Shown here: positions 1 through 64,000 of the stretch, piece by piece | Layout: each line of letters opens with the position of its first letter | Numbering within the stretch: the stretch's first letter is position 1 | NCBI GenBank assembly: GCA_032718475.1 | Contig: JAUCBJ010004223.1 | Span: 19,995 to 83,994, forward strand | DNA: 64,000 bases | Direction: 5' to 3' | DNA from: Nemertoderma westbladi | Taxonomy: Eukaryota; Animalia; Xenacoelomorpha | Notes under the pieces: generated by a model | Seen by the model: the letters and a program-made list of their open reading frames with translations, nothing else | Databases searched by the model: none | What the model was told of the DNA's origin: nothing | Made by a program: the position numbers and the translations under genes

Positions 1-2657
1 CTGTGGTCTCAATCAACTGTTATACTTACAGTATAGGATTCCACAAGGACTGTGGTCTCAATCAACTGTTATACTTACAGTATAGGATTCCACAAGGACT
101 GTGGTCTCAATCAACTGTTATACTTACAGTATAGGATTCCACAAGGACTGTGGTCTCAATCAACTGTTATACTTACAGTATAGGATTCCACAAGGACTGT
201 GGTCTCAATCAACTGTTATACTTACAGTATAGGATTCCACAAGGACTGTGGTCTCAATCAACTGTTATACTTACAGTATAGGATTCCACAAGGACTGTGG
301 TCTCAATCAACTGTTATACTTACAGTATAGGATTCCACAAGGACTGTGGTCTCAATCAACTGTTATACTTACAGTATAGGATTCCACAAGGACTGTGGTC
401 TCAATCAACTGTTATACTTACAGTATAGGATTCCACAAGGACTGTGGTCTCAATCAACTGTTATACTTACAGTATAGGATTCCACAAGGACTGTGGTCTC
501 AATCAACTGTTATACTTACAGTATAGGATTCCACAAGGACTGTGGTCTCAATCAACTGTTATACTTACAGTATAGGATTCCACAAGGACTGTGGTCTCAA
601 TCAACTGTTATACTTACAGTATAGGATTCCACAAGGACTGTGGTCTCAATCAACTGTTATACTTACAGTATAGGATTCCACAAGGACTGTGGTCTCAATC
701 AACTGTTATACTTACAGTATAGGATTCCACAAGGACTGTGGTCTCAATCAACTGTTATACTTACAGTATAGGATTCCACAAGGACTGTGGTCTCAATCAA
801 CTGTTATACTTACAGTATAGGATTCCACAAGGACTGTGGTCTCAATCAACTGTTATACTTACAGTATAGGATTCCACAAGGACTGTGGTCTCAATCAACT
901 GTTATACTTACAGTATAGGATTCCACAAGGACTGTGGTCTCAATCAACTGTTATACTTACAGTATAGGATTCCACAAGGACTGTGGTCTCAATCAACTGT
1001 TATACTTACAGTATAGGATTCCACAAGGACTGTGGTCTCAATCAACTGTTATACTTACAGTATAGGATTCCACAAGGACTGTGGTCTCAATCAACTGTTA
1101 TACTTACAGTATAGGATTCCACAAGGACTGTGGTCTCAATCAACTGTTATACTTACAGTATAGGATTCCACAAGGACTGTGGTCTCAATCAACTGTTATA
1201 CTTACAGTATAGGATTCCACAAGGACTGTGGTCTCAATCAACTGTTATACTTACAGTATAGGATTCCACAAGGACTGTGGTCTCAATCAACTGTTATACT
1301 TACAGTATAGGATTCCACAAGGACTGTGGTCTCAATCAACTGTTATACTTACAGTATAGGATTCCACAAGGACTGTGGTCTCAATCAACTGTTATACTTA
1401 CAGTATAGGATTCCACAAGGACTGTGGTCTCAATCAACTGTTATACTTACAGTATAGGATTCCACAAGGACTGTGGTCTCAATCAACTGTTATACTTACA
1501 GTATAGGATTCCACAAGGACTGTGGTCTCAATCAACTGTTATACTTACAGTATAGGATTCCACAAGGACTGTGGTCTCAATCAACTGTTATACTTACAGT
1601 ATAGGATTCCACAAGGACTGTGGTCTCAATCAACTGTTATACTTACAGTATAGGATTCCACAAGGACTGTGGTCTCAATCAACTGTTATACTTACAGTAT
1701 AGGATTCCACAAGGACTGTGGTCTCAATCAACTGTTATACTTACAGTATAGGATTCCACAAGGACTGTGGTCTCAATCAACTGTTATACTTACAGTATAG
1801 GATTCCACAAGGACTGTGGTCTCAATCAACTGTTATACTTACAGTATAGGATTCCACAAGGACTGTGGTCTCAATCAACTGTTATACTTACAGTATAGGA
1901 TTCCACAAGGACTGTGGTCTCAATCAACTGTTATACTTACAGTATAGGATTCCACAAGGACTGTGGTCTCAATCAACTGTTATACTTACAGTATAGGATT
2001 CCACAAGGACTGTGGTCTCAATCAACTGTTATACTTACAGTATAGGATTCCACAAGGACTGTGGTCTCAATCAACTGTTATACTTACAGTATAGGATTCC
2101 ACAAGGACTGTGGTCTCAATCAACTGTTATACTTACAGTATAGGATTCCACAAGGACTGTGGTCTCAATCAACTGTTATACTTACAGTATAGGATTCCAC
2201 AAGGACTGTGGTCTCAATCAACTGTTATACTTACAGTATAGGATTCCACAAGGACTGTGGTCTCAATCAACTGTTATACTTACAGTATAGGATTCCACAA
2301 GGACTGTGGTCTCAATCAACTGTTATACTTACAGTATAGGATTCCACAAGGACTGTGGTCTCAATCAACTGTTATACTTACAGTATAGGATTCCACAAGG
2401 ACTGTGGTCTCAATCAACTGTTATACTTACAGTATAGGATTCCACAAGGACTGTGGTCTCAATCAACTGTTATACTTACAGTATAGGATTCCACAAGGAC
2501 TGTGGTCTCAATCAACTGTTATACTTACAGTATAGGATTCCACAAGGACTGTGGTCTCAATCAACTGTTATACTTACAGTATAGGATTCCACAAGGACTG
2601 TGGTCTCAATCAACTGTTATACTTACAGTATAGGATTCCACAAGGACTGTGGTCTCA
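1..2657. repeat. 49-bp tandem array (~54 copies, continues off-window) made of Arp2 exon-5 3' end + 5' splice site
   Basis: Unit ctgtggtctcaatcaactgttatacttacagtataggattccacaagga with no variants seen; reverse complement = GAGACCACAGTCCTTGTGGAATCCTATACT|GTAAGTATAACAGTTGATT ([10 protein letters not shown] + donor). Confidence 0.97.
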
Positions 2658-2776
2658 GTAGATAATTGCTGCTCTTGTTCGATATCGTAACCAACGTAAC
2701 AAAGTTTCTCTTTGATCATCCGAACTGTCTCGAAATCCGCTGAGTGGTTGAAAGCGTAACCACGGAGAAGTAATAG
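2627..2776 (-). CDS. ACTR2: Actin-related protein 2, coding exon 5
   Basis: [50 protein letters not shown]; tttcag acceptor, GTAAGT donor, 150 nt, phase 0/0. Confidence 0.95.
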
Positions 2777-2885
2777 CTGAAATAAAAACCGAAAAATACC
2801 ATAAAAATATATCGTCAGATCGCTCAGATTCCTCAAGAATTGCCTATCAATCATATAAATTTATATCTGTTTCAGATTCTAAGTG

Positions 2886-3117
2886 ATGTGTTTGTAAAAG
2901 CAACATATGTTTGTAAAAGCAGCATCTGTTTGTAAAAGCAACATCTGTTTGTAAAAGCAACATCTGTTTGTAAAAAAAAAACTCTGTTTGTAAAAGCAAC
3001 ATCTGTTTGTAAAAGCAACATATGTTTGTAAAAGCAACATATGTTTGTAAATCTGTTTGTAAAAGCAACATTTCTTTGTAAAAGCAACATCTGTTTGTAA
3101 AAGCAACATCTGTTTGT
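2886..3117. repeat. 19-bp minisatellite (~12 copies)
   Basis: (tgtttgtaaaagcaacatc)n with variants. Confidence 0.9.
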
Positions 3118-3726
3118 ACACTAACTATGGGGAATTCTTGTAAAGCTGTGTATGCCATGAGTGAGGGAAAAATAATACCGAGGTCAAATTTTGCATAGGC
3201 GGACTGGAGAGGCACGAAGTACCTGCGAGCAGAGTACATCGGCGCATGCGCCCGAATGTCCCACCGAATAACCGACTATTATCTATTCGGCAGTGCGGAA
3301 CCATCAGATGGAAACTGACGGAACCGATCAGGAAGCACAATGCATCCCTAGTTGGATGCACGGACCTCTTGTACAGCAAGGAGGGAACTCTAACACTTAT
3401 ACAACAATAAAACTTGTTAACTATCTGCGAGTAATCGGATAATTAAAATTAATTCTGCAAAGCCAATTATAGATTTATGTTAATGAGAGTAACGTAAAAT
3501 ACTTGGGCAAATAAATTGTATTAATCGGTTTAATATTTTGGCGAATAAATAAAAAAAAATTATATGAACGTGATTATATAGAATACATGGTACATGTGTT
3601 GCATGTTAGGTTAGACTCTGCGTAATCTTGTTGGTCTATATATTTTCTTTAACACGAATATATTATATATTTTTTTTCGTAACCATATCGCTTCTTAGTA
3701 GATGGATTTTCCTCGAAGGTATTGTC

Positions 3727-5612
3727 TCTGCCAACCCCTAACTCTTCCCCACCCTAACTCTGCCCCTTTCTAACTCTACCCCACCCTAACTCTGCCCCAC
3801 CCTAACTCTGCCCCTTTCTAACTCTACCCCACCCTAACTCTGCCCCACTCTAAATCTGCCCCACCCCTAACTCTGCCCCACCCTAACTCTGCCCCACCCC
3901 AACTCTGCCCCACCCTAACTCTGCCCCACCCTAACTCTGCCCCACCCTAAATCTGTCCCACCCTCAATCTGCCCACCTCTAACTCTGCCCCACCCTAACT
4001 CTACCCCACCCTAACTCTGCCCCTTTCTAACTCTGCTCCACCCTAAATCTGCCCCACCCTAAATCTGCCCCACCCTAACTCTGCCCACCTCTAACTCTGC
4101 CCCACCCTAACTCTGCCCCACCCGAACTCTGCCCCTTTATAACTCTGCCCCACCCTAACTCTACCCCACCCTAACTCTGCCCCACCCTAAATCTGCCCCA
4201 CCCTAAATCTGCCCCTTTCTAACTCTGCCCCACCCTAACTCTGCCCCTTTCTAACTCTGCCCCACCCTAACTCTGCCCACCCTAAATCTGCCCACCCCTA
4301 ACTCTTCCCCACCCTAACTCTGCCCCACCCTAACTCTGCCCCACCCGAACTCTGCCCCACCCTAACTCTACCCCACCCTAACTCTGCCCCACCCTAAATC
4401 TGCCCCTTCTAACTCTGCCCCACCCTAACTCTGCCCCTTTCTAACTCTGCCCCACCCTAAATCTGCCCCACCCTAAATCTGCCCCACCCTAACTCTGCCC
4501 CACCCTAACTCTGCCCCACCTAACTCTGCCCCTTTCTAACTCGGCCCCACCCTAACTCTGCCCCTTTCTAACTCGGACCCACCCTAACTCTGCCCCACCC
4601 TAAATCTGCCCAACCCTAACTCTGCCCCACCCTAACTCTGCTCACCCCTAACTCTACCCCACCCCAACTCCGCCCTTTTCTAACTCGGCCCCACCCTAAC
4701 TCTGCCCCACCCTAACTCTGCCCCACCCTAACTCTGCGCCACCCTAACTCTGCCCCACCCTAAATCTGCCCCACCCTAAATCTGCCCACCCCTAACTCTG
4801 CCCCTTTCTAACTCTACCCCACCCTAACTCTGCCCCACCCTAAATCTGCCCCACCCTAAATCTGCCCCACCCTAACTCTGCCCCTTTCTAACTCTGCCCC
4901 ACCCTAACTCTGCCCCACCCTAATTCTGCCCCACCCCTAACTCTGCCCCACCCTAACTCTGCCCCACCCGAACTCTGCCCCTTTCTAACTCTACCCCACC
5001 CTAACTCTGCCCACCCTAAATCTGCCCCACCCTAAATCTGCCCCACCCTAACTCTGCCCCTTCTAACTCTGCCCCACCCTAACTCTGCCCCTTTCTAACT
5101 CTACCCCACCCTAACTCTGCCCCACCCTAAATCTGCCCACCCTAAATCTGCCCCACCCTAACTCTGCCCCTTTCTAACTCTACCCCACCCTAACTCTGCC
5201 CCACCCTAAATCTGCCCCACCCTAAATCTGCCCCACCCTAACTCTGCCCCTTTCTAACTCTGCCCCACCCTAAATCTGCCCCACCCTAAATCTGCCCCAC
5301 CCTAACTCTGTCCCTTTCTAACTCTGCCCCACCCTAACTCTGCCCCTTTCTAACTCTGCCCCACCCTAAATCTGCCCCACCCTAACTCTGCCCCACCCTA
5401 ACTCTGCCCCACCCTAACTCTGCCCCTTTCTAACTCTACCCCACCCTAACTCTGCCCCACCCTAAATCTGCCCCACCCTAAATCTGCCCCACCCTAACTC
5501 TGCCCCTTTCTAACTCTACCCCACCCTAACTCTGCCCCACCCTAAATCTGCCCCACCCTAAATCTGCCCCACCCTAACTCTGCCCCTTTCTAACTCTGCC
5601 CCACCCTAACTC
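3727..5612. repeat. 16-bp C-rich minisatellite (~115 copies) containing CCCTAA
   Basis: (gccccaccctaactct)n with variants ccctttctaa and ctaaatctg. Confidence 0.95.
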
Positions 5613-6082
5613 AAATGTATACGGGTTTTCGAGGACGCTGACATAACAACTCGTAAAATATCATATGCGGTAACGCAAAACTTCATTTTTGGTGCTTGTC
5701 AGGTGGGACGAAAAATACAAGTAGCAGAAAATTTCAAAAGGCAAAATCGAATTTGGTTGGATAAGACGATATTTTTGAGTGTCATATTCGTGATCAGCGT
5801 CCCAGAAAACCCACAATGGCTATAAAATCAGGTTGATTTGGTAATGAGTTTTCGATTATAAAATTTGTGCTACTTGTATTATTCGTCCAGGAGGGCACAT
5901 TCAATTACGAAATTTTTTTTCGAATAATATATTTTAATTCTATAGTCGTGATCTGTGTCCAAAAAAACCGCTATATACCGCAAATAAATTAATTTTAGTG
6001 AGCCATACAAACTTTTGAAAATGTTAGCACAAAAAATACCGGAGATGGGTGCCCGAAAGGGACACCAGCACGAAAACTAACA

Positions 6083-6915
6083 TACCGTATTTACTCGAAT
6101 AAGAGCCCACTCGAATAAAAGCCCGGGGCTCGAATTAACGCCCCTCTTACCATCAAATTAGAAACTTAAACGCATTCCCGAATAAAACGCGTTTAATAAT
6201 ATTACATTGTGCGGCGTTAACATTGTTTAGAGTTATTGTTAAAACTGAAGGTAAATGGAGTGCGGTGTTGTACCGCCTGGCTGCGTTGTAATAAAGATAA
6301 TCCTGGTTTTATTTGACCCACTCGAACCTCACAATTTGGAACTTAAACGCCCTCCTCGAATAAACGCCCCCCTCGAATAAACGCCCCCCCCCTGGAATAA
6401 ACGCCTTCCTCGAATAAACGCCCCCCTCGAATAAACGCCCCCTCGAATAAACGCCTTCCCGAATAAACGCCTTCCCCGAATAAACGCACGCTCCGAATAC
6501 ACGCCCTCCCCGAATAAACGCCCCCCCTCGATTAAACGCCCCCCCCCCCCCCCCGAATAAGCGCCCTCCCCGAATAAACGCCCCTCCCCCCCGAATAAAC
6601 GCCCTCCCCGAATAAACGCACGCTCCGAATATAAGCCCTCCCCGAATAAACGCCCCCCTCGATCCCCGAATAAACGCCCTCCCCGAATAAACGCCCCCCT
6701 AGAATAAACGCCCCCCCCGAATAAACGCCCTCCCCGAATAAACGCCTTCCCTCGAATAAACGCCCTCCTCGAATAAACGCCCTCCTCGAATAAACGCCCC
6801 CCCCCCCCGAATAAACGCCCCCCCCCCCGAATCAATGCCCCCTCGAATAAACGCCCTCCCCGAATAAACGCCCTCCTCGAATAAACGCCCTCCCCGAATA
6901 AACGCCCCCCGAGTA
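6083..6915. mobile_element. Tc1/mariner-pogo-type non-autonomous relic with expanded subterminal repeat
   Basis: Starts TACCGTATTTACTCGAATAA (TA + CCGTA-type terminus); cgaataaacgccc motif tandemly amplified at 6345-6910; matching right TIR not found. Confidence 0.5.
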
Positions 6916-7539
6916 TTCCCGATAATCTTCTTTGTTCACAATCCACCAAATCGGCTGTACAGCTTTACAAACAATGAGGTAACGCCGATATGTTTCAACT
7001 GCAGGCTCCTCCAGAGAACGAAATTTATTGCAAAATTTAAATCGACGCTAATGTTTAAAATGGTACAATTGCACACAGAAGATAAATAATATTTTTTAAC
7101 TCTTAAACAAAAATACATTTCCAGCAAAATTGGAATTGGAACCTCAGAAAATGTAAGTGTTTGAAAATAAAAATAATAATTCTGACTCAAAAGTTTCAAA
7201 GTGCCAAAAAAATACCCTTTTTGATGACGGTAATACTTGAATGACCCCTTATAAAGTATACTATAAGTCTATTAGTTCAAGGTTCTTCTCATCTTAGAAT
7301 TTTTAACTCTAAAATAAAGATAAAAGTAGTAGATTATTACAAATAAATATACTATATGAGCCTATAGCCCATGAGGTAAGATGATAAGAACCGAGGACTA
7401 CAGCATTCCCTTTAATCCTGTTTATATCGCAGAACCGAGGACTACAGCATTCCCTTTAATCCTGTTTATATCGCGGTTTTTTTAGTTCAAATTATAACGA
7501 AAAAACTGTCCACCTTGTAATTATTCTCAATACTCTCAC

Positions 7540-7749
7540 CTTGATAAGATACTTGGTAATATCGCGGCCGGCAATGTCCAACCGTTTAGTAAGATGGGGT
7601 AACGAGAATCCGTCATACACGGGACATATGTGGGTGACGCCATCCCCTGAGTCAACAACCACACCTGTTAGTAAACCTTGGGCGTAGAGTGTCATTACAG
7701 CCTGAATGGCAACGTAGACCCCGGCGAATTCAAACTGCTCCAACATAAT
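7540..7749 (-). CDS. ACTR2: Actin-related protein 2, coding exon 4
   Basis: [70 protein letters not shown]; tttcag / GTGAGA; 210 nt, phase 0/0. Confidence 0.96.
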
Positions 7750-7817
7750 CTGAAATAATCAACCAATGGCGTGCGTGTCCGATAGATATATGTTAATGTC
7801 ATAACTAAACTGTCATA

Positions 7818-10800
7818 AGTTCCGATATACTAGATAGAAGGTTCCGATATACTAGATAGAAGGTTCCGATATACTAGATAGAAGGTTCCGATATACTAGA
7901 TAGAAGGTTCCGATATACTAGATACAAGGTTCCGATATACTAGATAGAAGGTTCCGATATACTAGATAGAAGGTTCCGATATACTAGATAGAAGGTTTCG
8001 ATATACTAGATAGAAGGTTTCGATTTACTAGATAGAAGGTTCCGATATACTAGATAGAAGGTTCCGATATACTAGATAGAAGGTTCCGATATACTAGATA
8101 GAAGGTTCCGATATACTAGATAGAAGGTTCCGATATACTAGATAGAAGGTTCCGATATACTAGATAGAAGGTTCCGATATACTAGATAGAAGGTTCCGAT
8201 ATACTAGATAGAAGGTTCCGATATACTAGATAGAAGGTTCCGATATACTAGATAGAAGGTTCCGATATACTAGATAGAAGGTTCCGATATACTAGATAGA
8301 AGGTTCCGATATACTAGATAGAAGGTTCCGATATACTAGATAGAAGGTTCCGATATACTAGATAGAAGGTTCCGATATACTAGATAGAAGGTTCCGATAT
8401 ACTAGATAGAAGGTTCCGATATACTAGATAGAAGGTTCCGATATACTAGATAGAAGGTTCCGATATACTAGATAGAAGGTTCCGATATACTAGATAGAAG
8501 GTTCCGATATACTAGATAGAAGGTTCCGATATACTAGATAGAAGGTTCCGATATACTAGATAGAAGGTTCCGATATACTAGATAGAAGGTTCCGATATAC
8601 TAGATAGAAGGTTCCGATATACTAGATAGAAGGTTCCGATATACTAGATAGAAGGTTCCGATATACTAGATAGAAGGTTCCGATATACTAGATAGAAGGT
8701 TCCGATATACTAGATAGAAGGTTCCGATATACTAGATAGAAGGTTCCGATATACTAGATAGAAGGTTCCGATATACTAGATAGAAGGTTCCGATATACTA
8801 GATAGAAGGTTCCGATATACTAGATAGAAGGTTCCGATATACTAGATAGAAGGTTCCGATATACTAGATAGAAGGTTCCGATATACTAGATAGAAGGTTC
8901 CGATATACTAGATAGAAGGTTCCGATATACTAGATAGAAGGTTCCGATATACTAGATAGAAGGTTCCGATATACTAGATAGAAGGTTCCGATATACTAGA
9001 TAGAAGGTTCCGATATACTAGATAGAAGGTTCCGATATACTAGATAGAAGGTTCCGATATACTAGATAGAAGGTTCCGATATACTAGATAGAAGGTTCCG
9101 ATATACTAGATAGAAGGTTCCGATATACTAGATAGAAGGTTCCGATATACTAGATAGAAGGTTCCGATATACTAGATAGAAGGTTCCGATATACTAGATA
9201 GAAGGTTCCGATATACTAGATAGAAGGTTCCGATATACTAGATAGAAGGTTCCGATATACTAGATAGAAGGTTCCGATATACTAGATAGAAGGTTCCGAT
9301 ATACTAGATAGAAGGTTCCGATATACTAGATAGAAGGTTCCGATATACTAGATAGAAGGTTCCGATATACTAGATAGAAGGTTCCGATATACTAGATAGA
9401 AGGTTCCGATATACTAGATAGAAGGTTCCGATATACTAGATAGAAGGTTCCGATATACTAGATACAAGGTTCCGATATACTAGATAGAAGGTTCCGATAT
9501 ACTAGATAGAAGGTTCCGATATACTAGATAGAAGGTTCCGATATACTAGATAGAAGGTTCCGATATACTAGATAGAAGGTTCCGATATACTAGATAGAAG
9601 GTTCCGATATACTAGATAGAAGGTTCCGATATACTAGATAGAAGGTTCCGATATACTAGATAGAAGGTTCCGATATACTAGATAGAAGGTTCCGATATAC
9701 TAGATAGAAGGTTCCGATATACTAGATAGAAGGTTCCGATATACTAGATACAAGGTTCCGATATACTAGATAGAAGGTTCCGATATACTAGATAGAAGGT
9801 TCCGATATACTAGATAGAAGGTTCCGATATACTAGATAGAAGGTTCCGATATACTAGATAGAAGGTTCCGATATACTAGATAGAAGGTTCCGATATACTA
9901 GATAGAAGGTTCCGATATACTAGATAGAAGGTTCCGATATACTAGATAGAAGGTTCCGATATACTAGATAGAAGGTTCCGATATACTAGATAGAAGGTTC
10001 CGATATACTAGATAGAAGGTTCCGATATACTAGATAGAAGGTTCCGATATACTAGATAGAAGGTTCCGATATACTAGATAGAAGGTTCCGATATACTAGA
10101 TAGAAGGTTCCGATATACTAGATAGAAGGTTCCGATATACTAGATAGAAGGTTCCGATATACTAGATAGAAGGTTCCGATATACTAGATAGAAGGTTCCG
10201 ATATACTAGATAGAAGGTTCCGATATACTAGATAGAAGGTTCCGATATACTAGATAGAAGGTTCCGATATACTAGATACAAGGTTCCGATATACTAGATA
10301 GAAGGTTCCGATATACTAGATAGAAGGTTCCGATATACTAGATAGAAGGTTCCGATATACTAGATAGAAGGTTCCGATATACTAGATAGAAGGTTCCGAT
10401 ATACTAGATAGAAGGTTCCGATATACTAGATAGAAGGTTCCGATATACTAGATAGAAGGTTCCGATATACTAGATAGAAGGTTCCGATATACTAGATAGA
10501 AGGTTCCGATATACTAGATAGAAGGTTCCGATATACTAGATACAAGGTTCCGATATACTAGATAGAAGGTTCCGATATACTAGATAGAAGGTTCCGATAT
10601 ACTAGATAGAAGGTTCCGATATACTAGATAGAAGGTTCCGATATACTAGATAGAAGGTTCCGATATACTAGATAGAAGGTTCCGATATACTAGATAGAAG
10701 GTTCCGATATACTAGATAGAAGGTTCCGATATACTAGATAGAAGGTTCCGATATACTAGATAGAAGGTTCCGATATACTAGATAGAAGGTTCCGATATAC

Positions 10801-11720
10801 TAGATAGAAGGTTCCGATATACTAGATACAAGGTTCCGATATACTAGATAGAAGGTTCCGATATACTAGATAGAAGGTTCCGATATACTAGAAAGAAGGT
10901 TCCGATATACTAGATACTAGAAGGTTCCGAAATACTAGATAGAAGGTTGCGATATACTAGATAGAAGGTTCCGATATACTAGATAGAAGGTTGCGATATA
11001 CTAGATAGAAGGTTCCGATATACTAGATAGAAGGTTCCGATATACTAGATAGAAGGTTCCGATATACTAGATACAAGGTTCCGATATACTAGATAGAAGG
11101 TTCCGATATACTAGATAGAAGGTTCCGATATACTAGATAGAAGGTTCCGATATACTAGATAGAAGGTTCCGATATACTAGATAGAAGGTTCCGATATACT
11201 AGATAGAAGGTTCCGATATACTAGATAGAAGGTTCCGATATACTAGATAGAAGGTTCCGATATACTAGATACAAGGTTCCGATATACTAGATAGAAGGTT
11301 GCGATATACTAGATACAAGGTTCCGATATACTAGATAGAAGGTTGCGATATACTAGAAAGAAGGTTCCGATATACTAGATAGAAGGTTCCGATATACTAG
11401 ATAGAAGGTTCCGATATACTAGATAGAAGGTTCCGATATACTAGATAGAAGGTTCCGATATACTAGATAGAAGGTTCCGATATACTAGATACAAGGTTCC
11501 GATATACTAGATAGAAGGTTGCGATATACTAGATACAAGGTTCCGATATACTAGATAGAAGGTTCCGATATACTAGATAGAAGGTTCCGATATACTAGAT
11601 AGAAGGTTCCGATATACTAGATAGGAGGTTCCGATATACTAGATAGAAGGTTGCGATATACTAGATAGGAGGTTCCGATATACTAGATAGAAGGTTCCGA
11701 TATACTAGATAGAAGGTTCC
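7818..11720. repeat. 22-bp minisatellite (~177 copies) filling Arp2 intron 3
   Basis: (aggttccgatatactagataga)n, nearly homogeneous, most variants in the right-hand part. Confidence 0.97.
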
Positions 11721-11726
11721 ACTGAC

Positions 11727-11907
11727 CTCGAGCATCTTCATCCTATTAGTCAGCGGGTTCATTGGCGGCTCTGTCAGTAGGATTTTGCTGTCCTTGGGGT
11801 TTATGTTAAGTTTTGTTTCACCGAAGGTATATTCCCATAACAACATCTGGTCTTCCCAATTCCTAACCATGCCGTTCTCCATTGGATAACTCAGCTCCAA
11901 TAACGAC
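11727..11907 (-). CDS. ACTR2: Actin-related protein 2, coding exon 3
   Basis: (R)[60 protein letters not shown]; attag acceptor phase 2, GTCAGT donor phase 0; 181 nt. Confidence 0.95.
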
Positions 11908-12039
11908 CTAATCATGTCAGTTAGATAGTATTAGCTAATTATTTATATAGTCTGTGGATTAATAACGGCTATAATTAACTATAATATTAATATATCACCC
12001 AGCTAAGCCAATATACTCAATGTAAATAATAATTGTGGT

Positions 12040-13917
12040 CAGGTATTCTAGGTCACTAATCAAGAATACAGGAGCTAATAAACCAACAGGTTGATGCCAT
12101 CAATGATGCTGACGACAGCAGGCAATCATCCCAGGCATGGAAATCGATCAATCTGCTTACTGGGCGGAAAAGCCAACCAATCACCAAGGTTAAGGCTGAA
12201 TCACCAGCCGATCGCCTCAATGGTTGGAAAGCCCACTTTGAAAAGCTCCTCAATAATGACAGGTTATTGCCTGATAACTTTATAGAAGTAAAAGTGTCTG
12301 AGTCTGTACTCCCAGATATTCCCATTGGCGATATCTCCTTTGCAGAAGTGAAGGCTGCTGCAAAGAGCATTAAGACCAATCGTGCCAGTGGAGTAGATGG
12401 TGTTCCCCCTGAGGTCTTTAAAATACCTGAGTGTTTAAAGCTCATCTATCCCATCATAGTAGACATGTACCGAACAACAAGAGTCGCACAAGAAATGAAA
12501 ACAAATAAGTTGGTGCCAGTTCCCAAGAAGGGCAACCTAACACTCTACGGTTCTTTTCGGGGAATCTCATTGATCTCGATTGCTGCAAAGCTATACAATA
12601 GGATTCTATTAAATCGCATCAGGGATCCCATTGAGAGACTGCTCCGTGGAAATCAGAATGGGTTCCGTAAAGGTCGTGGGACCATGGAGCCCATTTTGGC
12701 ACTTAGAAGGATAATTGAAGAGTTATCAAAAAAGAAAGACAGGCATCTGGCTGTTATCTTTGTTGACTTCTTCAAGGCCTTTGATTCAGTCTCTCGCTCA
12801 CGTATGTTCAGCATACTTTCATTATATGGGATTCCTGATGAAATTATTGCAGCAATCAGATCAGTATACGATGGTTCGACAACATTTGTGTCTACTGTTG
12901 ACGGTGACACAGAACCATTTGAAGTGTTATGGGGCGTCCTCCAAGGAGACACACTTGCACCATTCTTGTTCATTATTGTGGTTGACTATGTTCTACGCAT
13001 GTCCTTAGATCATCATAATGATGATGGGGTGATGATAACTCCACCTACTGGCTCCAGAAGTCGAGGAAATCCTGCCAAGTACCTAACTGATCTAGACTTT
13101 GCTGATGACTTAGGAGTACTCTCAGAATCACTAGAGGGAGCCCAACGGCTCCTCAGCTCATTAGAACATGCTGCTTCTAGTGTTGGTCTTTTTATTAACT
13201 CCAGAAAGACCAAAATTCTGACAGTTAACTTTGAAAGTCCTCAGCAAGTCTCTGATCGGATGAGCATAAGCTCAAAGGATGGTATGCTTGAGCATGTGGA
13301 CGACTTCTGTTACCTGGGATCATGGATCCGGAAGTCAGGTGAGGACCTTCGAATACGTAAGGGAAAGGCATGGGCAGCCTTGAATAGGCTTTCCATGATT
13401 TGGAAGTCACCGAGAATTAATCGGAAACTTAAGGTCCGATTATTTAGAGCAGCAGTAGTTCCAGTACTCCTCTACGGGAGTCCATGCCGGGCTCTAACTG
13501 CTGAGGACACCAAATCTCTGGATGGCACATTCACAAGAATGCTACGCCGGGTACATTGTGTCAAGTACAATGCACACATCTCCAACCAGACACTATATAA
13601 CATTGGAGGTGTCTCATTGGTTCCCCCAAGCTTGACACTAGAACAAAATCGCCTCGGCTTTGCAGGACATTGCTTTCGCCGTGAGGACCAGCCAGTGCAT
13701 AATCTTGTACTTTGGCAGCCTCATGGAGTGAATAAGCATGGTGGACAGCCCATGACTTTCTTGAGACGTATCTTAAAGGACACTGGCCTTAAAGATGCGG
13801 ATGATCTAGCAAATGTCATGGGTGATAGGGAGTTGTGGCGGTGCAATTTTGTTGACAAGCCGGCACAGCATTCTTAAAAATGCAGCTGCAATGCAGCATG
13901 CCGATCCTAGTAGTAGT
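12040..13917 (+). mobile_element. 5'-truncated RTE/RTE-X clade non-LTR retrotransposon, antisense in Arp2 intron 2
   Basis: Open RT ORF followed by very short 3' UTR and (TAG)n tail ctagtagtagt; 5' boundary approximate. Confidence 0.85.
12267..13877 (+). CDS. Reverse transcriptase (RTE-type LINE ORF2, N-terminally truncated)
   Basis: PKKG, FRGISL, QNGFRKGR, FVDFFKAFDSV, GVLQGDTLAPFLF, DFADD, YLGS motifs. Confidence 0.9.
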   Translation: MPDNFIEVKVSESVLPDIPIGDISFAEVKAAAKSIKTNRASGVDGVPPEVFKIPECLKLIYPIIVDMYRTTRVAQEMKTNKLVPVPKKGNLTLYGSFRGISLISIAAKLYNRILLNRIRDPIERLLRGNQNGFRKGRGTMEPILALRRIIEELSKKKDRHLAVIFVDFFKAFDSVSRSRMFSILSLYGIPDEIIAAIRSVYDGSTTFVSTVDGDTEPFEVLWGVLQGDTLAPFLFIIVVDYVLRMSLDHHNDDGVMITPPTGSRSRGNPAKYLTDLDFADDLGVLSESLEGAQRLLSSLEHAASSVGLFINSRKTKILTVNFESPQQVSDRMSISSKDGMLEHVDDFCYLGSWIRKSGEDLRIRKGKAWAALNRLSMIWKSPRINRKLKVRLFRAAVVPVLLYGSPCRALTAEDTKSLDGTFTRMLRRVHCVKYNAHISNQTLYNIGGVSLVPPSLTLEQNRLGFAGHCFRREDQPVHNLVLWQPHGVNKHGGQPMTFLRRILKDTGLKDADDLANVMGDRELWRCNFVDKPAQHS

Positions 13918-13971
13918 TGTCTGTTCGAGAACGGAACATACCGATATAATACCTGATGCAAATTAATCTGT

Positions 13972-14083
13972 ATAACTACCCTACCTACAATAGTCCTAAC
14001 TATACCCTACCCTACCTACAATAGTCCTAACTATACCCTACCCTACCTACAATAGTCCTAACTATACCCTCAACCCTACCTAC
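13972..14083. repeat. ~31-bp short tandem repeat (3-4 copies) near exon 2 donor
   Basis: (ctataccctaccctacctacaatagtcctaa)n. Confidence 0.8.
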
Positions 14084-14109
14084 GACCCCCCTTTAGCTAT
14101 TTAACCTAC

Positions 14110-14255
14110 CTAACTTCACTGGCTTCGTCTCCAATCATAATGTCTTTAACTTCAATTCCACCGACTTTAGAAGTTGATCTAATAATTGGCCGACCCACAA
14201 TCGACGGGAAAATATATTCTGGAAAATTACTTCCGGCAAATCCACATTTTACGAA
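14110..14255 (-). CDS. ACTR2: Actin-related protein 2, coding exon 2
   Basis: [48 protein letters not shown](R); tttag acceptor, GTAGGT donor; 146 nt, phase 0/2 matches exon 3. Confidence 0.95.
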
Positions 14256-14265
14256 CTAAAGAAGA

Positions 14266-14432
14266 ACAATATTTATATATTTGATTATAATTATTTATTA
14301 TATCAATATTTATATATTGATTAGTATTATTTATTATATCAATATTAATATATTGATTAGTATTATTTATTATATCAATATTTATATTTGATTATAATTA
14401 TTTATTATATCAATATTAATATATTGATTATG
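14266..14432. repeat. AT-rich ~36-bp tandem repeat next to exon 2 acceptor
   Basis: (attgattataattatttattatatcaatatttatat)-like, ~4.5 copies. Confidence 0.75.
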
Positions 14433-15481
14433 ATTAGCACTTGAACTGGTAGAAACACAAATTTGTGTTTTCAGAATACAATGTTGACTTGGTCATGTAT
14501 ATATTTCGTTGTTACTTGGTGAGATGTTTTTTATGAGTTTTATACCACACCTCAGCGTTTTTCTTTGGATATTATAATTATTTAAATGTTCATGTACAAA
14601 AATTTTTCTATTAAAATAAGGAGAAAATTGTTTTTTTTATAAGAAATAAGAACTATAAATAAATAATTAACAATAAATGAAAATAGTAAATAAATAATAA
14701 TAAATTAAAATAATAAATAATAATAATAAATTAATAATAATAAATTAAAATAATAAATAAATAATAATAAATTAAAATAATAAATTCATTAATAAATAAG
14801 TTAGCGATAAAAAAATTACGACCACAGGCGACAACGACGAGGGCAACAGACAACTCGTTAATGAATGGCACCTATATGCTAAGGCTTCGCTCACTTCGTG
14901 GCTCGCCCCAATGAGTAAGTAGAATACTGGAGAGTAGAATATACCGGTATTTCCATTCGTTTGGTCAGTCTCTCAGTTGGTAGGGTAGGCCACCTTGGCC
15001 TAGGCCTAACGGCAGGTGTTCAATAGGCCAGGTTACATCTATACTGTATTATATTATAGGCTAATATTACAAAAATAAAAATACCTTTTACTGGGTTATG
15101 AACAGATAAAATAGGTAGGCCTAATAGATATGCATGACAAACTGAAAGTATTTAACACAACTGCACAAGGCAGCAATGCACAAAATCTAATTAGTTAAAA
15201 TTACAAATTGACTTTTACAAAGTAGAAGTACGTAAGTTAAAAGCTCGGTAACACAAACAGTAGGCTAACACACTTAGGGTTAAATTACTGCTTTAATTAT
15301 GGTTTGTGCCTGACCAAAAAACCCTAACCTAAAAAACACCCCAGTCAGCACCTAAAAAACATTAAGTACCGGTAACCCAAGACAGCCAAGTAAAATAAAG
15401 CTGAATGCTTTCCATATAAAAAGTGGCGCCTGTAGTCTGATAGTCAAAATGTATGTCAGTGTCAACTAAAATTGTCTGCAT

Positions 15482-17790
15482 TAATTTATTGTCGTTATTT
15501 ATTGATGGTGTATATAGGCCTATATGTGTGTATATTAGCCTCGAGGAATGTCCCCTGAGGTAAAGACCTCGTCTCCGAGGGGGGTCCTCGTTAAAAAGTA
15601 TTTAAAAATAAAATTGAACTGTCATCTAAATACAGAAATAGTTACTACAGGTGATGATCTTAACACTCATGATCTTAACACGACACTGGTTGCCGATGTG
15701 ACCTTTGTGGACAACTTATTCCAAAGACGGGGACCTAGTGCTAGTGATGAAAACGAAGTTTGCCAGAGTTTTGTGTGTCGGTGGGGAATTGTTGGAAAGA
15801 AAAAGAGGAGAAGACCACCCAGGCAATATAGCACTTACGGGGGCCCGAAAATTGAAATTATCGGTCAAAGTGACAAAAATCTTGAAAATCAATATCCATT
15901 AATCGAACTGAAAAAATATTTGGGGTTGGCGAATCTACTAGAGATTGAGGTAATGAGTTCCATACAGGCACCACCCTATTAGAAAAAAAGTATTTTGAGA
16001 TTAAAAGACGTGAATGGGAAACAAGTAATTTGTGAGAATGACCCCTAAGCCCAGGTCTACCTGTATAAGAAAAATATTCATCAAAACACAAATCAACTAA
16101 ATTTCTCTCAATTTTATACACCATCTTTAAATCAAAAATTATGCGCCTAACTTCCAATGGTTTTAACTTAAGAAACTGCAGTCGATCTACGTAGGTCATA
16201 TATGGTAGTTTGCAACGGGCAAACAATCTGCGGGTGAAGTACTTTTGGACACGTTCGACCAAATCAATTGTACATTTATGATGAGGAGACCAAATGTAAG
16301 TACAATATTCCACTAAAGGACGAATATATGCTTTGTAAGCCGTAATAAGGGCAGATCGATTTGCAGTACGGAAGCACCGAAATATCATATTGGTTATTTT
16401 ATTTGCTTTGGCGGCTTGCTCCCTACAGTACACATTAAATTTCAAGTCAGGGCACATAATCATTCCTAGATCCTTGCCATCCATGCATTCCAATTTTAAA
16501 CCACTTAAAAAGTAAGGGTTTTCAGGGTTATTTAGTCCTAAGTAAAGCACTTGACACTTATGACTAGCTACGTTAAGTTGCCATGTATTAGACCAGGACG
16601 ACAAAGCACCCAAAGAATCACATAAATTAATATAATTAGAAGACGGTGCATAAATCTTTACATCATCAGCGTATAATTTACAGCACACACCATTAATTCC
16701 AATTAAATCAGGTAAGTCGTTTATAAAAATCACGAATAAAATGGGGCCGATAACACTTCCTTGCGGAGTACCTGATTGGACACTCCGGGAAACGGAAAAT
16801 TCATTACCTACTAGCACTTGTTGGCTCCGATTTGATAGAAAAGCTGCAATCCAAGCCAGAAGGTTACCACATATGCCGTATCCGGCAAGTTTACACAATA
16901 ACTTACTATGCACTACTCGATCAAAAGCCTTAGAGAAGTCTATGTACAAAATGTCAATAGAACATTTCTTTTCAGCTAAATTGACCCAATCGTTAATGCA
17001 TTCCAATAACTGAGTACCAGTAGATCGGCGCTTTAAAAAACCATGCTGATGTGTAGTAATTAACTTATGGGCAAAAAGGTAATCAATTAGTTCAGTTTTT
17101 ATACAGGATTCCATTATCTTACATGCTACACAAGTTAATGAAACCGGGCGGTAGTTGTACGGGTCTGAGGCATTGCCTTTCTTAAAAATCGGAATAATGT
17201 TAGCAGTTAACCAAATAGAAGGCAGAGCGTGTGTTATAAACGAGACTTGAAAAATAATAGATAAAGGAAGTGCCAATTGACGAGCTAATTTATAAAATAT
17301 AATGCTAGGAAAATTATCTGGAGTGTTGCTACGTTTAGGGGTAAGACCTCTCAGCGACGCAAATACCTTATCTACACTGAAATTTATTTCTGACTTCGAC
17401 ACATTTGAAGGGACTCTTCGTTCAAAAACCGGCACTTCCCCATTATCATTAACATAGTTCTCGGAAAGCACTTTCGAAAATATCTGTGCCTTTGTAATAT
17501 CATCAACTACTGTAGCACCATTAAATTTAAGTGGGGCAATACCTGATTTATTATTACGCTTTGAATTCACATATTTAAAAATGGCCTCAGGGTTATTTGA
17601 TGAAAGAATATGGTTTTCACGTATGCAAGCATTTCGCAAAATAGCCCGGGATACTTCTTTTGTGCACCTGTTGTATTCAGTGAAACCTAGCGGGGTGTGT
17701 CTCCGCCGCCAAAGAAGTTTCTTTTTTTGCTGTAGTTTCCTAATATGTTCAGGATGCGCCTTCCTATTGCCTTTCTTTCTGTTGCTTTTG
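15482..17790 (-). mobile_element. 5'-truncated CR1-group non-LTR retrotransposon in Arp2 intron 1, sense to Arp2
   Basis: RT ORF plus ~370-bp 3' UTR with stem-loop (15540-15590) and AATAAA-rich end; boundaries approximate. Confidence 0.85.
15858..17639 (-). CDS. Reverse transcriptase (CR1-type LINE ORF2, truncated)
   Basis: NYRPVSLTCVACKIME, QHGF, IDFSKAFD, GTPQGSVIGPILF, YADD, C-terminal FFSNRVVPVWNSLP. Confidence 0.92.
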   Translation of the reverse strand: MRNACIRENHILSSNNPEAIFKYVNSKRNNKSGIAPLKFNGATVVDDITKAQIFSKVLSENYVNDNGEVPVFERRVPSNVSKSEINFSVDKVFASLRGLTPKRSNTPDNFPSIIFYKLARQLALPLSIIFQVSFITHALPSIWLTANIIPIFKKGNASDPYNYRPVSLTCVACKIMESCIKTELIDYLFAHKLITTHQHGFLKRRSTGTQLLECINDWVNLAEKKCSIDILYIDFSKAFDRVVHSKLLCKLAGYGICGNLLAWIAAFLSNRSQQVLVGNEFSVSRSVQSGTPQGSVIGPILFVIFINDLPDLIGINGVCCKLYADDVKIYAPSSNYINLCDSLGALSSWSNTWQLNVASHKCQVLYLGLNNPENPYFLSGLKLECMDGKDLGMIMCPDLKFNVYCREQAAKANKITNMIFRCFRTANRSALITAYKAYIRPLVEYCTYIWSPHHKCTIDLVERVQKYFTRRLFARCKLPYMTYVDRLQFLKLKPLEVRRIIFDLKMVYKIERNLVDLCFDEYFSYTGRPGLRGHSHKLLVSHSRLLISKYFFSNRVVPVWNSLPQSLVDSPTPNIFSVRLMDIDFQDFCHFDR

Positions 17791-17792
17791 AT

Positions 17793-18210
17793 TTAGTCGA
17801 GTGTCGTTTCGCAATATTCAATGAGGTCTGTCAGATAGTCAGGTGAAGTTCCACGATATATCTTGTACATGCTGGTCACGATACCTTGGTGAACCCTTTC
17901 ACGGATTGGGAGCCAGTTTATGTTAGAGTAGTGTGAATAATCAATGTGCACTCGATCGCCCAGAAAAATACAGAAGCGAATGCACTTCCGCTGAAGCACA
18001 TCTATCTTCTTCCGCCATCTAGCCGTTGTTCCAAAGTGCATAGTCTATATAAGGTTGTATGAGGGGATTACATAGCATTCGCCGCTGTCCCGATTTTAGT
18101 ACATTAGCATGACGATATAAAAAAACGTATCCTCTGGTTACCTTTCAGCCTTTCATTGCTACACTTTCGGCCATTTCTTTACAAGACAATGTTTGGTCCA
18201 GCTGGCAAAA
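17793..18210 (-). pseudogene. Degenerate L2/Crack-like LINE ORF2 C-terminal fragment
   Basis: LQRKCIRF...NWLPIRERV...MYKIYRGTSPDYL resembles L2-group ORF2 tail; frame broken upstream. Confidence 0.6.
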
Positions 18211-18447
18211 TACTGACATAGGTAAAGGACTGATGAAGAGACTGGTATTACAGTATTAATCTGTTAATTTCCCATTACGGTGGACCCGGTAGGCGGTAGC
18301 TGGGTAGGCCTACATGTAGGGGGTAGGCCTAAACTTTAATTTTATCATTTAGTCCTAACCTAAATAGGCCCTACAAAACCAGAAAACTGCACAAGAAATC
18401 TAGAAATATATGAATGTGATTACTGGATTACTGGATTATGAACTTAC

Positions 18448-18495
18448 CCCGGTTCCGTTGTCACAAACAATTACTTTTTTCCCGCTACTATCCAT
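18448..18495 (-). CDS. ACTR2: Actin-related protein 2, coding exon 1 (start codon)
   Basis: ATG GAT AGT AGC GGG AAA AAA GTA ATT GTT TGT GAC AAC GGA ACC GGG|GTAAGT = MDSSGKKVIVCDNGTG, 48 nt. Confidence 0.95.
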
Positions 18496-19258
18496 GACTG
18501 TTTATCGGTAGATCCAGAGATCAGTAGTTGGAGTTGGCAGTTGGTAGACTGGCTGTCAGGGCCTGGGGTTATACGTACAAATTCACTTTACAATCTCCTG
18601 ATCTCGTCAATTTTATGTAATAATTAGGCCACCGACAGACCGGTTAGTCAGGTAGTAGGCTCGTAGTACCGGTATATAGTACTAGAGGTCTATTCTGTCT
18701 GTCTCGTCTGTCTGTATTGCTGTCAGCTGTACCTACCTGTCAGGGTCAGCCTGTAGCCTACTGTCTGACTGTATACTGACAGACTGATGTACCTGCCTAT
18801 TCCAGTATTCTGCTAGTCACCTTTCAGCCTTTAGCTGTTTCCGATTGAGGCGATGAGGCGTAGATGCGTATATCAGTCAGTCAGCATGTAGTACGTAGTA
18901 CCTACTGCATGAATGATGTATTGCAGTGCAGTAGGCTGGTAGGCCTGCCCTACTACCATACTGCCATAGGCAGATAGGCCTAGCAATGCCTAGTGTAGTA
19001 GGCCTATAATACTATCCTACTGTCTGACTGTCAGACTGTAATATCAGAATATACAGACTGACAGATATAATATACAGACAAATATCAGAATATAGGCCTC
19101 TAAACTAAAACTGACCGTCAGACCGTTGTGTTGTTCTGTAGCTGTGTAGTGAATGAATTCAAAATCACAAGAAGAAGGAAGTGATTGTCTGATTGGTGTA
19201 CAGGCTACCAGTACAGTACAGCCAGACCCAGGTTGGAATTTATGTAGAGTTTGCTCAA

Positions 19259-20165
19259 CATGTGTGGCGCGGATTAAGGATCCTGGCGCGTAGTGACAGG
19301 GGCGTGTGGCGCGGATTAAGGATCCTGGCGCGTAGTGACAGGGGCGTGTGGCGCGCATTGAGGATTCTGGCGGTCCTGGCGCGAATATGGATGTAGGGTT
19401 AGGTTAGGACAGTAGGAGGTAGCGTCGCAGTGCACTGGCAACACATCCCACTCTACAGTTCTATTTGAAATTATTCCATAGGTTTAAAAAGATTGAAAAA
19501 TGTCCGCTCGCTTCGCTCGCGTTTATACTGTCAGACTGTAAGCCTACTCTTAGCACTGTCTAGCTGTGGACAAATGGAAACGACAGATTGAGCATGACCA
19601 TTAAAAATATGACTTGTTTCAAAAGTTTTTCAATTGTCAGATTCTTCAAACCAATAAAATCATGACAGCCTGCATGATTCAGCAGAATTTCCGTGCTCGC
19701 TACACTCAGACACTCGCCAGCTCGGAATTTAATGACATCTGCATTTCTGCATTTGAAAACAGCCGGTTTGCCTACTTTAAATGCTGAAATGTTAAAATTT
19801 TCGTGCTCGCTACGCTCGCATCTTGATCACGTCTGCATTTAAAAACAGTCAGTTGACTACTACTACTACCTGACTACCACGACTACTAGTAACTACAACT
19901 ACAGCACTGTCTGACTATTACTGTCAGACTGTATTTATGTTAACATAATTCAGTAATTGGAAAATTTCCTTGCTCGCTACGCTCGCATTTTATTGTTAAA
20001 ATACTGTAGGGCTACAGCATTATAAACTGATAAATTATTACAATTAAGCAATTCAGCAATTACTGCAAAATTTCATAGTCAATTGTTGGCTTGGCGCGCA
20101 TTAGATATCATGGCTGGCGCGATTTTCGTTTAACCAGAACGCGTGTGGCGCGCTTTTTGTCAGTA
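19259..20165. mobile_element. Probable degenerate MITE-like element with TGGCGCG repeats
   Basis: 43-bp duplication at 19262-19352, tggcgcg clusters at both ends, internal gctcgctacgctcgc motifs; TIR/TSD not resolved. Confidence 0.35.
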
Positions 20166-20315
20166 TTCCATATAGGAGCCAGACCAGCAGACAGCAGTAC
20201 AGCACTTTTATACAGATAAATCCCAAAGTCAGTCAGACAATCGATGATACAAGATGATACAAACCATGTCCTGTAGCCTGTAGGCTGTTGATACATGGCA
20301 GTGAAACAACTAGGA

Positions 20316-20940
20316 GGCATTAGAACATCGTAATTTCAAGCAGTCTCTGTCTCTGATTGGACGGGGCACGGGGGCGTTAGAACATCGTAATTTCAAGCAG
20401 TATCTGTCTCTGATTGGACGGGGGCGTTAGAACATCGTAATTTCAAGCAGTCTCTGATTGGACGGGGCGTTAGAACATCGTAATTTCAAGCAGTCTCTGT
20501 CTCTGATTGGACGGGGGCGTTAGAACATAGTAATTTCAAGCAGTCTCTGATTGGACGGGGCGTTAGAACATCGTAATTTCAAGCAGTCTCTGTCTCTGAT
20601 TGGACGGGGGCGTTAGAACATCGTAATTTCAAGCAGTCTCTGTCTCTGATTGGACGGGGGCGTTAGAACATAGTAATTTCAAGCAGTCTCTGATTGGACG
20701 GGGCGTTAGAACATCGTAATTTCAAGCAGTCTCTGTCTCTGATTGGACGGGGGCGTTAGAACATCGTAATTTCAAGCAGTCTCTGTCTCTGATTGGACGG
20801 GGGCGTTAGAACATAGTAATTTCAAGCAGTCTCTGATTGGACGGGGCGTTAGAACATCGTAATTTCAAGCAGTCTCTGTCTCTGATTGGACGGGGCGTTA
20901 GAACATCGTAATTTCAAGCAGTCTGTGTCTCTGACTGGAC
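20316..20940. repeat. ~43-50-bp tandem repeat (~13 copies), nearly all with CCAATCAG and a GC-rich box
   Basis: (ggcgttagaacatcgtaatttcaagcagtctctgtctctgattggacggg)n with two length variants. Confidence 0.92.
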
Positions 20941-21085
20941 GATTAAAATATTTGAATATTAAACCAATAATAAAGCGCTTGAAGTAGGTGGTTCTAATGA
21001 CAATAAAAAAGGCATTAGAGATTTCTAATTAATATTAAAGGCGTTAGAGATTTCTAATTAATAATAAAGGCATTAGAGATTTGTA

Positions 21086-22052
21086 TAGATAGATTTATTT
21101 ATACATTATGTAAAAACAATAACAAATACACCAAACAATGTACCGGTATAAAGGTATTGTCCAACATAACATATAGGATTACCCCTAAAGCTTTGCAGCT
21201 TATTTCCAAGGGGGTCCTTTATGTTACTTGGTTACAAATACAATATTACACTACCTAACCTAAAACCAATATAAAACGTAATTACACTATGTACATGTAC
21301 AACTTTACCGAGAGCGTGACAATGCCCGACTCAACGATAAAGATGTAATGTACAGAACAATTTATTATAAAACGTAATTACAGTATAAATAGTAAATAAT
21401 TAATAAACTAATAACTTACTGTAGGACTATTGTACCTATTTTTACATTGCACACGGAGATGAGATTTAACTGCAGATTTAAAAGAATGTTGATTATCTAG
21501 GTTTTTAATTTCATTAGGCAGAGCGTTCCAATTTTTAATGCCGTTAAAAAAGAAAGTATAAGATTCAAAGGATTTACAATTCGGGAGGTAGAAGTTTGAA
21601 GCACTAGCTCTGGTACTGTAAGAGTGTATATCGCGTACTCTGTTGAATTTTTGTTTTAGGTAATTGGGACATTTACCATTATACACTTTATGCACATGGT
21701 TAAGGCGTAGCTGCTTAACTCTACTATCTAAGTTAAGTAGTCCAGATTCAGAAAAGTCATCTGGAGTTAGGTGGTGCCTAGGTTTGTAGTCTTTAATAAA
21801 TCGTACTACTTTATTCTGAGCTACTTGTAATTTACATTTAAGCTGTTTGGTTAAGCCTTCATACCTAGAAGAGCACGCATAGTCCATGTGACACTGTATT
21901 AAAGAAGAGCAAAGTAACTTGCGGGAGTCGGTGTTCAAACTATTTTTATTTCTGTATAGAAACCTAAGCCTACTGTTAACTTTCGAGAAAATATTTTTCA
22001 CTGTACTTTCTCCTGATAAGCAGTTATCCAATGTGGCGCCTAAATATTTAAT
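21086..22052 (-). mobile_element. 5'-truncated L2/Crack-like LINE inserted in satellite
   Basis: ORF 21408-22031 (SSLIQCHMDY, LQVAQNKVVRFI, FFFNGIKNWNALP), 3' stem-loop, (TCTA)n tail, 7-bp TSD atttgta at 21079-21085 and 22053-22059. Confidence 0.88.
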
Positions 22053-25000
22053 ATTTGTAATTAATAATAAAGGCGTTAGAGATTTCTAATTAATAATAAA
22101 GGCATTAGAGATTTCTAATTAATAATAAAGGCATTAGAGATTTCTAATTAATAATAAAGGCGTTAGAGATTTCTAATTAATAATAAAGGCATTAGAGATT
22201 TCTAATTAATAATAAAGGCGTTAGAGATTTTTAATTAATAATAAAGGCATTAGAGATTTCTAATTAATAATAAAGGCATTAGAGATTTCTAATTAATAAT
22301 AAAGGCATTAGAGATTTGTAATTAATAATAAAGGCAATAGAGATTTCTAATTAATAATAAAGGCATTAGAGATTTCTAATTAATAATAAAGGCATTAGAG
22401 ATTTCTAATTAATAATAAAGGCATTAGAGATTTCTAATTAATAATAAAGGCATTAGAGATTTCTAATTAATAATAAAGGCATTAGAGATTTCTAATTAAT
22501 AATAAAGGCATTAGAGATTTCTAATTAATAATAAAGGCATTATAGATTTTTAATTAATAATAAAGGCGTTAGAGATTTCTAATTAATAATAAAGGCATTA
22601 GAGATTTCTAATTAATAATAAAGGCATTATAGATTTTTAATTAATAATAAAGGCATTAGAGATTTCTAATTAATAATAAAGGCATTAGAGATTTCTAATT
22701 AATAATAAAGGCATTAGAGATTTCTAATTAATAATAAAGGCATTAGAGATTTCTAATTAATAATAAAGGCATTAGAGATTTCTAATTAATAATAAAGGCA
22801 TTAGAGATTTCTAATTAATAATAAAGGCATTAGAGATTTCTAATTAATAATAAAGGCATTAGAGATTTATAATTAAAAATAAAGGCATTATAGATTTTTA
22901 ATTAATAATAAAGGCGTTAGAGATTTCTAATTAATAATAAAGGCATTAGAGATTTGTAATTAATAATAAAGGCGTTAGAGATTTCTAATTAATAATAAAG
23001 GCATTAGAGATTTATAATTAAAAATAAAGGCATTATAGATTTTTAATTAATAATAAAGGCGTTAGAGATTTCTAATTAATAATAAAGGCATTAGAGATTT
23101 GTAATTAATAATAAAGGCGTTAGAGATTTCTAATTAATAATAAAGGCATTAGAGATTTCTAATTAATAATAAAGGCATTAGAGATTTCTAATTAATAATA
23201 AAGAAATTATAGATTTTTAATTAATAATAAAGGCGTTAGAGATTTCTAATTAATAATAAAGGCATTAGAGATTTTTAATTAATAATAAAGGCATTAGAGA
23301 TTTCTAATTAATAATAAAGGCATTATAGATTTTTAATTAATAATAAAGGCGTTAGAGATTTCTAATTAATAATAAAGGCATTAGAGATTTGTAATTAATA
23401 ATAAAGGCATTAGAGATTTCTAATTTAATAATAAAGGCATTAGAGATTATTGGAAGAGACGGTAACAATACCTGCAATATCCTACTGTAAAGTTTGTGAA
23501 TCAAATCATAAATCCGACCTTCTCACCAAAACAGTAAACTCTAAGTAAGCGAATATATTGCAGTATCGATCTCTTATAACCGGTGAGGCAGAAAACAGTC
23601 TACGAGCAGACAAACTTCGATAAAACAAAATCCCGCGCAGCGAATCCTAAAATCAGGCTGACTCACTGACGGACTAAGGGGCTCGTATACTTTGCCGCGG
23701 TGTGATTTATATGGTTGGGCGAAGGGACGCTAGCTAGGTACAGAGGCAGAGATTTGGAGATGTCTAACTAGCGGGCAAAGCACAGTACGGACAAAGTTAA
23801 TTTTATATATTTTGAGGTGTAAATAATTTCTAACGCGCGTGTGTTAATTCTGAACGGTCAAAAGCAGTTTTGCTCCTTCACATATATAATTACTGGGTAC
23901 GGTGTGCATTTTACGAATATTCTAATTTTGTAACTTGTAGGTCCAATACTCACGAATAATAAGGTTCCTTCCCCTCTTGCGTATTTCCAGGACTCAAATT
24001 CAGGCATAAGGTTAATGCTACGCCCAGAATTCGGCAATTTTAGGTACCAGGTCCCTGATACTAAGAAGAGATGTGTTAGTTTACTACTGTAGGCGTACAG
24101 TTACTAATAGCTATCCTGGCGTCCTATCTAGAATTTTAGTCACCCAGGTAGGCTGGGTAACTTCCTATCAGGGCGTTGGCGGGGACACGGTAGATGTTAG
24201 TATATCCCTAATAGCCTCAATTTATTTGCGCCTAGTTGTAAACTGCCCTACCGCCTGAACGGTACAATCCCAATTCAGGTGAAAACACAGCAACCCTCCT
24301 AGCCTACAAGTTCTGATGCAATGGACACCGTTGTACTGCAAATAGTCACAGACGCACCCGTACTTAGCAAGAGTTAGGCGTACAGTTTGCTGCACCCTAC
24401 CAATTTGTATGCTGCGTACCGGTGTGCCTACGTCCTATCTGCGTACTAGTATCTGCCTGCTCTCTCCCCCCCCCGTAGGAATGTGAAGGTCTACTGTGGT
24501 TCTTTCCTGAATCAAGACAGTACAGTCCCTAAGATGTAATTTTAGGCTCACAGCGTGTCACTACTTCTACCTTTTGATCTTTGGTCTTACGCTTAGGTAG
24601 CGAGGCGTCGAACGCTGTCTAACCTTTCAGGCGATGGGCGAATAACTCAAGATGGTATTGCGGGTTGTCTCTTGTCTACATTCCCGTGATGTTCCCGTTC
24701 ATTGCTGCGGCCCGATCTCTAGCCGGCCATCCTGTCCCTTAGGTTTGTTCACCGTAGTGAATCATGGTAAAACAGATAGAAAAGGCAGATTAGCGATAAT
24801 TCTGACTTTATTACAGAAGATATAATTATAATACAATGTAATCTGAAATAAACTAAGCACGACAGAATATTGATAAGATAAGATAATCTGAGAAGTATAT
24901 GTGTATAATAGAAAGATAACTAATGAACGAAATCGCACCTTTATATAGCAAATTTGTGCTGCAATCAATCGAGAACATTCTATAATTATATTGGGTTTTT

Positions 25001-25143
25001 AAAGATAACCATTGGTCCAGCTAATGTATAACTTGCACGACATTGGATACAATCTAATAACTGCAGTCTCATTGGTTAATCTAGGTACAAACGAATGCAA
25101 TTTAATTTGTAGCGGTCAATTTAAATGAGTTGAAATTCTGCAC

Positions 25144-25223
25144 AAAAAATAATTCGCACTTACTAGGATTCGAACTCAATACCTACTACACATATAATTT
25201 CCAACGCTCTACCGACTGAGCTA
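25144..25223 (-). pseudogene. tRNA-derived sequence split at its A box (5' 7 nt at 27212-27218)
   Basis: Rejoined: GGTTCAG TAGCTCAGTCGGTAGAGC ... GAGTTCGAATCC ... TTTTTT; D arm intact, anticodon and acceptor stems do not pair. Confidence 0.75.
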
Positions 25224-27203
25224 GGGCTGGGGTAAAACAGACTGTAAACAAGGGGGGAAAAGAATTACGTAAAGAATTACTTAAGTAGAGATAATTAATT
25301 ATTTGCGTATCAACAACAACAGTAACAATCTCACACCTCACAATTCACATAATAGTAATATCCACACCCCCCCCCCCCCCCCTCCCCCTTTTTTTGCAAA
25401 CACTGCACACCACCGCTACCTGCCTGGCACTCCCAGACAATACATTGGGCTATAATACTAGCCACGTCATTGTCCAAAGTATTATTGTTACTTAACTTTT
25501 AATATTGCAATTATACAATATACTGTATATAATACTCTATATGTGCAATGTGAGTATCGGATTACCAAATAACAATAAATTTTAAACAATTGTCTTCTTT
25601 AGTCTAAAATTCGCAACTGTTCGGTGGTCCACCCACACGATCAACACTATGTAGTACTAAAACCTAGGCCTACAACTACATGCTCTAAAATCCCCAAAAA
25701 TGACCCCCCCCCCCCCCCCGCTAAATGGCAGGCCTCCGTTTGCTAATTCCCGTATCAAAACACGGTACTCGTGGATGCATTTGAAGTCATGACACATTAT
25801 TGAAAGTTTATTATTTACTCATAAGTCTAGAAATAATATATAATATAGAAATAATAATATATTTGTTAATTTAGCTACACGAGTAACTGATACTCGTTTA
25901 ATTAAACGTAAACCTTTGATGAAATTAAAAAATTCCTTACTAATCCTTGCCTGTAATCAATAATTAATTAAAAGCTTAGTTGTTTTGCTGGGTTAGCCTA
26001 TACCAGTACATGATTTCCCATCTCCTCAACCAGGGGAACTACTATTATAGTTTAAACTATGTAAGCTATTTATAGCAGCCAATAGAAAGCCGGGTTTTCC
26101 CTACCATCCACCTAAGCAAGCTACTCCCTTCCTCACCTCCATGCTACTCGCGACCTTAGCTCCAGCCTACTCTCAACCTTAGATTTACCACAGTCCTTAG
26201 GTATTCTGCCTGAGCTAGGGCTGGGGTAAAACAGACTGTAAACAAGGGGGGAAAAGAATTACGTAAAGAATTACTTAAGTAGAGATAATTAATTATTTGC
26301 GTATCAACAACAACAGTAACAATCTCACACCTCACAATTCACATAATAGTAATATCCACACCCCCCCCCCCCCCCTCCCCCTTTTTTTGCAAACACTGCA
26401 CACCACCGCTACCTGCCTGGCACTCCCAGACAATACATTGGGCTATAATACTAGCCACGTCATTGTCCAAAGTATTATTGTTACTTAACTTTTAATATTG
26501 CAATTATACAATATACTGTATATAATACTCTATATGTGCAATGTGAGTATCGGATTACCAAATAACAATAAATTTTAAACAATTGTCTTCTTTAGTCTAA
26601 AATTCGCAACTGTTCGGTGGTCCACCCACACGATCAACACTATGTAGTACTAAAACCTAGGCCTACAACTACATGCTCTAAAATCCCCAAAAATGACCCC
26701 CCCCCCCCCCCCCGCTAAATGGCAGGCCTCCGTTTGCTAATTCCCGTATCAAAACACGGTACTCGTGGATGCATTTGAAGTCATGACACATTATTGAAAG
26801 TTTATTATTTACTCATAAGTCTAGAAATAATATATAATATAGAAATAATAATATATTTGTTAATTTAGCTACACGAGTAACTGATACTCGTTTAATTAAA
26901 CGTAAACCTTTGATGAAATTAAAAAATTCCTTACTAATCCTTGCCTGTAATCAATAATTAATTAAAAGCTTAGTTGTTTTGCTGGGTTAGCCTATACCAG
27001 TACATGATTTCCCATCTCCTCAACCAGGGGAACTACTATTATAGTTTAAACTATGTAAGCTATTTATAGCAGCCAATAGAAAGCCGGGTTTTCCCTACCA
27101 TCCACCTAAGCAAGCTACTCCCTTCCTCACCTCCATGCTACTCGCGACCTTAGCTCCAGCCTACTCTCAACCTTAGATTTACCACAGTCCTTAGGTATTC
27201 TGC
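25224..27203. mobile_element. Two head-to-tail ~986-bp units bounded by CTGAGCTA (Dada-like non-autonomous element)
   Basis: ctgagcta at 25216-25223, 26210-26217, 27204-27211; units near identical, period 994. Confidence 0.7.
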
Positions 27204-30200
27204 CTGAGCTACTGAACCACTTGACCAATAGGCGTACAAATGATAGAACAAATACGAATGAGAACTCAAAGCAATCTTTACAAAGTTAATTCGAATAAAA
27301 ATAAAATTTTGAAAATCCACGGCATTTGGAGAATATAATTCTATAGAGATTTCTAATTAATAATAAAGGCATTAGAGATTTCTAATTAATAATAAAGGCG
27401 TTAGAGATTTCTAATTATTAATAAAGGCATGAGAGATTTCTAATTAATAATAAAGGCATTAGAGATTTCTAATTAATAATAAAGGCATTAGAGATTTGTA
27501 ATTAATAATAAAGGCATTAGAGATTTCTAATTAATAATAAAGGCATTAGAGATTTCTAATTAATAATAAAGGCGTTAGAGATTTCTAATTATTAATAAAG
27601 GCATGAGAGATTTCTAATTAATAATAAAGGCATTAGAGATTTCTAATTAATAATAAAGGCATTAGAGATTTGTAATTAATAATAAAGGCATTAGAGATTT
27701 CTAATTAATAATAAAGGCATTAGAGATTTCTAATTAATAATAAAGGCATTAGAGATTTCTAATTAATAATAAAGGCGTTAGAGATTTCTAATTATTAATA
27801 AAGGCATGAGAGATTTCTAATTAATAATAAAGGCATTAGAGATTTCTAATTAATAATAAAGGCGTTAGAGATTTCTAATTATTAATAAAGGCATGAGAGA
27901 TTTTTAATTAATAATAAAGGCGTTAGAGATTTCTAATTAATAATAAAGGCATTAGAGATTTCTAATTAATAATAAAGGCGTTAGAGATTTGTAATTAATA
28001 ATAAAGGCATTAGAGATTTCTAATTAATAATAAAGGCATTAGAGATTTCTAATTAATAATAAAGGCGTTAGAGATTTATAATTAATAATAAAGGCATTAG
28101 AGATTTCTAATTAATAATAAAGGCATTAGAGATTTCTAATTAATAATAAAGGCATTATAGATTTCTAATTAATAATAAAGGCATTAGAGATTTCTAATTA
28201 ATAATAAAGGCATTAGAGATTTCTAATTAATAATAAAGGCACTAGAGATTTCTAATTAATATTAAAGGCATTAGAGATTTCTAATTAATAATAAAGGCAT
28301 TATAGATTTCTAATTAATAATAAAGGCATTACAGATTTCTAATTAATAATAAAGGCATTAGAGATTTCTAATTAATAATAAAGGCATTAGAGATTTCTAA
28401 TTAATAATAAAGGCATTAGAGATTTCTAATTAATAATAAAGGCGTTAGAGATTTCTAATTATTAATAAAGGCATGAGAGATTTCTAATTAATAATAAAGG
28501 CATTAGAGATTTCTAATTAATAATAAAGGCATTAGAGATTTCTAATTAATAATAAAGGCATTAGAGATTTCTAATTAATAATAAAGGCATTAGAGATTTA
28601 TAATTAATAATAAAGGCATTATAGATTTTTAATTAATAATAAAGGCGTTAGAGATTTCTAATTAATAATAAAGGCATTAGAGATTTATAATTAATAATAA
28701 AGGCACTAGAGATTTCTAATTAATAATAAAGGCATTAGAGATTTCTAATTAATAATAAAGGCATTATAGATTTCTAATTAATAATAAAGGCATTAGAGAT
28801 TTCTAATTAATAATAAAGGCATTAGAGATTTCTAATTAATAATAAAGGCATTAGAGATTTCTAATTAATAATAAAGGCGTTAGAGATTTCTAATTAATAA
28901 TAAAGGCATTATAGATTTCTAATTAATAATAAAGGCATTAGAGATTTCTAATTAATAATAAAGGCATTAGAGATTTCTAATTAATAATAAAGGCATTAGA
29001 GATTTCTAATTAATAATAAAGGCATTAGAGATTTCTAATTAATAATAAAGGCATTAGAGATTTCTAATTAATAATAAAGGCGTTAGAGATTTCTAATTAT
29101 TAATAAAGGCATTAGAGATTTCTAATTAATAATAAAGGCATTAGAGATTTCTAATTAATAATAAAGGCGATAGAGATTTCTAATTAATAATAAAGGCATT
29201 AGAGATTTCTAATTAATAATAAAGGCGTTAGAGATTTCTAATTAATAATAAAGGCATTAGAGATTTCTAATTAATAATAAAGGCAATAGAGATTTCTAAT
29301 TAATAATAAAGGCATTAGAGATTTATAATTAATAATAAAGGCATTATAGATTTTTAATTAATAATAAAGGCGTTAGAGATTTCTAATTAATAATAAAGGC
29401 ATTAGAGATTTATAATTAATAATAAAGGCACTAGAGATTTCTAATTAATAATAAAGGCATTAGAGATTTCTAATTAATAATAAAGGCATTATAGATTTCT
29501 AATTAATAATAAAGGCATTAGAGATTTCTAATTAATAATAAAGGCATTAGAGATTTCTAATTAATAATAAAGGCATTAGAGATTTCTAATTAATAATAAA
29601 GGCATTAGAGATTTCTAATTAATAATAAAGGCGTTAGAGATTTCTAATTATTAATAAAGGCATTAGAGATTTCTAATTAATAATAAAGGCATTAGAGATT
29701 TCTAATTAATAATAAAGGCGTTAGAGATTTCTAATTAATAATAAAGGCATTAGAGATTTCTAATTAATAATAAAGGCATTAGAGATTTCTAATTAATAAT
29801 AAAGGCATTAGAGATTTCTAATTAATAATAAAGGCATTAGAGATTTCTAATTAATAATAAAGGCATTATAGATTTTTAATTAATAATAAAGGCGTTAGAG
29901 ATTTCTAATTAATAATAAAGGCATTAGAGATTTATAATTAATAATAAAGGCACTAGAGATTTCTAATTAATAATAAAGGCATTATAGATTTCTAATTAAT
30001 AATAAAGGCGTTAGAGATTCTAATTAATAATAAAGGCATTAGAGATTTATAATTAATAATAAAGGCACTAGAGATTTCTAATTAATAATAAAGGCATTAT
30101 AGATTTCTAATTAATAATAAAGGCGTTAGAGATTTGTAATTAATAATAAAGGCATTAGAGATTTCTAATTAATAATAAAGGCGTTAGAGATTTCTAATTA

Positions 30201-33200
30201 ATAATAAAGGCATTAGAGATTTCTAATTATTAATAAAGGCATTAGAGATTTCTAATTAATAATAAAGGCGTTAGAGATTTCTAATTAATAATAAAGGCGT
30301 TAGAGATTTCTAATTAATAATAAAGGCATTAGAGATTTCTAATTAATAATAAAGGCAATAGAGATTTCTAATTAATAATAAAGGCATTAGAGATTTCTAA
30401 TTAATAATAAAGGCATTACAGATTTTTAATTAATAATACAGGCATTAGAGATTTATAATTAATAATAAAGGCATTAGAGATTTCTAATTAATAATAAAGG
30501 CATTAGAGATTTCTAATTAATAATAAAGGCATTAGAGATTTCTAATTAATAATAAAGGCAATAGAGATTTCTAATTAATAATAAAGGCATTAGAGATTTA
30601 TAATTAATAATAAAGGCATTATAGATTTTTAATTAATAATAAAGGCGTTAGAGATTTCTAATTAATAATAAAGGCATTAGAGATTTATAATTAATAATAA
30701 AGGCACTAGAGATTTCTAATTAATAATAAAGGCATTATAGATTTCTAATTAATAATAAAGGCGTTAGAGATTCTAATTAATAATAAAGGCATTAGAGATT
30801 TATAATTAATAATAAAGGCACTAGAGATTTCTAATTAATAATAAAGGCATTATAGATTTCTAATTAATAATAAAGGCGTTAGAGATTTGTAATTAATAAT
30901 AAAGGCATTAGAGATTTCTAATTAATAATAAAGGCGTTAGAGATTTCTAATTAATAATAAAGGCATTAGAGATTTCTAATTATTAATAAAGGCATTAGAA
31001 ATTTCTAATTAATAATAAAGGCGTTAGAGATTTCTAATTAATAATAAAGGCGTTAGAGATTTCTAATTAATAATAAAGGCATTAGAGATTTCTAATTAAT
31101 AATAAAGGCAATAGAGATTTCTAATTAATAATAAAGGCATTAGAGATTTCTAATTAATAATAAAGGCATTACAGATTTTTAATTAATAATACAGGCATTA
31201 GAGATTTATAATTAATAATAAAGGCATTAGAGATTTCTAATTAATAATAAAGGCATTAGAGATTTCTAATTAATAATAAAGGCATTAGAGATTTCTAATT
31301 AATAATAAAGGCAATAGAGATTTCTAATTAATAATAAAGGCATTAGAGATTTCTAATTAATAATAAAGGCATTATAGATTTCTAATTAATAATACAGGCA
31401 TTAGAGATTTCTAATTAATAATAAAGGCATTATAGATTTCTAATTAATAATAAAGGCATTAGAGATTTCTAATTAATAATAAAGGCATTAGAGATTTCTA
31501 ATTAATAATAAACGCATTAGAGAATTCTACTTAATAATAAAGGCATTAGAGATTTCTAATTAATAATAAAGGCATTAGAGATTTCTAATTAATATTAAAG
31601 GCGTTAGAGATTTCTAATTAATAATAAAGGCATTAGAGATTTGTAATTAATAATAAAGGCAATAGAGATTTCTAATTAATAATAAAGGCATTAGAGATTT
31701 CTAATTAATAATAAAGGCATTAGAGATTTCTAATTAATAATAAAGGCAATAGAGATTTCTAATTAATAATAAAGGCACTAGAGATTTCTAATTAATAATA
31801 AAGGCATTAGAGATTTCTAATTAATAATAAAGGCATTAGAGATTTCTAATTAATAATAAAGGCATTAGAGATTTCTAATTAATAATAAAGGCATTAGAGA
31901 TTTCTAATTAATAATAAAGGCATTAGAGATTTCTAATTAATAATAAAGGCAGTAGAGATTTCTAATTAATAATAAAGGCGTTAGAGATTTCTAATTAATA
32001 ATAAAGGCATTAGAGATTTCTAATTAATAATAAAGGCATTAGAGATTTCTAATTAATAATAAAGGCATTATAGATTTTTAATTAATAATACAGGCATTAG
32101 AGATTTCTAATTAATAATAAAGGCATTAGAGATTTCTAATTAATAATAAAGGCATTATAGATTTTTAATTAATAATAAAGGCATTAGAGATTTCTAATTA
32201 ATAATAAAGGCAATAGAGATTTCTAATTAATAATAAAGGCGTTAGAGATTTCTAATTAATAATAAAGGCGTTAGAGATTTCTAATTAATAATAAAGGCAT
32301 TAGAGATTTCTAATTAATAATAAAGGCATTAGAGATTTCTAATTAATAATAAAGGCATTATAGATTTTTAATTAATAATACAGGCATTAGAGATTTCTAA
32401 TTAATAATAAAGGCATTAGAGATTTCTAATTAATAATAAAGGCATTATAGATTTTTAATTAATAATAAAGGCGTTAGATATTTTTAATTAATAATAAAGG
32501 CATTAGAGATTTCTAATTAATAATAAAGGCATTAGAGATTTCTAATTAATAATAAAGGCATTAGAGATTTCTAATTAATAATAAAGGCATTAGAGATTTC
32601 TAATTAATAATAAAGGCATTATAGATTTTTAATTAATAATACAGGCATTAGAGATTTCTAATTAATAATAAAGGCATTAGAGATTTCTAATTAATAATAA
32701 AGGCATTAGAGATTTCTAATTAATAATAAAGGCATTAGAGATTTCTAATTAATAATAAAGGCATTAGAGATTTCTAATTAATAATAAAGGCATTAGAGAT
32801 TTCTAATTAATAATAAAGGCATTAGAGATTTCTAATTAATAATAAAGGCATTATAGATTTTTAATTAATAATACAGGCATTAGAGATTTCTAATTAATAA
32901 TAAAGGCATTAGAGATTTCTAATTAATAATAAAGGCATTATAGATTTTTAATTAATAATAAAGGCATTAGAGATTTCTAATTAATAATAAAGGCAATAGA
33001 GATTTCTAATTAATAATAAAGGCGTTAGAGATTTCTAATTAATAATAAAGGCGTTAGAGATTTCTAATTAATAATAAAGGCATTAGAGATTTCTAATTAA
33101 TAATAAAGGCATTAGAGATTTCTAATTAATAATAAAGGCATTATAGATTTTTAATTAATAATACAGGCATTAGAGATTTCTAATTAATAATAAAGGCATT

Positions 33201-36200
33201 AGAGATTTCTAATTAATAATAAAGGCATTATAGATTTTTAATTAATAATACTGGCATTAGAGATTTCTAATTAATAATAAAGGCATTAGAGATTTTTAAT
33301 TAATAATACAGGCATTAGAGATTTCTAATTAATAATAAAGGCATTATAGATTTTTAATTAATAATAAAGGCATTAGAGATTTCTAATTAATAATAAAGGC
33401 ATTAGAGATTTTTAATTAATAATACAGGCATTAGAGATTTCTAATTAATAATACAGGCATTAGAGATTTTTAATTAATAATACAGGCATTAGAGATTTCT
33501 AATTAATAATAAAGGCATTAGAGATTTTTAATTAATAATACAGGCATTAGAGATTTCTAATTAATAATACAGGCATTAGAGATTTCTAATTAATAATAAA
33601 GGCATTAGAGATTTTTAATTAATAATACAGGCATTAGAGATTTCTAATTAATAATAAAGGCATTATAGATTTCTAATTAATAATAAAGGCATTATAGATT
33701 TTTAATTAATAATACAGGCATTAGAGATTTCTAATTAATAATAAAGGCATTATAGATTTTTAATTAATAATAAAGGCATTAGAGATTTCTAATTAATAAT
33801 AAAGGCATTAGAGATTTCTAATTAATAGTAAAGGCATTAGAGATTTCTAATTAATAATAAAGGCATTAAAGATTTCTAATTAATAATAAAGGCATTAGAG
33901 ATTTCTAATTAATAATAAAGGCATTATAGATTTTTAATTAATAATACAGGCATTAGAGATTTCTAATTAATAATAAAGGCATTAGAGATTTCTAATTAAT
34001 AATAAAGGCATTAGAGATTTCTAATTAATAATAAAGGCATTAGAGATTTCTAATTAATAATAAAGGCATTAGAGATTTCTAATTAATAATAAAGGCATTA
34101 GAGATTTCTAATTAATAATAAAGAAATTATAGATTTCTAATTAATAATAAAGGCATTAGAGATTTCTAATTAATAATAAAGGCATTAGAGATTTCTAATT
34201 AATAATAAAGGCATTAGAGATTTCTAATTAATAATAAAGGCATTAGAGATTTCTAATTAATAATAAAGGCATTAGAGATTTCTAATTAATAATAAAGGCA
34301 ATAGAGATTTCTAATTAATAATAAAGGCGTTAGAGATTTCTAATTAATAATAAAGGCATTAGAGATTTCTAATTAATAATAAAGGCATTAGAGATTTCTA
34401 ATTAATAATAAAGGCATTATAGATTTTTAATTAATAATACAGGCATTAGAGATTTCTAATTAATAATAAAGGCATTAGAGATTTCTAATTAATAATAAAG
34501 GCATTAGAGATTTCTAATTAATAATAAAGGCATTAGAGATTTCTAATTAATAATAAAGGCATTAGAGATTTCTAATTAATAATAAAGGCATTAGAGATTT
34601 CTAATTAATAATAAAGGCATTATAGATTTCTAATTAATAATAAAGGCATTAGAGATTTCTAATTAATAATAAAGGCATTAGAGATTTCTAATTAATAATA
34701 AAGGCATTAGAGATTTCTAATTAATAATAAAGGCATTAGAGATTTCTAATTAATAATAAAGGCATTAGAGATTTCTAATTAATAGTAAAGGCATTAGAGA
34801 TTTCTAATTAATAATAAAGGCATTAGAGATTTCTAATTAATAATAAAGGCATTAGAGATTTCTAATTAATAATAAAGGCATTAGAGATTTCTAATCAATA
34901 ATAAAGGCATTAGAGATTTCTAATTAATAATAAAGACATTAGAGATTTCTAATTAATAATAAAGGCATTAGAGATTTCTAATTAATAATAAAGGCAATAG
35001 AGATTTCTAATTAATAATAAAGGCATTAGAGATTTCTAATTAATAATAAAGGCATTAGAGATTTCTAATTAATAATAAAGGCATTAGAGATTTCTAATTA
35101 ATAATAAAGGCATTAGAGATTTCTAATTAATAATAAAGGCATTAGAGATTTCTAATTAATAATAACAAAGGCAATAGAGATTTCTAATTAATAATAAAGG
35201 CATTAGAGATTTCTAATTAATAATAAAGGCATTAGAGATTTCTAATTAATAATAAAGGCATTAGAGATTTCAAATTAATAGTAAAGGCATTAGAGATTTC
35301 TTTAATAATAAAGGCATTAGGTATTTCTAATTAATAATAAAGGCATTCGAGATTTCTAATTAATAACAACAAAGGCATTAGAGATTTCTAATTAATAATA
35401 AAGGCATTAGAGATTTCTAATTAATAATAAAGGCGTTAGAGATTTCTAATTAATAATAACAAAGGCAATAGAGATTTCTAATTAATAATAAAGGCATTAA
35501 AGATTTCTAATTAATAATAACAAAGGCAATGGAGATTTCTAATTAATAATAAAGGCATTAGAGATTTCTAATTAATAATAACAAAGGCATTAGAGATTTC
35601 TAATTAATAATAAAGGCATTAGAGATTTGTAATTATTAATAAAGGCATTAGAGATTTCTAATTAATAATAAAGGCATTAGAGATTTCTAATTAATAATAA
35701 AGGCATTAGAGATTTCTAATTAATAACAAAGGCATTAGAGATTTCTAATTAATAATAAAGGCATTAGAGATTTCTAATTAATAATAAAGGCATTAGAGAT
35801 TTCTAATTAATAGTAAAGGCATTAGAGATTTCTAATTAATAATAAAGGCATTAGAGATTTCTAATTAATAATAAAGGCATTAGAGATTTCTAATTAATAA
35901 TAAAGGCATTAGAGATTTCTAATTAATAATAAAGGCATTAGAGATTTCTAATTAATAATAAAGGCATTAGAGATTTCTAATTAATAATAAAGACATTAGA
36001 GATTTCTAATTAATAATAAAGGCAATAGAGATTTCTAATTAATAATAAAGGCATTAGAGATTTCTAATTAATAATAAAGGCATTAGAGATTTCTAATTAA
36101 TAATAAAGGCAATAGAGATTTCTAATTAATAATAAAGGCATTAGAGATTTCTAATTAATAATAAAGGCATTAGAGATTTATAATTAATAATAAAGGCATT

Positions 36201-39200
36201 AGAGATTTCTAATTAATAATAAAGCCATTAGAGATTTCTAATTAATAATAAAGGCATTAGAGATTTCTAATTAATAATAAAGGCATTAGAGATTTCTAAT
36301 TAATAATAAAGGCATTAGAGATTTCTAATTAATAATAAAGCCATTAGAGATTTCTAATTAATAATAAAGGCATTAGAGATTTCTAATTAATAATAAAGGC
36401 AATAGAGATTTCTAATTAATAATAAAGGCATTAGAGATTTCTAATTAATAATAAAGGCATTAGAGATTTCTAATTAATAATAAAGGCGTTAGAGATTTCT
36501 AATTAATAATAAAGGCATTAGAGATTTCTAATTAATAATAAAGGCATTAGAGATTTCTAATTAATAATAAAGGCATTAGAGATTTCTAATTAATAATAAA
36601 GGCATTAGAGATTTCTAATTAATAATAAAGCCATTAGAGATTTCTAATTAATAATAAAGGCATTAGAGATTTCTAATTAATAATAAAGCCATTAGAGATT
36701 TCTAATTAATAATAAAGGCATTAGAGATTTCTAATTAATAATAAAGCCATTAGAGATTTCTAATTAATAATAAAGGCATTAGAGATTTCTAATTAATAAT
36801 AAAGGCGTTAGAGATTTCTAATTAATAATAAAGGCATTAGAGATTTCTAATTAATAATAAAGGCAATAGAGATTTCTAATTAATAATAAAGGCATTAGAG
36901 ATTTCTAATTAATAATAAAGGCATTAGAGATTTCTAATTAATAATAAAGGCATTAGAGATTTCTAATTAATAATAAAGGCATTAGAGATTTCTAATTAAT
37001 AATAAAGGCATTAGAGATTTCTAATTAATAATAAAGGCAATAGAGATTTCTAATTAATAATAAAGGCATTAGAGATTTCTAATTAATAATAAAGGCATTA
37101 GAGATTTCTAATTAATAATAAAGGCATTAGAGATTTCTAATTAATAATAAAGGCAATAGAGATTTCTAATTAATAATAAAGGCATTAGAGATTTCTAATT
37201 AATAATAAAGGCATTAGAGATTTCTAATTAATAGTAAAGGCATTAGAGATTTCTAATTAATAATAAAGGCATTAGAGATTTCTAATTAATAATAAAGGCA
37301 TTAGAGATTTCTAATTAATAATAAAGGCATTAGAGATTTCTAATTAATAATAAAGGCATTAGAGATTTCTAATTAATAGTAAAGGCATTAGAGATTTCTA
37401 ATTAATAATAAAGGCATTAGAGATTTCTAATTAATAATAAAGGCATTAGAGATTTCTAATTAATAATAAAGGCATTAGAGATTTCTAATTAATAATAAAG
37501 GCATTAGAGATTTCTAATTAATAATAAAGGCATTAAAGATTTCTAATTAATAATAAAGGCATTAGAGATTTCTAATTAATAATAAAGGCATTAGAGATTT
37601 CTAATTAATAATAAAGGCATTAGAGATTTCTAATTAATAATAAAGGCATTAGAGATTTCTAATTAATAATAAAGGCATTAGAGATTTCTAATTATTAATA
37701 AAGGCATTAGATATTTCTAATTAATAATAAAGGCATTAGAGATTTCTAATTAATAATAAAGGCATTAGAGATTTCTAATTAATAATAAAGGCAATAGAGA
37801 TTTCTAATTATTAATAAAGGCATTAGAGATTTCTAATTAATAATAAAGGCATTAGAGATTTCTAATTAATAATAAAGGCATTAGAGACTTCTAATTAATA
37901 ATAAAGGCATTAGAGATTTCTAATTAATAATAAAGGCATTAGAGATTTCTAATTAATAATAAAGGCATTAGAGATTTCTAATTAATAATAAAGGCATTAG
38001 AGATTTGTAATTAATAATAAAGGCATTAGAGATTTCTAATTAATAATAAAGGCATTAGAGATTTCTAATTAATAATAAAGGCGTTAGAGATTTCTAATTA
38101 ATAATAAAGGCGTTAGAGATTTGTAATTAATAATAAAGGCATTAGAGATTTCTAATTAATAATAAAGGCATTAGAGATTTCTAATTAATAATAAAGGCGT
38201 TAGAGATTTCTAATTAATAATAACAAAGGCAATAGAGATTTCTAATTAATAATAAAGGCATTAGAGATTTCTAATTAATAATAAAGGCATTAGAGATTTC
38301 TAATTAATAATAAAGGCATTAGAGATTTCTAATTAATAATAAAGGCATTAGAGATTTCTAATTAATAATAAAGGCATTAGAGATTTCTAATTAATAATAA
38401 AGGCATTAGAGATTTCTAATTATTAATAAAGGCATTAGAGATTTCTAATTAATAATAAAGGCATTAGAGATTTTTAATTAATAATAAAGGCATTAGAGAC
38501 TTCTAATTAATAATAAAGGCAATAGAGATTTCTAATTAATAATAAAGGCATTAGAGATTTCTAATTAATAATAAAGGCATTAGAGATTTCTAATTAATAA
38601 TAAAGGCATTAGAGATTTCTAATTAATAATAAAGGCAATAGAGATTTCTAATTAATAATAAAGGCATTAGAGATTTATAATTAATAATAAAGGCATTAGA
38701 GATTTCTAATTAATAATAAAGGCAATAGAGATTTCTAATTATTAATAAAGGCATTAGAGATTTCTAATTAATAATAAAGGCATTAGAGATTTCTAATTAA
38801 TAATAAAGGCATTAGAGATTTTTAATTAATAATAAAGGCATTAGAGATTTCTAATTAATAATAAAGGCATTAGAGATTTCTAATTAATAATAAAGGCATT
38901 AGAGATTTTTAATTAATAATAAAGGCATTAGAGATTTCTAATTAATAATAAAGGCATTAGAGATTTCTAATTAATAATAAAGGCATTAGAGATTTTTAAT
39001 TAATAATAATGGCATTAGAGACTTCTAATTAATAATAAAGGCAATAGAGATTTCTAATTATTAATAAAGGCATTAGAGATTTCTAATTAATAATAAAGGC
39101 ATTAGAGATTTTTAATTAATAATAAAGGCATTAGAGACTTCTAATTAATAATAAAGGCAATAGAGATTTCTAATTAATAATAAAGGCATTAGAGATTTCT

Positions 39201-42200
39201 AATTAATAATAAAGGCATTAGAGATTTCTAATTAATAATAAAGGCATTAGAGATTTCTAATTAATAATAAAGGCAATAGAGATTTCTAATTAATAATAAA
39301 GGCATTAGAGATTTATAATTAATAATAAAGGCATTAGAGATTTCTAATTAATAATAAAGGCAATAGAGATTTCTAATTATTAATAAAGGCATTAGAGATT
39401 TCTAATTAATAATAAAGGCATTAGAGATTTTTAATTAATAATAAAGGTATTAGAGACTTCTAATTAATAATAAAGGCAATAGAGATTTCTAATTAATAAT
39501 AAAGGCATTAGAGATTTCTAATTAATAATAAAGGCATTAGAGATTTCTAATTAATAATAAAGGCATTAGAGATTTCTAATTAATAATAAAGGCGTTAGAG
39601 ATTTGTAATTAATAATAAAGGCACTAGAGATTTCTAATTAATAATAAAGGCATTAGAGATTTCTAATTAATAATAAAGGCATTAGAGATTTCTAATTAAT
39701 AATAAAGGCGTTAGAGATTTGTAATTAATAATAAAGGCACTAGAGATTTCTAATTAATAATAAAGGCATTCGAGATTTCTAATTAATAATAAAGGCGTTA
39801 GAGATTTGTAATTAATAATAAAGGCATTAGAGATTTCTAATTAATAATAAAGGCATTAGAGATTTCTAATTAATAATAAAGGCGTTAGAGATTTGTAATT
39901 AATAATAAAGGCACTAGAGATTTCTAATTAATAATAAAGGCATTAGAGATTTCTAATTAATAATAAAGGCATTAGAGATTTCTAATTAATAATAAAGGCG
40001 TTAGAGATTTGTAATTAATAATAAAGGCACTAGAGATTTCTAATTTAATAAAGGCATTCGAGATTTCTAATTAATAATAAAGGCGTTAGAGATTTGTAAT
40101 TAATAATAAAGGCACTAGAGATTTCTAATTAATAATAAAGGCATTAGAGATTTCTAATTAATAATAAAGGCATTAGAGATTTCTAATTAATAATAAAGGC
40201 ATTATAGATTTTTAATTAATAATAAAGGCATTAGAGATTTCTAATTAATAACAACAAAGGCATTAGAGATTTCTAATTAATAATAAAGGCATTAGAGATT
40301 TCTAATTAATAATAAAGGCATTCGAGATTTCTAATTAATAATAAAGGCGTTAGAGATTTGTAATTAATAATAAAGGCATTAGAGATTTGTAATTAATAAT
40401 AAAGGCATTAGAGATTTCTAATTAATAATAAAGGCGTTAGAGATTTCTAATTAATAATAAAGGCAATAGAGATTTCTAATTAATAATAAAGGCAATAGAG
40501 ATTTCTAATTATTAATAAAGGCATTAGAGATTTCTAATTAATAATAAAGGCATTAGAGATTTTTAATTAATAATAAAGGCATTAGAGACTTCTAATTAAT
40601 AATAAAGGCAATAGAGATTTCTAATTAATAATAAAGGCATTAAAGATTTCTAATTAATAATAAAGGCATTAGAGATTTTTAATTAATAATAAAGGCATTA
40701 GAGACTTCTAATTAATAATAAAGGCAATAGAGATTTCTAATTAATAATAAAGGCATTAGAGATTTCTAATTAATAATAAAGGCATTAGAGATTTCTAATT
40801 ATTAATAAAGGCATTAGAGATTTCTAATTAATAATAAAGGCATTAGAGATTTTTAATTAATAATAAAGGCATTAGAGACTTCTAATTAATAATAAAGGCA
40901 ATAGAGATTTCTAATTAATAATAAAGGCATTAGAGATTTCTAATTAATAATAAAGGCATTAGAGATTTCTAATTAATAATAAAGGCATTACAGATTTCTA
41001 ATTAATAATAAAGGCATTAGAGATTTCTAATTAATAATAAAGGCATTAGAGATTTCTAATTAATAATAAAGGCATTAGAGATTTCTAATTAATAATAAAG
41101 GCATTAGAGATTTCTAATTAATAATAAAGGCATTAGAGATTTCTAATTAATAATAAAGGCATTAGAGATTTTTAATTAATAATAAAGGCATTAGAGATTT
41201 CTAATTATTAATAAAGGCATTAGAGATTTCTAATTAATAATAAAGGCATTAGAGATTTCTAATTATTAATAAAGGCATTAGAGATTTCTAATTAATAATA
41301 AAGGCATTAGAGATTTTTAATTAATAATAAAGGCATTAGAGATTTCTAATTATTAATAAAGGCATTAGAGATTTCTAATTAATAATAAAGGCATTAGAGA
41401 TTTTTAATTAATAATAAAGGCATTAGAGATTTCTAATTATTAATAAAGGCATTAGAGATTTCTAATTAATAATAAAGGCATTAGAGATTTCTAAGTATTA
41501 ATAAAGCATTAGAGATTTCTAATTAATAATAAAGGCATTAGAGATTTTTAATTAATAATAAAGGCATTAGAGATTTCTAATTATTAATAAAGGCATTAGA
41601 GATTTCTAATTAATAATAAAGGCATTAGAGATTTCTAATTAATAATACAGGCATTAGAGATTTCTAATTAATAATAAAGGCATTAGAGATTTCTAATTAA
41701 TAATACAGGCATTAGAGATTTCTAATTAATAATAAAGGCATTAGAGATTTCTAATTAATAATACAGGCATTAGAGATTTCTAATTAATAATAAAGGCATT
41801 AGAGATTTTTAATTAATAATAAAGGCATTAGAGATTTATAATTAATAATAAAGGCATTAGAGATTTCTAATTAATAATAAAGGCATTAGAGATTTCTAAT
41901 TAATAATAAAGGCATTAGAGATTTCTAATTAATAATAAAGGCATTAGAGATTTCTAATTAATAATAAAGGCATTAGAGATTTCTAATTAATAATAAAGGC
42001 ATTAGAGATTTCTAATTAATAATAAAGGCATTAGAGATTTCTAATTAATAATACAGGCATTAGAGATTTCTAATTAATAATAAAGGCATTAGAGATTTCT
42101 AATTAATAATACAGGCATTAGAGATTTCTAATTAATAATAAAGGCATTAGAGATTTCTAATTAATAATACAGGCATTAGAGATTTCTAATTAATAATAAA

Positions 42201-45200
42201 GGCATTAGAGATTTTTAATTAATAATAAAGGCATTAGAGATTTCTAATTAATAATAAAGGCATTAGAGATTTCTAATTAATAATAAAGGCATTAGAGATT
42301 TCTAATTAATAATAAAGGCATTAGAGATTTCTAATTAATAATAAAGGCATTAGAGATTTCTAATTAATAATAAAGGCATTAGAGATTTCTAATTAATAAT
42401 AAAGGCATTAGAGATTTCTAATTAATAATAAAGGCATTAGAGATTTCTAATTAATAATAAAGGCATTAGAGATTTCTAATTATTAATAAAGGCATTAGAG
42501 ATTTCTAATTAATAATAAAGGCATTAGAGATTTTTAATTAATAATAAAGGCATTAGAGATTTCTAATTAATAATACAGGCATTAGAGATTTCTAATTAAT
42601 AATAAAGGCATTAGAGATTTCTAATTAATAATACAGGCATTAGAGATTTCTAATTAATAATAAAGGCATTAGAGATTTTTAATTAATAATAAAGGCATTA
42701 GAGATTTCTAATTAATAATAAAGGCATTAGAGATTTCTAATTAATAATAAAGGCATTAGAGATTTCTAATTAATAATAAAGGCATTAGAGATTTCTAATT
42801 AATAATAAAGGCATTAGAGATTTCTAATTAATAATAAAGGCATTATAGATTTCTAATTAATAATAAAGGCAATAGAGATTTCTAATTAATAATAACAAAG
42901 GCAATAGAGATTTCTAATTAATAATAAAGGCATTAGAGATTTCTAATTAATAATAAAGGCGTTAGAGATTTCTAATTAATAATAAAGGCATTAGAGATTT
43001 CTAATTAATAATAAAGGCAATAGAGATTTCTAATTAATAATAACAAAGGCAATAGAGATTTCTAATTAATAATAAAGGCATTAGAGATTTCTAATTAATA
43101 ATAAAGGCATTAGAGATTTCTAATTAATAATAAAGGCATTAGAGATTTCTAATTAATAATAAAGGCAATAGAGATTACTAATTAATAATAACAAAGGCAA
43201 TAGAGATTTCTAATTAATAATAAAGGCATTAGAGATTTCTAATTAATAATAAAGGCGTTAGAGATTTCTAATTAATAATAAAGGCATTAGAGATTTCTAA
43301 TTAATAATAAAGGCAATAGAGATTTCTAATTAATAATAACAAAGGCAATAGAGATTTCTAATTAATAATAAAGGCATTAGAGATTTCTAATTAATAATAA
43401 AGGCATTAGAGATTTCTAATTAATAATAAAGGCATTAGAGATTTCTAATTAATAATAAAGGCATTCGAGATTTCTAATTAATAATAAAGGCAATAGAGAT
43501 TTCTAATTAATAATAAAGGCATTAGAGATTTCTGATTAATAATAAAGGCATTAGAGATTTCTAATTAATAATAAAGGCATTAGAGATTTCTAATTAATAA
43601 TAAAGGCATTAGAGATTTCTAATTAATAATAAAGGCATTAGAGATTTCTAATTAATAATAAAGGCATTATAGATTTTTAATTAATAATACAGGCATTAGA
43701 GATTTCTAATTAATAATAAAGGCATTAGAGATTTCTAATTAATAATAAAGGCATTAGAGATTTCTAATTAATAATAAAGGCATTAGAGATTTCTAATTAA
43801 TAATATAGGCATTAGAGATTTCTAATTAATAATAAAGGCATTAGAGATTTCTAATTAATAATAAAGGCAATAGAGATTTCTAATTAATAATAAAGGCATT
43901 AGAGATTTCTAATTAATAATAAAGGCATTAGAGATTTCTAATTAATAATAAAGGCAATAGAGATTTCTAATTAATAATAAAGGCAATAGAGATTTCTAAT
44001 TAATAATAAAGGCATTAGAGATTTCTAATTAATAATAAAGGCATTAGAGATTTCTAATTAATAATAAAGGCATTAGAGATTTCTAATTAATAATAAAGGC
44101 GTTAGAGATTTCTAATTAATAATAAAGGCATTAGAGATTTCTAATTAATAATAAAGGCATTAGAGATTTCTAATTAATAATAAAGGCATTAGAGATTTCT
44201 AATTAATAATAAAGGCATTAGAGATTTCTAATTAATAATAAAGGCATTAGAGATTTCTAATTAATAATAAAGGCATTAGAGATTTCTAATTAATAATAAA
44301 GGCATTAGAGATTTCTAATTAATAATAAAGCCATTAGAGATTTCTAATTAATAATAAAGGCATTAGAGATTTCTAATTAATAATAAAGGCATTAGAGATT
44401 TCTAATTATTAATAAAGGCATTAGATATTTCTAATTAATAATAAAGCCATTAGAGATTTCTAATTAATAATAAAGGCATTAGAGATTTCTAATTAATAAT
44501 AAAGGCATTAGAGATTTCTAATTAATAATAAAGGCATTAGAGATTTCTAATTATTAATAAAGGCATTAGATATTTCTAATTAATAAGTGTTAAGGATTGG
44601 GACACGTCCGGGATAAACAAATTCTCCTCCACTACGGCGGCATTAGATAACGCTGACTCCTCGGATCCAAATCTACAAAAATTAACGGCGTTATCGGCGA
44701 CGGACTGCAGCTCAACTATTATCAAATGGTTATCACCATAATATTTGTGCACACAAACAATGTTGGCGACCAACAACGGACACTTGCACCTGTAGGTTAT
44801 GTGGATCACCAGCTGTAAACACATCCACCACTACGAATCCTGATGCTACTGTAACTGCCATTTTTCTATGAAAATAACACATCATGACACATCATCCCTT
44901 TTATATCGTAATCTTTTTATTTCTGTAATCACTGTACTGTATATAACAAATTTTTAATTTCTAATTTTAATCTGGTGCTTTATAAATATTTTAACCCGAT
45001 AACATATCGAATAAACGCCTCTACATTCAATATCGAATGATTGAATTATAGACCTAACGCATGTATAATATAATTTTAATAATTAATTGAATTAAACCAA
45101 GGGGTGCGGGTGCTAGGGGGGGGGGGGGGGGTGGGGGGGTGGTAGACAGAGAGGGGGTGGGGGGGGGGGGGGGGGTGTGGGGTGTGGTTGGTATAGAAAC

Positions 45201-47673
45201 GGAGGAATAGAAAAGCCAGCAGCAATAGAGGAAAATCAGCCTCTCACATCTCTCTTGATACTCCCCAAATACTTACACGAATATCGCATTACTGTATTAG
45301 TACATAGAACCACACTCTTGTCTGCCAGTCCAAGTTACTGTGTTAGTCTTAGTAGTAGTATCAAATTTCCCGCCTTGTAACGTCAGTTTGCGGTGGCTTA
45401 ATTAACTGTTAATAATTTCATTATTAAGATTCTTTGTTTTATAATAATTGATACCTTATTTATATTATTAAAAAAAACAAATAAGCAATAATCATATATA
45501 TTATTACATTATCAGTACTTTAATAGGAACACAGGGAATATCCATTATCGATTCTGTACACCAAAATATATGCATCCTAAAGCCAATACAGTAGGTTATT
45601 AACATTATTATACTGTTCTGAAATTACGCAATAATTAATTTTACCCATAACAACTATTAATGTACTGTACCAACATACAGCACCACAAGTTTGCTGGCTA
45701 GGGCCTATACCTACTAAATAAAATTCGGTTGTGCCATCTTTCAGTAACATCTACGATGTCAGTATAATATCAAAGCTGTAAAAAAATTCATATTATGATG
45801 AAACATATAAATGTTTCGCAAACAATTCGAATTCACAAACAATTGTAATATTGGACTAGACTGTGAAGTTCTGTTCATATAAGAGTGCGATTTAAATAGA
45901 ATTGTTGGAAACTGAAATCCACAGTTTACTAATTGTTAGGCCTAAAGTAAGGAGAGGGGAGGGGGGGGGGGGGGGTAGAATTCCTTATTAGAGATTAGCC
46001 CCAATGTCCCTCTCGTCAACCCAAGGTGTTGACGGGACATTGGGGATCTTGTTTAGTACCAAAAATATTTCAAATTTTATTTAAAACCAACAAAAAAATA
46101 AAATATCAAAGAATGAAAACTAAATTTTACTGTTTAACAGAATACTTGGTTAATATTACTGTAAGTATTTGCATTAAAATAAAAAATGTATTTGCATAAT
46201 TATCACAAAAGCACCTTTTTTATTCTTTGCTTTTGTAAATACGCTAAAAAATATATCAGTATTTGTATAAAATGCAAAATAATAAATTAAATAAATTTTA
46301 ATTATGAAATATAACAACATATTTATGGTATATAGCTATAGCTGTTTATACTATTAATATATTTATATAATATAATTAATATTATTATTATTTAGTATAA
46401 TATATTAAAGATTCAATACTAAATTGTAAATTTAACTTGTTCAATTAATAAAATAATTTCTGCTCATGGCAGTATAGGACCACAAACTTGATAAATGGGC
46501 ATACATTTAAACCAATACGACGTCACAAATGTTAACACTGTAACTGTATATCGGCACAGGTTATCTAAAGTCAATCGATAGACAATAACAAAATTAAAAA
46601 GCATTAAATAACGCGGTAGTTTGGTATCCCTACCCGGATGCGGTTTGGATGAAACAAAGACATGAAAGTTAAAAACTCAACGAACCAAAGCGTTTCTGGT
46701 CGACTGATGGACACCGAACCACACGTGAATTTAAACTGGGGATCCCAACTCGCTCCGGAACGCAACCCATACCGCGATAATAACTCATCGCTTGCTGTTG
46801 CATTGAATTGCTCTACCACAGTTGACCCACGGAAGTTTTGCACTTTGTATTTCAGTATTTCGTGCCGCTGATTCTAGAGCCTAAGATTTCATCCGGTAAC
46901 CATTGCAAGTACCATAAACCACGCGCTGTAATCGTACCGATACCACAAAGTCTCTTTAGTTTCACCTGCATGTTTGCTTTTAGCGAAGTCCTGCTTACGA
47001 GGCCAAGGGCCGGAAGTCGCGATGATAGAGTTCCGGTACGAGCCTCTCTCGACCTTCGCCGTCCAGAAATATGTGAAAACATTATCGCAAACGTACTGGC
47101 ACCCAGTCAGCCAGTGCCAATTTGTGTCGTCAACGTTTAAGACTCAGCAGTCATCTCTTGCAGAAGGAGATGAATCGTTAGGATAAGCTGCAAGTGATCC
47201 TCACCTCATAGGGATCCTCGGATATAAGGATTACAACTTCCAAACTCGAAGTTTAGAACAGCAGTATAATGCAAGCAGATTGTATAAAATAAGCAGTAGG
47301 TAGGTAGGTGGAACTTAGAACAGAGGGAAGTTGGACTCCTGAGTTTACTAAAATCCTAAGGTTATTAGCCGCTTGCGTGACTGCCGGTTTTGTCTGAGTT
47401 CGCTCGACCTAGTAGTAGTACGGTCACTGTGGAATTGTTACTGAAAGAACAGTTGATATGAGTAAACAGAAATTCTAGGCATAGGGGCCTAGTTCAATCA
47501 CAGTACTGCAGTACCGGTATTAGACTCACTAAAAATTAAAAAATATTCAATGAAATACTGAAATAGGCCTAATTATACAACAACCATCAGACCGTACTGC
47601 CGTACAGTCGTACCGAACCTGATAACCTGCAGACACGCCTAGAATACAAGTACAAGGTATAGTATGTAGAATG

Positions 47674-49418
47674 GGTTCCGCGTCGTTGGGTCCTTTGGTC
47701 GTTAGGTCCTGCGTCGTTAGGTCCTGCGTCGTTAGGTCCTGAGGCATTAGGTCCTGCGACATTAGGTCCTGCGTCATTAGGTCCTGTTGTGTCATATCGT
47801 GCGACGTTAGGTCCTGTGGAGCGTCGTTAGGTCCTGCCTGCCTGCGTCGTTAGGTCAGACTGTATTCCACTACTGTACAGTGAACAGGCTGACAGCAGGA
47901 CAGGTACCGCTACCGGTGTCCGGTAGGCCACTGTATACTGGTATACAAGGTATATGGCAATATCGTAGGTACCGGTAGTAGAAAAGGTAGGTCGGTATAA
48001 ACGGTAGGTTGGGCCTGAGAACAGCCTACCGTGACAACCCTGCAGTAAAGAGGTGGATTCGAAGGGTTGTAGCTCTTTGTATGGTTCCTGTCCCCTTCCC
48101 TTAGTGCTTCATGTCTTCGAGCAATTAAAGACAGATGTACCAGTTGTAGGACCACCCGGCGATATACAATTACGTGTTTTCATTGACTACTTTGTGTGGT
48201 GGCTGCGCCCTGATATGTTAGAAATATGGAACCATTACGACAATAATGGACCACGAACGACCAACCATGCGGAAGGTTATCATAATGCTCTGCGAACGCA
48301 TTTCCATCACAAACATCCTGATTTAGGGGAGTTCCTGTTTGTTGTTCAACAACTTATTCACAACTGCGCAATTCGGGGACGTAAATTATTGGTTGGCACA
48401 GCTGTAGCCCAACCAAAGCGACCAAGTTATCTACGAATTGATCGCGAAATAAAGTTGGCGAGGGATGATCTTGCTTCTAAATTGGACCACATGGCAGACA
48501 ACATTATTCCAATCCTAATACCCCAGCTACTGTATCCATACCTTGATCGAATGGAAAAGTTAGTCGCAGGGAAATCATTGCTGTAAGGATCCAGTTCTTA
48601 TTGTTGGATTACTACTTAACCGTGAACTTGAAAGAACTACTTAACTGAGTTATTTTTGTATACCGGTACCATTCAAAATCGTTCTAATTTTTACTTTAAT
48701 CATTTATTCATTCTTTATAGTGTTGTGTTTGTGTTATCATATGTTAATGTTGTTGAACATATGTGAAAATATGTGTTAGTAATGTTGAAGATAAAAGTAG
48801 TGCGGCTATTTGAATCAAGTTTTGAGTGGGCGTTTATTTGGGAGCGGGAGGGAGGGGGAACTTTTTTCTATTTATGTGAACTATTTTTGTAGGTCGTATG
48901 AGCAGTGCTCATGGGAACTGTGCTAGTCAATTGGTTTAGGAGAATGGTTTAGGGACGCAGTACTCGTCACCATAGAACATTACAAGCCTCGTTGCGCTCG
49001 TCCTGTTTTATCCGAAAATATATTTCATAACGTAGACTGACGATGAACTGAAGATGACACTGCGTCTCGTCACCATAGAACATTACAAGCCTCGTTGCGC
49101 TCGACCTGTTTTAGTCGAAAATATTTCTCATAACGTTAACTTTATAACTATGAAAAATGACAAAATGAAATGTGAAATGAAAAATTAAAAAAACTGAAAA
49201 ATCTGGAAACCCCCCAATCGCCAAAGCCGCAGAGGACCTAATGACGCAGGACCTAACGACCAAAGGACCTAATGACGCTATTATAGAAGACCTAATGTCG
49301 CAGGACCTAATGACGCAGGACTTAACGCCGCAGGACCTAATGCCGCAGGACCTAACGACCACTCACAGGACCTAATGACGCGGGACCTAACGACCAAAGG
49401 ACCTAATGACGCGTTACC
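47674..49418 (+). mobile_element. Internally deleted MULE/Mutator DNA transposon
   Basis: 9-bp TSD tgtagaatg (47665-47673, 49419-49427); imperfect TIRs built of 15-bp gcgtcgttaggtcct repeats; transposase fragment inside. Confidence 0.92.
48053..48586 (+). pseudogene. MULE transposase C-terminal fragment
   Basis: FIDYF..WW...WNHY...PRTTNHAEGYHN...HP.L..F: third catalytic E motif of MULE DDE domain; N-terminal part missing. Confidence 0.85.
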
Positions 49419-49799
49419 TGTAGAATGTAGGTACGGCAGTAAGGCCTGTGGAAGTATTGGCGGCGGTCTGGCAGTAGCCTACTGCAGCAGACGTTCCAGT
49501 TGTACCGCAGACAGGTAATACAGTAATAGGAAATCAAACACTAACTGCTGAACTGCTAGGCCTAGCAGAAGAACAGTGCCAGTACACATAAGGCTGCAAA
49601 GTCAATGCTAGCAGCAGCATTCAAAGAATGATACCACACAGCCCTGCAGCCAGCTGTGAGTTCATTATCCTTGCCTCACACTAAGAGTGTTGCTGCTGCT
49701 AGGATACAAATTATCTGTTATTGGCTAGAGCTGTACCATTGGTTGGCTTTCATGTTATGATATTCAAATGGATTGATGGAGGGAATTTCAAAATAGTCA

Positions 49800-51645
49800 A
49801 ATAATACAACAATAATGAAATTTTTAATATGATGTGCAATTATAAAAATCGCTGTAACTCTGGTGCAACACGACCGTATTCGATGAAATTTTCATTGTTA
49901 CGTACGGTAATTAATGCGTTTACAATTGCTATACTCAATATATTTATAATCGGTATGATTTTTAAACTATAAGAGTTTAAGAGCCGGGAATTGCCAAATT
50001 GTGGCCACATAAGCCAGATTTGACCACAAAATTGACCAGGTTCGTGCAACTCTTTAAAATTTTGGAATATGTCAATTTCGTTCTACTATCATGTTCTATA
50101 AATGACCAAAGTTAAAAAAAATATAATTCCTAGGAAGTTGTTTTATTTTTGATAAATATGTAATTTTATGGTGAAAATTGGTTAATTTTGTTAAAAATGA
50201 GTGAAAATTTGACGGTTTGGAGTAAAATTGGGTGGGTTGGGCCAACTCATATAAATTGTTGCCAGTGTCATTTTTCTTATCCTAAAACGTTCTTTAATTG
50301 AGCACAGTTTTAGAAAATATAATTCCTAGGAAGTTCTTAAACTAAAGCTCAGACTTTCAAAAAGACGGTCATTTAACGGACTTTTTTTATTTGTCTGTCA
50401 TACCTATACACTATGTCGAAATCGAAAATAGCGTGCATATTCGGATTCAGCACACCAAAATGTATCTATATAGTATATTTTGAGGTAATCTGAGGCTAAA
50501 TTTAAAAAAAATTAAAAAGTGAAAAAAATTTTGGCAAAAATTTGCCAAACTTCGAAAAATACTTAACTTGTTCGGATTTTCATGAAATTTGATACAGATG
50601 TGCCCAAAGCAATTCTAAGAAACTAATTTGAAGGATTTATGGAAAAATGCAAGTTAAGCCGATATATGACATTTTGAGTGCCTAGTTTTGGGCTAAATTT
50701 CCAGAAAATACAGATTTCCTAAGTTTGGCCCTTATTTACTACAAGAAGCAAAAACTTTTTGCATTAACATTAAATGGATAAAATGTAGAGCTATCTTATC
50801 CATCTGTGATGTTAAAGTTTCAGAAAAATATAAGCAGACAATTCGGAGAAAACCACTTTCTACCATAACCTATTTTGTCAACTTCCAAAATTACAATTTT
50901 TCGGCCCCAATTTCCGGCCCTTAATATTCAAGCAACGCACAATATCAATAACAGTAATGGAACTCCCATCTTCCCTATATATAACGCAAGTGGAACGGTT
51001 TCGTTCTAATTAAAAGATACAGAGTTATAATGATTTAAAAATTGTCAAAAATATCCAAATTTGGCCCAAAATTGGCCAAAAGTTGAATTATTGGAATACT
51101 GTTTAATATTTTTGGCCAATATTTTGACCCGATGAACAACTGTATTGGATATGTATTCGGTATGAGTTTCAATCGAAATGGCCAAGCTGCTTTGGTGATA
51201 GTGAGAAAACAATGTAAAAATTTACCATTGGGATAATTTTTGGGTAAAATTAAAATGTGGCCAAAATGGCCAAATTTGGCTAAACGAAATTTTTTAATGA
51301 AACTTGCAAATTTATCCGCGCACAAAGTCTCCGGAGAACATTTGAAGATTTCAGTCACCTTCATCCCGAATTTCACCAATTAGTGCTAGAAGTTTCCAAA
51401 TTGGGACAAATATCCACTTTTGGTTGCCAATTTGGAAATGTTGGGGAACTAAATTGAAAAAACAAAAGCGTACAAAATTCTTAGAATAACAAAAACTACA
51501 AACGTGGCAAATTTCAGAGAATATAATTCCTAGGAAGTCGTAAAACGCCCCGAGTAAGCTCCACTTTCTATATACTAATGTTGGAACGCCTACGCCCGGT
51601 GTGGGAGAATCCTCACGAAGGATCCTCCCACGTTGTGTTGTTTTT
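49800..51645. mobile_element. Probable non-autonomous DNA element (Helentron-associated-like)
   Basis: Recurrent aatataattcctaggaagt (x3) and atgaaattt/aaatttca motifs; terminal hairpin gtgggag-aatcct-cacga-aggat-cctcccac near 51600-51631; ends uncertain. Confidence 0.4.
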
Positions 51646-52437
51646 AGGTTTACATAAGAACCGCATATCCGACAAGTTACTTTGGTATGTTTGATAATCC
51701 CAATTCATAATAATTGCCTCTGGTATTATAATATGTAAGCAATATACAGTAGTCGCGCAAACAAAGATAAGTTAGTAAAGTGAAGTAGAGTTGATTCTAT
51801 TGGATGTTTGACTACTGGTGTAGCTGCTGGGGTAGCCTAATGTAGGGTATATACCAGGCTCAATTTCTAATACAACGATCAAATCATTATTCAATAATTT
51901 ATATTTTCTATTTTGAATTTTTTATGTTAATTTTAGTAAAAGATTACCCCATTTTGTTTAGATTAATAATGTCTGATCTGACGATGTCTGGCGCTGATGT
52001 GGAGCATTTGTTATTGATGATGTCTGATACACATATGTCACACACTCGCGAGACACATATGATTCTGATGATGTTTGCTATCGAATTCATTCGGTAAATC
52101 TCTGACTGATCCAGATTGCCTTGTTTGGTCAGTTGCATATGATAAATAGGGTCCTTATATTCATTTCATATCGCTATTCTTATTGTACGTGTACCATATG
52201 TTGCTTTTGTCATTGTCGCAATAAACCACGTATCGGTGGGCATTAAAGATATGAGGTTACACTGGTTTGGTTATCACATATTTTCGTAAATATATTGGGA
52301 CGTAGAGTTTCAAGACGTATTTGATGTTGTACTTTTTGAGAGTTCCTATATAGTGTGACAAGTGTATTCATAAAAATTGAGTATACAATATGTCTACATT
52401 GAATGGTGCCCGTTGGAAATTTAAATTGCAATCAAGT

Positions 52438-53126
52438 TAGATAGATTTATTTATACATTATGTAAAAACAATAACAAATACACCAAACAATGTACCGGTA
52501 TAAAGGTATTGTCCAACATAACATATAGGATTACCCCTAAAGCTTTGCAGCTTATTTCCAAGGGGGTCCTTTATGTTACTTGGTTACAAATACAATATTA
52601 CACTACGCTAACCTAAAACCAATATAAAATGTAATTACACTATGCTAACCTAAAACCAATATAAAAGGTAATTACACTATGTACATGTACAACTTTACCG
52701 AGAGCGTGACAATGCCCGACTCAACGATAAAGATGTAATGTACAGAACAATTTAGTATAAAACGTAATTACAGTATAAATAGTAAATAATTAATAAACTA
52801 ATAACTTACTGTAGGACTATTGTACCTATTTTTACATTGCACACGGAGGTGAGATTTAACTGCAGATTTAAAAGAATGTTGATTATTTAGGTTTTTAATT
52901 TCATTAGGCAGAGCGTTCCAATTTTTAATGCCGTTAAAAAGAAAGTATCAGATTCGAAGGATTTACAATTCGGGAGGTAGAAGTTTGAAGCACTAGCTCT
53001 GGTACTGTAAGAGTGTGTATCGCGTACTCTGTTGAATTTTTGTTTTAGGTAATTGGGACATTTACCGTTATACACTTTATGCACATGGTTAAGGCGTAGC
53101 TGCTTAACTCTACTATCTAAGTTAAG
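52438..53126 (-). mobile_element. Second, shorter copy of the L2/Crack-like LINE 3' end
   Basis: Near-identical to 21086-21736, with a 33-bp internal duplication and a 1-bp frameshift. Confidence 0.9.
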
Positions 53127-53481
53127 ACGCAGTTTTAATTTACCTCTTACCCTCTTAGGTTACGGTAGAAGCTGCAAAAACAAAACGTCAAACGGTTAGG
53201 GGTGGGAGTGGTTAACTGGGATCAAAATTTCGGTGTTTGCATAATTTAATGAGTATTTCAAATCTAAAAACGGCTGGTGAGACTGGCGAAGGTGACTGTT
53301 TTACTTCTTGAGTTTAGGCAAACTGTCTGTTTTTTGGTCCTGCGCGCTGGGCATGAAAATGAAAAAAGCACTTCTCCCAGCTACAATTTTAGTTGCTGTA
53401 TTTACTGTTCAAGTGTTTTCATTTTCCAAGTCAGTTTTCGGGTTGAGTCATTCTATAAACATAAATATTAATTACCAAAAG

Positions 53482-53544
53482 AAACAGAGTTAGGGTAAGT
53501 GTTGGGGTCTAAGTTAGACCCAACCACTTACCCTAACTCTGTTT
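53482..53544. repeat. Long near-perfect palindrome (hairpin)
   Basis: aaacagagttagggtaagtg...gggtctaa-g-ttagaccc...cacttaccctaactctgttt. Confidence 0.85.
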
Positions 53545-53655
53545 GTTTTGGTAATTAATATTTATACAATGTTACCGCTGGTAATCGCTTACCGAATTAT
53601 CTCTAATTTATTATATAAACAAACTACAGTAGAGCCATCTGTATCAACATTCACC

Positions 53656-55104
53656 ATGAAAAAATACTTTAAATTGTTTTTGATACTATTTTTGATATTT
53701 ATCTTATATGCCGTGGCCAATTTCGGCCTTGGGTCAGTCAGAGATCGCTATTCAATATCTCCAGATTCAAGCGAAAACAGGGGCAGGAGCGATATATACA
53801 ACTTTGTTAAAAGGTACCCGACCATTCTCATGTGTCCATCCTCGGTCTTTTCCGAGCTGAGGAAAAACTACAAAGACGAAACAAATCTCGAGTCTATTGA
53901 CTACTCTCAACCGGCATCCAATAACACGCATTCAGCTCGTATGACCCGTGCCATTCTGTTCTACTTACCACTGGAACTAGCCGACACTTATATATATCAT
54001 TTCAAATGGGTTTATCGCAGCTGGATCGAAATGCAGAAAACAGAACCAGCACTCTGGCGTACTGACTTGATAATCTTTATCAGTATGGCACACCCAGAGG
54101 CGTTTCAGCGCAATGGCAGTGCTGAGTTCCTCACGAAAATGAACTGTTCATTCAAGAACTTACGTCTCTCGAAGGAGGAGAAGCCCATGTGTACGCTAAT
54201 CGCGCATGAAAACCTATCATCACGTAAACTGTTGAGGCCAGGAAGGGAATTCCAGAGCAATAATCGTACCGAGAAGTACAAGTTTCTGCTCGATGGCCGT
54301 GTTAACATACTGTTGGATGATCCCGACAATTTGGCACCATTCTATAACTTCGTCAAAAAACAGACTCAATCTTACAGGTTCTTGCACTCAGTATTGGTGG
54401 CATTTGAAGGCTATGCGTACTTGAAGAGAGCCGGATATGACTTCGTCATACGCAGTGACATGGACATCTTTTTGACGCCATTGTGTGGCCGGTGGTTGCC
54501 TGCTAAATGTGACGACTTCTATGTGGGACATGGTGGATATTCCGATAAGTTTAATGTTCGTCGGTTGGATAGAATTGCACACAATATTGGGTGGGAGACA
54601 TCATCCCTGGAGAATATTGGCTCGACTTGGTACTCTACAGTAGACCAATTTCGGTTGGTTTCATACTTGACCTTGTTTAGCATGGCCTATTTATCGGCCG
54701 AAGAGTTCACTGAGCCCGAGAAGTTAGAGAAACTTGGCACACAATTATGGCCCTACTGGCACTACGGGGTTTTATCAATGTACGGTCAAAGTTTGGCCAT
54801 TAATCACTTGATCGCCACGAAGCAACTCAACATTGTTCACTTAAAAGATCAACTCGACTTTCCATCATCAATCAATATCTCTATACATAAAATCATTCAT
54901 GTGCACACATATCACAACGCTGAAATATTTTCTAAGTTCGCTTTCAGTTTAGGCAAGTATGATGAAATTGATTTGGACTCGAAGACACTCAAGAAAGAGG
55001 AAGATGTACCTATTTATGCATTGAAAATGGCAATGGAAGGAAAACGAATGAAATACAAAGAGTTAACCAATTTGTTGGATCAAGTGATCTCGAATAAGCT
55101 TTAG
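53656..55104 (+). CDS. Intronless type II membrane protein, putative glycosyltransferase-like (DxD), DUF7164-like
   Basis: ACCATGA start, N-terminal hydrophobic anchor (LFLILFLIFILYAVANFGL), RSDMDIFLTP, YVGHGGY, NIGSTWY, WPYWHYGVLSMYG; AATAAA at ~55201. Family name is from recollection only. Confidence 0.75.
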   Translation: MKKYFKLFLILFLIFILYAVANFGLGSVRDRYSISPDSSENRGRSDIYNFVKRYPTILMCPSSVFSELRKNYKDETNLESIDYSQPASNNTHSARMTRAILFYLPLELADTYIYHFKWVYRSWIEMQKTEPALWRTDLIIFISMAHPEAFQRNGSAEFLTKMNCSFKNLRLSKEEKPMCTLIAHENLSSRKLLRPGREFQSNNRTEKYKFLLDGRVNILLDDPDNLAPFYNFVKKQTQSYRFLHSVLVAFEGYAYLKRAGYDFVIRSDMDIFLTPLCGRWLPAKCDDFYVGHGGYSDKFNVRRLDRIAHNIGWETSSLENIGSTWYSTVDQFRLVSYLTLFSMAYLSAEEFTEPEKLEKLGTQLWPYWHYGVLSMYGQSLAINHLIATKQLNIVHLKDQLDFPSSINISIHKIIHVHTYHNAEIFSKFAFSLGKYDEIDLDSKTLKKEEDVPIYALKMAMEGKRMKYKELTNLLDQVISNKL

Positions 55105-55207
55105 CAGTAGATTTTAGTATATTTTATTTTATTCTTTGTATAATATGCCTAAAGCATTACTGACTGTAGGTATTTCAAAATTATGTATATATTGACACAA
55201 AATAAAG

Positions 55208-55250
55208 TATACATACATATATACATACATACATACACACATACATACAT
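55208..55250. repeat. (TACA)n microsatellite
   Basis: tacatacata...catacat. Confidence 0.8.
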
Positions 55251-55929
55251 GTATCCAACACGAACCATTATGGTCACTATTTGGAAAGCTGTTATGAAGC
55301 TTCTTTTTTACTTATAATCGTATAGCAGGCATCAAAATGCAGGATAACAAAGGTCATTATTTAAATGTGAACAAAAAAAATTCAAATCAATTCCTAAAAA
55401 ACGACTAAACTTAAAAAATAAGCCAATGACCATATGGTACCTTGATGTAAGCGATACTACCATGTGTTTCAACTTGAAGTTAACCATATTGTGTATCATA
55501 CCGATAGTTTAATTAATTAATCTGTTTGCGGGGCGAGCCACGTAGTCTGTGAATTTAGTTTGTGAGAATTGTCCGTCTGTCCATCTGACTCACTCAATGT
55601 TTGAAAGTCAATAATTATCTTAATTTTTCAAACAAAAAGTTTAGAAAGTTTTAAGAATTACATCTAATTTATTTCAGAGGAGGCTCCGTAAATCACGACG
55701 TTCACAGTTTCAGTTTTCACAGTCGGTAATGCCTATTTGCCTAATTGCTACGCCCGAAGTTGCCAAGTTGACAACCTGAAACGACCTTGGAAAAAAACCT
55801 CCCTATGATATTTAATATATTTAATTAATATCACCTGGCAGCAATACCGAGCTGAATATTTATTTATTTGTACTTCCCTCCTGTTTCACTCTAGCATACT
55901 TGAGGCCGTTAGGTCGACTGCGAGTGTCA

Positions 55930-56030
55930 GGGGCTAGTGGCTGAGCTGGTTAGCGCTACTGATGAGGCCTGTTAGGCCGAAACGTGCGTATAGCGCTGGT
56001 TCAACCCCCGGTGACGCGCTCCCATTTTTT
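55930..56030 (+). ncRNA. tRNA-like Pol III unit containing a type I hammerhead ribozyme (core 55952-55997)
   Basis: A box TGGCTGAGCTGG; stem I AGCGCTA/TAGCGCT; CTGATGA; stem II GGCCT-gtt-AGGCC; GAAA; stem III ACG-tg-CGT; cleavage triplet GTA; B box GGTTCAACCCC; T6 terminator. Confidence 0.85.
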
Positions 56031-56239
56031 CCACTTCTGAACAAACCCATAATATTACACCTTTAATTACAGTTGCAACAGCTCATCTCCAATTTATTTA
56101 GTTGTTAAAAAGGCAGTAAGTCTGGCCCTACCGGTAAATGACAGGAATGGAAGTTACAAACTACGCGTAGCTACGCGTAGGCCTACGCGTAGGGCAAAAA
56201 GATTTACCCCATAATGCGATGTGATCGATGCGATGGATG

Positions 56240-59200
56240 GGGTGTGTACAAAACAAAGACCTAAGACCCTACAAAAGTACGACCCCCCCTGGTACAAAAG
56301 TAAGACTCCCCTGGTACAAAAGTAAGACCTCCCGTGGTACAAAAGTAAGACCCCCCCCCCGGTACAAAAGTAAGACCCCCACTGGTACAAAAGTAAGACC
56401 CCCCTGGTACAAAAGTAAGACCCCCACTGGTACAAAAGTAAGACCCCCCTGGTACAAAAGTAAGACCCCCCTGGTACAAAAGTAAGACCCCCCTGGTACA
56501 AAAGTAAGACCCCCCCTGGTACACAAAGACCCCCCTGGTACAAAAGTAAGACCCCCCTGGTACAAAAGTAAGACCCCCCTGGTACAAAAGTAAGACCCCC
56601 CTGGTACAAAAGTAAGACCCCCGTGGTACAAAAGTAAGACCCCCCCCCCCCCCGGTACAAAAGTAAGACCCTCACTGGTACAAAAGTAAGACCCCCCTGG
56701 TACAAAAGTAAGACCCCCCCTGGTACAAAAGTAAGACCCCCCGGTACAAAAGTAAGACCCCCCTGGTACAAAAGTAAGACCCCCTGGTACACAAAGACCC
56801 CCCTGGTACAAAAGTAAGACCCCCCTGGTACAAAAGTAAGACCCCCCTGGTACACAAAGACCCCCCTGGTACAAAAGTAAGACCCCCCTGGTACAAAAGT
56901 AAGACCCCCCTGGTACAAAAGAAAGACCCCCCTGGTACAAAAGTAAGACCCCCCCCCCCGGTACAAAAGTAAGACCCCCACTGGTACAAAAGTAAGACCC
57001 CCCTGGTACAAAAGTAAGACCCCCACTGGTACAAAAGTAAGACCCCCCTGGTACAAAAGTAAGACCCCCCTGGTACAAAAGTAAGACCCCCCTGGTACAA
57101 AAGTAAGACCCCCCTGGTACAAAAGTAAGACTCCCCTGGTACAAAAGTAAGACTCCCCTGGTACAAAAGTAAGACCTCCCGTGGTACAAAAGTAAGACCC
57201 CCCTGGTACAAAAGTAAGACCCCCCTGGTACAAAAGTAAGACCCCCCTGGTACAAAAGTAAGACCCCCCTGGTACAAAAGTAAGACTCCCCTGGTACAAA
57301 AGTAAGACTCCCCTGGTACAAAAGTAAGACCTCCCGTGGTACAAAAGTAAGACCCCCTGGTACAAAAGTAAGACCCCCACTGGTACAAAAGTAAGACCCC
57401 CCTGGTACAAAAGTAAGACCCCCCCCCCCCCGGTACAAAAGTAAGACCCCCACTGGTACAAAAGTAAGACCCCCCTGGTACAAAAGTAAGACCCCCACTG
57501 GTACAAAAGTAAGACCCCCCTGGTACAAAAGTAAGACCCCCCTGGTACAAAAGTAAGACCCCCCTGGTACAAAAGTAAGACCCCCCTGGTACAAAAGTAA
57601 GACTCCCCTGGTACAAAAGTAAGACCTCCCGTGGTACAAAAGTAAGACCCCCCTGGTACAAAAGTAAGACCCCCACTGGTACAAAAGTAAGACCCCCCTG
57701 GTACAAAAGTAAGACCCCCCTGGTACAAAAGTAAGACCCCCCTGGTACAAAAGTAAGACCCCCCTGGTACAAAAGTAAGACTCCCCTGGTACAAAAGTAA
57801 GACTCCCCTGGTACAAAAGTAAGACCTCCCGTGGTACAAAAGTAAGACCCCCCTGGTACAAAAGTAAGACCCCCCTGGTACAAAAGTAAGACCCCCCTGG
57901 TACAAAAGTAAGACACCCCTGGTACAAAAGTAAGACTCCCCTGGTACAAAAGTAAGACTCCCCTGGTACAAAAGTAAGACCTCCCGTGGTACAAAAGTAA
58001 GACCCCCCTGGTACAAAAGTAAGACTCCCCTGGTACAAAAGTAAGACCTCCCGTGGTACAAAAGTAAGACCCCCCCCCCCCCGGTACAAAAGTAAGACCC
58101 CCCTGGTACAAAAGTAAGACCCCCACTGGTACAAAAGTAAGACCCCCCTGGTACAAAAGTAAGACCCCCCTGGTACAAAAGTAAGACCCCCCTGGTACAA
58201 AAGTAAGACCCCCCCTGGTACACAAAGACCCCCCTGGTACAAAAGTAAGACCCCCACTGGTACAAAAGTAAGACCCCCCTGGTACAAAAGTAAGACCCCC
58301 CTGGTACAAAAGTAAGACCCCCCTGGTACAAAAGTAAGACCCCCACTGGTACAAAAGTAAGACCCCCCTGGTACAAAAGTAAGACCCCCCTGGTACAAAA
58401 GTAAGACCCCTCTGGTACAAAAGTAAGACCCCCCTGGTACCAAAGTAAGACTCCCCTGGTACAAAAGTAAGACTCCCCTGGTACAAAAGTAAGACCTCCC
58501 GTGGTACAAAAGTAAGACCCCCCTGGTACAAAAGTAAGACCCCCCTGGTACAAAAGTAAGACCCCCCTGGTACAAAAGTAAGACCCCCCTGGTACAAAAG
58601 TAAGACTCCCCTGGTACAAAAGTAAGACTCCCCTGGTACAAAAGTAAGACCTCCCGTGGTACAAAAGTAAGACCCCCCTGGTACAAAAGTAAGACTCCCC
58701 TGGTACAAAAGTAAGACCTCCCGTGGTACAAAAGTAAGACCCCCCCCCCCCGGTACAAAAGTAAGACCCCCACTGGTACAAAAGTAAGACCCCCCTGGTA
58801 CAAAAGTAAGACCCCCACTGGTACAAAAGTAAGACCCCCCTGGTACAAAAGTAAGACCCCCCTGGTACAAAAGTAAGACCCCCCTGGTACAAAAGTAAGA
58901 CCCCCCCTGGTACACAAAGACCCCCCTGGTACAAAAGTAAGACCCCCCTGGTACAAAAGTAAGACCCCCCTGGTACAAAAGTAAGACCCCCCTGGTACAA
59001 AAGTAAGACCCCCGTGGTACAAAAGTAAGACCCCCCCCCCCCCGGTACAAAAGTAAGACCCTCACTGGTACAAAAGTAAGACCCCCCTGGTACAAAAGTA
59101 AGACCCCCCTGGTACAAAAATAAGACCCCCTGGTACAAAAGTAAGACCCCCCTGGTACAAAAGTAAGACCCCCTGGTACACAAAGACCCCCCTGGTACAA

Positions 59201-59360
59201 AAGTAAGACCCCCCTGGTACAAAAGTAAGACCCCCCTGGTACAAAAGAAAGACCCCCCTGGTACAAAAGTAAGACCCCCCCTGGTACAAAAGTAAGACCC
59301 CCCTGGTACAAAAGCAAAAGTAATGGTAAAAAGTACAAAGGTAAGACCGCCAAGACCCAT
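56240..59360. repeat. 22-bp minisatellite (~140 copies), probably expanded subterminal repeat of a DNA transposon
   Basis: (ggtacaaaagtaagacccccct)n, preceded by gggtgtgtacaaaacaaagacc and degenerating at both ends. Confidence 0.93.
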
Positions 59361-59453
59361 TACCATTTCCCAGTTGAGTTGATAAAAATTGTTATTTAAC
59401 TACAATTAAAACACTATTTATTAAAACAACACAACACAGCAAAACTATTTATT

Positions 59454-59736
59454 AAAACAAAATACAAATTTGGTATTATCTCATGAGTATTTCATAACTA
59501 AATAATTCACATTTGGGTCATTATCCCAAGCCGTTTTTAGACTATACACAACGGATTGACTATATCTAAGCTTAAAAATCTAGGATAAAACAAAATACAA
59601 ATTTGGTATTATCTCATGAGTATTTCATAACTAAATAATTCACATTTGGGTCATTATCCCAAGCCGTTTTTAGACTATACACAACGGATTGACTATATCT
59701 AAGCTTAAAAATCTAGGATAAAACAAAATACAAATT
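59454..59736. repeat. 133-bp tandem duplication
   Basis: aaaacaaaatacaaatttggtattatc...aatctaggat repeated twice plus a partial third start. Confidence 0.9.
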
Positions 59737-59791
59737 CGGAAATAATTACATAATTACAATAATTACAATTCTTTATTACAAATAAAGAAAG

Positions 59792-60020
59792 TTAGCGTTT
59801 CCGGTAATATTTAATAGTATTTAACCGGGCATATATTTGCTTATCGCTCTTTCCTGGAAAAAGCTGCCGAACTTTCGCTATCTTATAGCTGTTTCTAGGC
59901 ATCCTTGCCCCCTTAATCTCGTCCCGGAAGACATCAACCAGTCTTTGGTTGGATCGGGGAGTCCACTCTATACGTGTCTGTCGCCGGCGGTTGAATTGAG
60001 GACGATTGATCGGACTCAAA
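59792..60020 (-). CDS. Terminal exon encoding a Myb/SANT-like domain
   Basis: ttttattttcag acceptor (phase 2); RIEWTPRSNQRLVDVF...LFPGKSDKQIYARL; TAA then AATAAA at ~59772-59777. Confidence 0.65.
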
Positions 60021-60108
60021 CTGAAAATAAAAATACATCTCTATAAATATTAACGTTGTCTAGCTGTGTGTCTGTCAGGTCTGACTGTTTATCTAGCTTC
60101 CTGTCTGG

Positions 60109-61071
60109 TAGGGATGCAACAGCTAAAATTTCATCCGGAGCCGGAGCCCGGAGGTTTCTCCGGGTAACAATGTGAGCTCCGGCCGGAACCAGAGCCGCAG
60201 CTTTGGTGAATTGATAATTCCAATGTACAGCATACAGACAGACGAATGTTCGGGCTTAAATTAATGTTGTTTTAGAGGTCGGCATATTGCATTGGGCAAT
60301 AGGAGCGTATTTTATTCCCCTTTCCCAAATTATTTCGTCAAATTATTAACTCTGAATGACAACAAGGGTCATAAACGATGAATAGTGTCCATTCAACACA
60401 ATGGTGTACGTGATTTTGTTACATTATGTCAACTTATCGGCGTTCTGAATGCTTAATTTTTAGCTTTAGTATTGTAATGTTTAGCGTTTTGGCGCTCTAA
60501 CCAAACATTTCTTGCAAACACTGAAAGTTACAATAACTTTTGAGTGTGCGCACGGATTTTGCTGAAATTGCATGCTAACTTTTTTTACATCGATGCACTT
60601 TTGATTCATGTAATAAAATTTAAGAAATTCCACCAAAATTATTTTCACATTTTCTTATTTTCATTATGTTGCTTTTTTCTCCGTGAAAAAAATTAAATTC
60701 AATTCAATCCTATGGGATACTTATTTCCCTATGGGAAAAAGTGCTTCTTTTACTTCCGATTTTGGGGGATATTCGGATCAAAAACTTGATGAAAGCCATT
60801 GCAGGCTAAGCGTAAGAATATTTACCGTACTGCTGTTACCTTTACTGCAAATATTTGCATATTACAGACACCATTGTGTGAAAAGGGCACTATTCAGCGT
60901 TTATGACCCTTGTGTTTTTTATACTAATTAAAAAACTAATTATTTTAATTGAAATTTTAACAACAGAAGCTCCGGATTGGCTCCGGATGGATTGGCCCGG
61001 AGCCGGAACCAGAGCTAGAAAATTGAGCCGGAGCTCCGGATATCCGGAGCTGGAGCTCTGTTGCATCCCTA
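60109..61071. mobile_element. hAT-family MITE
   Basis: 14-bp TIR tagggatgcaacag/ctgttgcatcccta; 8-bp TSD ctgtctgg (60101-60108, 61072-61079); ccggag subterminal repeats. Confidence 0.93.
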
Positions 61072-61734
61072 CTGTCTGGTATGACTGTCAGTCAGTCAGG
61101 ACTGCCTGTCTGGTCTGGTTGACTAATGGCTACCAGCCATTGGCTAGTATAATATATGTTCTGCTGTTTGTCTGGATGTCGAATACCAACAACAACTTCC
61201 AAATTGTTGTCCCTATTCTCAGCTATTACTCAGTTGTCCAGGTAGTAAACGCAAAAGACGGATATCTCATACTGTACCGAATTCTCTACCGTACCGTCCA
61301 CATTGTCCATAATGTGGCAATATTGTTGCAGGCAACGATCTAGACCAGGCAAAAACAGACAGACAGCCAGACGAGACGGTAGCCAACTTGACCAGAGAGA
61401 CAGGTATATAATATAGCCAAACGTTGCTGACAGACAGATTGACAGTCAAACCGACCAGGCCATTGATATAGACATACACACCAGACAGCCAGTTAGGTCA
61501 AACAGATAGAGAGATAGCCATCCAGAGCCGACAGGCAGATAGACCTATCAGCCAAACAGATGCCGGTCTGCCAGCCAAACAGATACTCTGACAGGCGACG
61601 GTCTGCGGGTTTGCCAGCTTAACAAACCGACAACAAACCAGCCAGACAGACAGCCAGACCTGACAGAAAGATGGAATATGCCTCCTGTTATTTATATGTA
61701 TTTGTGGACCATACTGTATGGTGCTGCATTTAAA

Positions 61735-62378
61735 TGTTATGGACCATATGGTACTAAACATTCACAGTTATGGACCATAAGGTGCTGTTATTATAGTTGT
61801 GGAGTGGACCATATGGTGCTGTTATTCATAGTTGTGAACCATATGGTGCTATTATTCATAGTTATGGACCATATGGTGCTATTATTCATAGTTGTGAACC
61901 ATATGGTGCTATTATTCATAGTTATGGACCATATGGTGCTATTATTCATAGTTGTGAACCATATGGTGCTATTATTCATAGTGTCCCAGTGTCCGAGTGC
62001 ATACAGCGCCTGAACTGCCTTAACATTAGCGATTGGCGCGCGGGTTCAAATCCGACTACAGGCTGTATAAATTTGGCACTGTTGTGTCCCTAAACAAGAC
62101 ACTTCAGAAATTAGTGCTTACGCAAACCCAGCGGTACAATGGGAACCTGGCTTCTGCTGGGGGAGTAAAGCAAGGGGTGGATAGTTATGGATTGTTCACC
62201 CTTGGGAGTTAGTGTGGCGCCCTCCCTACCTTATAGGTAACAGCCGAGAGAGAGGAGCCTTCGGGTCGCCTCCGGTGTTTCGTGTGTCACATGTTCACTG
62301 ATCACTTTTATTATTCATAGTGGTGAACCATATGGTGCTGTTATTCATAGTTGTGCAGTGAACCATATGGTGCTGTTA
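61735..62378. repeat. 30-bp minisatellite interrupted by a SINE
   Basis: (ccatatggtgctattattcatagttgtgaa)n; inverted related copies at 62715-62795. Confidence 0.85.
61981..62308 (+). mobile_element. tRNA-headed SINE with Nin/Deu-domain-like central region
   Basis: A-like agtgtccgagtg, B box GGTTCAAATCC, gttgtgtccctaaacaagacactt and acccagcggtacaatgggaacc motifs; TSD tattattcata (61970-61980, 62309-62319). Confidence 0.8.
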
Positions 62379-63463
62379 GCCATAGGTATCCCGTTAGTAA
62401 ACGCAAAACACGAATATCTTGTTAACTTCTTGTCCATAATGTGTCACAGACCACTAGCCAGACCACGTAGACAAACTACCAAACAGACGGAGGGACAGAC
62501 AGTCATACAGACCAGACAGACAGCCAAAAAGAGACACAATCAGACCAGATGGACAGCCATAGCACACAGACAGAGAGACATTCATACTGTAACCTGCTCC
62601 CTTCCCTTACTTGAAATTTAAGATTGAGGCGAGATATTAATTCGCCGAGATGGGATTTGCGTCCAGTCCCCCCCCCCCCCCCCCCCCCCCTGTCTTGAAA
62701 CTTAACAATAATAACCACATGGTCCACACCTGTAAATAACAGCACCATATGGTCCGCTCCACAACTATAAATAACAGCGTCATGGAGTCCATATATCTGT
62801 CTTGTCCGTCCTTTCTGTTTGGTTGGCTGTTTGTCTGACTGCTTGCTTGCCTGGTTTGATGGTCTGACTGCCTGGATGGCTGTCTGTTTGGCTGACACTG
62901 ATGCTGACAGACTGTCTTTCGTCTGTCTGGCTATCCGTTTGACTGGGAGACTGTCTTCTGGCAGGTCTACCTGCCTGACATGGATGACTGTCTGGTTTGG
63001 CTGTTTGGTTGGCCGTCTCATCTTTCCCTGGCTGGTAAGTCTGTCTCTTTGCCTAGATGTCTGCCTGCTTGATCTGATTGTGAAACGCTTGCCACATCAT
63101 AGACAGAAATATTTTCGTATATTTTTGGTAAGAATATTCAAATTGGCTAAAAGCATACATTTTTGTGTGATTCGGGCTTGAGAAATCGTAACTATATATA
63201 CCACTATTATTTTGTCACTTATTTTATTACAAAATTGAGTTATACCTAATAAAAAACCGACAACACCCTTAGGGATACCTTTTCTAGATATATCTAAAAT
63301 TTGTAAATAGACCTTAGTTAACGAAACCCATGTGACAGTGTGCAAATTAACAAAATCTTAATTGATATATTTACAAGCAGCCTAGGAGCTTTACGCACTG
63401 CGGATGTGCCAATTCCTATACACTTTATGAACGCCCTCTTACGATGCTATAATATGATCTAAC

Positions 63464-63922
63464 CTGTCTGGAATTTGAAATGCTTCTATTTCTACATCCG
63501 AATCCGAAGTGTCAATTGCTTGTTGAGAAGATGAAACTGTTTCCATCGCTGCTTGAGGAGGTGGAATCGTATCACGATAAGAAACCTTTCCGCCGTAACT
63601 GTGGCCATTTCTGAGCCTTTTCGTTGCTGAAATTGGTTGGGATGATTTCCGAACGGATTTTAAAGGTAAAACTGATTCATCCGTTTCTTGGCGACCTGGA
63701 ACTGTTTCATCCGTTTCTTGGCGACCTGGAACTGTTTCATCCGTTTCTTGGCGACCTGGAACTGTTTCATCCGTTTCTTGGCGACCTGGAACTGTTTCAC
63801 CCGTTTCTTGGCGACCTAGAACTGATCCAATCGTTTCTTGGGGGGGTGGAATACTGTTACGAGTCGGAACCGTTTCTCGCGAAGCGACCTCAGGGTGACC
63901 TAGAGCAAGAGAGGAACGGTAC
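63464..63922 (-). CDS. Internal exon, low-complexity protein region with 10-aa repeats (QETDETVPGR)
   Basis: Stop-free 459-nt frame between tgtag acceptor (alternative ctctag near 63900) and AG|GTTAGA donor; phase 2 matches exon at 60020. Confidence 0.6.
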
Positions 63923-64000
63923 CTACATTAGGATGTTAGGTAGTTACACAATCTGAAAATCAGTACCTACCAGTACACCAGTCACACAAGGTTAAATATG

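What the first reader, a model, noticed from the sequence alone, without database searches (positions are those of the whole stretch)
55930..56030. Hammerhead ribozyme replacing the anticodon arm of a tRNA-like Pol III gene
Seen: a complete type I hammerhead (stem I AGCGCTA/TAGCGCT, CUGAUGA, stem II GGCCU/AGGCC, GAAA, minimal stem III ACG-UG-CGU, GUA cleavage site after 55990). It lies between an A box (55938-55949) and a B box (55998-56008), with acceptor-like pairing GGGGC/GCUCC and a T6 terminator (56025-56030). Established: short-stem-III type I hammerheads occur in Penelope-like elements and retrozymes and often work as dimers; Schistosoma SMalpha repeats combine Pol III boxes with a hammerhead. 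Inference: a ~100-nt self-promoting, self-cleaving RNA (SINE/retrozyme hybrid). Stem I overlaps the D-arm and T-arm positions, so tRNA-like and ribozyme folds would compete.
Basis: partly seen in the sequence, partly recalled or inferred. Interest (0 to 1): 0.9.

Follow-up and report, generated by a model that had tools for sequence, protein, structure and literature searches.

The report
Ribozyme nested inside a tRNA promoter
This is one damaged copy of an abundant 341-base repeat of a small animal, likely a jumping element, in which a predicted self-cutting hammerhead RNA sits between the two halves of a likely tRNA-type promoter instead of behind it, a new twist on a known kind of element that has not been tested at the RNA level.

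Summary
The hammerhead, A box, B box and T6 run are at the stated positions and beyond chance. The roughly 100-nt feature is not the whole element. Public contigs show a high-copy repeat over about 55807-56100. One contig closes it into a 341-nt loop, of which the window holds one monomer lacking 63 nt. Across 1,220 and 633 contigs in two runs, no core, stem I or box position reaches 1% variation, and 84-97% of depth has a palindromic loop III suited to dimer cleavage. There is no tRNA cloverleaf in register. Instead the A- and B-box bases are predicted to pair and extend stem I. Best reading: a non-LTR retrozyme, probably moved by Penelope enzymes, close to Schistosoma Sm-alpha. It differs in that the cut site splits the promoter and a terminator follows. 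Cleavage, Pol III transcription and circles were not shown. The scan noted tRNA-head plus hammerhead repeats in other animals; none of the notes shown describes a nested one. Verdict: new variant of a known kind.

The parts
55818..56100 (+). One monomer of a 341-nt high-copy repeat (retrozyme-like unit), lacking 63 nt; the 6 bases at 56095-56100 repeat 55818-55823
   Evidence: X4 record 18 closes 56094 to 55818 with 0 substitutions, one 1-nt gap and 63 extra nt; arithmetic and end redundancy; raised summed depth over 55807-56105 in X1, X3, X5
55915..55916 (+). Site of a 63-nt deletion in this copy relative to the full unit
   Evidence: X4 record positions 208-270 have no match; loose ends at 55915 and 55916 in X1 and X3
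55892..55913 (+). Decayed look-alike of the hammerhead 5' half (possible old internal duplication; core broken)
   Evidence: 21 of 26 columns match 55951-55976; 1 of 5000 shuffles reaches the score; segment chosen by eye
55924..55929 (+). 5' strand of a predicted closing stem with 56012-56017, around the likely Pol III start (about 55927, inferred from the usual +12 position of box A)
   Evidence: pair probability 0.27-0.91 depending on the 5' end chosen; PMC7279448 passages
55938..55949 (+). A box of a type 2 Pol III promoter; its 3' part is predicted to form the distal stem I and loop 1 of the hammerhead
   Evidence: no variant at 1% in X1 or X3
55952..55997 (+). Type I hammerhead: stem I 7 bp, stem II 5 bp, stem III 2 bp with a near-palindromic loop; predicted cut between 55990 and 55991
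   Evidence: major family base at 55986 makes loop III a perfect palindrome
55998..56008 (+). B box; its first 5 bases are predicted to pair with A-box bases 55943-55947
   Evidence: full match to published consensus; pair probability 0.5-0.7 with the family-major base and a 5' leader, 0.26-0.34 for the window copy, at most 0.04 without leader
56025..56030 (+). T6 run, likely Pol III terminator; the only run of 4 or more T in the window copy
   Evidence: retained in loose-end consensus of diverged copies in X1, X3, X5
56031..56094 (+). A/C-rich 3' part of the unit, ending 104 nt after the cut site in an AT-rich junction
   Evidence: mixed loose ends behind 56100 (24 contigs, agreement 0.47)

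Best explanation
The feature is the core of one internally deleted copy of a high-copy 341-nt repeat that likely spreads as a non-LTR retrozyme using Penelope-type reverse transcriptase, and its hammerhead, predicted to cut itself as a dimer, sits between A and B boxes that likely form a Pol III promoter. Shown: the motifs, the repeat, the unit length (one contig), the conservation pattern. Inferred steps: (1) unit-length or longer RNA arises from tandem copies, by read-through of T6 or from an outside polymerase; (2) two hammerheads pair through the palindromic loop III and cut; (3) the cut-to-cut monomer starts with the B box and ends with the A box, so only a circle or an uncut multimer carries an intact promoter; (4) a Penelope-type enzyme copies such a template from the A/C-rich end near 56094 into AT-rich DNA, which gives copies like this one with the ribozyme and promoter whole in the middle; (5) most Pol III transcripts would stop at T6 as a roughly 100-nt RNA with one hammerhead. 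The tRNA ancestry survives as promoter boxes, not as a cloverleaf.
For: Unit of 341 nt, 46% GC in the window copy, inside the 170-400 nt range of animal retrozymes (PMC7229834). Closed loop in X4; back-joints 56077, 56099 and 56100 to 55814 or 55848 in X1 DNA contigs show tandem junctions. 2,232 and 1,149 contigs laid in X1 and X3 over 661 bp, which include a second repeat; summed depth 247,000-290,000 over the hammerhead against 36 in the flank at 56221-56260 in X1. Helix sizes and the palindromic loop fit the canonical metazoan type I form, not the Penelope minimal form (PMC4209133). The loop III base is A in 84%, 97% and 84% of depth in X1, X3, X5. The dimer model is -41.4 or -42.4 kcal/mol against -27.8 for two monomers. 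Variation of 1% or more at 0 of 7 constrained CpG positions against 5 of 9 others (p 0.029, post hoc). Penelope-like traits: three opposite-strand joints, depth falling off gradually at the 5' end, AT-rich junction, A/C-rich 3' end (PMC11167929 and PMC8557442 passages).
Against: No RNA evidence. X4 is only guessed to be RNA, has depth 5.5 and also holds the neighbouring repeat at depth 5.1, so its loop may be a collapsed DNA tandem. The tandem joints seen in X1 have depths of only 19-39, so arrays may be rare there. No Penelope RT or GIY-YIG motif in the window by a crude pattern search, and no genome to search. No clear target-site duplication. T6 should block Pol III from making unit-length RNA, which the model has to work around. 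Summed depth is not a copy number, and low variation may partly reflect a young family. The window copy itself is predicted to misfold (stem I 0.04-0.27; 0.0 in the whole deleted unit), and even with the major base stem I is 0.14 in that deleted unit.
Confidence: 0.62

Rival explanations
1. The repeat is the end repeat (pLTR) of an autonomous, protein-coding Penelope-like element, and most copies are truncated insertions of it.
Against: The unit closes on itself at 341 nt in X4; helix II is 5 bp with no extra base after the core, unlike the minimal Penelope form; no RT ORF next to this copy; only 1-2% of laid X1 and X3 contigs run on into unlike sequence, though these contigs are short.
Confidence: 0.15
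2. One reading: the roughly 100-nt A box-hammerhead-B box-T6 module is itself a SINE that moves alone, and the 341-nt unit is a later carrier.
For: Several long contigs match only 55920-56024 at 82-87% identity, for example X1 record 5 (98 of 695 nt), X3 record 9 (101 of 2,084 nt) and X5 record 20 with sequence on both sides; the module has its own start and terminator.
Against: Loose ends before the module read the unit's own missing segment in both X1 and X3 (agreement 0.61-0.84), so alignments stop there because of this copy's deletion; depth continues over 55807-56100; no A-tail; table 8 was cut (1,901 rows not shown), so module-only copies could not be counted.
Confidence: 0.12
3. The repeat spreads at the DNA level as a satellite or passenger, and the ribozyme and promoter are inactive relics of the founder copy.
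For: The window is rich in satellites; no RNA holder on record was available to test expression; a young family looks conserved without selection.
Against: This copy is solitary and 3' flanks are mixed across contigs; the variants that rose in frequency avoid the core, stem I and both boxes and keep stem II as a wobble.
Confidence: 0.11

Closest known systems
Non-LTR retrozymes of animals (PMC7229834; PMC7761336; bioRxiv 10.64898/2026.07.22.740005)
   Same: Non-coding unit of 170-400 nt with one canonical type I hammerhead, monomers and tandems, short palindromic helix III, proposed Penelope mobilisation; reported from rotifers among other phyla.
   Different: PMC7761336 says retrozymes seem to lack promoters; this unit has A and B boxes and a terminator wrapped round the ribozyme. 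Circles and cleavage are shown for those, not for this one.
Sm-alpha / Sj-alpha SINE-like hammerhead repeats of Schistosoma (via PMC6765202, PMC2770079, PMC2576457)
   Same: Pol III A and B boxes and a type I hammerhead in a high-copy repeat.
   Different: There the promoter is followed by the ribozyme (PMC6765202) and the tRNA part is intact enough to be called as tRNA-Gln (PMC2770079). Here the ribozyme lies between the boxes, the cut splits them, no tRNA is called, and T6 follows the B box. I could not read the original 1998 paper or see its figures.
Penelope-like element pLTRs with minimal hammerheads (PMC4209133; PMC11167929)
   Same: Type I hammerhead predicted to need a dimer; AT-rich insertion, inverted joints, A/C-rich end.
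   Different: Helix sizes are canonical rather than minimal; no RT or endonuclease ORF beside this copy.
Helenus TRIMs and tRNA-derived SINEs (PMC10886601)
   Same: Captured tRNA sequence keeps boxes A and B while tRNA structure decays.
   Different: No LTR pair or primer site seen here; no ribozyme is reported for Helenus in the passages read; the tRNA head is not at the 5' end of this unit.

Membership tests
Type I hammerhead ribozyme | Conserved core and three helices with open helix I | tested here: met
   descriptor hit at 55959, 0 in 300 shuffles; core positions below 1% variation in X1 and X3
Type I hammerhead ribozyme | Reaches an Rfam hammerhead gathering score | tested here: not met
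   none at gathering; best 20.7 bits against Hammerhead_3, no Hammerhead_1 match at E<=10
Type I hammerhead ribozyme | Self-cleavage at the NUH site | not testable with these tools
   needs an in vitro assay or RNA-end data
Non-LTR retrozyme | Non-coding unit of about 170-400 nt with a type I hammerhead, GC below 50% | tested here: met
   341 nt; GC 0.458 in the window copy; no ORF of 100 aa overlaps it
Non-LTR retrozyme | Tandem copies with intact hammerheads | tested here: inconclusive
   closed loop in X4 and three low-depth back-joints in X1; window copy is solitary; no long reads
Non-LTR retrozyme | Expressed as linear and circular unit-length RNA | not testable with these tools
   only contigs were served and none is on record as RNA
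Non-LTR retrozyme | Coexists with, and is related to, a Penelope-like element | not testable with these tools
   no genome held; none seen in the window
Sm-alpha-like SINE | Pol III A and B boxes in the repeat | tested here: met
Sm-alpha-like SINE | Complete promoter (tRNA-like head) followed by the hammerhead | tested here: not met
   hammerhead lies between the boxes; no tRNA called; layout of Sm-alpha from PMC6765202 and PMC2770079 passages
Classical tRNA-derived SINE | Element begins at the tRNA head and ends in an A-rich or simple-repeat tail | tested here: not met
   A box lies 184 nt inside the full unit; no run of 4 or more A in the window copy
Penelope pLTR with minimal hammerhead | Helix II 7-8 bp, helix I 4-5 bp, extra base before helix II | tested here: not met
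   5 bp, 7 bp, no extra base (PMC4209133)
Penelope pLTR with minimal hammerhead | Flanks an RT plus GIY-YIG ORF | tested here: inconclusive
   none beside this copy; other copies could not be followed into their flanks
tRNA gene | Cloverleaf in register | tested here: not met
   acceptor 3 of 7, D 2 of 4, T 3 of 5; ARAGORN and Rfam negative

The most novel reading that the evidence does not exclude
The element carries its own small Pol III gene whose roughly 100-nt product is a helper ribozyme: it pairs through the palindromic loop III with the hammerhead of unit-length RNA from lone copies and switches on cleavage in trans. The same bases serve as DNA promoter boxes and as the RNA's distal stem I, and the cut splits the promoter so that only circles or uncut multimers seed active copies. 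An unrelated repeat in L001-L004 may have reached the same nested design with a type III hammerhead.
Probability: 0.17. Interest if true: 0.8.

Novelty: new variant of a known kind. Interest (0 to 1): 0.5.

Why it matters
How animal retrozymes are transcribed, and how dimer-dependent hammerheads in lone copies get cut, are open points in the papers read (PMC7761336, PMC7229834, PMC4209133). A unit with an internal Pol III cassette, a terminator and a cut site that splits the promoter makes both testable with a 100-nt and a 341-nt construct. It would also be a natural case of one sequence read both as promoter boxes and as ribozyme structure. If only the best explanation holds, it is a tidy new architecture within a known class.

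Tried and rejected
No whole genome is held, so copy number, target-site duplications and a Penelope partner could not be examined. No second copy in the window. No RNA holder listed among 9 runs. Collection scans with a hammerhead-plus-B-box pattern: viral contigs 0; metagenomes 4, all an unrelated repeat with no blastn match at E<=1; prokaryote genomes 1, a chance match with no hammerhead stems. Family-specific pattern in viral contigs: 0. Scan notes: nothing by sequence, genome or relatives or in two of four word searches. Folding z-scores of the module are unremarkable (-0.71 for 102 nt, -1.61 for the 46-nt hammerhead) and are not used as support. Relaxed ARAGORN calls a tRNA over the module but also 69 others in the window, so it was discarded as noise. 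A step up in depth near the cut site was rejected as evidence for truncated copies because the common mismatch at 55986 can clip alignments there. The X4 loop was not taken as evidence of circular RNA. A longer outer stem seemed possible from loose-end consensus sequences, but the two sides are not phased, so it is not claimed. Host: the neighbouring gene's best named relatives are Brachionus proteins at 48%, too distant to name the animal.

Full report
Observation. A type I hammerhead descriptor gives one hit in the window, at 55959, with a 7-bp stem I, and none in 300 dinucleotide shuffles of 25.8 kb on both strands. The chance of an A box and a B box each within 30 nt of a fixed site is about 1e-5 (patterns recalled and set after seeing the sequence). 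Against the consensus in PMC7279448 (passages) the B box matches fully and the A box matches with one extra base; the gap between boxes is 48 bp against the usual 30-40. T6 is the only run of four or more T in the copy, but such runs occur in 2.3% of background 30-mers. Rfam gives nothing at gathering score and only a weak Hammerhead_3 match at E 0.14. ARAGORN finds no tRNA.

Setting. The window is animal DNA rich in satellites, with two LINE-type RT ORFs and a DUF7164 ORF ending about 700 nt upstream of the repeat. The best named relatives of that ORF are Brachionus proteins at 48%, so a rotifer or similar animal is plausible but not shown. No genome is held and no second copy lies in the window.

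The real unit. Five of nine listed runs hold the stretch; four were laid, all as contigs. Summed depth rises from 36 (X1) and 45 (X3) at 56221-56260 to 247,000-290,000 and 92,000-134,000 over the hammerhead, and stays high from about 55807 to 56100. The tool warns that this is no copy number; with 1,220 and 633 distinct contigs on the 145-nt module, hundreds to thousands of copies is my inference. One 371-nt contig in X4 runs 55987-56094, then 55818-55915, then 63 nt absent from the window, then 55916-56016, overlapping itself by 30 nt. That is a closed loop of 341 nt with no substitution against the window. The window therefore holds one monomer with an internal deletion. X4 is only guessed to be RNA, has depth 5.5 and also holds the neighbouring repeat, so the loop may be tandem DNA. 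X1 DNA contigs have three end-to-start joints at depth 19-39, and X1 and X3 have three opposite-strand joints. Flanks behind 56100 are mixed, and depth falls more gradually at the 5' end.

Conservation. At a 1% threshold, 7 places vary in X1 and 13 in X3. They lie in loop II, loop III, one stem II pair that becomes a G-U wobble, and 56009-56025. None lies in the core, stem I, the stem III pairs or either box. X5 has 42 contigs and shows extra single-contig changes, including core positions 55965 (8.6% of depth), 55979, 55982 and 55983. The base at 55986 is A in 84%, 97% and 84% of depth, making loop III a perfect palindrome; the window and X4 carry the minor G. Of CpG positions, 0 of 7 constrained and 5 of 9 others reach 1% in X1 or X3 (p 0.029, post hoc). 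This suggests selection on source copies, but a young family could give a similar picture. T6 persists in the loose-end consensus of diverged copies while the bases just before it change.

Structure. No cloverleaf forms in tRNA register: acceptor 3 of 7, D stem 2 of 4, T stem 3 of 5; a shifted D-arm-like hairpin has 4 of 4 pairs and overlaps stem I. For the window copy, stem I has probability 0.04-0.27 in transcripts running to T6, though 0.9 in a nascent chain ending at 55997. With the major base it is 0.89-0.98. With a few leader bases, A-box bases 55943-47 pair with B-box bases 55998-56002 (0.5-0.7 with the major base), leaving a short bulge next to stem I, where type I hammerheads carry loop 1; without leader this pairing is at most 0.04. 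The dimer model scores -41.4 or -42.4 kcal/mol against -27.8 for two monomers. These are predictions only.

Mechanism. Best reading (0.62): a non-LTR retrozyme. Longer RNA from tandem copies is cut by dimeric hammerheads, may be circularised by a host ligase as shown in vitro for other retrozymes (PMC7229834), and is copied by a Penelope-type enzyme from the A/C-rich end into AT-rich DNA, as shown in vitro for a Poseidon element (PMC11167929). Because the cut lies between the boxes, a cut linear monomer has a split promoter. The window copy has both promoter and ribozyme whole in its middle, which needs a circular or uncut template (inference). T6 implies that most Pol III transcripts are about 100 nt and carry one hammerhead. 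What that RNA does is open; the boldest reading is a trans partner for dimer cleavage (0.17). Rivals: pLTR of a coding Penelope element (0.15), a 100-nt SINE (0.12), an inactive passenger (0.11).

Comparison. Helix sizes match the canonical metazoan type I form and not the Penelope minimal form (PMC4209133, parts 1-2 of 4). Animal retrozymes match in size and layout (PMC7229834: passages and the Discussion; supplement unreadable; bioRxiv 10.64898/2026.07.22.740005: part 1 of 5 and passages, no mention of tRNA or promoter in the main text, supplements closed), but are said to lack promoters (PMC7761336 passages). Sm-alpha has Pol III boxes, with the promoter followed by the ribozyme (PMC6765202 passages; PMC2576457 passages) and a tRNA part still called by tRNAscan (PMC2770079 passages). 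Helenus keeps boxes without tRNA structure (PMC10886601 passages). PMC11167929, PMC8557442 and PMC6155905 were read as passages. The 1998 Sm-alpha paper and the 2017 paper on dimeric Penelope hammerheads were not held. I recall engineered hammerheads placed between the boxes of tRNA genes, but one search did not surface such a paper.

Novelty. Ten literature searches (listings and abstract starts only, apart from the papers above) showed no natural hammerhead nested between A and B boxes. Repbase, Dfam, most subscription journals and all figures were out of reach, and a rotifer retrozyme is pictured in PMC7761336, so prior description is not excluded. Earlier scan notes list tRNA-head plus hammerhead repeats in other animals; they are unchecked and none of those shown describes nesting. 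In passing, all 4 metagenome hits are one unrelated repeat with a type III-like hammerhead (Rfam 27.6 bits, E 0.0025, below gathering; 2 of the 4 scanned) between an A-box-like loop and a B box.

Verdict. A real feature and a new variant of a known kind: a retrozyme or Sm-alpha-like repeat with the ribozyme inside the promoter and a terminator behind it. No RNA-level step was shown. Interest 0.5.

Noticed in passing
L001-L004, positions 1 to about 127: Four metagenome contigs start in the same roughly 124-nt repeat end, unrelated in sequence to the window element. It has a type III-like hammerhead (Rfam Hammerhead_3, 27.6 bits, E 0.0025) whose stem I looks like a tRNA D-arm with an A-box-like loop, followed by a B box and a CA-containing end before differing flanks. 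One flank encodes a WD40 repeat and looks fungal by eye. Possibly an LTR-type or Helenus-like element with the same nested design.
   Followed up: partly
window 25223-25145, minus strand: A second A box and B box pair with a tRNA-like D arm and a T6 run behind it, no hammerhead; likely a tRNA pseudogene or SINE head.
   Followed up: partly
window 56099-56220: A second high-copy repeat directly after the unit, with palindromic 10-12-nt repeats of variable number; summed depth 32,000-113,000 in X1.
   Followed up: partly
window 55892-55913: Decayed look-alike of the hammerhead's 5' half inside the same unit, hinting that the 341-nt unit arose from a duplication.
   Followed up: partly
window 53518-55104 (+): Uninterrupted 528-codon ORF with DUF7164; best named relatives are Brachionus proteins at 48%.
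   Followed up: partly
window 12060-13877 (+), 15858-17792 (-), 21408-22085 (-): Two LINE-type reverse transcriptase ORFs (Pfam RVT_1) and a LINE-like end fragment without a Pfam match.
   Followed up: partly
window 1-2657, 3736-5612, 7819-11720, 22053-23448, 27344-44586, 56270-59314: Large satellite arrays: a 49-bp unit with 100% identical copies, a 16-bp unit containing a telomere-like hexamer, two different 22-bp units, and a 29-bp unit in two arrays, one of 17 kb.
   Followed up: no
window 55932-56024, across copies: Several low-level variants among copies are transitions at CpG sites, which may point to CpG methylation in this animal.
   Followed up: no
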